The position numbers were made by a program, and so were the translations under genes. Below are positions 1 to 64,000 of a stretch of DNA of 64,000 nt, piece by piece. Each line of letters starts with the position of its first letter. Position 1 is the first letter of the stretch. This stretch comes from Schizochytrium sp. TIO01 (taxonomy: Eukaryota; Protista; Bigyra: Labyrinthulomycetes), in contig SMSO01000037.1 of assembly GCA_004764695.1 (NCBI GenBank), positions 1,774,747 to 1,838,746 on the forward strand, read 5' to 3'. Below the pieces are notes generated by a model, which saw only the letters and a program-made list of their open reading frames with translations, searched no databases and was not told the origin of the DNA.

Positions 1-1087
1 AAGTGCACTCTAGCGAGCTAGATTGCTGGTGCAAGCCTGGAGTGGCACCACCAAGAGTAATCGAACACCTTGTCAGCCCTCCGAAAGTCCCACAAGAGGA
101 CCGGAAAATCAGTTTTTGCGTTTTCCGAGGACTGCATACTTTTCACTTTGGCGGTGGACCCCGTTGCCAGCAAGCAGGCAGGCGTGAAGCAGCCCTAGCA
201 GCAGCTTCACGAGCTTGAATGAGATCTCCCGGTCACGGCGAACTGAACCCTATCAGCATCCAGGCATCGCCCCCGCGAGACTTCCGGGCCCAGGCGAGCG
301 CAACGACGATCAACAGCAAAAGAAAAGAGAATTACAAGTGCTATTAGTACAACTCAGGAGGAAAGCGAGACCCGGAACCTCTCGTCTCTCCTCTGCAGAC
401 ATTGCTTCAAGAACAGATAGCTCCTCGTGCCGTAGCTCGCAACTGGAGTATTATTCAACCAACTAACACCGTTCTCGACCCACACTCTGTAATCCCGGTA
501 CTGTTCTAGGTGATTACTAGTTAACTTGCATCACATCACCAACTACTGTGGTCATTTGCTGCAGTGTTTCTGCTGGTGCTTTTTGTACTTATCTCGTTGT
601 TATTCTAATTAGGTTCGAAAGCAGCCAAAGAAGACTTAGGCATTCTGTGTGTTTGTCTCTGTATAAAGTAAGAAAAAGAAACGGATCGAACTCCGCACAA
701 ACCGAGTCGTTGGCTCACCTGTGGTGCTCTTTGGTTATTGTTTTGTACTCAATTAACTTGTTGACCTGGTTGACTCATATCATTCCTACAGCAGTACATT
801 GTTCAAGCAAAATAGGCTTTTAGTCTAAAATCTGATATAGCCTGTGCTTTAGGGATAAGCATAGCCATTTAGTTTACCTAATCGTCATCTCACTAAGGCA
901 CTCACTCTACCAACGTGGCTATCAAGAGCACATACACATCAGCAAGAAAGGCATAAATATTGAAGCTTTTCTCTGGAAATTCTAAAGTACTAGCCCCATA
1001 GGGATTCACTTTTACCCAAATTTGCCGTCAACTGATCTCAGATCTGGTTTAAGAATCTCCCAACCGCGCAAGTCTACGAGCACTTGG

Positions 1088-3172
1088 ATGAGCGATCGAT
1101 ACGGAAGAAAGCAGAACCCGCATCATTCGCAGAGCACTCCAGATAGTGCCACAAGTCGAGGAGATAGCGACTCAGACAGAGACTCCTCCGGAACCTCTCG
1201 GGGTGCGCCACCCGCACCCCAGCCATCAAACAGGTTTTCTCCATCAGACGGCCAGGGAACAGGTGCAACAGCGAGAGGATTTTCGCGTGGCAACTCCCAT
1301 CTGCCTGACCGCAGCCCAACCTTTCCTGGTGGCACAGAAATGGCATCTTCGCTCGGCGTGCTCTCTGCCAATCAGAACAGCGCAATGTTAACAAACGTTA
1401 ATCCTGCAAACTTCAAATCAAGTATGCTAGGCGCTGGACCTACAGCGGGAGCTGGTCCCGGGCAGCTTGGCAGGGGTCATTTCTCTTCTAAATCCATGAT
1501 GCCGTCATCATCTGCTGGCGTTGGTAGACCTGGCGGCGCAAGTGAAATGCCAAGGCCCAATATCAAACGTGAGCACAAGAACATAGAAGATAGCCCTGAT
1601 GTGGAACCAGTTGCTACACACACTCGCTCCAGTAATAAGCGTTCCCGTGTCACAAGTTGCAGTCGCAAGTTCTCTGCAGAAGACGATGCTAGTGACCACA
1701 GCTCTGAGCCGCCTTCGGATGCTCCCATCGACAGGAACTCTCCAAGTCGAGCTGGTGGTACACAACGTAGAGCATCCAGCCGATACCGCGGTGTTTGTTG
1801 GCTGAAAAAACGTAAAGCATGGCGGGCGCGTATTGAAATTGATGGTGTGCGGAAGCATTTGGGCTACTTCAATGACGAGGTTGCTGCCGCTCGAGCATAT
1901 GATGCTCGCGCAAGAGAAACCCTTGGTCTTTCTGCTCGCCTTAACTTTCCCGATGAGGAAGAACGCGAAGCTGCCGCTGCGGCCTCCAGAGCATCAGCAA
2001 CATCAACAGCAACTCCTCCTGGATCAAATTTTCAGCACAATGCCTCAAGATTATTAATGGGTACTCGTCAATCCTCTAGCTCATCGTCTCCGGCCGACGT
2101 AAACTCTGACGCAAGTTCAGGACTCTCGCTCGTACGTGATACATCTTTCGGTACACCGCCCTTACGATCAATTGCCCAGCAACGAACTTTTTCTGGTTCT
2201 TCGGCACCGCAGCGCCCTCTTTCTTCAGCTTCGTTCCGTGAGATGGAGAACTCAAGGGTGCAGCAGCAACAGTTCTCTCACATCTCCCAGCTTGCGAATA
2301 ATCCATCTTCGGTTGCAGTAGGTGCATCTCCCTTGGCCGACTCGCCAGGTGCTGTGCAGCATGCATTGCAACAATTTTTGCTTGGGATTTACCAACAACA
2401 AAATCCCCAGCTGCAACAACAAATGCATGAGTCTCAGATTCCAACCTTGCAGGAGCTGGCATCATTGAATGTGAACTCTGGGAGTCAAATGCGGTCCCAA
2501 TACCTTTTCCCTACGCTCTTCAGAACTCAACAACCTGGTGCTGCACTCGATAGTAATAGCAACAGCTCTACTACTGGACCTATGTCTTCTTCTGCATACC
2601 CTTCCCTGTCTTCGGAACAAGGATCGCTCTCTGTGCCTGCCAGAACTGCGTCTGGTACACCACCACTCTCCTCGGCTACGCCTTCATCCGCAAGCAGGTC
2701 TGTGGACGACTTCATTAGGGATTTGGCTCGTCATGATGTTACTTATGATTCCCAAACAGGCCGGTATGCTGTTCACCCTATACGTCAAAACCGGCGTATT
2801 TACCTCGGAAGCTATGATACTCGAGAAGAAGCTCTTCAAGCGAGCGCAACATGTGCTAGACTTCTCTTGGCCGAGTATGCTGACCAAAGCTCACATGCCC
2901 CTACTCAGGTACCTTTCAACAATCACACACAACAACCGTTTGAAGCTGCTGCCATGGAGCAGCAACAGCAACAGCAGCTTCAGCACATTCGTCTGCCAAC
3001 ACAAATCTCTGGACAGCCATTCAATTTCTCTAACCCGTCCCTTGCAACTTCATTTGCTCATATCATGAACCAGTTTAGAGATGTTCAAACTCAGCAGCAG
3101 CAGCAACAACAACAACAACAACAACAATCTTTGGCTCACAAACAAGTGAAGCGTGAGCCTCGTGATCATTAA
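1088..3172 (+). CDS. AP2-domain transcription factor (one canonical and one degenerate AP2 domain; S/Q-rich, polyQ tail)
   Basis: SRYRGVCWLKKRKAWRARIEIDGVRKHLGYFNDEVAAARAYDARARETLGLSARLNFP (about 1777-1951) is a typical AP2 domain. A second, diverged copy DVTYDSQTGRYAVHPIRQNRRIYLGSYDTREEA lies at about 2734-2835. The ORF track starts at TTG 1022; the first ATG is 1088. Confidence 0.88.
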   Translation: MSDRYGRKQNPHHSQSTPDSATSRGDSDSDRDSSGTSRGAPPAPQPSNRFSPSDGQGTGATARGFSRGNSHLPDRSPTFPGGTEMASSLGVLSANQNSAMLTNVNPANFKSSMLGAGPTAGAGPGQLGRGHFSSKSMMPSSSAGVGRPGGASEMPRPNIKREHKNIEDSPDVEPVATHTRSSNKRSRVTSCSRKFSAEDDASDHSSEPPSDAPIDRNSPSRAGGTQRRASSRYRGVCWLKKRKAWRARIEIDGVRKHLGYFNDEVAAARAYDARARETLGLSARLNFPDEEEREAAAAASRASATSTATPPGSNFQHNASRLLMGTRQSSSSSSPADVNSDASSGLSLVRDTSFGTPPLRSIAQQRTFSGSSAPQRPLSSASFREMENSRVQQQQFSHISQLANNPSSVAVGASPLADSPGAVQHALQQFLLGIYQQQNPQLQQQMHESQIPTLQELASLNVNSGSQMRSQYLFPTLFRTQQPGAALDSNSNSSTTGPMSSSAYPSLSSEQGSLSVPARTASGTPPLSSATPSSASRSVDDFIRDLARHDVTYDSQTGRYAVHPIRQNRRIYLGSYDTREEALQASATCARLLLAEYADQSSHAPTQVPFNNHTQQPFEAAAMEQQQQQQLQHIRLPTQISGQPFNFSNPSLATSFAHIMNQFRDVQTQQQQQQQQQQQQSLAHKQVKREPRDH

Positions 3173-6100
3173 TCTGCTACATAATTCTAGTAATAACATT
3201 TAGTGAGATGCTTTGCTTTGCTTACTCTTTGAGAAAAATTATTCATCTTTATATGGTAGAAGAAAAAGTTCAGTTTTGGTCTTTCGTTTTTGGTTCGTAT
3301 CATTTATCTACTTACTTTTTGCAAGTTGTGGCTCTCTAAATGCTTAATTTCAATAATCCTCTTTCATTGTCTCTCATACATGGAATTGCATATCATTTCG
3401 TGCGTTTATCAAAGTTCTTTAGGGAGAATGTATGTATGAGACTCTCCCAGACACAGTTGTAGAACTTCCAAACTACACAGAACCTGGTTTGATTTCCAGC
3501 ACCAAAGAAACACAAGATAAAGTAGGGACATTCAGTTTTATTTCCGTGGTGAACTTGCAAAATGTAGTAGTGCAGAGAGTGAATTGTATTAGAGGACCCT
3601 TTATGTGTGTATGTCTAATTGCATGCTGGGATTTATGCTCATTCATTGAATCTTGGTAAACCAATTTTCTTTAACAAAGTTTTTGGACACAAATGGTCAC
3701 AGAAACTTCTAAACATTTGAAGGAAACACGAACGGAAAAAAAAGAGACAATACTGTGCTTTAACTATTATGCCGTGCACTTCCTTTGGATAGACTGATTT
3801 CACATGGAACGAATTTGCTTCATGAATACCCATCTAATACTGCTGACAAAATGGTTTACAATCATGCAACTATATAAAGTTTTGAAGAATAAGGGTGCAT
3901 CACTAATCTAATTGGCTTGATTGGTCAGCTGTAAGAAACGATATTATATAACCTAGCAATTAGTCTGATGTAGCATTTTAGTTAGAAGACCTTTTAACTT
4001 TTATATCCCTAGCAAAAGTTTCCTTCGTTGGGACATTTGAGAAAACTATTATGTCTTGAATATGAGAGTACAGGATTTAGTGCGCAATGCAACCAGATAA
4101 TGCTTTCGATCAAATATTCAAGTAGTCTTCAATAGCTTTACAGTTGCGTTAACTAAAATTGGCCCAATCTCTTCAACCTGGCATTGCAATAAAACACTGA
4201 CAGTACGTTTATGCACCGATCATTCATTTAAGAAAAATACATTTTCTAAAAACCTAAGATCACCATTTGCTTTTGAAGAAAACATTTTCTAGATATTTAT
4301 AATTATCTAAGAGGCCTACTGAATTGGTAGGAAATCGCCACGACATCATAGCAGTGTGCAAAGGAGGTGATGGAACCTTGCATTATCCTGTAAGCTATTC
4401 TTCATGCAGGATGTACTATGTTATTTTCCTCGTGCTGCTCTAGTCAATCTGGCTCATCCAACAATTATCTTCTTTTCATCATAAAACCAGGTACTGCAAG
4501 GTATAACATGATATAACAACGCCATCGTTATCCACTCGGACTTGTATTACTCAAGCATTTGGAAAGAAAAACCGATGAGATCATCTGCTTCACTGTCGGT
4601 CAGGAGATGGTAGCATCGTGCTCAGAAAAGGTGCACCAGTCGGTATTTTCAACTAGTAATGTATCCCATGTAAAAACTAGCTCAACGTTGTTTCGAGTTC
4701 CAGATCCATAGGGTCAAACAAAGGGAGCTACGCTGTTTTTTTAATGGAATGCTGGACTCTGTAGCTATGTGAGATAGGTTGCAAGCTGCAATTTCAAACC
4801 AGTAGCAGCAACTCGTTTTCTTTTAGGAATGTCAATTTATTACATACTCGTTCTTCGTATTTCCTGTACCATTTGGGGCACTTTTCCAATACAATTTGTA
4901 AAGAATCTCAAGCTAGATCTCCATAAGCTCTAGCAAATGAATCAGCTCTCTCAAAGATAGGGATGACAAAATTGGTCCCCTCTCATCACAAGGAAGAAAC
5001 TGCTATCCTTTACAACTACCTACCATTTACACTATCAGCTTGCCTCTTCTGGGACCTTCTCTGCCCGTCCTTCTGTGGATGTTATATAGTCAGTCTTCTT
5101 GAGCATATATATTTACAATAGACTTGTATGACTCCCGCCGAAGTGAAGTATTTAATAGTGTACTTAACTTAAACCCTTTAGTACATATTGCTAATGAGGC
5201 ACATAGAAACTCTTATTCTCTGACTGCCCTCATCAACGCTGCCACCACTGCCTGTGCTCTGCTACAGCTGCTGGAAAGTCTGCTGCCTGGCAGTACGTCG
5301 CGAGGGCCCTGTTGCCAAGCTGCTATTCCTTGACTCCTCTGCCACGTGTGTGTGCCATCCTTGGCTTTCCTGCGTCGGTGGCCTTCTATACAATCGTTCG
5401 CTCATATATATTCATTCATTTATTCATTCATTCGCTGATTCTTTATCATTTATAAAGTTATCATTCCTATTCTTATTACGACGAGTAGCGACTGTTACGA
5501 TCCATAAGCTACTGATCTGATCTATGCATCAAAATAAAATGCCAAGTTTTCGAGCTTTGCCATGACGCTCAAGCACAGATTCGTAGCCATCCTAGGAGCC
5601 GCGAGGTTCATGCAGGTGAGAGGTAGGTCTGTTTGTGTGTAGACACGCATATCCAGACACCCTAGTTAGCTTTTCATGTATTGCCCATCCATCGTCTGTG
5701 GGATGCGCTGGCACTGCTCGTGCTCTTGCCGTTGCCGTTGAGAAAGCAGAACTACTACATCTATCTTCAAAGCCGGCATACTTCATACACTCAGACTAAC
5801 TGCAGCACGATCGTTCGTCAACTCCAAATTACCGATCATTGCAGAACCACCGTGTCTTGCATAAGCAGCGCTACAAGGGATTCACGATTCATGGTGTCCT
5901 ATTCTGCTCGCTCAATTCCACCGCGCATCTCAATACCGAGGCCCTTCCGGTTTCCTGATCTTAGTTAACTAGCTATGTAGATGCCTGGTCCACACAAAGC
6001 GGTGATCGCCGAGGGCACCAGCATCATCACCACCACCACCAGCATCAGCATCGTCATCGTCTACATCTTCATCACCATCGTGATCAATAATACCCTCCAT

Positions 6101-6240
6101 TGCTCGTCATGAATCGCTCGCCAGAACTGATCGTGACGGCGGTGCTACTACCAATCGCCATCGTCGCCAGCTGCTGCTATCACTGCTCACGCGCACTCCA
6201 CTGCAGTCCTCGCCAGAGTGTCACGCAACGCAGTTAATCC

Positions 6241-6281
6241 GTCAGTCAGTCAGTCAGTCAGTCAGTCAGTCAGTCAGTCAG
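6241..6281. repeat. (GTCA)n microsatellite
   Basis: About 10 perfect units, read directly. Confidence 0.95.
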
Positions 6282-6600
6282 CAAGAAGCAAGCTCGTCCA
6301 AGCTCGCGCCCATGGCCTCTTGGTACGTATCGTTGATCCTCAGCCAAGGAGAGAGGACAGACACGCCTCCTCCCTCCTATTGCCTCCATTACATTCCATT
6401 CCATTCCATTACATTCCATTACATTCCGCCGTACTAACTAAGAGCACTGCTTTCTATCCTTCTATCCTTCTATCTATCTATCTATCTGCTTATCCAATTA
6501 TCTATTTAATAATCTGTTTAACTATCTGTTCAACAACCTGTTTAGTCATCTCCTTAATCATCTATTCAATGATCCACGCATAAAAACAATCGATTTAGCA

Positions 6601-6641
<41 letters not shown>

Positions 6642-7062
6642 GCAGCCTATCTAGCACTCTGCCTATCCGTCTATCTGCCTATCTCTCTCTATTGCGTAGT
6701 CCTACGGACATATTGCACAGTAGCGGCGCCTAGGGGCTGCTAGTGGAGCATCTAGCTATGGTTGGAGTACCCTCTGCTACTGCCCCCTAGCATGCTGTAC
6801 ATGCTGACTAGGCCCCTCATGTGCTATGATGAAGTGTCGTAGTTATGAGGTCTCTAATTGATGTGATATGTCTACTGTATGATATATGATGTTATGTATG
6901 TGTGTCTGTAAGTATATGTATATACATGTGTATATGTGTATATGTCTGTCTCTCTATGTATGTAATGTATGTGAGAAGGAATGTGATATGTATGTATGTT
7001 TGAATGTATGTTTGAATTATGTATGTATGTATGTATGTATGTATGTGGATATGTAGATAGGG

Positions 7063-7093
<31 letters not shown>

Positions 7094-7100
7094 GAGAGAG
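6601..7100. repeat. (ATCT)n, (TATG)n and (GATA)n microsatellite cluster upstream of MIC60
   Basis: Visible tracts at 6601-6641 and about 7018-7095. Confidence 0.9.
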
Positions 7101-7186
7101 AAGATCAAGGCGAGGATCGAACAAACCCCGTTGCCGCTCGGCCGCCCGCTCCCGTCTCGCCCCGCCCCGCCCAGATCTTCTCTGCG

Positions 7187-9148
7187 ATGCAGGCCTCCGC
7201 CTCCCGCGCTCGCCGCCTGGGCCACGTTGCCTCGCAGCGTGCCTCCGCCCTTGCGCGGTCGTATGCGACGTCGAAGCCGCCGCCCAAGGCCAGCGTGCCG
7301 CCGACAGCAGGCGCTGGCGAGAAGTACGCAGCAGGCGCAGCACCTGCCGCGCAGGCCGCCAAGTCCTCGGGAGGAGGAGCTGGAAAACTCCTCCTTCTCG
7401 CTGCAGTGGTGGCACCGCCCGCCTACGTTGCGTACATGACTCGCCAGGATGGCGACTTCCGCCGCGACTTCGAGAAGTCCGCACCTGAGGTGTACAGGAT
7501 GGTCTCGCCGTACCTTATCGAGGACAACTCTAGCGAAGAGGGCGCTCACGGAGGCGAGTTCGAAGGACTCCACATCCACTCCCTCAAGAAAGAACTCGAG
7601 GAGCTCGAGACCAAGCTTGCAGACACTGTGAGCTCCAGCGTCACCTTTACCAAGGAGGAGGTCAACCAGCTCAAGAAGGATGTCCAGGACAAGATTGCGG
7701 AGCTCCAGAAGGCTCGTGAAGAGCATGACAAGAAGCAGAAAGAGGCCAAGGGTGCCCAGGAGCAAGAGCAGGATGCCTCCAAGAAGGTTGATGCTGAGGT
7801 CGTTGAGAAAGATGCTTCTGCCGGAGACTCTGCTGAGACTGAGGTCGCCAAAACCGCAGAGGAACTTGAGGTAAAGGAAGAAGAGCCTGCGATCGTAGAA
7901 ATCGAAGTGATTGCTGTGGAAGATGAGAACGCTGAAGAACAGAAGGAGGACAACTCGAGGCAGAAGTCCGCAGAAGCTCGCAACAAGCTTGATGCGATCA
8001 AGAGCCGTGCTCGTGGACTCAAGGCCAAGGCTGATGCCAGCGCCGCAGAGCAGATCCAGGAGATGGAGAAGGAGCTCCGCAAGGATCTTGAGGTTGTTCT
8101 GGCCCACGACCTTGGCAACCTTGACGAGGAGGGACTTCGCCGTCGCGTGGTGCAGCTTGTTCTTGAGCTGAAGGATCGCAACCGCTGGGAGGCGATGCGT
8201 ATGTATGAGCTCACTAAGCAGCACAACGAGGATATGGTTAAGAAGTACGATGACCTTTTGAGGGATCAGGCAGACCGTTACGAAGAGATCATGCGTATGG
8301 AGGTTGCTGAGGTCGCTCTCCGCACTGAGGAGGATGCCGAGGTTCGCGCAGAGGACCACTTCAACCGTGTTCTTTTCAACAAGGAGCAGCAGTGGCACCG
8401 CCAGACCCAGGAGGCCCTCGAGCGCCAGCGTGTGGAACTTGCGCGCGAGATGGAGCACAAGTTCGTACAGGCTAAGTCCCAGCTTGAAGCCAAGGCATCT
8501 GAGGACATCGCTGCGCGCGTGCAGGCCCTCGACGGACTCAAGGCAAAGGTACAGAACCTCCAGGCAGCGCTCCAGCACCGCTCTGATAATGAGATTTCCG
8601 CAAAGAACCTCCGTGAGATGTCGCTTGCGATGCTCGAGGTTCAGGATGCCCTTTACAAGCGCCCGCAAGAGGTTGGTAGCGCACTCCAGAAGCTCCGCAA
8701 GGCGGCGTCTGGTGATGCATCCATCGACGCAGCACTCTCCACCATCTCGCCGCGTATCATGCGTAAGGGAGTTGCGGGAGAAATCGATCTGCTTCAGCGT
8801 TTTGACTCGGTATTTGATGAGTGCTACAAGGTTGCCCTTGTGCCTGATGAAGATGCAGGAATTGTCGAGTATGCCGTCGCTCGTGCGGTTGCGGCTTTGA
8901 CTTTCCGCAAGGGAGACTCGCCTAAGGCCTCCGAATCCCAGGAGTTCCACCTCACCCAGGCTCGCAACTTGCTGCAGAACAAGCACGATCTTGCAGCAAC
9001 AGTGCGCGAGATGGACCACCTCCAAGGCCTTGTCAAGAACACTGCAAGCGATTGGGTGTCAGAGGCCAAGGACCGCGTCGCTGTCGAGCAGGCGCTCATC
9101 CTTGTCAAATCGCACCTCAGCGTTTTGTCGGCATCTCTTGCCAAGTAA
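7187..9148 (+). CDS. MIC60: MICOS subunit MIC60 / mitofilin
   Basis: R/A/S-rich mitochondrial presequence (…ALARSYAT), a single TM segment (LLLLAAVVAPPAYVAYM), a long E/K coiled coil, and a C-terminal mitofilin-like end (LAATVREMDHLQGLVKNTASDWVSEAKDRVAVEQAL). Strong GC3 codon bias. Confidence 0.82.
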   Translation: MQASASRARRLGHVASQRASALARSYATSKPPPKASVPPTAGAGEKYAAGAAPAAQAAKSSGGGAGKLLLLAAVVAPPAYVAYMTRQDGDFRRDFEKSAPEVYRMVSPYLIEDNSSEEGAHGGEFEGLHIHSLKKELEELETKLADTVSSSVTFTKEEVNQLKKDVQDKIAELQKAREEHDKKQKEAKGAQEQEQDASKKVDAEVVEKDASAGDSAETEVAKTAEELEVKEEEPAIVEIEVIAVEDENAEEQKEDNSRQKSAEARNKLDAIKSRARGLKAKADASAAEQIQEMEKELRKDLEVVLAHDLGNLDEEGLRRRVVQLVLELKDRNRWEAMRMYELTKQHNEDMVKKYDDLLRDQADRYEEIMRMEVAEVALRTEEDAEVRAEDHFNRVLFNKEQQWHRQTQEALERQRVELAREMEHKFVQAKSQLEAKASEDIAARVQALDGLKAKVQNLQAALQHRSDNEISAKNLREMSLAMLEVQDALYKRPQEVGSALQKLRKAASGDASIDAALSTISPRIMRKGVAGEIDLLQRFDSVFDECYKVALVPDEDAGIVEYAVARAVAALTFRKGDSPKASESQEFHLTQARNLLQNKHDLAATVREMDHLQGLVKNTASDWVSEAKDRVAVEQALILVKSHLSVLSASLAK

Positions 9149-12100
9149 TAAATTAACTATCAAGTAGCACCTTCAGACACATTACCGACATACACGCACA
9201 ACCAACCATACGTCAACCATAAACCAACCAACCAACTAACCAATCCACCGATCAATCCATCACATTACCTACCTACTGATCAACAGCGGAGGACGCCCTG
9301 CATCTATACCACTATCTTCATCTTCTTGGGCCATCAGATTTATCCCTTTTTTGCTTATATATATGTATATATGAGTGATAAAGGGCATTTGTGTTTGTGT
9401 GCATGATGGAGAAATCCATCCTGTTCCTTGCCCGTTTGTACTTCTCGGATTCCTGATCAACTTGCCTCCAATGACAACAGCTCCCGCGTTGTCCTCGCCA
9501 CTATCAGGACTACCCTTACATTACCATTTTCTTAGTCAATGATATGAAGACCAACAGCCGTAACGGCATTCACTCAATCCCTTTTATGGATATTGCACAG
9601 CACTTGCGTCGCACTAGTCCGCCATCGCTCTGTCAGCTCATGTTGTTCTTGTGCATATAGTGTTGGAGTCCACAGCCGCAACCTCTGGGATGGATCGAAC
9701 ACCTACTACCTTTCTCATGTAAGTGGCGATCCCATACCCAATGCCGATTGTGGTTGCCGAGGGTGGTCTTCACTAGCAAAAACGATCTTCTTCTCTCTTT
9801 CTGTTTTTTTTTTTTTTGTCTCTTCAATATATTGAGTTGGCATAATTCCTCTGCAGATTTCAAAATGCATCCATATGTGCGAAGGATTATTTTGTCCGGA
9901 CTCGTTCCTAGCCTATCATTTCAACAGAACAACATACTGCAGCGATGGTTGTAACGAGTTAGTTCTTGATGACTCAACTTCAAGACCTTCCCTAACAGAA
10001 ACCCAATGTGCCTTGGTTACTTAGCGTAATGATACAGTTTGCTACCTGCTGCTCCCGTAGCAGAAATTTCAGCAAACGAAACCTTCAAACAAATACCATA
10101 AATTTAGACAGAGTTCAATCTTACAATGTTCTACTTTCTTGATGATCAGCCCATGAAAAATATAGAACTGAAAGTTTTGCATGTTTGCTCTTGGTGCAAG
10201 CTTGTAAATGGGATCAAAAGTTTAGCCCTGCTGTTCTCACTCTGGTCCTGTTGTGAGTGATAACTATTTTTAAGCATGTGATCAATGTAATTGTGTGCAA
10301 ATACTGCTTACGAAGAATACAAGCACCATGACATGGTTCTTTTTATTTTATTCTGAGGTCTAGTTCTGGTTTGACTCTTTGCCGCCCGCAGAATCTAGTG
10401 GTCATAAATTGACGAATACAGGAGTGAAACGTGCTCTATTGTAAAGACAAGTTGTATACAGTAGTCAAAGGGAAGAATCGAAGCGCTGAGATAAACCACC
10501 ACACTAGGTAAAGCCCACTGGAATCACAATCCTGCAATCTTCTCGAGCAGGAAGCAAAACAGTAGTGAGAAAAACATTCTTAACGAATCCAACCTTTGTG
10601 ATCCCTTGGCATACATCAAACACGCTTCGCTTAGATTGTATTGCAAAATGAGCAGTTAGTTTATGAGTTATATTTTGCTTAAGGAAAAAAAAATAGTCGA
10701 GTACTCTTCAGAAATCAGGAGTCATTTCTTTGTTGAAATACTAATACGAGCAACGGACCAATCTAGTGACTGGTTGCTCGTGTTGTATTAGTTCCTTGCA
10801 TTTTCGTTCACTTTGCTTTGAAGTTGTTCCGTCATGTAGTCTTTGAAATACTTGCTCCAACGCTAGATCCCCCCCTCAGAGCGAAAAGTACCTAGTATTA
10901 TCCAATCTTTCAACGTCCCTTCCACGTCCTCGATCTTTGTTATTCTCCAGCGTCTTCACTGCGCGTACGACATTTTCACATTTCCACGAAGGCGTATAAA
11001 TCAAGATAGCCAAAGAGGGTAAGAAAACAACAAAAACCCACAGTAATATCCTCAAGAGGAAGAACAACTTGTCTAAATCCAATTCCAAACCAAAGAAGTA
11101 AAGTCTAAGAGTGAAACGAAGGTACATCAATGCAGAATCATACCAGAGTTGATAAAACTGTTGGATGCCACAAGGTGAAGAGAATAAAGAGAATAGAACA
11201 GGAATTTAAGAAATGTGCAATAGTGCGAAGTACTTCAACACGCGTCATTATAGATAAATATGGAACCCAAAATTTAACGTGCGTGAGGAGACCGTCTACA
11301 AGCACCATTGTCACGAGGTGCAGGTTTGCCAAATAAAATTAGAATATAACATCGACGTATTATACATTCTGGGGAAAGTGTTAGGACAAGTTTGAGGAAA
11401 ACACTGAACTCTATAATTTACATCCAAGTCTGAACGATGAAGAAGAGGTACGAAAGAATAGTTACAAAAATGTACTTGAAAATTCGATAGAAAACAATGC
11501 TGGCCCGGCACATGCTAAATTGCTGGAAGCACCCTGTGGGTGAAATAGGTGGAGATAGAGAAACAGTAATGTATGGGATTCAGACCGCCGCGAACAAACA
11601 GAATCTGGAAATTGGGAATCATCTTATCAAATACTTCTTCATAATGCGGTCAGGTGACATATAAGCTTGGGAGGCTGTTGCTCTCCAAACTTGGTTCATA
11701 ACCATGCGCTACTTCCGCAATAAGATGTGTAAAATCTATAGCTTAAGATATTCCATATCACTCTGATTCATCATTACTTTAAAAAAAAAATACAAACATA
11801 CGTGGGAAGGTGAGAAGTGAAATACAGTATAGTTACAAGATGGCTTTGATGCTACTGAGATCTCCAATCGAAGGAACTTATCGACAAACTATTGCTAGGG
11901 CTCTTTGCGTCCTATTGTAAGCCCTCAAAAAGAGAGGACGTACAGAATCAAAACTGGGCAATCAGATGCGAGGTTGTGAAGTCGAGATAGCCGAGATATG
12001 AAAACAGGGATGAGCATTCACCAGAATTATGAATAATGACATCTAAAGTGATGATTGGCGAGGTATATTAAGCTAACTTCTTCAGTTTTGCCTAGTACAG

Positions 12101-15100
12101 ATCCAGGCTGTCTGAGTCTTCTAATTCTAACATGACTCAGTTTATCGTGGAATTCATTTCCAGAGACAGCACGTCGCTAACGCTTGAAGCCAAAGCTTAT
12201 CAGGCCTTCTTCAAGCCTCTTGCCTTCGTCTCGTAGCCAACCTCTGGCTGACCAGACTCTTCTTACGGCAACCAAACTGCTTGTCTTGGATGAGAGATGA
12301 AAATAAGGTTATCAATTACATGAAACGAGCTAGGAAATCCATTTTCAAACAAAGAGCTTACGTTGGTAGCACCGAACTGCAGTTTAAGCAAATTCGGTTC
12401 ACAGAGTCAAAGGAGTAATCTCAACTCATGCCGTGTCTACGGAGTAAACAGGGTTATCACTCTCGGAAAGCAATTAGCCTACACAGGCACGGGGGTACTT
12501 ATTCAAATTCCTAGTGTTCTTGCTGCGAACTGAAAAACCATTCAAGCGAGACCTATCACTACGGTACAAGGACAATCACCAGCTGCAATGGACTTGAACA
12601 TGTGTACCTACAACATTTCATAGTCGTGATTGTATTCGCGATAGATTGACACGGATATACGTCAGAAACCAAACAATTGGACAGAAGTTGTCAGAAAAAT
12701 TAGATTTTACAATGTATCAGAACATGGTTCGGCATAGCAGAAGATTGAAAAATAGTCGTTCATGTTGAAGACCACAGCTTGATTACTGATAGCACGACTT
12801 CGACCAAGGTCAAGAAACTAGAAGTCTATCTGATATAGACGGATCAAACGAAACGTTGACTCAGAGTGGATTAGGTGCATTGCAATAAACTTGACGCTCC
12901 TATGAAGTCGTTTGATCAGTTTAAACTGGGAGCATGAAATGTGTTGTACAAGTTTTCACATTAATTGGGACACTATTTCGGGTCCATAAGAAGCACATGT
13001 TTTGTCAATAGGCGTATGTATAGGAGATAAATATGAAAGTAGAAGCACATTCCCAGGCATATTCTTAAGGAAGAGATGCTCTCATAGTAATTGCTGTTGC
13101 TTAGTTTATATGAGTTTGTTAGTATAATAGTGCTAGGTATGAAGTGATTTGAATAATCATTACCTTCGTTTACATAGTATCGAGTTGAGCTCCTCAACGT
13201 TGGAATAGAGCATGCAACCTGTACCTTGCTTGTGAGTTTGGTGGCACAAATTTGTAACTCTAAATTCTAGACCAGATGACAACTATCAAATAATAAGGCA
13301 AATCCACGTGAGAAGATCTTAAAAATACGCCCTCTACTGCGTGGGAGGATCTCTTTTAGTCCGGCGCCAGTCCATAATAATTTGTGCTTACTTCCTTAAC
13401 TGCAGTTCTAAACATTGCATTACTACCTAATATATAAATGGCCATTAGTGATAGCCGAAATGGCCATGTACAGCACAAAAATGCCTCGCAAATCCTTGCG
13501 TATAGCCGTTTGTGCGTTGTGAAACTTGATGAAACAAGTAAGCTAAAACTTTTTTCAGAAAATAGAAAAGAAAAGGAGAAAGTTAGTAAATGTAAGTAGG
13601 TACCCCTACGATCCAGTACTACCAGAGTGTATCAGCAGCATAGTTTCCCCAGAATTAAAAAAGAAAGTTAAAACATCGTGGCTTCTCATCAACCCATAGT
13701 GAAGTTCCGTCAAGAACCATAAAGAGCCGTGAACTATTTGTAAAAAGGAAGGTTGTTGCTACCTACTCAGGTTCTCAATACTACCAAGGTCACCATTGTA
13801 GCCTTTAGTACTTCTGGGATGAGTCTAACCCTACCACACTACTACTTTTATATTTTAATTCGTTCTATGAGCTCCTACTATTGCCTCTACTTCAACGTTT
13901 TCGTCTTAGTCTTGTGAGACGACAGGGCACAAAAATTGGTCTTATGGTGTGGCTAGCAAGACGGGTAGCTACCCTTAATCCTCTTTAAGACGGTGAGGAA
14001 AACAACTACTTCAAGCAGTGTACTGCTTCGCTCTAAACGTATGGAATCTTTATGAATATGATAGCAGCAATACTTCTAGTGTACCTTCTATAGTTTCAAG
14101 CATCCAGAGTAGTGGTTGGGTTTTGCTGGAACTATGAATACATAGATAATTCTTTCTTTCACTCTTAGTAGATGCGGAGTTCTCACCTCGAGCGCAGATT
14201 TGTACAATGCCATGGTAGTATCCTTCTTCATCTCTTTTACAAATAAACCAAAAAATTAAAAATGAAAGTACTTTGTTCATAAAACCATGGGTACCAGGGT
14301 AGTATCATTTCAAGTTTTGCACTGTCCAGTAGGTCCACGCGCTAAGTAGTTTAATAACTCATGTACTAAGTGCAGTAACTTTCTTTGAGATTGGATCGTA
14401 GGTAGGACCTCCCATGAGGCTAAAATTTGTGCAAAGCTGATTCTGATTATATACGCTCGAAGAATATATTCTGTGTCTATGTTAACGAAGACTGTGTTCA
14501 CGATCTCGAGTCAAACCCACCGAGCAAAACCTTGCAAGCAGAACCGAATCCCCCGGAGCGAGCACTTTAGCGAATTGAGTGATTAAGCACATTTGCAAAT
14601 TTGCGAGCAAGCAAGTAGATCTACGTTTGGGTTTCGCACTCACTTTAGTGAGTACGCGAGCAAACGGCAATAGGTACGTTCAACGAGCCTGGCCCCTTCG
14701 TATTAGGTAGGCCCTGCAAAATATCACCGCGCATCATTGTTCTTGCAGCATCTAGGTTCATCGACTTGGTTGGACCATTCCTAGATTCGTGATGGTAGGG
14801 AGAAGCTGGAAAGATGTAATTTCCAAGTGCGAGAGAGTTTCGTGCGGTCGTATGGCGAATAACCAGCACCGCAACTGCTCCTTTGGAGGGTTCCTCAATC
14901 CATCGAGTTTGGAGATTCATTCCGTAGTCCCAAACGCCTTGTAGATACAGAGCAGACTCAGGCTCTCATGCTTTTCATGCCTTCACCTCGAGTTCTTCTT
15001 CAAGCAAGGTTTCTCTCGAGCGATTATCAAAAAGAGACCCATGGCTTCAAGACCTATGCAGAGTTTCTACTTCTATTCGTGTCTCTGCACTGCCTTTCAT

Positions 15101-15984
15101 AAGTTCCTGCCGCTTTTCTTCATTTTGTCACTTCCTGCTGCTGCTGCTGCTGCCTTCACCATCACGGCTAGTTTACCTACCTACGTAGGAAGGTATCTTT
15201 ATCTAGAAGTTTATCAGCAGCCCACGTGGCAACACCATGATGAAGACCAAGCTTGCCTTCAAGGCGGCCCGATCTTGGTTCGAGGATGAGACAGACCTCA
15301 CTCGATCGAGAACGGCATAGAGAGGCCCAAACCTGCGGATGGTTCTGTGGACACGACACATTCAACTCAATTTAGTTGCATTCAACTCAACTTCGTTCAA
15401 TGTGAAGATAACCGCAGGCAAACCGAAGAAGAGGAACCACTCTGAAGAATGGAAGAGCGTGCGAAGTCTGTCTCTGACTCTGTTTGTTCGTGTGTGCGTG
15501 CGTGAGTGAGTGAGTGTACTATGAGTGTGTGTTTTCTCTCTCGTCTTTTCTTCACCTTTGCTTTCCTTTCCGTTCCTTTTCTTTTCTTCTGCTGGCCATC
15601 GCCGCCTTAGGCCTCTTTTAACATAAAGGGGCCTATTTGTGGGCACATGGAAAGGCCACAGAAGTGAGAGCCGTGAGAATATTGGAGACCTTGCTTTCGC
15701 CTCCTTGAAAACAAACAGCAATGAAAGAGGCCGTTTCTTTCTGCTTCGCGTGCTGAGGAGGACCGCAGACAGGCCGCAGCCATGCGAAGGGCCGACCATC
15801 TGTGCTCTTCAGCGGCCACCGCAGTGAGAGAGCACAAGCACGGAGCGAGTTGTTTTCCTCTGCTTTCTTTTCTGTGATCTCTGACTTGGAAGAGAGGAGT
15901 GAAAAGAAAAGGAGAGAAAAGGAGAGAAAAAGGAAAAGTGAAAAACCTTTCTGTCCATAGCCTTTTCTTTTCTTTCCTTTTCCG

Positions 15985-16086
15985 CATACCTAAAAAGAAA
16001 AGGAGAGAAAAGAAAAGAAAAGAAACTCGAAGGAAAGAAAACTTGAAAATAGAGAAAAAAAGAAAAGAAAAGAAAAGAAAAGAAAG

Positions 16087-16119
<33 letters not shown>

Positions 16120-16120
16120 G
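15985..16120. repeat. (GAAAA)n polypurine tract
   Basis: Read directly. Confidence 0.9.
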
Positions 16121-16721
16121 GCCATGAAAACTGCATCGCACACCTGCATCCATCTCTAAATCACATCACACCAAACCAAACCAAATCAAACCAAATCAAT
16201 CCCAATCAAATCGATTGAGCTCCACTCCGTTCCACTCAACTCAACTCAACTCAACTCCACTCTCCTCTCATCAACCCATCAATCAGTCAATCAGTCCATC
16301 ATCAGTCAATGGGACCTCCTTCGAATTACAACCTTCTTCTTTCGCGCCACCAGTGCAGGTAGGCTGCCTCCTACCGTTACGCCTAGCCAGACCCTTAGCC
16401 CGGCGCCTCTGCTTGTTTTCACTACTTCGTTAGTTTGCCTTCTTATCATCAACAGAGAAAGAGAAAGAGGCCAAAAACAATTAGCGCGAAGCAGAGAGAG
16501 CAGAGCAGGTTTTCAGGAGCGTGAAGTTGTTGGTTTCAAGGCGGCGCTCTGCCCTCCTTCTCAGCCCTGCCCAGGCACCTCCTCAGCGGCACAAAGAGCT
16601 CTTCGCCTGCCTGTCTCTCGCAGACTCGCAGGCAGACGCGGACTTCTTTCTGCCCCGTCGCTCTCTTCCTAGCGTTGGTTATAAACGCAATGCATTGATT
16701 GCAATGCAATGCGATGTTTTA

Positions 16722-16852
16722 TAATGCAATGTAATGCAATGCAATGCAATGCAATGCAATGCAATGCAATGCAATGCAATGCAATGCAATGCAATGCAAT
16801 GCAATGTAAAGCAATGCAATGTAAAGCAATGCAATGTAAAGCAATGTAATGC
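16722..16852. repeat. (AATGC)n pentanucleotide array
   Basis: Long perfect run followed by variant 15-bp units (GCAATGCAATGTAAA). A shorter copy lies at about 35663-35690. Confidence 0.95.
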
Positions 16853-18909
16853 GAGGAAAGAATGAATCTATGAAAGAGTGACTGAGTGAATTCAGGAATG
16901 AACTTGCAGGAATCAATCATTCAATCAATACGCCTCAATGAGCGCCATCTTATGCTCCTTCGGCGTGAAGTCGCCGTGGCGGGTGGCTCCCGAGCAGGTC
17001 CCTGCGATGGACTGGAGATGCTACATTATAGTAGTGATGACGAGTGAGAGATCGAATGAACGAATGAAAGAAAAAGTGATTGAAAGAAAGAAAGAAAGAA
17101 AGAAACCTCACTTTCTGTTTGATGACTTTCATTCATTCTTTGATTCTTTCATTTGAAAAAAACGGGAAAAAAGAAAAAGAAAAAAAATGCGACGGAGGAG
17201 TCCTAGCACGCGACTATGTAATAGTGTAGCACTCGGGGGGTGCGCCGGGCGCAGGAAAACTCCACGCGCGTGAAGCAAACTCTGGCGGAGGCCTAAACTG
17301 AGATGCTGCGGCGTTGTTGCATTGGTCATCGATTGATTGATGGATTGATGGATTGATGGATTGATTGATTGGGTGATCTCGAGGAATCTAGAGAGGCCGG
17401 TGACGGCGGCGCTTTCTTTGCGAGGACTTTCGAAGAGTGCACAAATGGATGAAACAATGAGTGAGTGAATGAGTGAAGAATGTAAATAAATGACTGACGA
17501 AGAGTGAATGAATTGTTTCTTGCTTTGGGTTATTTGCTTCGCTGTTATCTTCTTCTTCTGTGGCGATGGCTTTGCTTGTCGTACGTGTGTTGCGGCCAAT
17601 GTGCTGCGCTGTAATGTCTGTCTGAAATTTGCGACAACGACAGCAGCGGCGGCTGCGGCGGCTTCTTCAGCGACTGTTGGGGAGCTCAGGCCAAGGCTGA
17701 AGCGGCTTTTGCACTTCGCTTCGAGGTGCCTTCGCTCGCTTCGTTGGCTTTGCTTGTCTGCACGAGTGGTGCTCTTCATTCATTCGCTTCTTAGTTCGTT
17801 TGCAGTGCTTTCCTTCGCATTGACTTTCGTTCTGTTTGTTGTAGTAGTGCGCCGATTGGATAACTGCGCAAAACCGTCTCGAGGCTCGAGCAGTTCCGCA
17901 ACAGGCCAACGAGAGCGACCATCTAGCGCTACAGCAAGCAGAGTTCACAGCACCTGGAGATAGGTAGCTCCCGACCCGTGCCAGCCCAGCAAGACCTGGC
18001 ACCAGCAGGCCCCCGCGGTGTTGCGAGCACAAGGGCCCAGCAGAGTGGTGGCGCAGCATCGTTCACCAGAGCATCCCTCCCGTCGAGAGATCCCCTTCGC
18101 GTGTCCACGTCCGACCGGCAGACCTCAGACCAGAGGAACCGGCGAACTGGCAAGCAGACAAGCAAGCAGGCAAGCAAGCAAGCACGCCAGCAAGTTCGTC
18201 TACGGCAAGCTCTCGTACAGACCGCCGAGAGCAGGTGATTCTCGCCAAGAACCCGATCCTCGCCGCCTTCGAGCTGCAGAGAATCGCATTCTCTGAGTTC
18301 CTTCTTTCTTTCTTTCTTTTTACTGTAGAAAGAAAAGAAAAAAGAAAAAAGAGAAAGAGAAAGAGAAAGAGAGAAAGAGAAAGAAGTCTCTTGAAAAGGT
18401 TTGCTTTCGCCAAGCCTAAGGACAAATTGCAGGAGTCTTGACTCGTGTTCTCCTAATACCCCGCTTCGTACCGTTGGTTCAGTGTCTAGGTCCGCTCTCA
18501 GAGGCGTATTTGTGGAGTTTTTGACTTCAGATTCTTCCTGTCGATTGACTGGCAGAGAGAGAGGGAAAAGGGAAAAAGAAAAGTAAAAGGAAAGAAAACT
18601 TGAAGGAAAGAAAAGAAAAGCAACTTTTGTTTTTTTACTTTTTCCTTTTCCTTTTCCTTTTCTCACTTCTTTTCTTTTCACTCTTGTTCATCTTCTGATT
18701 CTGTGCGTGGCCATTTCATTTTCACCAGTGGCCTGCTGGAGTGAGTGATTGCAGATCGATCGATCGGCTGATCAATCAATCATCATTCGATCGTTTCATT
18801 CTTCGCCTCGAGTGCTTCCTTCGAGTTAGCCTGTTCGTCGACGCTTTCTCAACACCGATCGATCACCTAGATCCTTGGCGAGACCAAGTCCACAGCGAGT
18901 AAACTTAAA

Positions 18910-19060
18910 ATAACAAAAACAAAAACAAAAACAACAAAAACAACAAAAACAACAAAAACAACAAAAAGCAAAAGCAAAAGCAAAAGCAAAAGCAAAAGCA
19001 AAAAGCAAATACCCGCGCAAAGAACGAAAGCAAGAAAGCAAAGCAAAGCAAAGCAAAGCC
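18910..19060. repeat. (CAAAAA)/(CAAAAACAA)/(GCAAAA)/(GCAAA) compound repeat
   Basis: Read directly, upstream of GCH1. Confidence 0.9.
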
Positions 19061-19402
19061 AAGCCGACGCCTTCGCACAATCACCCAACCCTCGAGCCAA
19101 ACCAATCGGCAGAGCCCCAACCACCGCTCGCCCTTGGTCCCTTTCGCTTCGCTTTCCGAAAGCTCACCCAATAAGTGAAGGCAGAAGGAAGAAAGAAATT
19201 CTCTTCCAGCCTTAGAAAAGGTCCAAAGAGAGAGAATCGATTGATCGATTGACTATTATTGGTGATAGATTAATTGATTGATTGATTGACTGATTGATTG
19301 ATTTGATCAATAATCAATAGTCTCATCATAATCAATCCACTCACTCACTGATATTGGTGATAGGCAATAAATTGAGTGATAGAAAAGGAGAGCGAAAGCG
19401 CG

Positions 19403-20227
19403 ATGCAGAACAACTTGGAGCACGAGTCCTCTCTTGGCGAGACGGCTTTGGCACGTAAAGAAGAGGAGGCAGCGGGCAGCAGCAACCAGTCGAGTGGCAA
19501 CTGCAGCGACATGGAGCTCAGCGAACGTGAGGGAGGACCCGTCGTGAAGCGGATGCGGTCCAACTCTGGAGGCAGCGTGGTCGCGGCGAACGTGTCGCAG
19601 GACCGTCTCATGGAGCTCTCCGAGTGCCTTCCGGGACGCGTCGGCAAGACTGCTGAGGAGGAAGATGCCCGTGAGAAGCGCATGGTGGCAGCGGTACGCA
19701 CCCTGCTCACGGAAATGGGCGAGGACCCCGAGCGTGAAGGTCTCATGAAGACACCGCTGCGCATGACCAAGGCACTCTTGTACTTTACGCAAGGATACGC
19801 ACAGAACTTGCACGAGCTCGTCAACGAGGCCATCTTTGATGAGAACCATCACGAGATGATCATTGTTAAGGACATTGACCTCTTCTCCATGTGCGAGCAC
19901 CACCTTGTGCCCTTCCACGGCAAGTGCCACATTGGGTACATTCCCAAGTGCCGCATCCTCGGCATCTCTAAACTTGCACGCGTCAGCGAAATGTTCTCGC
20001 GCCGCCTTCAGGTGCAGGAGCGCCTCACCACGCAGATTGCAGAGGCCATTATGGAGATCCTCGACCCTCAGGGAGTTGGCGTCGTCATTGAGGCAGCTCA
20101 CATGTGCATGGTTGGTCGCGGTGTCCAGAAGACTGGTGCAAAGACCGTTACCAGCTCCGTTCGAGGCGTCTTCCAGTCAGACTCCCGCACTCGCCAGGAG
20201 TTCTTTGCCCATCTCCACAACAGGTGA
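19403..20227 (+). CDS. GCH1: GTP cyclohydrolase I
   Basis: Motifs [52 protein letters not shown] and TRQEF. First ATG is 19403; the ORF track uses GTG at 19376. Confidence 0.97.
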
Positions 20228-21640
20228 GCAACTCTTGCACTGCGAATCGATCTCCAGCACAGTCGAGCTCTTCTTTTCGAGCATCGTTAGCATCTGCAAC
20301 TTCTTCAACTCAAAGGTCTCGTTTCGGACCTTTTAACATCTTGACAATCAGTCAGTGGTTATCCTTGAACTAGGACCGAGCGCCTCGCGTGGTCAGAACC
20401 ACTGCCTTGACCCTCGGGCCTTTAGATAGAGCCCACTTTGCTTTATAGATAATGACGTTGCTTCAAAGGTTGTGGGGCTTCGATGAATCTTTGAACAGAT
20501 CTCGGCCTGCTGCGACTTGCGACGAACCTTAAACTCAGACACACACAAACGTCCCGCTTTCATCACATTCAGACGCATATCCATCGTACTCGAAGATATT
20601 TTTGCATGGGTTTGTTTCCACGCCACAACCAACAAATTTGCCCTGGCGCTAGCGTACACGGACAAGATGGACTACAGCGCAATCATTCTCACGGCGGTGC
20701 TTCCCATGAAAACATCGCGTGGATCACAACCAAGGTAGTGCGTACGATCCTGTAATTTTTTAAAATTGTTGGTCTCAATTTTTTTTACCACCACCTTTCT
20801 TTTTACTATCTTGCGAATTTTCTCACTTGGTCCAAGGAATTTAGTTTGTTGTCCATTTTCCGGATACTTGGTTCGCATTGATTTTGTCGACCGCCACTAC
20901 AAGTATAATTAATTGATACTAAGCTGGAATAAGATGTACCACGGTTTTACTTGGTCTCACCAGATGTAGTTTGTGTCAGCTCATATTTCATTTTTCTTTT
21001 GCCCCAATCAAACGAATTACCCACAGTGCTGTTTCATTTTCCCCTTCGCACTGATATGAAATAAATACCCTCCTTGGTTCGCTCACTACGTCCCAAACAT
21101 AAAAGGAAAACCTTGTTCGATTCTGTGCTATTTGGGACCACTACCAGGCATTTTGGAAAGAAACGTTGACATTTCTTTGTTTAGTTTTGCTAGTTTCTTG
21201 GCATCATGACCTTTCGAATCTACTACACGGCTTTGGCTCAAATAACGGAAAGGAAACGACAAAGAACCTAAACACTACAAAGTCTCCGTGGCACGCTTCT
21301 CGTACATACATGACTGAGTAGCTCTTCGCTTTTTACTCTTTTTTTTTTTTTTCCTTTGTTCCTTCTCGCAAAATCTACGTCAAATCCTTCTTTGCATGCT
21401 TCTTCTTCCCAATCTGTTATGAAGGAGTGCTGCAGCACGCGTACGAACAAAATCTTGCGTAATGGCAACATCAACACGGGTGTACATTGCAGTGCAGAGT
21501 CGTATATTTCGATTTCGCTTTGATTAATTTTTTCTCAAACTGGATAGTACTTGGGTAGTCACTTTCCTAAGGTAGGTACCCATTTTCGTGAGAACGGTAG
21601 AACAGCCCACCAAAACTCCAACACGAAGGAACGCCACGCC

Positions 21641-22975
21641 ATGGTGCTCGTGACCGTGCCTTCAGACGGAAGCCTGCGTGGTTCACTGCGCTCTCGAAAC
21701 GGCCGCGAATTCCTCGTACATATCACGGCGCCGCAAACGTTGAACTCCGAAGGCCATGACACGGACTTCGACGCAGCAGCATGCACCGACAAGAGGCGTA
21801 AAGTTGCGACAAACGGAGCAGCGAAAGCGCTCAACAAGCTTGGCCCACGACAACTCTTTGGGGACGCAGAACTACTTCAGCTCCTGCGGCCACACAGCGA
21901 TCTTGTTAAACTCAGACTTGAGCAAGCTGGCACCTCTGCAGAAATCCTCGAGAAGGATTTGCTTGAAATCCTTGAGCACGCAATACGTGATTGTGAGCAA
22001 AGCCATTTACTAAATGGAAAAGAACCCTCACCATCAAGAACAGCACAGACCATCGATAGAACAAGCTCGGCGCAATTGCAGTTTTGTAAACGCGTTGTTG
22101 AAGACATTGAAGCCTTAGGATGGGACCAGGTCATGCGCATCTCTGAAGACATGCGCAGCCTTGATCTTTTAGTCAAAGATGAAGCAGGCCGTGAGCATAC
22201 ATTACACGTCAACTTTCCCTCAAATTATCCACAGCAATCCCCCTCACTTTCGGCATCTGTGCCGGAAGCCTTTCAACAAGATGCAACCAGGGATACCTCT
22301 ATGCGAGACTCGCGAAATAACCTTACTCGATCAAATAACGTGCATCTTCCTGGGTTGCGTGGCCTTGTTGCTCAATTTCAAGATAAATTGCGATCCTTTC
22401 AAGGCGCGTGGGCTGAGTTGGATGATTTGGATGCCAACACATGGGTTCTTGATCCTGTCGAACCAAATTATAGTATCATGTATCGTCGCATCGCTTTAGC
22501 CAAGCACTGTTCAATGCAAGTGCGAATTTCAATTGAGGCGCCACGATCAGTTTGTGAGTGTCAGTTCATGGGCTCTGAGGCTGCTTTAGCTCCCTTTCGC
22601 AAGCGCTTCAATCGTAATTTGCGCTCTTGGAATCGGAGCGCAGGCGTGCGTTCGAATTTGCTGCGAGTGCTTGAGATCTCTGAGTTTCCGCAAAAGGACG
22701 CCAAGGAGATTGGTGAGCAGCAGGAATGTGGTGTTTGCTATTGTGTTCGCCTTCCTATTGAAGATCTTGAGGTTGATGCAGAAATTTCAACGCGCAACAA
22801 AAATGAGTCAATACTTCCTGACTGCATTTGTCCCAATCCCAAGTGTTCACGAGGTTTTCACCCAGCTTGCTTACGTGACTGGTTTCAGTCTCTGCCAACT
22901 ACACGCCACACATTTGACACCATGTTTGGCACATGCCCATATTGCTCGGGGCCTATTAGTGTTCTCACTGGCTAA
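21641..22975 (+). CDS. FANCL: E3 ubiquitin ligase FANCL
   Basis: Motifs GWDQV, DEAGREHTL, FPSNYP, LDDLDANTWVLDP and RRIAL. C-terminal RING CGVCY…CPNPKCSRGFHPACLRDWF…FGTCPYCSGPI. First ATG is 21641. Confidence 0.92.
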   Translation: MVLVTVPSDGSLRGSLRSRNGREFLVHITAPQTLNSEGHDTDFDAAACTDKRRKVATNGAAKALNKLGPRQLFGDAELLQLLRPHSDLVKLRLEQAGTSAEILEKDLLEILEHAIRDCEQSHLLNGKEPSPSRTAQTIDRTSSAQLQFCKRVVEDIEALGWDQVMRISEDMRSLDLLVKDEAGREHTLHVNFPSNYPQQSPSLSASVPEAFQQDATRDTSMRDSRNNLTRSNNVHLPGLRGLVAQFQDKLRSFQGAWAELDDLDANTWVLDPVEPNYSIMYRRIALAKHCSMQVRISIEAPRSVCECQFMGSEAALAPFRKRFNRNLRSWNRSAGVRSNLLRVLEISEFPQKDAKEIGEQQECGVCYCVRLPIEDLEVDAEISTRNKNESILPDCICPNPKCSRGFHPACLRDWFQSLPTTRHTFDTMFGTCPYCSGPISVLTG

Positions 22976-25012
22976 GGAGTTGAGCAATATCAATCTGTTG
23001 TTGGCTGTGCCCTAACCATGTAACTTTAATTTCAGAACTAAAATGAGAAAAACGATGAACTGTATGAGATTTGCTTGATATGATTGACCAGTGTGGTATG
23101 AGTCTTGAACTTGTTTATTTATCCTAGAGCTTCTCACTTCTCCTACTCTCCAAATAGACTGGCAGGCAGGCAGGCAGGCAGGCAGACAGACACACAAACA
23201 GACAGACACACACTCAAACAGACACACACACACACACCTTTTCAAGGCGTTTCACTGACAATCTCGAGTTTGATCACAAGTTGATACCAGGTCTCATGCA
23301 AGTAAGTATTCCTAGTAATCTTGAAAAATCGCCTCGCCTGTGACGTCTGAATCATGCTTTTCCTATATGTCAGCGATGCAAAGGCAGGAATGGCCGCCCA
23401 TTCATGCTGACTGTGCCGAGGAAATCAAGTTCAGTCGTCTGAAGTCAGCTCCTTATCATGCTTGCCTGGATGTTTGGTTGCTTGGTAAATTGCATCCCCA
23501 TGTCCAGTGACTCCACAGCTTTGCCTTTCCTTGCCCAAGCCCTTATACCAGAATGCATTCACTTCATCACGAACTCAACTGATCCAGCTGCTTTCTTTTC
23601 ATTGCTGTGATAAGTCAGGTCCTCCACATCGTCTCCCATTGCGAATTCTAGCAGCAGTGATAAGACCATGCATTCATACTTCTGTGAGCCGGTGCCAGGT
23701 CCGTGTTCAGACACTTGGGAACGCTGATAGAAATCACATCGACAGCATATGGTCATCGCAGATGACGTATCGTTGCTGTCGAACGGAGTTCTCTGTTCTC
23801 AAGACCAAGTCTGGTGCTCAGCTGATTGAGGACGATGAAATAACTAGTCATCCACGGCCATCTCTAAAGCCGAGTGAAGCGCACGAAATGGCAACGAATC
23901 GTGGGTTTCTTGGCAGAAACAGCAGCTCCATTCTACCAGGAGCACTAAAATCTGCCAAGTCCGTCAGAAAAACGAGGAACACTCCAGAAATCCCTGTCTC
24001 CGCACAGCCATCGAGGCCAACGCCACTCTAACATTCATAAGATCCGCTCTCCTTGTTCACCAAAACCATTACGTACCTACTCCGTTATCCGCCGCACCGA
24101 AGGCCTCGTTTCAGAAATAGACAACATCATGAAAAAATCACGGCATCCGATTGCAACCTGTAGAGACAAGGTCAACTTGAAGGCTCCGTAGAATTTGGGC
24201 ATCACCAACATGCGTACCATTGTCTACAGTAGCGTGGATGTGCAGGTCCACGCTGGCCGCGATCTTGAGATCTCCTCAACGCGAGACCGTATAACAATTT
24301 GATTGATATCATGACATGGCTCTCTTCTCAACTTATAATTGATGCACTATTGTACTAATGGTGAATAGGTTCTTCGGCACAGAGGTCATTAAACTGATAA
24401 CAAAAAGGAAAGTAAAAAAGAAAAAAAAGAGACAATTTCATTTGTTCAAGTGTGCGCAGAAGACGGCTTGCGCCAGCATCGTGTTGATGGTTTTTATTAT
24501 CATGGGCCTATCTGCGAAGAGCATTTGGTGCACGGTGGACAAAGTAGGACCTTGGACAAACAGCGCTCGAGAGAGAATAAAGTGAAGTTTCAGGGAGTTC
24601 ACGGGAAGGATTTCTAAAAGTAAGCCAACAACAAACTCGTTGAGTTTTTGGAGGAAACTTTTATCGCAGGAAAAGGATATCCATTATGAATTACCTGCTA
24701 TTAATAGGGGTATGATTATAAGAGAAGGCTAAAACAACAAAGAAACTCCGCGAGAAAGAATTCGGAAGTGCTATCAGTGCCTGGTTTCTTCAGAGCAAAG
24801 CCGGAACTGCTCGCCAGCTACTCGCTTCGTTCAAACCGCGTGTTACTTCGCGGCGCGACGGAGACGACAGTGACCGAGGTAGTGCGACTTCTGGCAAAAG
24901 TTTATAGACAGGAGATCCGCTCGTCGGACGCTGATCAGATCAGTCTGGTGAGAATCATCACTGAAGAAGACCTCACTAGTCGTACCGTAGTCCTCGAGAT
25001 CAAAGACTGACC

Positions 25013-26341
25013 ATGACGAGCAACCCAGCGGACCAAAGTTCTTCAGCGCCGTGGAAAGGGGACGAATTCGAGGAGTGGAAAGGTGGAGGACCGACATCAT
25101 TGCTGGACTCTTCTCCGTTGACTTCCCTAAACGCGGATCAAGATGACTTATTGCGGGTCCCTGGAATCGCAGCTAAACCCCACATGCTGCTGGGCGATGA
25201 CCACGAATTTGTTGGGAATGGCAAGTCAGCAACCTCACTACTCACGCATGATCTTGAAGTTAGAACTTTTACGAAACCTACAGACTGCTCCGTCTGTGGA
25301 AAACTATTGCTGGGATTAAGGAAACAGGGTCTCGCTTGTAAAAAGTGCGGTGCTGCTGCCCACAAAAAGTGCGCTGAGCTATTGGATGTCGAGAAACCAT
25401 GTGAGTCGCAAGGAGAATTCGAGCATGAGTGGATGTTGGGCCCTCCGATTCATGAGTTTGCATTAAAAACATTTACTTCGCCAACAAAATGTAAACTGTG
25501 CCACGAATTCCTTCTAGGTATCTTTCAGCAAGGCCTTGAATGCAGAATTTGTAAAGCCGTGGTGCACAAAAAATGCGCGAACCAGTACAGCTCTACAGTA
25601 AAGAGCTGCAAGCCACCCGCGCCCGAAGAGACATCTCCGCGTCGCGCCTTAATTAACGTGCAAACCATCCCAGCCTCAGATGCCAAGCCTGATAACAAAG
25701 TATTGAGCCACTCAGAACACGAGCCTCAGCATCAGTTCCATGAAGCTCCGAAATTGCAATCCCAGTCCAAACCTCTTCAGCAAAGGCCTCCGCCACCCCC
25801 TCTTTCTCGCCCCCCACCGCCTCCGCACTCGCCACCACCACCCAGCCCACGATCCTCACCTTCATCACCCCTTCGAACGGCGGCGGCAACTTCCTCAAGC
25901 CCATCCTGTATAACATCGACGTCTCGCCCTCCTGCTCCAAAACGGGTGCCACCTCCTCCACCACCTCGAGCTTTTGATAATGTTACGGTGGCAAATAACA
26001 ACCCAACACCTGCTTTCACGTTAGACACTCTGGAGCAGAGGTTGGGAAGCTCAGCAACACAACTTCGGGAACGAATGAATCGTCTCGATTCGGATTGGTC
26101 CGAAACAAGCACTCGTTTAGCTACGCAACTCGCTGCTCTAGATAACAAAATCGAGGATTCTATGAATGACGCCAATCTGAAACTCCAGCGCCGCATGGAG
26201 TACATTGAACAGAATGGAATTGCCAATACTCTCGCTCTCGGAATTCGAGAACAAACAAAACGGGCAGTCGCTGCAATTGATAGTTTGTCATCTAGAGACC
26301 TTTTTAAGGATTCCGAGGAAAAACAGTACATAAGCCTTTGA
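25013..26341 (+). CDS. Tandem C1 (DAG/phorbol-ester-type zinc finger) protein with proline-rich and coiled-coil regions; probably the 5' part of a frameshift-split gene
   Basis: Two H-x12-C-x2-C…QG…C-x2-C-x4-H-x2-C…C domains at about 25247-25402 and 25451-25608, then poly-Pro tracts and heptad-like helices. Confidence 0.8.
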   Translation: MTSNPADQSSSAPWKGDEFEEWKGGGPTSLLDSSPLTSLNADQDDLLRVPGIAAKPHMLLGDDHEFVGNGKSATSLLTHDLEVRTFTKPTDCSVCGKLLLGLRKQGLACKKCGAAAHKKCAELLDVEKPCESQGEFEHEWMLGPPIHEFALKTFTSPTKCKLCHEFLLGIFQQGLECRICKAVVHKKCANQYSSTVKSCKPPAPEETSPRRALINVQTIPASDAKPDNKVLSHSEHEPQHQFHEAPKLQSQSKPLQQRPPPPPLSRPPPPPHSPPPPSPRSSPSSPLRTAAATSSSPSCITSTSRPPAPKRVPPPPPPRAFDNVTVANNNPTPAFTLDTLEQRLGSSATQLRERMNRLDSDWSETSTRLATQLAALDNKIEDSMNDANLKLQRRMEYIEQNGIANTLALGIREQTKRAVAAIDSLSSRDLFKDSEEKQYISL

Positions 26342-26889
26342 ACGTGGACCCTGACGCACTAGGCGCCATGGAGTATGCTGCCAGCGCAGCTCAGACGCTA
26401 GGTGCAGCGGGAACCAAAACAGTGAACTTTGTGAAAGATTCTACCGTTGCCGGCTTGCAATATGTATCCAAATCTGAGCTAGCTCGTGCATTTGAAGAAG
26501 AGTCAGACCCACGTTTGCGAAGAGCCTTGGCAGATGGTTTTGCAGGTCTCAGTATGGTCACCAACCAAGTCTCACAAAGCATCTCAGATGTTGGTGCTGC
26601 TTCTGGTCGTTCTATTGTGTCTAATACAACTCGTACGTACGGGCCAGAAGCAGGGAGAATGGCACAAGCTTCCACGCAGATTATTGGCGGAGCATATGAC
26701 ACAGTCACTGCATGCACTGGTTTTGTCAGCGGGTCTCATTTTCTCAAGGCGCCACTTCGAACAGCAGACCGATGGGCGCTTCGCGAGCCAGTTGTGCTTG
26801 ATGGCAACATGTATCAGATAGTTTACAACTATCTTGGCTATAAGGGAGATGGATTTGGCTGGAATCACTCCGGTACCTTGCAATTTTAA
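26308..26889 (+). CDS. Spartin/Senescence-domain-like ORF; likely -1 frame continuation of the C1 gene (or a pseudogene segment)
   Basis: Small-residue-rich amphipathic helices and SIVSNTTRTYGPEAGRMAQ, resembling the spartin-family YGxxAG motif. The -1 frame is open from about 26308 and overlaps the upstream stop (26339-26341). Confidence 0.55.
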   Translation, partial: GFRGKTVHKPLNVDPDALGAMEYAASAAQTLGAAGTKTVNFVKDSTVAGLQYVSKSELARAFEEESDPRLRRALADGFAGLSMVTNQVSQSISDVGAASGRSIVSNTTRTYGPEAGRMAQASTQIIGGAYDTVTACTGFVSGSHFLKAPLRTADRWALREPVVLDGNMYQIVYNYLGYKGDGFGWNHSGTLQF

Positions 26890-27047
26890 TTCAATTGAAG
26901 CAATCCCATCCCTTCCTCCTATTCAAAGTAGACTTTATCGTTCCATCGCGGAGAAAGAGGGAAGGGTGAGGGGTTCTGTCTCATTGCACACTATCAAACA
27001 GAATGGGCTGTCATACCCCTAAAAAAGAAAAAAAAAATCAAACAAAA

Positions 27048-27218
27048 CCGGATTGCAGTTTTCTCCTCCGAGAGCTGCTCGATGGGCTTCCTCTTCGCAG
27101 GCTCTTCGGGAAGAACACCCTTTCTACATCGCTTGTAGTCGACAGTTATGTAACCATCTCGCTCACTATCGTACAGCATCACGTCAAGCGTCCCACTTAC
27201 GACGAGGTCTCCAGATTT
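27048..27218 (-). pseudogene. PD-(D/E)XK nuclease fragment
   Basis: DLVVSGTLDVMLYDSERDGYITVDYKRCRK matches the G-x-x-D…D-Y/W-K core of RecB/lambda-exonuclease-like nucleases. It is flanked by AT-rich non-coding sequence and has no upstream ATG. Confidence 0.5.
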
Positions 27219-29469
27219 AGCTCTTGATTTTTCTCTATTTTTTTTACTAAATTTAAAAATGAATGAATTTTGTACACGTATACGCAGATACCTCTTGAAC
27301 GCTAATATTCTGTATAGCAATAACTTTCCACTCAATGCAAAGTTTACAAAGTAAGATGAGTTGTTTGACAGAGAGTATGCGAAAAAGCAAGATAAATTCG
27401 TGCATGAGTATGTTTCATGTATCGTATTAGCAACCGCTGTATGTTAGGGACTAAAGACATGCGATGCTTGCAAGACTTTAAGAAGTATGCATCTAAGGCG
27501 CTAGTTGTTTAATCATTGGAAAGATGCAAGCCGACTGTCATCAAGAGACTTTTAACTGCATCCTCTCAAGGCGCAAAGGCCCAAGGTCACTTACGCAATT
27601 CAGCGGGCAAAACGTCAGCAACATAGAGTTCTAAAATCAGAGCAGGTTTTGCAAAGTCTCCCCTGGCTTTGAATGCGTAGGCTGTGCAACAGCAACATTG
27701 CGCGAAAACACCATTGAAAGGAGTTTTGAACTCGGTTGAACAGACTCGAGAGCACTCCTTTTACAGTTCGTGGAGAGCACGGCGATAAGATGAAGGGGGG
27801 CATTACTTTCTTACTGAGCCATGCCGGAGATTGTTTCTGCGCTATAAGTAGTAAGTACTATGTGGATAAGGCCTACTCCTATCGACCTTTCACTCTTGTA
27901 AAAACTAGCACCAGAGCGTATCAGATGGGTAATAATAAAACACTTGAGAGTTTCTTTGGGTTGGTAGTAGAAAGAACCACACCTTTAAATTCCCACTGCA
28001 ATGCGGCGCCTGCCCTGTCCATCGCTACTGGTCGGCATTGACCAGTCCCTAAGCATCACAAGCCTCAACGAGAAAGGAATTCGAAAACTGTACCTGCAAA
28101 ACGTAGGAATTCCAGTCGGCAGATCGGTGGGTGGGTGTTAGGCAGGTAGGAAGGTACCGACTGTATTCGCCAAACTTACTCACAGCCGCCGTTCGCGGTA
28201 CGGCGAGCCCGTGGTTCCTGCGCAGCGCTCCTTCCATCGCCAGGCACACGCTTCCGCCTCCAACAAGTGCTCTACCTCTAGAGGCTGAGAGAGGGATGGA
28301 TGGAGGCGCCGCGCCCTTGAGGCCAGGTCCCGCAACGTCAGTGAGTGCACGACCGGCCATCACGAGCCCAGGTCCTCACGCCGACCTCTGCGGACGCCGA
28401 CGACCACGCCTCCCAGGCCCCGCTGCGCCAAAAGGGAGGGTGTCTGCCGTGCCGAGGGCGGGAACGGCCTCCAAGCGTGGCGCAAGTCACGAGGCGAACG
28501 AAGCCTCTCCGCTGTACGACACACACAGCGAGACCATAGTGGTGTAGTACACACCCCGTGCCGGGATCCAAGATGGAGCCCCAGTTTACAAACATGCATG
28601 CATACATACATACATGCATTCATTTACAGGTACATCTCGGCGGGCAAACTTCGCAAGGGTTCTCTCTACGCTCTGCTCGCGCGTGCTTCCCGGCCTGTAC
28701 CATCGCGGGAGGCCGCAGGGTTCCGAGGCGGGGCTCGCGGCGGCGGCTCGCTCGCTCTCTCGGTCGCTGTCCGCCCAGGGTCGCTGCTGGAGAAGGGCGG
28801 CGATCGCTTGCATCCATCTCTCGCTGGCCCGGCCGGTTTCCGGCAAGGATCCCGACCCTCGCTGGCCGCGCAGGACCTCCTTACTCCAAAGGCAGAGCCC
28901 CGGCTGCCTCGTCCTCCTCCTCGCGGGCGAGCCTCGTGCCGCCAAAGCAAAATGCGCCCCCTCGAAACGTTCTGGCCAACGATCCAGCCAACTAGGCGAT
29001 TCTCAAAATGTCCTGCACGAGAACGTGGCCAGCGAGGCTTTCCGCCTCCGAGTGCTCTTGCACTACTCCCCTGAGACATGCCTGGCCCCGCCTCTATCCT
29101 TGCCGCTTCCCGCGAGCCCGCCTCCAGCCAGAGCTCCTTGGCGCCTCTAACCAGAGCCCGTGCCTCGATCCCCGCGTCTTGAGCAATCTCGTCCTTCGCA
29201 TTCCTTCGCAGTCCTTCGCCGTCCTCGCCCCGTCCCCGCCTTCCGCCAGTGCCCACACCTCGCGCACACTTGTGAGTGCACACCTGCCTCCGGGGACCCC
29301 TCCTGCGCTATGGAAGGGACTCGGAAGCGGCCGGGCCGCTGCTCTGTCTGATGGTTTGGATGCCCTCGCTGCTCCTGGAGGCCGCGCAAAGGACCCCTTC
29401 TGCGACGCCTCCCTCTCTTTTGATGCAAGCAGCGCGATGCCAGAAGGGCCAGGGAAACGGGCCTCCTGT

Positions 29470-29527
29470 TGAATGAATGAATGAATGAATGAATGAATGA
29501 ATGAGTGAATGAGTGAGTGAGTGAGTG
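29470..29527. repeat. (GAAT)n/(GAGT)n microsatellite
   Basis: Read directly. Confidence 0.92.
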
Positions 29528-30338
29528 AGCTGGCGATCGATCGGTCGTTCAGTTTCGCGTTCTTTTTGTTCTGTGGGTTGCGAAGTTATGTACCTTAGAA
29601 AGAAAGAAGAACTCGAAGGGGAAAAAAAAGAAAAAAGAAAAAAAAAAGAAAGAGAAAAGAAAGAAAGAAAGAAACGCATGGCCGAGTCCTCGAGGAGGCA
29701 GCGAGCCGGTGCAAGTAGGCTATAGCGAAACCGCAAGTGGGTTATACGCAGGCTACTATAGACTATTTCAGGGATTGCCTATTATTACCTGGGAGCAGAG
29801 ACCTGAAAGAAAGTGAAAGAGCGGACGGCCAGGCAGGGAGGGGGACTGCAGGGAGGCGTCTGAGGGAGGGACCCCGAGGAAGAAGGCTTAGGCGGGGTCT
29901 GCGAAAGAAAAGCAGCCAGGATTGTGGCGTGGGGAAGAAAGGAAGTAGGGGTGGTTAGGTGAAAAGGTAGAAGTAGGAGACGAGGCGATGGGGGCATTGT
30001 GGAGAGAGATGGTGAGTGTTCAAACGAATTCTGAAGCAATCGATCGATCCACCGCTCCGACGAGGCAAGCAAAACCTGATCCATCAGCGATCGATCAGTC
30101 GATTGATCGATCAACGATCCACCTGGACGCCTGCCTGCGAGGCGAGCAAGAGCGGCCGCGCTAGAATTGCGGAGAGCAAACGAGACTCCGTGGGAGTGCA
30201 GCGGTTGATCCTTCTGAAGAGAAGGAAGTAAAAGGAGAAGCAGAAGAAGAAGAGATATCCTTAGATTCTTGAAATTCTTGAACTTAAGACAGAAGGCATT
30301 ATAGCCATAATATCTGCTCGTAATTTGACACAGAAACC

Positions 30339-32177
30339 ATGTCGGTGAAACCTGAACTTAGCAGGCATGCAATGCTTGTGGTGATTCTCCTGGCATGCTT
30401 GGCGGTGCCTGGATTTGCCTTTCTTGATGGTGTCGTGGATGCTGTCAAGACAACCATTGCTGGAGCTACTGGGCGTACTGCGTATGCACCCTCAAAACGT
30501 GCAGAGGTGGAGCACGCGGAGGATGTTGTGGTCGCAGATTTTAGCGCACCGCAGGGAAGCCTTCCTAAGGTGCGTCTTGGTTCCCGCGTCATCGATCTCG
30601 TTAACGCTCTGCACTTTGATGACCTCATGCAAGATACCCCGGACGAGATTCGCCCTCCTAGCGTGGTAGTCTTTTACGACAGCAACGATAATACATGCAT
30701 GGAAAAATACGATAGCTTAGGCTGGGACAATCTTGCTGAGTCCAAGCTTCCTGCTCGTGAGCGTCTCATGACTGCTCGTTACGATATGTATGCTGCACCG
30801 CGTCGTGCATGGTACAAGTTTATTCCTGAGATGGACCTTGCTAAACGTTTCAACGTGAAGCAATGCCCTGAAGTGGTTTTTGCACCACGCTCCTGCGATG
30901 GTCTTACTGAGTTTTGCCATCGTGAGACTGATGGAGATGGCATCCAGTACATGGGATGCGAAAACTTTAAGGAGTCCTGCGAGAATACCAAGATCTGGGA
31001 CGGCAAGGGCGACTTGAAGACATGGATCATGGACAATGTCGAGTCGGAGGGCGAGCCTGCTGTGAGCCGCTTCATGGGATCCATGGAGGCCCAAGGTGAG
31101 TGGATCCTCGGACGCGACCGCACTACCACCGACAATCAGATGCGTAACCTTTATCTTTCCCCTGCATTCCCAGCATTCACAAAGCGTGGTTTCAAGGCAC
31201 TTCCTATTCCGGATGAGCTTATGAAATGGCTTGATGGCTTTTATGAGCGTAATGAAAAGCACCGTCGCACGGAGTTTTGGGAAGCGGAGTCCACCCAGAT
31301 GGGCTTTCACGAGACCCCGACTTCGTTCTTGGATATGGATCGTGAGCGCTTTGAAAAGGAACGCATGGCCAACCTCTATCTTAAACCCCTTGTTGAAGAG
31401 TGGGCTGGTCTCCCTGAAGGCACTCTTGAACTTACTGCCTTTTACGGAATGCGTGAGTACCCGGATGAATCGATCCTCAAGAACCACGTGGATCGCATTG
31501 ACACCCATGTACTTTCTGTAACCATCTCTGTTCGTAAGCTTGACGAGGCTAAGTCTGCTGCTCACCCATGGCCTCTTGAGGTTGTTCAATGGTCTGGTGA
31601 TCATGTGCGCTACGAGCACCCTGGTGGTACCATGGTCCTTTACGAATCTTCCAAGCTTATGCACGGTCGCCCGTTCAAGAACAAGGGTGGTACCCATGTC
31701 GGTTGCTTTGCTCATTTTAAGCCAAAGACTATGCACAGCACGGACGCTAGCCGCTGGGAAGATATCGTCGCTACAGCCCGCTCTAACCAGCGCCGCAATT
31801 CACAGAACACTGCGTACAGATCGCGCCCGTCGGTTGAGCCCAACGATGTACACTTTTCCAATGTTGACTATGGTGAGGGCACTCGCTGGCGTCTCAAGAC
31901 TGAAGGTGAGAACGAGGTCCGCAATGACCAGGTACCCGTTACTTTTCATAACAAGCACGACAAGACCCTTGCTGTGTATTGGCAGGGCCATGATGGCGGT
32001 CCTGTTCACCAAGGTACGGTGGCTCCTGGTGCAACTTTTGACGTTGGTTCTTACCGTGGCCATCAATTCTTCTGGTCTGCTGTTCTTCCTGAGCATGAAG
32101 GTTCCCCGACGGCAATGCCCGGTGGTCGTATCACTGTGGAAAAGGGCCGTACGGTTTACGCTTACACCGCAAAGTAA
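30339..32177 (+). CDS. Secretory thioredoxin-like + 2OG-Fe(II) dioxygenase + VHL-beta-like protein (paralogue A)
   Basis: Signal peptide (LVVILLACLAVPGFA). Trx-like VVVFYDSNDNTC…LAKRFNVKQCPEVVF. Dioxygenase YGMREY…HVD (31485-31493)…WPLEV…MVLYESSKLMHGRP (His at 31662). C-terminal VTFHN…VYWQGHDGGPVHQGTVAPG…SYRGHQF. Confidence 0.85.
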   Translation: MSVKPELSRHAMLVVILLACLAVPGFAFLDGVVDAVKTTIAGATGRTAYAPSKRAEVEHAEDVVVADFSAPQGSLPKVRLGSRVIDLVNALHFDDLMQDTPDEIRPPSVVVFYDSNDNTCMEKYDSLGWDNLAESKLPARERLMTARYDMYAAPRRAWYKFIPEMDLAKRFNVKQCPEVVFAPRSCDGLTEFCHRETDGDGIQYMGCENFKESCENTKIWDGKGDLKTWIMDNVESEGEPAVSRFMGSMEAQGEWILGRDRTTTDNQMRNLYLSPAFPAFTKRGFKALPIPDELMKWLDGFYERNEKHRRTEFWEAESTQMGFHETPTSFLDMDRERFEKERMANLYLKPLVEEWAGLPEGTLELTAFYGMREYPDESILKNHVDRIDTHVLSVTISVRKLDEAKSAAHPWPLEVVQWSGDHVRYEHPGGTMVLYESSKLMHGRPFKNKGGTHVGCFAHFKPKTMHSTDASRWEDIVATARSNQRRNSQNTAYRSRPSVEPNDVHFSNVDYGEGTRWRLKTEGENEVRNDQVPVTFHNKHDKTLAVYWQGHDGGPVHQGTVAPGATFDVGSYRGHQFFWSAVLPEHEGSPTAMPGGRITVEKGRTVYAYTAK

Positions 32178-33111
32178 GTAAGCTTATATGCAGCTAGCTT
32201 ACAGTTTACTCTGACCGTCCAACTTCTTTTTTCCTAATCTCTCTTGGCAAAACTTACCAAGTCCGTGCAAAACGAGATATCAGACATATTTGACATTGTA
32301 AATTGGTCATTCTCATAGACTCGTATTCTATGTTCGGAAGTACTCGAGAAAGAAGTGGCAAACCTGTACTTGTTTTAAACCAAATTAGTAATGCTGAAGC
32401 TTCTCTCAAGAGAAAGCTCATAAAAACTTTAAATATCATTTATCAGATGAATAAAGACATCTCATACATCTGTTCGATTTCATTTCCTACCATGTTTACA
32501 GAATGATGGCTTCTTTTGATTTTTCTTTTTGATATTATATATATATATATATATCATGAAAGAAAGAAAGAGAGAAACGCTCGTCAGTCAAACTAAAAAC
32601 TTCTTAAACACCTCAGAGTATAAAAGAAGAATTCAATCTCGTCACAATATCCTTGACCTCCAAAAAGTCCTAGGATCTGAGTGACTTAGTAACAGTCTTA
32701 TGTACGCCACAGCCTTTGTTCAAGGAGGTTATGTAAAGGAAAAGGTGAAAACATTGTTTGTAGACAACTTTATAAATCTAAAGGCCTGGTACACATTGGA
32801 ATTCCGTCAAGAAGTTTGTCGTTGGGTATACATTACAAGCCAAATGAGTGCAAAATGCGAAGCAGTTGCCCAGTTAATATGGCCCTTTTTAATTACGTAT
32901 CCACCTAGCGCAAATAATGCAAAGTGTATGTAAGAGGTTAAGAACTTTCCCAAGGTTGAATGAGGTAGGCAAACGATGCAAACAGATTCATGGAGTGAAG
33001 AGGCGGCAGCATTTCTGAATCATTTCCAATGAGTTGAAAAAGAAGTTTACGAGGACACGGCTACAACTGAACTACGTGCCCTCGTATTGGGAAGGGCGAT
33101 TGCTGCAAGTT

Positions 33112-35115
33112 TTACTCCTGCTTCAGCTTTTCACGAACTTTGTCAGCAAACTGTGTTTGTGGCTTGCGATGGGTGCCGTCGCGTGTCAAAGAGTACTTCA
33201 CAACAGATCGGCCCATCTCCATCGAAAATGTTCCATCCGGAATCGGATCGGTGCTACCTGCTTCACAGAATGCAAACTGGTGATCACGGAAAGTGGTGAT
33301 TGTGGTTGCGGTTCCCCGGGCAAGAGTTCCTTGGTGAACCGAAGGACCATTCGGGTTAAGCCAGTAAAGATCAAGTGTACGGTCAGCTTCATTCTTGAAG
33401 ACCACCGAGAAGCCACCATTCGCATCAGCAGCGCCCTCATCCTCATCTGCCTCATCACCATCAGAGCTAAGGTGGGTCCACTTGGTTCCCTCGCCAAAAC
33501 TTTTGCTGGCGTACTCGATGGTCGAAGCAGGGGGTTCCACTGGGTCAGTTTGACGGAAGGTTCTGTGTCCTGTAAATGCAGATTGGTGAGCACGTGCAAC
33601 GCGTGCAATGTCGTCCCAGCGGCGCGTCATATCGGATCCTGCAGACTTCGGCTTGAAGTGCACAAAGGCGCCAAGATGGTCACCTCCGAGGTTGGGATAC
33701 GGCCGTCCATGAGGAAGCTTTGAGGACTCATAGAGCACCATGGTGCCAGCCGGGTGCTCGTAGCGGACATGGTCACCATTCCAGTCAATAACTTCAAGTG
33801 GCCAAGATGCGTTAGTGGGCCACTCACCCTTAGCAACGGTGATAGTTACCGAGAGAACGTGAGAGTCGATGCGATCAATGTGCGAGCGCAGCCAGTTATC
33901 GTGCTTGTAGTGGCGCACACCGTAGAATGCGGTGAGCTCAAGATCGCCCATCTGCGACCACTCCTCCACAATAGGCTTAATGAACTTATTCACCATGCGG
34001 TTGGCGTGAATTCTCTCACGGTCAAGGTCCGTGAACTCAGTCGGTGTCTCGTGAAAAGACATTTGCGTGGACTCAGCCTGCCAAAACTCCGTTCGTTTGT
34101 GGCTCTTGTTACGTTCCAAGAAACCAAGGAGCCACGTCATGAACTCTCCAGGGACGTCGGTAGCTTTGAATCCGCGAGGCGTGAACGCCGGAAAGGCCTG
34201 AGAGAGGTAGAGATTACGCATCATTGTGTTTGAGGTGGTAAACTCTCGGTCATGCATCCATTTTCCCTGCTCGCGGTAGGTACGGAGAAACTTGGAGAGT
34301 TTAGGACGACCCTCTGCAGCAACTTTGTCTTTAATCCAACTTGCAAGATCTCCAGTACCGTCCCATTTGACGGTGTTAGTGCACTGCTCAACAAAGTTCT
34401 CGCAGCCGATGAGCTCGATCGAGGGTGCCTCGGGGTCCATACCGCGACTGCACCAATCAGTCCACCCATTACAAGAACGGGGTACGAAAACAACTTCGGG
34501 GCACTGCTTGACATTAAAGCGTTTCGCAAGATCCATCTCAGGCGTAAACTTGTACCAGGCACGGCGGGGTGCAGCGTACATGTCGTACCGAGCTGTGAAG
34601 AGCATATCACGGCTTGGAAGCTTAGTCTCGGCGATGTTGTCCCAACGCAAAGCGTTGTACTTTTTCACGCACTCGCTGTCACGCGAGTTGTAAAAGACGA
34701 CCACTCCAGCTGGGCGAATGTCGTCTGGTGAGTCCTGAAGAATTGAATCAAAGTGAATTCCGTTCACAAGATCAGCAACACGGCCACCCATAGTCACGGA
34801 AGGAAGGTCCATGTCGCTGTAATCTGCAATCTCGAGGCCAGATGCATGAGGAGGCTTTGGTCTTTTGGATTCTGCAGCAGGGTTTTTCGCGGTACTCGCC
34901 TGTACGACCCCAGGGCTTGGGCCAAAGAAGAATGCCTTGACGTCATCCAGAGAGAATGCAGAAGTAGAAACCACCGCCAGTGCCAAAACTACGATGGCAA
35001 TCACAGTTGCAGGCGCGATGGACTTCTTAGCCTTGCCTTTATTGGCGCTCGCCATTGTGGCTGCAGACCGCGCCTTCGCCACCTCGGCAGTCGAAGGCTT
35101 ACTGTTCTTGGCCAT
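33112..35115 (-). CDS. Membrane-anchored thioredoxin-like + 2OG-Fe(II) dioxygenase + VHL-beta-like protein (paralogue B)
   Basis: Colinear with paralogue A. Basic N-tail then TM (VIAIVVLALAVV), Trx-like segment, HID…LPHGRP, and C-terminal VVFKN…LYWLNPNG…GTLARG…TFRDHQF. First ATG is 35115; the ORF track starts at TTG 35199. Confidence 0.85.
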   Translation of the reverse strand: MAKNSKPSTAEVAKARSAATMASANKGKAKKSIAPATVIAIVVLALAVVSTSAFSLDDVKAFFFGPSPGVVQASTAKNPAAESKRPKPPHASGLEIADYSDMDLPSVTMGGRVADLVNGIHFDSILQDSPDDIRPAGVVVFYNSRDSECVKKYNALRWDNIAETKLPSRDMLFTARYDMYAAPRRAWYKFTPEMDLAKRFNVKQCPEVVFVPRSCNGWTDWCSRGMDPEAPSIELIGCENFVEQCTNTVKWDGTGDLASWIKDKVAAEGRPKLSKFLRTYREQGKWMHDREFTTSNTMMRNLYLSQAFPAFTPRGFKATDVPGEFMTWLLGFLERNKSHKRTEFWQAESTQMSFHETPTEFTDLDRERIHANRMVNKFIKPIVEEWSQMGDLELTAFYGVRHYKHDNWLRSHIDRIDSHVLSVTITVAKGEWPTNASWPLEVIDWNGDHVRYEHPAGTMVLYESSKLPHGRPYPNLGGDHLGAFVHFKPKSAGSDMTRRWDDIARVARAHQSAFTGHRTFRQTDPVEPPASTIEYASKSFGEGTKWTHLSSDGDEADEDEGAADANGGFSVVFKNEADRTLDLYWLNPNGPSVHQGTLARGTATTITTFRDHQFAFCEAGSTDPIPDGTFSMEMGRSVVKYSLTRDGTHRKPQTQFADKVREKLKQE

Positions 35116-35845
35116 CTCGGCCTTCCGAGACAGGGAAACCTGCAAGACGCCGCTCCTAGGCGTTCGCTCGCCCCGCAACCCTGTTCCACCCGCCTTCAAC
35201 GCCCTCGAACCAACTGCCTTTGCGTCGAGGATTCGGGGATTCGTGAACTGGCCGCTTCGAAGATTGCTGTATTTAGTTCGAGTACCCCTTTTGTTTTATC
35301 TTCAGTAAAAAGACTTTCTTTGTACCTTTCGTCAATAAACAAAAAACTTTTATTTATATTTCTTTCTCTCTCTTTACTCTCTCTTCGTCTTCTACAATAG
35401 CAGTCCGATACCCTTAACTATAGCAGTGCCCACCAGCAGGCTCCAGTAGGCTCAGAAATGAGGGTCACAGAATTATGCGCCACCGCTCTTCCGACGGCTG
35501 CAAAGACCGTGAGTTTGGACTCGAAGAAGCTCAATGAGCCCTGCCAAGCCGGTCCTCTCCGCCTGCCTTCACGCCAGCTCCTCCCTCCTGTGTCTGCCTG
35601 ACCTTCTGCACCATTTGTTCGTTTTCATTGGATTGACCTACTACTCCTCAATATGGGCACTACAATGCAATGCAATGCAATGCAATGCAATTCACAGATA
35701 AATAATTATAGATAAATAGTTATATAGACAGATAGAGGGTGGGTTTGTGATACATACAATCCATCCACTGCTCGCTTCGCCTTCTTGACTGTCCACATCT
35801 TCAGAGCGTGGCATGAAACGCACGAGGCCGTGGCCCCGAGGAGGC

Positions 35846-35846
<1 letters not shown>

Positions 35847-35893
<47 letters not shown>
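35847..35893. repeat. (GCTT)n microsatellite
   Basis: Read directly. Confidence 0.93.
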
Positions 35894-35894
<1 letters not shown>

Positions 35895-36855
35895 CGATTG
35901 TGCGGTCTTCGAGATCGGTTTCTCTGATTATCTGTTTCTTTGTTTATCTGTTTCTTCGTTTATCTGTTTCTTTGTATATCTGTTTCTTTGTATATCTTTT
36001 TTTTTGTATATCTGTTCAGGATTCCTAAGCGCGACCTACGAGTTCATAGCAGGCGTCGAATGCCTGTTTCGCCATGCAGAACTACGCAAAGCCAAACCAA
36101 AGCCAAAGCCAAAGCCCAAGCACCAGAGCCGCAGAGACGACGCGAGGCGCCTCCACAGCGCGGAGGTCGAAAGGATATGCGTTGAGCTTGAGAGCCGCAG
36201 AGCTGACAGCAGTTCTGGCGATAAATAGCCTGATCTCGGATGACGGGCGTCAATGTCAGGAATCGCGATGACGATTATGGAGTACCATGGAATTCTAAGG
36301 CTCTCTCTGATGGATAAAGGGGAACTCAACTCCGATTCTGCGCAGTCATCCCAATCTCGAAAGCACCTCGGTCCGCAGGATTGAGGGGGCCTCGAGTGGG
36401 ACTGCGAGCGTCGCAAGGGTCGGTGAGGAGAGCATTGACGCACCGGCAGAGCTGGGACCTGAAGAAGCGAAGGCGGCAACGCAATAGTTTAGAGACTACA
36501 TTTCTTTTGTGATCGTCGCTTAGTTAATTGCCATGTTTCTTTTAAGCTCTGCTTCTTATTATTAATAAGAAGAAAGGTACTAGGGGAACTCCTAACAAGG
36601 GAGACCCTAAGGCCACGCATGAGAAACGGGTAGGAGTACATTGGCGCAAACCGCCAAAGCAAAACTGACAGCAGCGTCGTGGAGACCAAAATTGCCTGTT
36701 AGCGTGCACGGGGCTGAGAGCTGCTGCTGAGCTAACGAGCACGTGGAAGGTTGAAAGCAGTTTCCTTGACAGCAATCGTGGATTGACTCTCTAGACTTTG
36801 GGGTAGATCTCCGCGTCGTTGGTTGGGTTGTCGAGTCGGATTCCGTTGATTCAAG

Positions 36856-37881
36856 ATGACCACTGAGTTTGAGGACGTGCAAAAGTTCTGGGAAAGAGCA
36901 GGCCAAGATGCAGTTGGTGCAGCGTGCCAAAGCGATGCAATTTTGCGTTTTTTTGACAAATTCTCGGTCCTTGAAGTCATCGAAGGCAAGGTTCTTAAGT
37001 TTGATGTGGACAAGATCGCCGAGCTTCAAGACAAGGTCGATAGTCTTCCCGCAATGAACGGTGATGATTCTTTGCGCAAGATCTTTGCTCCCGGTGCCAC
37101 CAAGAGTGCAACTGTGCGTAATCACAAACTCGTCGCTGTTATCAAAGAGGGCTTGACCAACATCTGCGAGAGCGGCGAAGTCCCCAGCACTGGAGGATCA
37201 GCTTCTGCCCCGGAACCTGCATCAGATTACTCAGCTCCTGAAGGGCAGCAATCCCAACAGGCTTCGTACATCCAGCTCGCTAGGGACCTCCCGGAAGGCG
37301 CTCGAATCAATGTTCGATGCTCTCCAGACACCGATGCCGAGGTCGTTGGTACCATTGGCGAGGACGATGTTATCGCTATGATGAGCATGCAGGGCGATTG
37401 GGCTTGCATTGACTTTGACGGAAGCACTGCGTATGTCCTCACTCGTATGGGTGACCGTGCTTTGCTCGTGCCAATGAACAACTCACAGCCTGCTCCGGTA
37501 GCCGCTAAGGAGAACCAGGGCGCCGCAAACCACGCTGCTGCTGCTGCTGCTGCTGCAGCTCCGATGAAGCCTCCTCAACCTGTCATGCAGCAGCAACATC
37601 AGCAGCAAATGCCACAGCATGCACAGCCACCACGTGTCGCCCCCCCAACTATGATGGCTCACCATGCTCCAAGCATGCATCAGCAGTACATGCCCCAGAG
37701 TTCCATGCACCCGATGGCAATGAACAGCATGAACGAGGATCCTTCCAGGCCGGTATCTTTTGAGGAATACAACCAATTGCGCTTTCGTGTACAGCAGCTT
37801 GAGGCTGATATGCGGGCATTTCGTATGCTTATGCGTTCCTGGAGCTTGGACACTCCCTCTGCTGCTGCGGCTCCTTATTAG
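36856..37881 (+). CDS. Unknown protein with a bacterial-type SH3 (SH3b) domain, a Q/P/M-rich linker and a C-terminal coiled coil
   Basis: Clean 341-aa ATG ORF with coding-like codon usage. INVRCSPDTDAEVVGTIGEDDVIAMMSMQGDWACIDFDGSTAYV fits the SH3b pattern NVRxxP…VGxL…G-W…G++. Confidence 0.75.
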   Translation: MTTEFEDVQKFWERAGQDAVGAACQSDAILRFFDKFSVLEVIEGKVLKFDVDKIAELQDKVDSLPAMNGDDSLRKIFAPGATKSATVRNHKLVAVIKEGLTNICESGEVPSTGGSASAPEPASDYSAPEGQQSQQASYIQLARDLPEGARINVRCSPDTDAEVVGTIGEDDVIAMMSMQGDWACIDFDGSTAYVLTRMGDRALLVPMNNSQPAPVAAKENQGAANHAAAAAAAAAPMKPPQPVMQQQHQQQMPQHAQPPRVAPPTMMAHHAPSMHQQYMPQSSMHPMAMNSMNEDPSRPVSFEEYNQLRFRVQQLEADMRAFRMLMRSWSLDTPSAAAAPY

Positions 37882-38879
37882 ATTAACCTATGATCTACCT
37901 GAATTGCAATAACTTTCAAAGGATGAGACACTGAACATTTGTACGAACAAGGTTTCATTCAGTCTTTTGATCAATGTGCCGTATTAGCATGCAAAATGGA
38001 GACCAGAATTTAATATCTCTTTAAAGAGCAGGAAGGAGTATTGGTATCGTGGATACATGCACATCGCCGACTGCTTGCTGTATGCGGTACCTCTAGCATT
38101 GGATTGCCATGCTGGCCCTATTCAGCGGAAGTCGCAGACGCGCTTATTCAGTATATGTTGAAAGCATAATACTCATTCTCTCTCCTTTGGCTGTTCATTA
38201 TGATGTTGATCGCCTGAAAGTGAAAATGATCACCGACATGCTATTCCTAGCATCAGTTTTTTTTTGGTCGGCACTCCATAGAATACTGAGCAAACAAAGT
38301 TAATATCCTTGTACGAACTTGACGACAAGGTCTATTATGTATATTTTGGATTGATTGCATCCAAGATTTATCTGTGGAAGGCACTCGAAGAACCCTTCGC
38401 CCCCTTTTGTTCAGAAGTAGAATTCCACAAAACCTAAACGAAATAATAAATATGCAAACAATTTGAGTAATCAAAGGCTCTCACCGAAATGTGCTATTTA
38501 TCGTTTAACATATAGTAAACATTATAAAACTGAAGAAATGCTTACTAAGAGTACTTTCATATTGCGGTTCTAAAGTGATACATGTAAGATTGTTAAAATT
38601 TTAAAACTGCATTACATCACTATGGCACGCGATACTTTCCTATAGGCTATACTCCAGACACCAAGTAGAAAAGTTATAGCTACGTTGCTTTATTATTTAG
38701 TACAGTGAAGCATTCATCAAAGTGATCGCAATATATCTCATCTTAAATTTAGAATATTATCCTAAATGTACTGTAAGTGGTGCTCTGCGTCACAAGTCAA
38801 TCGATCTACTGGCAATGCTCCAGCCAGGCGTCTTCAAAATTCTCGCCAAGCTTAAGCTGCTGCTCGGATTTCTACTTTC

Positions 38880-39715
38880 ACACGCGCAGTCCCAAACTAT
38901 GCTTCAAAGTATCGAATGCATCCTCGCTCCATCTGATTGAATCTGTATTGAGGCTCGTGGTCGAGCAGATGTGTCTACTTTGTATAGTTTCTGCGAGGAA
39001 AGTTTCATAGCTTGTCCAGTCAAACAGTGTGTTTTCCTCATATATACATGCAAGACATACCTTCGAAGACTTCTCAACAAGCCCATATACATCAGCTGGA
39101 CCGCTTGACAATTGTTTAGACGCTCGCTAGGCTTTGCAACTCTTTGAGGGGATCAATAAAGCTTGCATCGCTGTGGTCGGCTTAGAGGACAGATTCTTCA
39201 GTATAACACCCACAGAATATAAATCCATGGTATGAGACCATTTATCAGTTGAGTAGAAAAGTATCGAGGTAGAGTAAGGACGTTTAATTTACAGTGTAAT
39301 CTGCAACTTTCATACCATACAAAATCTCTTAAGTAATAGTGTTCAATTTCCTTGATTCTGTGGGCATGTAATTGCGCCATGCCAATAAACAGGTTCAAAG
39401 CAAGTCGAACACAAGCGGCCTCGTCATTGTGCGGGTGTTCTTCAATCCATTTCGCTAGGTCACTTTGCTCGTAGACGTCTGTCACAATGTACCCCCCCAA
39501 ATCTGCGTGAGTCATGTCATACCCACAAAATCACTACATGCTAGGAGACCGACCACCTTGCCTGTATTTGCAACTTGTTTGTAAAAAGTTTTAATTAATT
39601 TTTCTGTCCAATGTGAGGCTACTTCAGAACCAGATTTCTGCCATCATAATCAAAAGCAGTTTTTGTGTCTCTTGAGGAGAGATAAGCCCGAACAAACTGG
39701 AAATTAGAGAACGAG
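38880..39715 (-). pseudogene. Decayed protein kinase pseudogene with a possible downstream Cys/His (RING-like) remnant
   Basis: Ordered kinase remnants across frameshifts and stops: DYDGRNLVLK* (subdomain II), YIVTDVYEQSDLAKWI…LFIGMAQLHAHRI (V-VIa), LRDFV (VII), TLPRYFSTQLING (VIII), MDLYSVGVIL (IX), KPTTAMQALL (XI). The HRD loop is missing. Confidence 0.7.
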
Positions 39716-41323
39716 ATATTGGCTTACGAGAGGTCAGAACTTACAACTCCCAAAAGTCTTTCTGCGCTTCTATGTAGTCACCTACCCAATAGTTATTTCC
39801 TAAGAGCTCTATGTGATGTTTTCGTGCATGATGTAAAGTTTCAGCAAGTTACGACAGAGCAATTTACCTAGTTCAATAAAGGTACATTGTGGAAGAATGG
39901 CATCTTGCTCTGTGTTAGCATCTTACAATTTCATCTTCATAGTACTCGCTGTTTCAAGAATGTTTTTGACTCTTTTGCATACTATGTCACTTTGAAAAAG
40001 TTCCGAGCGTCTTTTGTAATTGCTCAAGGACATTTAGACAGCCCAGAAGTGAAAAAGGTATACACCCCAGTGAGAAACTCTGAGACTACCTCGGTACATT
40101 TGTTCGACCTCTCCTTAAAATCTACGTTTTCAAAGCATTGAATGTTAAGTAGATGGCCCGAAGTGTATCTTACACTTCAAAATTGAACGAGGCTCGTGTG
40201 GGATATCCACTTACATCTGCAGAACATCTCCAAGCCATGAAACTTTAGGTTTCTACTCCTTCGTCTTTCATGAAGAGGTCCTCTGAGAATCAGATGGAAA
40301 GTATCTTCCATTCCTGACTAATCTGCTCGTTTTATCCCAGTGTAAAGCTTCTAGGTTAAAAAAGAAACCGGAGAAGCATTCGCGTTGTATCTTACACTAA
40401 TCTATCGATCGTAGTGTCCTTTACTTCTTATAAAAAGACTGCTCTCAACCTTCAAAACAGTTTTAAGTTATTGTGGACAAAGCTATAGTGGGAAGCAACG
40501 AAACATAGCACATGCAGTGCCAGAAAATAGAAAGACAGAGAAGTAAGTAAAGTATAGAAGCACAAAGGTTGTCCTCATAATTCTCTTAGAGTATGAGAAC
40601 GCTGTACTAGATTGTTAGTTTTTTTGGTTTTAGTAGTATATGATGTAGTAGTTGGAAAGTAGGTATGATTTGTGTATGTTTGGGTTGGGAAAATGTTGAA
40701 GGATAACTTGCGTGTGGTAGCGTAGTGAGAAAGTATTTTAAAGGAAGAGAATAGCAAAACAGAGACGAGTGTATGAACAAAGAAGGATCAATGAGTAAAA
40801 AGATCTAGTGCTTGGAGCAACCCAGATATCTTGAATCTCACCTCAGTTCATCTTTGCTTTCTTTTTTGAGTAGAAGATTCACTCGGCCATTCTACTTCTC
40901 AAGGGTTCCTCTTCTTCTCTCGATACAAAACGCCTTACATCAGCTACGCATTGTTTCAACAAATACATGCGAGTATCTTTCGAGGCGGTGAAATCTATAG
41001 ACATGGGATCAACAGCAGACAAAGCAAGAATACCATGGCATTATACTCCCCTGGTTGTCTGCGCAACATCGGAGAGATGAGATGTTCACCTTTGAAAATT
41101 GTCTCAGTAGTACAGAGAAAGATTTTGTTTATCTTGTCTCCAGTTAAAGGAGAATGGCGGAAGACAAGCAAACATTTAAAAGACAATGACGTAGACGAGA
41201 TTGCAGGAGCTTTGTATTGTAAAGAAGACGATAGATAAGAGGGCATTAACATCGGAGACTTACTACAGCCATGTTCCAAGAGAAGAGTTTGGAATTGCGG
41301 CTAGGAAGTAGCACCATGCTGAT

Positions 41324-42517
41324 TTAGTGGTAGAGGTTGTTCTGGATGTCCGGCATGCGAACAACGGAGGGCATCTCGGACTCAAGGCGGCGTCCGTTGG
41401 AGGACATCTTGCCGGTGGTGTAGATGTCGGAGGCAAGTTCGCTGTCGTCAGGGACGGAAGACTCCTTGGCAGCCTTGAGTGCTTTCTGGACCTCGGAGCG
41501 GATGTTCTTCTCGATCTCCTTGAGTTCATCCTCAGAGGCCCAGCCGGCCTCGACAATGCGCTTCTTGACGAGCTCAATGGGGTCACGGCTCTGGCGCACG
41601 TTAGTGACCTCGTCACGGGTACGGTAAGAGATACCAGGGTCAGACATGGAGTGACCGTGGTAACGGTAGGTCTTGAGCTCAACGTAGATGGGGCCGTTGC
41701 CAGCACCGGTGTACTCCTTACAGAACTTGATACCTTCACGTACGGCAAGGACGTCCATACCGTCAATGAAGAGACCAGGGATCTTGTTACCCTGCTTGTA
41801 GTACTCGGTGATGTACGAGGAGCGGTTCACGCTAGTACCCATACCGTACTCGTTGTTCTCACAGCCGAAGATGACCGGGAGCTTCCAGAGGGCAGCCATG
41901 TTGGCGGCCTCCCAGCACTGGCCCTGGTTGGCGGAACCGTCACCGTAGAGGGTGATGGAGCAGTTCATGGCTTCGTCAGCCTTCTGGTTGTAGGCGTGGT
42001 AGAAGGCAAGGCCAGCACCGATGGGAACCTGGGCTCCGACAATGGCGGCACCACCGTAGAAGTTGGTGGCCTTGTTGTACATGTGCATGGAGCCTCCCTT
42101 ACCGCGGGAGCAGCCGTTGCGGAAGCCGAAGAGCTCCTCGAAGATCTCCTGCACGGGCACACCGCGCACGTAGGCCATACCGTGGCAACGGTAGGTGGTG
42201 ATGACGTCGTCATCGCGGGTGAAGGCAGCCTCGATACCCTGGGCGATGGCCTCCTGGCCGTCATACAAGTGGCAGAAACCGCGGATGTTGCGGGCCTTGT
42301 ACTCACCGTCGGCGGCGATCTCCATGCGGCGGATGGTGTACATGTTGTGGTGGTACTCCATGAGCTCCTCCTTGGTGGCCTCTGCCTTCTGTGCAGGGGG
42401 CTCCACGTGGTGGCCCTTGAAGTCCACCGGCAGCTCAAACGTGTAGCTGCTCATGCTGCGAGCGGCACGCGGGGCGAGGCCGCTGCGGCCAGCCAGAGAC
42501 TTGAAGGCGACCTGCAT
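41324..42517 (-). CDS. PDHA1: Pyruvate dehydrogenase E1 alpha subunit, mitochondrial
   Basis: Motifs IRGFCHLYDGQEA, GKGGSMH, TPP-binding GDG…NN and YRYHGHSMSDPG. The presequence starts MQVAFKSLAGRSGLAPRAARSMSS at ATG 42517. Confidence 0.97.
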   Translation of the reverse strand: MQVAFKSLAGRSGLAPRAARSMSSYTFELPVDFKGHHVEPPAQKAEATKEELMEYHHNMYTIRRMEIAADGEYKARNIRGFCHLYDGQEAIAQGIEAAFTRDDDVITTYRCHGMAYVRGVPVQEIFEELFGFRNGCSRGKGGSMHMYNKATNFYGGAAIVGAQVPIGAGLAFYHAYNQKADEAMNCSITLYGDGSANQGQCWEAANMAALWKLPVIFGCENNEYGMGTSVNRSSYITEYYKQGNKIPGLFIDGMDVLAVREGIKFCKEYTGAGNGPIYVELKTYRYHGHSMSDPGISYRTRDEVTNVRQSRDPIELVKKRIVEAGWASEDELKEIEKNIRSEVQKALKAAKESSVPDDSELASDIYTTGKMSSNGRRLESEMPSVVRMPDIQNNLYH

Positions 42518-43756
42518 TTTGTCTGCTTCTTCCGCTTCTTCTTCTTCGGCTGCTGCTGCTGTTGCTGCGATCGATTCGCTCGCTTGTCTCGGGTCTGCTG
42601 CTCGTGCAGACGGAGATGTAGATAGGCACACAGAGATGCTGCTTTGCTGACGCCGCCGACGCACTCGCACAGCGCCGCTACAAAAACAAAACAAATACAA
42701 AAAGACAAGCGATTCTAAACAAAGGATGCGTAGGACTTCCTAGGCACCTACTAGCCATATCCTCAACTAACAGAAGCTGAGTATAATGTAAACAGAAAGA
42801 ATCACTTTGGCGCTTTTACAATGAAAAAGTAAATCAATTGAAAAGTCAATCATTCATTCATTCATTCGTTCATTCATTCATTCACTCTTTCTTCTGCTTT
42901 CTCAATTGAAAAACAAATTACTTTTCTTTCTTCAATTATGCATTCGCATATTTTTTCAATTTGTTTTTTAAAGTTGAAAGGAAAGCCTTGAGGACAACAA
43001 TAAGAGCAAAAAGGAAAACCTTTTCATATCTTTGAAATACTTTTAAACCTCACTTTCTAAAAGGAGACGAAAAGGAGATGAAAAGAAAAGAAAAGAAAAA
43101 AAGAAAAAGAAAAAAAAAGGGGCGAACGGAGAGATATGGAAACACTGTTAAGAACTCTGCTACTTTCCAATTGTCGGGATTTTTAAAATTAAATAAACTT
43201 TTCAGTCAAGCCATCTTTTAAATTAAAAGACATCCAAAAGAAAAATGGCTTTATGCAGAGAGCTAACTTGAGGTTCAATATAAGGTCGGTTATCCGCAGG
43301 CAGGACGAGCTGATCTGAACAAACAGGTTTCTTTCTCTCCCTGAGCCTTTGGTCTCTTTCGTCTCTCTTGTTTGATCAGCTGCTTGTTCTCAGAGATTGA
43401 AGGCATGGAAAGCCAAAAGAGCAGAAGAAGCAAGTGCCAAATAAGGTACTGCGCAGCATTTCATGAAAAAGGGCGAATTCAGGAGTTTAATTCTTTCACG
43501 AAAACAATAATAATGTTTTAACCCTTTTATTTAATATAGATTGAAAACGAGGAGAGGAGGCCAAAGGCAAGGAAGCCACAATGCAAACAAACAAACAAAC
43601 AAACAAACATACAAATACAACCTCATCTTGCCTGGCTCCCCTTGGAAGCGTGGCCATTGTGGTGTCTTGATGCCCTTCGGAAGAGCACAGAAGAGCCCCT
43701 CTGAGTATGCCCCGACGAAAGATAGATACACTACATCCATTCGACTTCTCATAAGT

Positions 43757-43758
43757 TC

Positions 43759-43835
<77 letters not shown>
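43757..43835. repeat. (TTTC)n microsatellite
   Basis: Read directly. Confidence 0.95.
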
Positions 43836-43836
<1 letters not shown>

Positions 43837-46800
43837 AAAATCATTTTACATGGTATGCAGAAAAACTAACCACAGATCATCTCGTCCTGCTCGATCCATT
43901 GTTGTTCCCCAAACGACCAGCCTGAAGCCGCCCCTCCTTCCTCGTGTTCCTCTCCTTCGGCCCCATTTCCGCTCACCCTCGCGTACTTCTGCGCTTTCTG
44001 GCTGCCCGAGTCTCCGTCAAATCCACACGGGATCCGTCAAACCAAATCCCAAACCTCAGAACATTCATCTCAATCTCGACATCAAAGAAAAACTAACTCT
44101 TTGAAAAAGCATTCGCATACAATACATACATATATAATATAATACATATATCGATAGATACATCAATCATCATAAAAAACACACCACAAATAAAATCAGA
44201 TCTCAAAACCAGATCTTCGCGTCTAAGCCCTCCTACGCGCGCCTAGGCCCCCTGCGCCTGCGTCTTAAACTACGCGTCCGAAATTGCAGGCAGAGGATAC
44301 AGCCCCAGTAGGAGTTAATACCGCCATGGTAGGGTCGGCGAATAAAAGACGCCTTCGCCGAAGATAGCGCAGATCGATTGAAAGAAACAGCGATAGATCG
44401 AGAGACGGAGGCGACAGAGCTCAGGGCCTCAGTCAGACCCCTTTCGCCCTCAGCGAAAGGCCGGCGCAGGGGTGCCGCGGCCGGGCGGCGGCCTAGGCAG
44501 GCGGGAAGGCAGGCGGCTGGGGCGGAGGAGCGGCGCAGAATTTGTTGCCTGCGCAGGTGACGAGACGCCGTGCTTCCTGTGCCAAGCACAAATTTGCGCC
44601 CGAAAAAAGTGGACCCTGTTTTGTATTGAGAGTTTTGTTTTAAGCACTGATCAATTGTTATTCATTTGTTTGTTTGTTTGTTTGGTTGGTTGTTTGTTTG
44701 TTTGCTGCAGAGAGGAAAAGGGGCTGATGCGATAGGTTGGTTTTGGCGAGAGATGGTGGAAAAGAGCATATATGCAAGGACAGGGTCGGTAGGACCTAGG
44801 CATGTGTGCAGCTTGGCAGTTGAAAAGCTTACAATCGAATATCTTCGTGACTATGGCGATTCTGAAATATGCTGTGAACAAGTTTTTTTTTTTTTTTTTT
44901 TTTTAAATTAAATGAATGTATCCTCTTCTTTAAAAAATAAATAAAAATATATTGAAAGTTAGTTGAATATGATGCGTTTGCTATTGAGAGAGAGAATCAC
45001 GAAAGGAAAGAGGCCTGAATAATTTTAGATAGAAGATAGCAGAAAGAACGTGGAATCGATTTTTAATTAAAAAAGTTATGTTTCACTTGCCTATGCTCAG
45101 ATAGATAATACACTGATAGGGAGTTCTGTTCTTGTTTGGTTCGCCTGGGAAAGAGAACGAACACCTGCGCGAGCGGAGCTAGATCCAGAGGAGCAAGAAC
45201 GAGGATATATTGATTTACACATGGGTTGATATCGATGGTTCGAGGTCCTGGCTGACACCCAGCTCGCAAATTAAAACAAACAGAGGAGAGGAGGTGCTGT
45301 GCAGCGTTAAAAGGGTGAGGATCGGTCGTCCCGCATCAATGTCAGCGGTTCTTGAAGCTTTCGGAATGAACTTTATTATTATTATTATTGAGGTTATTAT
45401 TATCGTTGATAGAGAAATAATCAGAATTGAAAATATCCGTGCGATGGCGATGAATAGTTTTCCTCAGGCTGCATTCAGGGCCTTTTGAGGGGTCAGCATC
45501 GAAGAAACAACTTAATCAAACAGTCCTTCAGATTGTGGGAGGGAAACAAAGTCGCTCCACTCAGCCCATCCAAGGCGGGTAAGCGTTTGCAGAGAGCAAG
45601 GGTCCTTGATAAAGCTAGAAGAAAGAGACCAACCTGTGTATGAAGCGAAGGATATTTTGATAGATAGATGATACATCAGAAAGACTCAATGTTATTCTTC
45701 TTATATGATTGCGCCAGCCGACCAGACCTCCAAATTTTAAAACTGCTCCAAGCTCTCTTTATATGAATATATGAAACAATTGACAATACGATAGAAAGGG
45801 CAGTTTTTCTTTTTGTTTGTATTAAAAAAAGAAAGAAAGAAAAAGAGGCATCAGGTCAATCACATCATACATCACTCCCCTTCCGCCCATAGTCCCGCTT
45901 CGGCTTCGATGAGTACGCATCACCGGACAAAACAGAGGCCATGGCCTATCACTCGCTTTTGCATTGGAATTCTCCTGGAAAAGCGAGCGCCGGAACCCTC
46001 TGAATACAGCGCACCTCCGAGGGACGGTTGTATTTAGTCCCCGGAAGGATACTGAGGATTGAATTAGTACAAAAAGACGTGACAAGCTAACTGACTGCCA
46101 CGTTGAAAATACGATGGCTTCTTTCGATTCTGGGTGTTTATGCGTGGTGTTTTTCTCGTAGCATTTTAAAATTACGTGTACATCGCAGTCATAATATCTT
46201 TATCGATACGAATCTCTTTTTGGTGGCCTCGTAGCATTCCTTTGTGTCGTTAAAGATTCCTACGATTTTTGCTTTGAATGATAAAGTTCTTGTGAAGAGT
46301 AAATAAATAAATAAATAAACCAAAACATCCTCGCTCTTTCTTTTCAGACACTTTTATTAATTCTTTCTTTTAACATGAAAGAAAAGTAGCTATGTAAAAC
46401 TGATGCTCTTCATATTCTAATTCCATTCCCACAATGCTTTGGCGCAAGCTAATAGAAGAAGCCTGGGGGTCACCACCATCATCGTCGTCATCACCTACTT
46501 AAGAATCTGTGAGCAGCTTGACTCCATGCATCGCAAAGCCCTCATCATTGCCACAAACCGAACAGTAAAGAACTGCGAGCTGCCTACTCCGCATCATGCT
46601 CTCTTCCACCGCCACTACTACTACTGCCATCAAGTAAGTAATAAGACGGCAGAAAAGCGTAGCAAACGTTCTCTTTCGTTGAAATGAATGCTTCACTCAC
46701 TTTGAAGAATAAAAACAAAAACAAAGCCTTTCTAATAGTCAATCTTCTGTTGGGGTAATCTCGGCGCCTCTCCCTACTAGCTAGTAGTAGTTGTTTAGCT

Positions 46801-47495
46801 AGCTAGCTATTTGTTAGCAACGGAAGCGATGACGACGACGACGGTGATTTTTGAACCTACACATCATCAGCATCGTAATGAGTCATCCATCATCCATCAT
46901 CCATCATCGTTGATGGTTCACTACCCTGCGACGATCACCAATGACTCCACCGCCATCCTTCAAAAGTCCACCTCCCTCGTCGTGCTCCCTCGCTGGCCCC
47001 GGCCTCGCTGGATAATCTATCCTTCAGCCCAGCAAATAAAGGACCAGCCGGCTTCAAGGTGAGGAAGGGAACCTTGATCCCAAAGAGGCAAACTTGGGCG
47101 AATCGACACCTAGGTAGCCGCTCTCCTCGGCGAGCACCGTCCTCCGCGGCGAGCGCTCGCTCGCGAGGCGGGCAGCGACGGGCGCCTGGGAACTCCCGCG
47201 CCCGAGCATCTCCTCACCGGGAGGGAGGTCGCGGTCAGCGGCGGCGACCGAAAGCTGGGCGGCGGGCGCCGACGTAGCGCTTTTGACGGGAAATAAAAGG
47301 CAGAATTTGTGCGGATTTGGGGACCTGCCGAGCGAGGCTACCATGGTGGCCGCCTGCTTCTTCCTGAGCGGCGGCAATTGTGCCAAGTCGGCATCATCAT
47401 CACCATCGGTGGAGCAGAGCAGAGCAGAGCAGAGCAGAGCAGAGCAGAGCAAGGCAACACGGGCTGCGTCGCCCGCGACGTCTCCGACCGTGAGT

Positions 47496-47630
47496 TTGAC
47501 TTTTGAATTTAGACCTTTGAAATTAGACCTTTGAAATTAGACCTTTGAATTTCGAATTTCGAATTTTGAATTTTGAATTTTTGAAATTTGAATTTTGAAG
47601 TTTGACTTTTGAAGTTTGAATTTTAAATTC
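47496..47630. repeat. TTTGAA-based degenerate tandem array, including three copies of TTTGAA(A/T)TTAGACC
   Basis: Read directly; an AT-rich island between two GC-rich blocks. Confidence 0.85.
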
Positions 47631-48633
47631 TTCTCAGACGCGCTTTGCGGATTTGAATTTGAAATTCCATGAACTCCGGAACTTCGAAGACTGACTGTCG
47701 AAAACTTGAGCAGCAAAAGGCCGCCTTCGAAATTTGAACTCGGCGGAGAACCGCGCCTCTCAGGCGGAAGCTTCGCGCCCTTTGCGCCGCGCCGCTTCCG
47801 CCGTCGGCACGGCCACGGCGAAGCGCTTGAGCGCGCCGTGGCACATCTGCGCTGCAGTGATTCTTCTTCGTCGTCATCCTCGTCTGCGATTTGCAGGTGC
47901 ATATTTCTCTCTCTACAGTTAGTTAGTTTCCTTATCTTTCTTATCTTGTATTCCAAAAGGGCGAAAGCATTTCTACAGACTATAATTTTTTAAGCAAATG
48001 TTTATTTTATTTTAGCTAACAACATTTATGTAGTTTTTATTTTAAAAATAATAATTGAGTTTTATATTTAATTGAACTGGTTTTCATAAAGAAGAAAAAA
48101 GGCAAGTTCTTTCAGACCTTTTCAGATCTGGAGCTCGTCGCCAATTGAATCCACAGGTATCTTTAGCATGAAAATGGCAGTCATTTGTAGCACAGCGTTG
48201 CCCAATAAACTCTATTTTCCTTTGCGAACTTGCGAGTCTGAGCCTGTGAATGTATAGGCTGTATATATATTTTTAACACATTTAAGTTTAGAAAAATCCT
48301 TTGGTAACAATCAACTTTTTGATAACTTCCATGCAGCTCTTTATCGAGAGAGAGAGAAAAAAAGAAATTTAAAAAAAAAGAAGAGAGAGGAGCATAACAC
48401 CGTAGTTAACAATAAGAGGGATCTTGAATCGATATTAGTAGCATTCATTCAATCATTCATTCATTCAATCATTCATTCATTCCATTCTAAGAATCAACCA
48501 CACAAAGAGTGTGCTGCTTCTGCGGCTTCTTTCTACAGCTTCTGCGGCTTCTGCTGCTGCGTCGAGGCCAAGCTCGCTGCGCTGGCCACGACGGATCGAG
48601 GCAGCGTCTGCGTCTGCGCTTCCCGCCACCACT

Positions 48634-48674
<41 letters not shown>
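48634..48674. repeat. (AGC)n trinucleotide repeat
   Basis: Read directly. Confidence 0.93.
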
Positions 48675-48675
<1 letters not shown>

Positions 48676-49364
48676 CCAGTGCGGATTCTAGGTTTAGGCG
48701 GAATCCTTCGTCCACTCAATCGCATCCTTGCGCATCGATGCAAATTGATTTTTAATTAAGCAAGTCATTGATTAACTAATTAATTAATTAATTAATTAAT
48801 TAGCTAATCAAAGTGCGGCTGATTAAGACCTCCATGAACAATGCCGCGAATTGCAGTGCAACGATCGCAATGCGGCGATCGGCAGCGATTGCAATGCGAT
48901 GCAATCAAATACGATGACATCAACACGTCCACACATGACTACAGAAACACATGCACGCATACATACGTAAATACATACACGCATACATATGACACGCCGC
49001 GATCAGCCGTCGAGTCGCAGACCAGACCGACGGGATCCCAAGCTGCGGCTTGGCTCCAGCTGGAGGCGGAATTTGTGCTGTCCGTGTACCATCGATCTGA
49101 GCGGCGTCAATCTCTCTCTCTCTCTCTCTCTGTGTCTATGTGAGTGAGTGTGTGCGTGTGTGTTGTTTCTGTTTTGCGATCTCTCTCTCTGTGAGACCTC
49201 GAACCGCCGCCGCTGCTCAATAAGCCGTGTGTTTGCTTGCTTATTACGGGGTCTGCGAATCATTCTTGTTCAAAATAGGCACAGCGCATGGACAGATTGG
49301 ACGATGGATGATCAGGCACTCCCTGCCGACCTCCCGTTTCATAGGATGGGTGAAGGGCTGAGAC

Positions 49365-49590
49365 TGGTTGATTGATTGATTGAAGAATTGATTGAAGAAT
49401 TGATTGAAGAATTGAAGAATTGATTGAACAATTGATTGAACAATTGATTGAACAATTGATTGATCAGTTGATTGAACAATTGAAGAATTGATTGATTGAT
49501 CTGTTGATTGAACAATTGAACAATTGATTGATTGATCGATTGATCAGTTGATTGAAGAATTGAAGAATTGATTGAAGAATCGATTAAAGG
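49365..49590. repeat. Compound ATTG / TTGATTGAA(G/C)AA minisatellite
   Basis: Read directly. Confidence 0.9.
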
Positions 49591-52165
49591 AATGCAGGAA
49601 TGGACCTCATTGTGGAGGAATGAATGCGTAAGCAGGATCGCGAGAACCGCGCCCGTTGCCTTAAAAGAAAGGCGTCGTCATCCACTGTAGCCGAGTGCTT
49701 AGCGCCGCCTAGGACCTACCTACCACTCTCCTTTTGCAGTAACTTCCTTCATGTTCTTATCATGATTTCAACTACTTTTCAGTTCTGTAGTAAACATTGG
49801 CCATGAGGCTGCTATTGGACCATCTATTTCACTATTTAGTCTGAAAGTAGCGTGAAGATGAAAAGCGCCTTCAGCATAGAAGCAGAAGCCTTATTTGATT
49901 CACAAGGATGGCTGACGATGCGCCGGTTATAATCTATTTCCTCTCCACAGATGCCTTCTTCGCGTACGCTCGAATCCGGAGTGCCTTGGAGGAGGGGGCG
50001 CATATCTTCGCAAGATAGAAGGCGGATTTAGCTCAGTGCGAAAGAGAGAACGAAAGCTCCCGCATTGCGGCGCTTTCTTCCCGACCCGCCTAACGACGCA
50101 TAGAAAGCTCTTGTGTAAAATAGCGATAAATGACCTCTCTCGCGTCTGCATTTTGCATAGTAGGCATGCACTTACTACTTACTTATTTGGTTTTAACCTT
50201 TGAAAGGTTTCGTTGCGAATAATTGTTTGCATGAATACAAAGAAAATTTGAAGCCTTGAGTAATAAAATTAGTAGTTTATGGAGCGATATAACTTTATAA
50301 AATTTTAATTTGTTTTTAAATAAAAATAACTTATTCATATGATAGCAGGAGGAGAAAGAAACCATCAGATAGAAACGAAAAAGAAAAGAGAGAACTTGCC
50401 GCTCGCTATAGCAACAAGAATTACCTTAAATTAACGGCCAGCTCCCGCTCTCACCCAACTCGTACAGCGCGTCCACGTACATCTCCTCCGCGACCTCCTC
50501 GCCACCCTTCGCCACGCCCTTCTCCGCCTGGTTCCCACCTCCTCGCTTTCGCCCGCGCAACCCTTTTCCAAAATATCATAACCTGGGAACGCGGGGACCG
50601 TCTCGCGACCACCAGTGGACCGCTCAGATTTGCCTGGTTGGAGGGAGGCCTGGGTCCTTCTGTCCCAATTCCAGGGACCAAAACCCCCAGCGATTCACTG
50701 CTACAGTTACCAATAGGTACGCCTACTTCATGGTAACGCGGGGAACCTCCGGATTGGGTGGATGCGATGAAAAATCCTCACCAGCGGGAGACAAAGTAGA
50801 GGTGACCCGGAGTGCTAGGTGTGGCGGTAGATGGGGCTTAGCGCGACCCCGCCTGTGAAGAGCTCGCTGCTTTTGGCTGCGATGATGATGATGATGGCTA
50901 GTTTGTCTCGATTTCGATTTCACTCACGCGCTCCCGGTTTATCGATCTGCTGGTGTGGAAGGCAGGCGAAACTCGCAGGAAGAGCTCTATTATAGCTCGC
51001 TTGAGAGCACGAGGTGGTTTTTACGAGGCGTTTTCTGCTCGAGCAGAGAGAGAGAGACCTCACGTAGGCAAGAGCCGTGGGAAAAAGCAGGGCGTCTTAA
51101 ATGAGGCCATCGTACTGTTTGCGGCTAATGTACTACTAGGGTGGGCCTCCAGTGGCTTGAATTTAGGACGCCGTCTTAAAATCGAAAGTAAGTGTAGTGG
51201 CGCTGATGATGGGTGGCGCTGGAGGAGTGCGAGAGGAAATGCCTCCAAGGACCACGAAGAATGCGAAATACTCGCAGCCAAGACCACCTCCGCCCTCCTC
51301 TGGCACCCCGAGCACCAGGAGGCCCTCCCTGGCACCCGTCCTTACGCCTTTTCGACTTGTCTTCAGGTGCGGCGAGCGAGCATCCTCGAAGTCCTGGTCC
51401 ATGGAATGCAAGCATGCAAACGATGCCCTCGCCAGTGGAGGAGGTGGTACCTCTTAGGCGATTCAGTAGGAGGTCACTAGCAGTCGAAGCGAAGAACTGG
51501 TCGCCTGTAAGGTGAATAGGCGGTAATATGGGATAAAGAGTGCGACTTTCTGTATATACAGACATTTCATATGCATGTATGAATGAATGACTGTATGTCA
51601 AATGTCTGTGTATGTATATGTCTGTATGTCTGTATTTCTTGTATTTCTTTTGTATGTATGTATGTCTGTATTTCTTTTGTATTTCTTTTGTACGTATGTA
51701 TGTATGTATTTCTTTTGCATGTATGTGTTTATTTTGTATGGTGCGATTTGATATGGTTCATATTACTTATAAGAAAATAAAAATGCAGATGTATGTAATG
51801 TATGTAGAGCATAGTATACATATTCTATACGCTCTATACCGTACCATCTAAGGGTAGTGAGTGATTAGTGAGTGATTAGTAATCAAAGGTTATAACTTGT
51901 GGTTCATTCAATCAGTGGTGGATTGGAGTCCTTTGGAGAAAAAGGAGAGGTATCAGTCTACCAATCGGTCGGTCGGCGTCTCGGCTCGGCTGGCGGAGCG
52001 TAGTTCGTGTGGTCAGTAAAGAGGCAGCAAGCGGCTTGTTGGCGCGGCGAGTCTCTTGAAGTGTGCATCTTGTGTTGCGTGGAAAGAGGGTGGTCGAGCG
52101 TCCACTCATCTTGCCCTGCATCATTCCATAGAGATCTAGAGATCGAAGCAAACTAGCTAAACAAG

Positions 52166-53767
52166 ATGAGCTCTGGCATGTTTCTGCTCCTCGAGGCCGC
52201 CTCTGGCTATGGCCTCTTTGAGGTTATCGAGACCGACGAGGTGGCCCTCCAGAAGGAGCAGGTCCAGGCCTCCGTGACTGAGCTCGAGCGCTTCAGCAAG
52301 CTCGTCAAGCTCAAGGCTTTCCAGCCGTTCTCCAGCGCTGAGAATGCCCTCGAGAACATCATGAAGGTGTCTGAGAACCTTGTGCCCGAGGACCTTGCTA
52401 CCTTCCTCACCAGCAACCTCCCCAAGGGCAAGAAGATGAAGTCCGAGGGTATGTTCCTCGGTGTCACCGCACCCAACTTGGCCTCTGCCATCCGCGAGAC
52501 CACTACCATCCCCTGCAAGTCCGATGAGACCGTGCTCGAGCTCCTCCGTGGAGTCCGCACCCACCTTGCCCGCTACGTGAAACAGCTCGACGGAGGTGCC
52601 TCCGAGAAGGCGCAGCTCGGTCTTGGACACAGTTACTCTCGTGCCAAGGTCAAGTTCAACGTGAACCGTCAGGACAACATGATCATCCAGAGCATCTGCC
52701 TCTTGGACCAGATGGACAAGGACATCAACACCTGCGCCATGCGCGTCAAGGAGTGGTACTCTTGGCACTTCCCCGAGCTTCAGAAGATCGTGTCTGACTC
52801 TTTCATCTTCGCACGCCTCGTGCAGTTCATTGGCGCTCGCAACAACTTGAGCGAGGAAAAGCTCGAGGGCCTCACCGAGATCACCATGGACAAGGAGATC
52901 TCTGAGCAAATCCTCGACGCCGCTCGTGCCTCCATGGGTTTCGACTGCTCTGACATCGATATGCTTAACCTCAGCCAGTTCGCCGACCGCGTCGTCGAGC
53001 TCGCCAAGTACCGCCGCGAGCTCCACACCTACCTCCTCGAGAAGATGTCCGTCGTGGCACCCAACCTCGCGGCCCTCATCGGAGAGCCCGTCGCCGCCAG
53101 ACTCATCTCCCACGCTGGCAGCCTCGTAAACCTTGCAAAGTACCCGGCCTCCACCATCCAGATTCTCGGTGCTGAGAAGGCTCTCTTCCGCGCCCTCAAG
53201 ACCAAGGGCAACACCCCCAAGTACGGCCTTATCTTCCACTCCAGCTTCATCGGACGTGCTGGAGCCAAGAACAAGGGCCGCATCTCCCGTTACCTTGCCA
53301 ACAAATGCGCTATTGCCGCCCGCATTGACTACTTCGCAGAGGTCCCTAACCCGGCTTACGGTGAGAAGCTCAAGGACCAGGTCGAGGAGAGACTCGCGTT
53401 CTACGACACCGGAGCCACCCCGAAGAAGAACCTTGATGTGATGAGAGAGGCAGCTAAGGAGGCCGCCGCCCTTGTGAAGGAGATGGGCCTCTCATCAGAC
53501 GCCGCGACGCCGAAAAAACGCAAGCGCACAGACGAGGACGACAGCAGCGACGAAGAGGAGGATAACAAGAAGGCCGACGACAGCAGTGACGAAGAGGAGG
53601 AGGCCCCCAAACTGAAGAAGGACAAGAAGTCTAAGAAGAGCAAAAAGGAAAACGGTGAGACCCCGAGCAAGTCCGCCAAGAAGGAAAAGAAGGAAAAGAA
53701 GGAGAAGAAGGACAAGAAGAAGGACGACGACGCACCCAAGAAGAAGAAGAAGAAGACGAAGGAGTAA
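52166..53767 (+). CDS. NOP56: Box C/D snoRNP protein NOP56
   Basis: LGLGHSYSRAKVKFNVNR, MRVKEWYSWHFPEL, AKYPASTIQILGAEKALFRALKT, KGRISRYLANKC and a KKE/D tail. The LGHSYSRAKVKF motif favours NOP56 over NOP58. Confidence 0.95.
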   Translation: MSSGMFLLLEAASGYGLFEVIETDEVALQKEQVQASVTELERFSKLVKLKAFQPFSSAENALENIMKVSENLVPEDLATFLTSNLPKGKKMKSEGMFLGVTAPNLASAIRETTTIPCKSDETVLELLRGVRTHLARYVKQLDGGASEKAQLGLGHSYSRAKVKFNVNRQDNMIIQSICLLDQMDKDINTCAMRVKEWYSWHFPELQKIVSDSFIFARLVQFIGARNNLSEEKLEGLTEITMDKEISEQILDAARASMGFDCSDIDMLNLSQFADRVVELAKYRRELHTYLLEKMSVVAPNLAALIGEPVAARLISHAGSLVNLAKYPASTIQILGAEKALFRALKTKGNTPKYGLIFHSSFIGRAGAKNKGRISRYLANKCAIAARIDYFAEVPNPAYGEKLKDQVEERLAFYDTGATPKKNLDVMREAAKEAAALVKEMGLSSDAATPKKRKRTDEDDSSDEEEDNKKADDSSDEEEEAPKLKKDKKSKKSKKENGETPSKSAKKEKKEKKEKKDKKKDDDAPKKKKKKTKE

Positions 53768-55586
53768 GTAAGTAAGGAGTAAGCTGGCTAGCTAGCTGAC
53801 ATGCCCAAGGCCTGCCTGCGTGCATGCATGCATACTTCTTCACAACCCTCGAAAATAGATCAAATCTGAGCCTGTTTGTTTTTTGTTCAAGACACACCTA
53901 CTACCAAATCTACAAAATCTGCTACTACTTCATACTTTTTCCTTTGCCAGCCTTCTTGCGCTTGTTCAAGATCTCCACAAAGACCGACATGTGCTCTACC
54001 CCTCTAGGCGTTCCCAGCTAGGCAGAGCCCAGCTGTACGTCTCTCACAAACAACACATACACACAATCATCGATTAAAGTTCTCTTTTCCTTTCCTTCCA
54101 CACCTCGTCTTTTACAAATCCTCTAAACATCTTTTTTTACAACATATACAACATCTCCTTTTGTGAATTCTTTCGTGCAACAGTATGATATTCTTGTTGA
54201 ATGCTGAAGCCCAAGTTTCGAATTTAGCCGGTGAATAATACAGAGCCTTGTACTTTTAAGATTTAAGAATCAAGTTTCTCTCTCTCCCCCTTGGCCAAAA
54301 AAAATAATTTTCCGCAGGATCTTTTCTGGATTGATGACCGATGCATTGCGCATACAAAGCCTCACTCAATTTTCTTTAATCCTAGACTAATTTACCTGCT
54401 TTGTGTTTGCGATAGGATTCCGTGAACATTAATAGCCCAACAGAAGGTATCATATTGATTGATTCCTTACAATAGTTCGTTTGCTCTATGCATCTGTGTA
54501 AGCGCACGCTGCATGCCCCAGTAGCAAAATAAAAGAGAGATCAGTCGATAGACCATATGCTAGCCTTTTATATCTTCTCTGTTATATGTACGAATCTCAA
54601 AGTAGTTTACGAAATGAACAAACTGCCTCACTTTGTTCATTGGCTCAGCTCAGACTGTTGCTTGACGATCGTTACTCTAAAGATTTGAAGGTTGGTGAAC
54701 CCATTTTGCCCTTATTGGTGTCCTTCTACTCTAATTTTATTTTCAAAGTGAATAAATACCTCGAAGAATAACAGTAGGTATGTATGATGTCATCGAAAGA
54801 AGCAAAGAGCCACGATATTACTTTTTGAAATAGCAGAGCGTTATGAGTAGTACCGGCCTATTCAAAATTGCATGGTTGAAACAAAAGGCAACTGCACCTT
54901 ATGCCATAGATGATAGAAGCGTTTGAGCGAATTGGACTATACAAAATTTGCATATCTTCCTATAACTTTAACCTCATAGACCATAGGTTTGAAATCACTT
55001 ACCTTTATGTGCACATCATCATTCCCAACACTCCACGTTTATTATCTATTCATACTCCCCATATAGTACAAACTTGCGAATTATATATCTACATATGCGC
55101 CTTCGCCCTGGTTTTATGTGCCTTCGAAATCTCTTTTTGGAGGTGAATGTGAGGATAGGAGTACCGCGACCCAATCCAAGAGTTGCACAAAATAATCGCT
55201 CATTGTAGATGTCAGTAGTTGATCAAAAATGTGCATTTGCTCGAGAGTCAACACTTTCACTACAAGCTAGGGATCTTGTAAGATATTTAGTTGATTATTG
55301 GGGGGGGGGGGGTTATTGCCTTCTGGGGAGGGGGGGTAGGGAGGGGATAGACAAGAACAGTGTATACCAACAGGTCAAGTTGGGTCTCGACATGGCGTTC
55401 AATCATTGCTGTTTGACGAGTCCATAGTATCTTGTTGTAGTATCCGAATGATGCGACGCTTTAATTAATAATCTGACTGTGTTTAACATAGCAGACAACA
55501 CAAAAGGCTTGAAAAACTACAACGTAAACCAGACATGGGAACTACAGACAGTTTGAATACACATACCATATATACTAGATAGATGA

Positions 55587-55692
55587 AAAGCAAGAAGGCA
55601 AAATCTAAATATCCAAAGATAGAGCGCGCAATGCTATAAAGCAAGGAGGCAAGAAATTAAATATCCAAAGATAGAACGCACGATGCTATAAA
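55587..55692. repeat. Imperfect tandem duplication, about 52-bp unit, two copies
   Basis: AAAGCAAG(A/G)AGGCAA…TAAATATCCAAAGATAGA(G/A)CGC(G/A)C(A/G)ATGCTAT occurs twice in tandem. Confidence 0.85.
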
Positions 55693-56496
55693 ATGCGCAT
55701 CACAAGAAAATTCATGTTAAAAAGGCATGAGAGAATTGACAAGTACAAACGAAGTAACAAAAAATGTGATTTTTCTAACCTACGTGTATCCACTAATATT
55801 CAGGTATGCAAGGCACTACCTTCGGAAATTGAAGGCACTCAACATTTGATGAGAGGACGTATAGCAATACGCCAGAGCGGAGCTGAAAGATAGGAGCCAC
55901 AGTGAATCCAATAACAAAAGAGATCCTTGCCGTCAACATCACAAAGAGTCTCTGAGATATGCCTATGCAAGGAACCTGGTTTGGAGAAGAAAAAGGAAAG
56001 GGAAAAGACAAACACACAGCAAACTCTGCCGCCTGTCCACACGACGCACCAACACTGTTAATGCAATACATCTAGGCACGCATAGGGTTAGCGACAAAAG
56101 ACAAAGAAGAAGAAATATACGTAATTGTACGAACACAGACACACTTTTGTGAACGCAGGCGATCACCAGCTCTATCTTTCTCTTACTCCATCTTCATCAA
56201 AGAAGGAGGAAGTTCATGACGAAAAGGACACAGGGAATCATCTATGTTGGCGCATACTCCAGCAAACAGATCAGCAATCAAAGGGTGTCGTTGCAAGAAG
56301 TTGACCACGCAAAAGTATGCAACCCGAGTCCGAACGAAAGGATTAAAAAAAGGAGCCAAGTATAGCTACACGCACACATACACAGACATGATGAGCAGAT
56401 GTTACGCATGAACACACCACACATACATTTGAGTGGCATCCGACTCTAACTACCTGCAACATCAAATCAAATTGATCTTGAGCATGAATTCAGGGC

Positions 56497-58380
56497 TCAG
56501 AGGGTGGCATCATTGTAGTCATCTTTCTTGCCCTTTCCACCCTTATCCTTGCTCTTCTCCTTGGAGGTGCCCTTTGCACCAGTGCCATCGTCCTCCTCAT
56601 CAAACAACGCGCGGCGTTCCATTGAAGCAGACACACGACGGCCAATGTTAGCAGCATCCTTGGAGACATTAGCGCTTGCAAGAACCTCCTCAGGACTGTG
56701 ACCGTAGCGCTTTGCATAACGTGCAAGAATAGCCTGCGCAATTTCTTCAGATTCCGCAGCATCGGCGTCACGCAAGGTTTCTTCAGCTGCCTCAGTCGCT
56801 TCCTCCTGTTCTTGAGACTTGAGCGCCTCCTGAACAAGATCAGAGTATCCTGCACGCTCAGAGCGCTCAATAGTCCTGCGGCGATCCTCAGGGCTTGGCT
56901 CAGGAATGTCAGGCTTGGTTGCAAGACGCTCGTCATCCAGTGAAATGATCTCACGCTTAGACTTGCTCTTCTTGCCGAGTGTTGTCTTCATGAGACCACC
57001 CAGAAGCGAACGGCGGGCATTTCCGGACTTGCTGCCACTGCTAGTCTTCTCCAGGCCAGCTGCAGCTGCTTCGTCAAAGTCCGGTACAACATCGCCATCG
57101 TCAACCCCTGTGAAATCTTCATCCTCGTGACTTTCGAGGGCCTCGAGAGGTGCAGGGCCGTCGAGTTCTGGAGCACGGTACAAGATCAGCGATATGTCAT
57201 CAACGTAGCCACCCGCCAGACTGCGTTGCAAGGTTTCGTCGTAAAGATCTGTTGCCATCTTGTAGAGAGGCGTGGAGTTCTCAAAGTGGTCTGAGAAGAA
57301 GGTCACGAGCTCATCAGCCTTAATGACATGTTCATCAAAGATACCATCACTAGCCATGAGCAAGATACTCCCCGGACTCATCACAAACGGGGATGAAACC
57401 TCCGGAACGGAGATGTATCCTGTGCCGTAAACATCAAAGTCACCAATACCACGAGTGGGCTGAATAGAGAACTTAGTAAGCGGGTTTACGAGAAAGGCAC
57501 CATCAATCTCGAAAGCGCCGGCGTAGTCTGTGTTGAGACGCAGGAGCTCAGACGGGTTGAATACGCTGTGGGCAGGCGAGCCAATTGCCATTGGAGGGAC
57601 ATGTTTGCTCTGCACCTCGCTCAAGCCGAAGACGGGCTGCAGAAACGAGTCTTCGAAAATCTTCATGTTGAAAATCATAATTCGCGAGTCGCCGGTCTGA
57701 GCAATCCTACAGGTTCCATTGTACGTGTTATGCAGCGTGACCACACAGGTGGTTCCACCAGTGTACTTGGGCCTCTTAAGAAACTTGCGTTCCACCATGG
57801 GTCTGTGATAGCCATCCTCATCAACAACCACCAAGACCGCCGAGTTAATGTCGCGAACTTCGGCTAGGAAGCCCACGCGTCCTTCCCATTTGCCCCCAAA
57901 GCACTTGACAAACATACCGGGATGCACGTCTTCACCAGTCCAGCACACGGTGTCGGACACCTCACGAAAAGCCTCTTTGATGAGCTCCTCGGAGGGTACT
58001 GAATCCGGATCAGAACGTGCCGACATGAGCCGCAGGAGCGTCTCGGGCATAGCATCACAAACTGCACGAGCCACCTCATGGCCATCGCGATCATGGCCAT
58101 CGCAGAGAACTTTTATGTCCCAATTTCCATACCGAGCAAGGCCAATAGCATCCTGGCCGACGTTTTTATGTCCAGGAGATCTGGACTGCGAGATGAAGGC
58201 GACGGTCTCGTTGGGCTGACCCTCAGCGTCTACGAAAGCCTCGGGGACGTTGTCCTGACCGTTGTCGCAAATAAGCAGGGTTTGAAAAGAGGGCTTAAAC
58301 TCCGCTGGCGCAGCGGAGGCCTTGACACTCTTCCGTTCGCTCGCGCGACGGCTTGCGCTCTTGCGCAAGAACGAGCGCAT
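56497..58380 (-). CDS. PP2C/PPM-family Ser/Thr phosphatase with a KOW-like insertion and a charged C-terminal tail
   Basis: PPM motifs in order: GQDA, LCDGH, GGTT, AQTGDSR, TRGIGD, LLMASDGIFD, DDISL. First ATG is 58380; the ORF track starts at GTG 58494. Confidence 0.88.
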   Translation of the reverse strand: MRSFLRKSASRRASERKSVKASAAPAEFKPSFQTLLICDNGQDNVPEAFVDAEGQPNETVAFISQSRSPGHKNVGQDAIGLARYGNWDIKVLCDGHDRDGHEVARAVCDAMPETLLRLMSARSDPDSVPSEELIKEAFREVSDTVCWTGEDVHPGMFVKCFGGKWEGRVGFLAEVRDINSAVLVVVDEDGYHRPMVERKFLKRPKYTGGTTCVVTLHNTYNGTCRIAQTGDSRIMIFNMKIFEDSFLQPVFGLSEVQSKHVPPMAIGSPAHSVFNPSELLRLNTDYAGAFEIDGAFLVNPLTKFSIQPTRGIGDFDVYGTGYISVPEVSSPFVMSPGSILLMASDGIFDEHVIKADELVTFFSDHFENSTPLYKMATDLYDETLQRSLAGGYVDDISLILYRAPELDGPAPLEALESHEDEDFTGVDDGDVVPDFDEAAAAGLEKTSSGSKSGNARRSLLGGLMKTTLGKKSKSKREIISLDDERLATKPDIPEPSPEDRRRTIERSERAGYSDLVQEALKSQEQEEATEAAEETLRDADAAESEEIAQAILARYAKRYGHSPEEVLASANVSKDAANIGRRVSASMERRALFDEEDDGTGAKGTSKEKSKDKGGKGKKDDYNDATL

Positions 58381-59429
58381 GACGTTGCACGCGAGTGACA
58401 CAATGGTGGATGTCCGCGATTCGTAGTCTTCTACTGTCGCGATCCGCGCTTGGCGAACCGCACCAAGACCGGCAGCCCTGGGCCTTCTGGCCACAGCTAC
58501 CTCTCACCCTGGTCTCGACCGGACGTTCCTCTCAATGCGAAGCGAACTGCTGTTGCTTGGGCTACAAGCAGGACAGCTCCACTCGGAACTGTCAAATTCC
58601 ACAAGATGTCACAATCAGCCGGCACCTGGAGTGCTTGGCTTACTCTGTTTACGGCTAGGTTGCCTCTCGATACCCCCGCTTGCTTTGCTTGCTTGCTTAC
58701 TTGCTTGCTTGCACAAGCACCCAGCTAACGAAGTAACGAACTCACTCACTTACGCACGCTCGCACGCACGCTCGTGACTTGGTTTAAGGTCAGAGCTAAA
58801 TAGACTCTAAAGCGCTCGCTGGCTTATGAGTCAATTCGGCAGCTGCAAACAAAACCCGGCAAACCTGGCAACCCGCACTTATCGCGTATCAGCCGTCGCC
58901 GCCACAGCGCTGTCTCCGATCCGGAAGCTGCAGGAACAAGGCTCTGCCTGCACCAAACGCGGCCACGCTGCGAACCCAGTGAACCGCGCGCGTGCAAATT
59001 GGATTGCAATTCGCAGTATAGGTAGGTAGGTAGGTAGTGCCTTTATTCTGTGGAAGAAAGTAAAAAGGATGAAGGTGTACTTTTCAGTAGGACTGTCTAT
59101 GCGCCTCCTAGCAATGGCCTGCTGGCACTTGCACCTCTACTGCTAGTGATACGATTAGCTGGCGCTTAGTACCTCCAGCACAGGAAAGAGTTCACGGAAG
59201 CAGAGCCGAGATGTGCAGACGGCTTTCTTTCTCTGGCGATGTCAAAACTGCTGCTACTGCTGATACTGCTGATACTTTAGAAGCAATCGCCTCTGGGTTG
59301 GAGTCCTCCACGTATAGAGCTTTGCGTGCAGCCAGAGTGCACGTTCTTGGGGACTCGAGTCAATCGACCGCCGATTCTTCCACCTCAAAGGAGTTTCTCT
59401 TTGAAAGTTTTACTTTGTTAATGGGAAGG

Positions 59430-59439
59430 ACAGAAAGAA

Positions 59440-59475
<36 letters not shown>

Positions 59476-59560
59476 AACGAGGAAGAAAAGAGAAAGGGGT
59501 CTGAAAGGCGAAAAGAACGAAAGAACGAAAGAACGAAAGAACGAAAGAACGAACGAAAGA
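59430..59560. repeat. (GAAA)n and (CGAAAGAA)n repeats
   Basis: Read directly. Confidence 0.88.
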
Positions 59561-62500
59561 ATCACTGAGCTAACTTGGATGCTTTGCTTTTGCCGATGGT
59601 GCCGATGCTCCTGAGTGGAAAACGGCTGCAGCTTCCAGCTGCCTGGGCACGGCAAGAGTATGCTCTTCTTCGCTGCGCTCTGCTCTGCTCCGCGTTCTCT
59701 TCTGCTTACCTAATTTGCAACGAAATAAGCGGTGCACGCGGGACTGACTAACTAGCTCAAACTTGAGGAATGGGCAATGGAAAGTGGAGATTCTGCACAG
59801 CGCGTGCACAGGTGATCTTGATCTTGTGACAACAACTCTTCAGAAAGCAAACAACACGCAAAGCAAGCGAGCTACCAGCAAACAGTCTGGCTGAATAACC
59901 GCGTGGGCCTCAGCTGGGAGAACGAGGCGTGCGTGAGAACCGCTCTGGGATGGCAGGCTGTATGGCGGGATCACCGAACCGTACAAAGACCAGGAAGGAA
60001 GGTCTCCTGGGCGCGCGCCGGTCGCTACTTCAATTCGTGCTCGCTCGGGCACGAACTCACTCGCTCACTCGCTCGCTTCCTCACTCAGATCCTGGTGCAA
60101 CTGCAGCTAAAGAGGGTGCAAGACTAGACTACTAGGGGCGAAGTTGTGAGGACATTCGACAGCCTGGAGAGCCTTGTCCTCTCTCTGCCGGGGCACGAAT
60201 GAGCAATTGATCGATTATCGATTGTCGATGGTTGATTGAGGTTCTTGATTACTTATATGATGCAGTTATTTATTTGTAATTATTTTATCATTTTATGTTT
60301 CTTTTATTTTAAAGCAAAAAAAGAAAGGAGCCTACTTACCATGAATAATTAGAAGGGGGATGTGCACGTGAAGCAGGTAATTCATTGTATAGCACTGAAG
60401 GCAATATGAATGCAGGAGGAAGAGTGGGTAAAGTGTCTATCTCGTGAAGCTGACTCCCCTACCCCACTCTCGACTTAGAATCTGCTACGTGCCTTATGTT
60501 GATACATTTTCATAGATCTAGCAGAAGTTTCGTAATTTCAATTTTTATTATTTTTTTCAAAATATAACATGTTTATTTTAATTTTAAATTTCTAAGAATT
60601 AAAGTGTCTTTTCGAGTTCTTTTCCCCCGTAGCTTAGCGATGATTTACGATAGTACTGGTGCTTCAAGAGCTCGAAGTTTCCAGTTTCTTGAGCCTGGCA
60701 CTGCAAGAGAGTCGCGATATTGCTACGGCCGCCAAATTAATAAGATATAAGCATGGCCTTTCTGTTCTTTAAATATATTTATCTCCAATTATCCTGCGGT
60801 TGGGTGGAGAATTCAGGTTTGATTCTTCTACCTACCTAGAAGCCTACTTTCCAGTTCAATATTTTCGATATTTTGTAAATGAAGATATGTCTATCTTTCG
60901 TTTCCTTTATGCGGTTTGTAATTCGCCTGGTGAACAGAGACACGGTGAAAACCTTGGATGCCGAATTTAGAATGATGCCGATCTCTTGAAGGGCAGGATT
61001 AAATATAGGCAACATTTGACTCTTAGGTGAGAAGGAGGAAGCGAGTACATGGCACAACCGACCTTCTAAATCTCATCACGTTACCTACTGGTCGCATGAA
61101 GTTGAAAGAGGAGGTATGGGTAAACTATTCTATGTATTTCAACCACATCAATCAACTAGGTTTGACTGAAGAAATACACACGAGTCAATCAACTCAAGGA
61201 GTCATCAACTGTAAATTGCCAGGACCTAAGAGAGAGCAGCTACGAATTATAGTACCCAGCATCCCCAGTACCCGATCAGGTGATGAGCTTGAAATGCATA
61301 ATAACATTTACGACGATGAAAACAACTCGTTCAAAGACGATGATAGCATCATATTTTAAAAATTTGCTGTTAAGGTTTGAGTTCCAGGATAAGAAGCACA
61401 TATTCTGCGCAGATGTACAGTATACACCCATAAGCTATAATTGACAAAAAGGTGTCCACAGTTCCTGGGGGGCTGAGGAGGAAGTTTCATGTCTAGCTGC
61501 GCGCGTGTTCTGCGTGCAAGATTATTTTAGTACAGACAACATACGAAGGTGTTTAGGTAGGTTGACGTGGACTTGGCCAAGAAGCTCAAATGATTGCTAA
61601 TAATGCTGAGAGCTAATGCCTTTTATTTATTTATTGGATTTCCAGGAGCCAGGAGCCTGGTTAGTCTCAGTTTAGCCCGAAAAAACCTCGCTGGGAGCCT
61701 GAGCCTTGAATATTTGGTACACACCTGATTTACTTTTTCTTCTCCTTGTCATCGATTTGGAATACTTCATAGGTAAGAACACAAGTACCATTTAGTAGTG
61801 AGCTCTAGCTAGAATAATTGATGGTGAATTTAATTAGATAGCACTTTTAAAAGATTACTCAGCTTGGAGATCGTAAGTTGGGATAAAAATTTGTAAGACT
61901 ACATTTGATAGCTCAAAGTACATGAGGAGGATGAATGATATCAAGGATCTCGTAGGAGGCAGCAGCGCTGATGAGAGCCAGTCAGATGGCATTTTGAAGT
62001 AGCTCCAATAAGTATCTAATAAAAGTAAGGACTCAGATGTCGTGATAATAATGTTATTATATTAAAAAGATTTGATGTATTTCCGAGTCAAGTTCAATTT
62101 ATTTTTTCTTGGAATTTATTTTAATTTTTTAAATATTAAATTTTATTGGCATCAAAATTGGAGGAATTCTTAAAAGGTGTGCGAGGATCTCGGCGTTGGG
62201 GCTACTATTGGCACATGGTTGTGAACATCGTCATGATAGTATTACCCTCTTGATACTTGCTACGGAATTCACTCTCTGAGGTGCTTAAAATCTTAGCACC
62301 ATTGTACAAGTTCAATATAGTTGTGAGGCTATCGCCCAGCTCATACCAAGTCGATTCTTAAATCAGTTTATCGGATTGAAACCGTGCCTGCCAAACTATG
62401 AAAGGGTTATATATTACTACTCTCCTTGTTCGGACGAATTACAAAGAGTCGGAGCCAAATTTATACAATCAGCACCTGAATCCACTCAGAAGCTTTCCCC

Positions 62501-64000
62501 AGGAACTATGAAGATAGAGTCCAATTTGCTAAGGCCTATATGAAAAGGTGGTTTCTATTCCTCAAGGTACGGTGGTCCAGTCCAAGAGAACTAATTTATT
62601 GTGCAACACAATTTGTCGAAGTTTCTTTTACTAATCGAAATGAATAACTTAACTGTGAACCCTGTCTTAATTTGTCGAGATTGTCCTTGCTGCCAATGGG
62701 GGCTACCAGCGCCATTGTAACAAATTTCCAAATTAAGATACCTTGGTTGAGTGCGCATGATGATTTCCTGTTAGACCTCATACTTACGTAGGATATCAAT
62801 AAGAGAGCATCAGTTCACGTCTTACCAAGACGTTCTGCATTGTTTCATAGTTAGGACTATATATACACTTGAGGTCGAGAAAATTGTGAATCTCATTTTT
62901 TTCTGTCCATAAAAGGTTTCATGGTAGATGGCACCCCTTACACCTAAGATCACCCATGTATGCAGAATAGATACTGTAGACCAAATTTCAATGGGATAAA
63001 CGTAACTCCACATAAGTGCGTCTTCGTTTTATATATCGTAATCATGATCAGACCTAAGAACGATATGACTACAATTAGCCATGGAGCAAATAATTGGCGT
63101 TGGCTACTCTTTATAAAATCCTGAATATACGTTGTTTGTGCCATGGTTAACAAAACAACTAGAGCCTTACAACAACTGGCACTTTAGGGTGCGAAGGTAA
63201 GATCTCCGTCCAACCGTTCCTGAGTATTACTTCAACAGGCTTGAGGACAATTCCTCGAACCACTCCAATGTTGACGAGGATGGTTTTGCTGTCTAACAGA
63301 ATGTAACCATATGGCTTCCATCATACAGAAGTTCATTTTGACTCAGTTTCGCAAGACATAAATATATTACTCTGAGAAACCGACTTGTGAGATAGAAACA
63401 TAAATATATAGCGGTCCTCCTTTTAATATCTACTTTGATGTATCAGCTATTCACTTTGTATTGCGATGTTTGAGGAATCACTGAAGACTCCTATGCAAGG
63501 AATCCACGAAAAATTCCCTTCAAAGGCAGTATTTGGCACCATCGACGCAATTGCGGTGTTGGAGTGATATTTAAAAATGGTGGAATAGTTGCTGCACACC
63601 CAGAAGTCTTTAAAAAAACATTGCGAATGTCATTCTTGCATGCATCGATCGAGGTCTAGTAAACTAAATAACATTATAATTCGCAATTCTTTCAACTAGC
63701 TTTTGATATATATTCCCTTTCTGTTGTAATTACGTCAAGAAGAAAGCTTGACTTTCTCAAACTTTATAAATAAGAAGTAAAATCAAAGACTTTTCGGTGA
63801 CCTCAAGAGGACGATGTGGGTTCCTACTCGCTTGGTTACTTACAGCCGTGAAGTATTGGTCTTGACCATCAATCACGGTTGCTGAACAAAAGGTTGTGAG
63901 TTTTAAGAGCCACCTTTTTCTTATATTTCCTTGCAACTCACTTGTTTATTTCATTTTGACGGATAGACCAGACAGTAGGTAGATAGATGCCTAACACTTG

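Follow-up and report, generated by a model that had tools for sequence, protein, structure and literature searches.

Two paralogous Schizochytrium proteins join a probable divergent Fe(II) oxygenase of the prolyl-hydroxylase superfamily to a pVHL beta domain homologue

In animals, the PHD/EGLN prolyl hydroxylases and pVHL are two separate cytosolic proteins acting on HIF, and the comparison group of this pair also takes in bacterial PPHD and Dictyostelium PhyA. The beta domain is the half of pVHL that binds hydroxyproline (Hyp). Within its Hyp pocket, Tyr98 hydrogen-bonds the Hyp carbonyl. Ser111 and His115 hydrogen-bond the Hyp 4-hydroxyl (PMC9528729), and F76 and W117 take part in core packing as well (PMC3688787). 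pVHL, the substrate receptor of the animal VHL E3 ligase, is treated as an animal, or at most holozoan, part of the HIF oxygen sensor (PMC9618697). Bacteria and protists also have VHL beta domain-containing proteins, among them the retron type X accessory protein and tandem-array proteins, in which the domain has other partners or none; their function, outside animals, is stated as unknown (PMC7736814).

Collagen-type and plant/algal-type prolyl 4-hydroxylases (P4Hs) are the other group of described systems relevant here, with the human C-P4H alpha subunit and its PDI beta subunit, Chlamydomonas Cr-P4H-1, and plant type II membrane P4Hs carrying ShK/Tox1 as reference members. Collagen P4H has an accessory peptide-substrate-binding (PSB) domain, which binds substrate rather than product.

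In the present study we describe two genes, A and B, in a window of 64,000 nucleotides of the Schizochytrium sp. TIO01 genome. Both encode a C-terminal homologue of the pVHL beta domain on the same polypeptide as an Fe(II) oxygenase domain. We give a probability of about one in two to the reading that this VHL-like module is a peptide-binding arm, docking on Hyp- or proline-rich proteins and coupling a reader to a writer.

A and B are convergent paralogues separated by a spacer of 934 bp, and their products are 51% identical over a full-length alignment (Table 1). The public model of gene A (P0001) starts at Met12 (30372), and gene B likely starts at Met29 (35115) or Met49 (35055). Both reading frames agree with an earlier sequence-only reading of this DNA, whose end point at 35115 is the first ATG of gene B. 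From the N terminus, the two proteins share an anchor, a thioredoxin-like domain, the oxygenase and the pVHL beta domain homologue.

Table 1. Positions of genes A and B and of their predicted domains in the window.
Feature	Positions	Strand	Details
Gene A	30339..32177	+	intronless ORF, 612 aa
A sole hydrophobic segment, signal peptide or signal anchor	30372..30428	+	residues ~12-30; hydropathy; predicted helix 6-20
A thioredoxin-like domain	30570..31058	+	residues ~78-240; alternating beta/alpha in prediction, pLDDT >90
A double-stranded beta-helix Fe(II) oxygenase domain	31170..31733	+	residues ~278-465; HxD 31485-31493; distal His442 31662-31664
A VHL-beta-like domain	31926..32174	+	residues 530-612; alignments to pVHL and predicted structure
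Gene B	33112..35199	-	ORF, 695 codons
B VHL-beta-like domain	33184..33417	-	ORF residues 595-672; Pfam PF01847 match at residues 598-653
B oxygenase domain	33640..34191	-	ORF residues ~337-520; HxD 33874-33882; distal His497 33709-33711
B thioredoxin-like domain	34303..34791	-	ORF residues ~137-299; alignment to A and homologues
B single transmembrane segment, type II signal anchor	34954..35016	-	preceded by Lys-rich tail; hydropathy

Hydropathy shows one N-terminal hydrophobic segment in each protein, in line with the secretory targeting proposed earlier. The thioredoxin-like domain of A has six Cys residues that are invariant among 37 homologues and lacks CxxC; Pfam matches to Thioredoxin_2 were weak and restricted to 5 of the 37. 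The anchor and the six invariant Cys predict a location other than the cytosol or nucleus, where the pVHL E3 receptor is found. As judged from these sequence signals, A and B are most likely secretory-pathway enzymes that work in a lumen or at the cell surface, held by a single membrane segment. In this they resemble collagen-type and plant/algal-type P4Hs, which are likewise secretory Fe(II) oxygenases with an HxD...H motif and a type II anchor, and which also combine a thioredoxin-fold module with an accessory domain of the peptide-binding kind that we propose for A and B. They differ from collagen P4H with its PDI partner in that the thioredoxin-like part is present in cis and without CxxC, and a VHL-like sandwich takes the place of the helical PSB domain as accessory domain.

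The C-terminal domain is confirmed to be truly homologous to the pVHL beta domain. Human pVHL aligns to it without gaps over 47-55 residues, in agreement with the sequence-only reading, and both proteins have VHL as their best sequence match in the PDB. Protein B matches the Pfam VHL model (PF01847) with an E-value of 3.7e-6 and 27.3 bits (cut-off 21), and with 31 bits in a whole-genome scan. The Pfam check suggested earlier thus succeeded for B and for 15 of the 37 homologues, while A on its own gave no match. A full-length profile of the A/B family retrieved no oxygenase from the PDB and only a weak VHL match (E 0.24); after the profile had been trimmed to the C-terminal domain, VHL was the sole find, at a significant E-value of 6e-4. 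In a structural scan independent of Foldseek, pVHL led the next fold by 2.5 Z units, and the beta sandwich of A and B can be superposed on pVHL residues ~63-154. A chance resemblance between beta sandwiches was considered as the cause of the match and is ruled out by this lead together with the agreeing sequence models; the failure to model as a VHL sandwich, which the sequence-only reading had named as fatal to its proposal, did not occur.

Nothing resembling the elongin-binding alpha domain with its BC box follows the beta domain in A or B, either in the structure prediction or in the structural alignment, which spans pVHL 69-154 only. Residues 530-612 of A are predicted to form strands only, and the protein ends there, as had been claimed from the sequence. 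Unlike pVHL, A and B therefore cannot recruit elongin C or Cul2, and their beta domain is joined covalently to an oxygenase and predicted to be lumenal or extracellular instead of cytosolic. The missing alpha domain and the predicted location away from the cytosol argue against a role as a ubiquitin-ligase adaptor. Where animals use a PHD/EGLN enzyme and VHL as two cytosolic proteins, A and B each represent one predicted lumenal polypeptide.

The pocket equivalences given in the sequence-only reading are correct by our alignments. In A, N538, W548, Q558, S571, H575 and F577 correspond to N78, W88, Y98, S111, H115 and W117 of pVHL, and B differs at the Ser111 position, where it has Thr. The equivalents of N78, W88, Ser/Thr111 and H115 are ~90-95% conserved, and among polar positions conservation is highest at Ser/Thr111 and His115. 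At position 98, the oxygenase-linked copies have Gln, Val or Ile, never Tyr, and at position 117 they have Phe; in many non-oxygenase copies Tyr98 is the commonest residue. The replacement of Tyr98 counts against Hyp reading. It also fits an alternative in which the domain recruits unmodified proline-rich substrate, as an analogue of the collagen P4H PSB domain and not as a product reader, delivering polyproline stretches to the active site for hydroxylation and letting them go afterwards. The sub-signature of Phe117 without Tyr98 is not seen in pVHL or in many of the non-oxygenase copies, and in known P4Hs it is substrate, not product, that the accessory domains bind. We nevertheless regard this alternative as unlikely, since the outstanding conservation of the two residues that bond the 4-hydroxyl is hard to square with a pocket for unmodified proline.

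The catalytic half is more difficult to place. The iron triad reported earlier is intact in both proteins, with HVD (383-385) and HGRP (442-445) in A (ligands H383, D385, H442) and HID (440-442) and HGRP (497-500) in B (ligands H440, D442, H497), and it is invariant among the 37 homologues. A and B have the double-stranded beta-helix fold of the 2OG-Fe(II) oxygenases of the P4H/PHD group. A comparison of the central region with 2OG-FeII_Oxy models, proposed earlier as a check, produced no Pfam match for A or B (PF13640 group), and only 4 of the 37 homologues matched a 2OG oxygenase model, weakly (best E 0.011). Profile-profile alignment (hhalign) of the catalytic domain with canonical P4H domains yielded a 19-column local match around HxD with a probability below 1%. 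Membership of the P4H family by sequence was therefore dropped and is not claimed here. Of the interpretation offered by the sequence-only reading, the oxygenase/VHL-beta build, the secretory topology and the lack of an elongin-binding part have stood, and a sequence match of A and B to P4H models has not been obtained.

A and B differ from the collagen/algal-type P4Hs in that their catalytic domain is undetectable as a member by sequence and has His in place of the 2OG-binding Lys. The position that normally supplies Lys or Arg to the 2OG C5-carboxylate, ~10 residues past the distal His, is an invariant His (His453 in A, 508 in B); it is Tyr in paralogue L026, and Lys is kept in the canonical paralogues L023 and L025. 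Structure comparison of the catalytic domain ended in a tie with many 2OG oxygenases, which include amino-acid halogenases/hydroxylases, ALKBH7, lysyl hydroxylase and the epimerase SnoN, so that the fold leaves the substrate unfixed. The His substitution, the missing sequence match and this tie would all suit enzymes that are not prolyl hydroxylases and perhaps do not use 2OG, but modify some other residue or a substrate that is not a protein; the thioredoxin-like and VHL-like domains would then belong to that different chemistry. We consider this very unlikely: the surroundings of HxD keep the P4H pattern R-x-Y...H-x-D, the orthologues are listed in their source databases as 'Prolyl 4-hydroxylase alpha subunit domain-containing', canonical P4H paralogues carry the same accessory domain, and the invariant Arg two residues past the distal His (HGR) could assume 2OG binding. 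The domain is most likely a very divergent non-haem Fe(II) oxygenase of the prolyl-hydroxylase (P4H/PHD) superfamily. For A and B themselves, we infer proline as the substrate, the use of 2OG and the binding of Hyp or Pro peptides.

The fusion is not confined to A and B. We found six VHL-like domains in this genome; each is part of an oxygenase of the P4H superfamily, and three of these fusions (L023, L024 and L025, the last with ShK) are bona fide collagen/algal-type P4Hs. The whole-genome scan with the Pfam VHL model matched gene B alone, and a separate classical VHL acting in trans was thus rejected. Among 120 ShK-P4H relatives from several protist lineages, 47 carry an unannotated VHL-like domain, stramenopiles and rhizarians included, and the suspicion that such fusions had gone unannotated in other stramenopiles was correct. 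Counted together, oxygenase-VHL fusions occur in at least four domain orders in several protist lineages. The 'Rosetta stone' link that had been drawn between the two halves of the animal oxygen-sensing pathway is strengthened by this recurrence and by the six genomic copies. Our literature search, with subscription journals outside its coverage, found no described P4H-VHL fusion and no thraustochytrid VHL.

The same distribution bears on a further alternative, namely that the VHL-like domain serves as a beta sandwich for general binding or spacing, with a ligand unrelated to Hyp (for example a glycan, protein or small molecule), and that it came to oxygenases through ordinary domain shuffling among secreted proteins. 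This appears improbable. The exclusive pairing within the genome speaks against it, as does a fusion that recurs in both orders and on two very different catalytic sub-families, and conservation reaches beyond core residues to those of the pVHL pocket.

The reading that we favour, a peptide-binding arm, draws on the domain architecture, on the homology established for each half, on the signals for topology, on the conserved pocket and on the repeated fusion to true P4Hs. Against it count the absence of a Pfam 2OG match in A and B, the His at the 2OG Lys/Arg position and the structural tie. Under this reading, the VHL-like module would attach to secretory or cell-surface proteins rich in proline, most likely at residues already hydroxylated, through Ser/Thr111 and His115 with Trp88, the residues that pVHL uses on the hydroxyl of Hyp. 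Held at its substrate in this way, the catalytic domain would hydroxylate repeats processively, and reader and writer would be coupled.

Repeated pairing with ordinary prolyl 4-hydroxylases hints at an old tie between making and reading hydroxyproline. A bolder proposal, which we regard as rather doubtful, is that the VHL beta fold arose as a Hyp-recognition module on secretory P4Hs, where it made the hydroxylation of proline-rich proteins of the wall or matrix processive, and that pVHL is a later cytosolic offshoot with an added elongin-binding alpha domain. If so, the pairing of writer and reader in the PHD-VHL oxygen sensor would follow a logic older than HIF and animals. The repeated presence of the domain on secretory prolyl-hydroxylase-type enzymes of protists provides a first contextual clue to the role of VHL-beta outside animals. 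Should it read Hyp, A and B would be reader-writer enzymes for a protein hydroxylation mark, with a bearing on the origin of the VHL-PHD partnership, and the family could be a source of small natural Hyp-binding modules as tools.

A profile search for VHL-beta returned 1867 representatives, and the nearest ESM-Atlas clusters are named VHL beta domain-containing proteins. A and B belong to the same domain family as the bacterial and protist proteins, from which the oxygenase-linked copies are set apart by their sub-signature. Other partners include aldo-keto reductases, lectins, peptidases, SAM-TIR and long tandem arrays, with many examples in bacteria. Given so many partners, the pocket may bind something broader than Hyp, and with VHL-beta so promiscuous and widespread in bacteria and protists, a direct evolutionary link between the A/B fusion and the animal PHD-VHL pair is a candidate only. 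If the domain does not read Hyp, the conserved Ser/Thr-His-Trp pocket would still mark out a large family, with some other ligand. Relatives of A and B are also contained in the MMETSP transcriptomes.

Neither gene A nor gene B, which form a convergent pair in the window, needs introns, and their products are 51% identical over their entire length. The public gene model P0001 is identical to A, starting at Met12 and sharing its stop. Hydropathy places exactly one hydrophobic segment in each protein, at the N-terminal end, and in B it comes after a Lys-rich tail, the arrangement of type II signal anchors. For the thioredoxin-like N-terminal domain, Thioredoxin_2 matches are weak (5 of 37 homologues, best E 0.01).

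Features of the window and of the sister loci (window coordinates unless a contig is given)
Feature	Position	Strand	Description
AP2-domain protein	1022-3172
Mitofilin	7187-9148
FANCL-like	21551-22975
C1-domain protein	25013-26341
Gene A	30339-32177	+	Long uninterrupted ORF, 612 aa
Thioredoxin-like domain of A	30570-31058		Alternating beta/alpha pattern; six invariant Cys, without CxxC
His453 of A	31695-31697		2OG Lys/Arg position
Gene B	33112-35199	-	Long uninterrupted ORF, 695 codons; first ATG codons 35115 and 35055
His508 of B	33676-33678		2OG Lys/Arg position
Thioredoxin-like domain of B	34303-34791		As in A
SH3_3 protein	36856-37881
Dehydrogenase E1 component	41324-42700
Nop56/58-like	52166-53767
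PP2C	56497-58494
L023	G000:C35:2416704-2418377 (L023:1564-3237)	+	P4H then VHL-like
L024	G000:C24:3033013-3034662 (L024:1588-3237)	+	P4H then VHL-like
L025	G000:C36:4422113-4423726 (L025:2083-3696)	-	VHL-like, ShK, P4H
L026	G000:C34:2056741-2058189 (L026:2584-4032)	+	Signal peptide, VHL-like, divergent A/B-type oxygenase

By four independent routes, the resemblance of the C-terminal domain of A and B to VHL is genuine. The gap-free alignment to human pVHL that the sequence-only reading proposed for A extends across 47-55 residues in both proteins, each of which has pVHL as its top PDB match by sequence. Pfam PF01847 gives B a score of 27.3 bits (E 3.7e-6, against a cut-off of 21), or 31 bits in a six-frame whole-genome scan, and matches 15 of 37 homologues (best E 9.5e-7). 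A profile built from C-terminal domains alone (A, B, and eleven metagenomic relatives) had VHL as its sole significant match among 177,635 PDB sequences (E 6e-4). The AlphaFold predictions are confident: the full-length model has a pLDDT of 88 and a pTM of 0.82, the model of the VHL-like domain alone a pLDDT of 93, and a Foldseek search with this domain returned pVHL in all of the top 50 places (E ∼5e-5). The domain is all-beta and forms the C-terminal end of the protein, so the elongin-binding alpha domain is absent, as had been noticed from sequence; this absence and the predicted topology exclude a ubiquitin-ligase role for A/B.

The central domain of A (residues ∼278-465) is a double-stranded beta-helix. 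The iron triad first read from sequence is intact in both proteins, as HVD...HGRP in A (H383, D385, H442) and HID...HGRP in B (H440, D442, H497), and is invariant across the 37-member family alignment. The best Foldseek matches (E 9e-8 to 1e-5) are a PiuC-like oxygenase, Pseudomonas PPHD, Dictyostelium PhyA, Trichoplax PHD, and PHD2, and the local R-x-Y...H-x-D pattern is P4H-like. A and B are Fe(II) oxygenases of the P4H/PHD superfamily. The earlier assignment of the central region to 2OG-Fe(II) dioxygenases found no echo in Pfam, whose oxygenase models match neither A nor B, and profile-profile comparison of the A/B catalytic domain with canonical P4H domains gave no significance. In P4Hs and PHDs, a Lys or Arg holds the C5 carboxylate of 2OG; this position is an invariant His in A and B and a Tyr in the paralogue L026. 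The invariant Arg of the HGR motif, two residues past the distal His, might substitute for it. We infer that A and B are prolyl hydroxylases and 2OG-dependent; alternatively, their divergent catalytic domain may act on a non-proline substrate.

The link of the VHL-like domain to P4H-type enzymes is strong. A profile search of the 64-Mb genome found six VHL-like domains, all on P4H-superfamily oxygenases, a count that may miss very divergent copies. The four further loci, L023 to L026, show three domain orders other than that of A/B. The catalytic domains of L023 and L025 match solved collagen/algal-type P4Hs (B. anthracis P4H, 1e-26; human C-P4H alpha-2, 5e-25; Chlamydomonas Cr-P4H-1, 1e-23), both keep the canonical 2OG Lys, and L025 shares its ShK domain with plant type 2 P4Hs. 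Three of the 16 PF13640 loci in the genome are VHL-fused.

Searching 1.84 billion cluster representatives with a C-terminal-domain profile retrieved 1867 proteins (245 at E <= 1e-10). Most have 2-3 copies, but the number reaches 12 in some that are about 2000 aa long. Many of the retrieved proteins are strongly recognised by the Pfam VHL model, one with ten copies (E 1e-105). Partners in a sample of 113 included aldo-keto reductases (8), 2OG-FeII_Oxy_3 (7), ricin-type lectins (3), calpain (2), and DPP-IV (1), and a Paulinella protein has the order SAM-TIR-VHLx3. In the ESM Atlas, the clusters that the domain adjoins bear the name 'VHL beta domain-containing protein' and are mostly bacterial. 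Because of these varied partners, tandem copies, and mostly bacterial neighbours, the VHL beta domain is a widespread, promiscuous module; its function outside animals is stated to be unknown (PMC7736814). The wider family shows some unusual architectures. Tandem-array proteins within the database set P0066-P0070, P0080, P0096, and P0180 have roughly 1700-2000 aa and 8-12 copies, others are aldo-keto reductase-VHLx2 proteins, and P0180 has two VHL-like domains flanked by both oxygenase types.

Among the 147 best representatives, 24 distinct ones are oxygenase-linked, 11 in the A/B family and 14 in a second, Pfam-recognisable P4H family with both domain orders (one protein has both oxygenase types), a share inflated by a counting profile made from oxygenase-linked copies. 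The suspicion that similar fusions lie unannotated in other stramenopiles was well founded, and a survey of protist architectures extended it: of 120 proteins related to the ShK-P4H L025, 47 have a VHL-like domain at their N-terminal end, including named prolyl 4-hydroxylases of Hondaea, Thraustochytrium, Rhizochromulina (Ochrophyta), and Amorphochlora (Rhizaria), and the precomputed annotation of these named fusions contains no PF01847. Most of the fusions with canonical P4Hs lack annotation as VHL fusions. Neither domain family is new, and automatic cataloguing already covers VHL-beta proteins of bacteria and protists; our search of the literature outside subscription journals found no paper on a P4H-VHL fusion or on a role for non-animal VHL-beta domains.

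The hydroxyproline site of pVHL is built by Trp88, Tyr98, His110, Ser111, His115, and Trp117, with Ser111 and His115 hydrogen-bonding the Hyp hydroxyl and Tyr98 the Hyp carbonyl (PMC9528729). The equivalences first read in A and B stand: Trp at 88, Ser (A) or Thr (B) at 111, His at 115, Gln at 98, and Phe at 117. The 147 best representatives yielded 354 domain instances, in which the equivalents are Asn at N78 (94%), Trp at W88 (90%), Thr/Ser at S111 (95%), His at H115 (94%), and Trp/Phe at W117 (95%). Of 40 oxygenase-linked copies, 37 have Phe at 117 and none has Tyr at 98 (mostly Gln), whereas Tyr is the commonest residue at 98 in non-oxygenase copies; the copies on L025 relatives share the oxygenase-linked pattern. 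The oxygenase-linked copies have a sub-signature of their own. F76 and W117 are also part of pVHL's aromatic core (PMC3688787), so conservation there may be structural; this explanation does not extend to the polar Ser/Thr-His pair.

We favour product recognition by the VHL-like module, since no polar positions are better conserved than the two that contact the hydroxyl in pVHL, and Hyp is what the partner enzymes make. A and B are predicted to be lumenal or surface hydroxylases bearing their own peptide-binding arm. The module would grip already hydroxylated sites on a proline-rich substrate, allowing neighbouring prolines to be modified in a reader-writer arrangement. Alternatively, the module may recruit substrate that is still unmodified, or bind a ligand unrelated to Hyp.

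Among named organisms, Hondaea fermentalgiana, a thraustochytrid, has the closest protein relative (74% identity), and there too both paralogues lie on a single contig (FCC1311_021912, FCC1311_021902). On three metagenome contigs (L002:1148-1402, minus strand; L003; L012), an A/B-family member has a convergent neighbour whose product, P0098 (478 aa), is a shorter P4H-VHL protein. From these cases, the neighbourhood of genes of this kind seems conserved. Three NCBI records labelled Batrachochytrium salamandrivorans (P0034, P0036, P0044; BASA81/BASA82) encode A/B-family members with 44-45% identity, and may represent contaminated or mislabelled assemblies or a wider spread of an otherwise labyrinthulomycete-type family.

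The other ORFs listed for the window are eukaryotic genes of ordinary kinds, none evidently connected with A/B. Intergenic DNA around the pair (window ∼29300-30230 and 35780-36230) is simple-repeat-like, and ORF translations of the flanking repeats contain short repeated units such as FIHS and LACL. GC content rises to 0.60 at 28-30 kb of the window.
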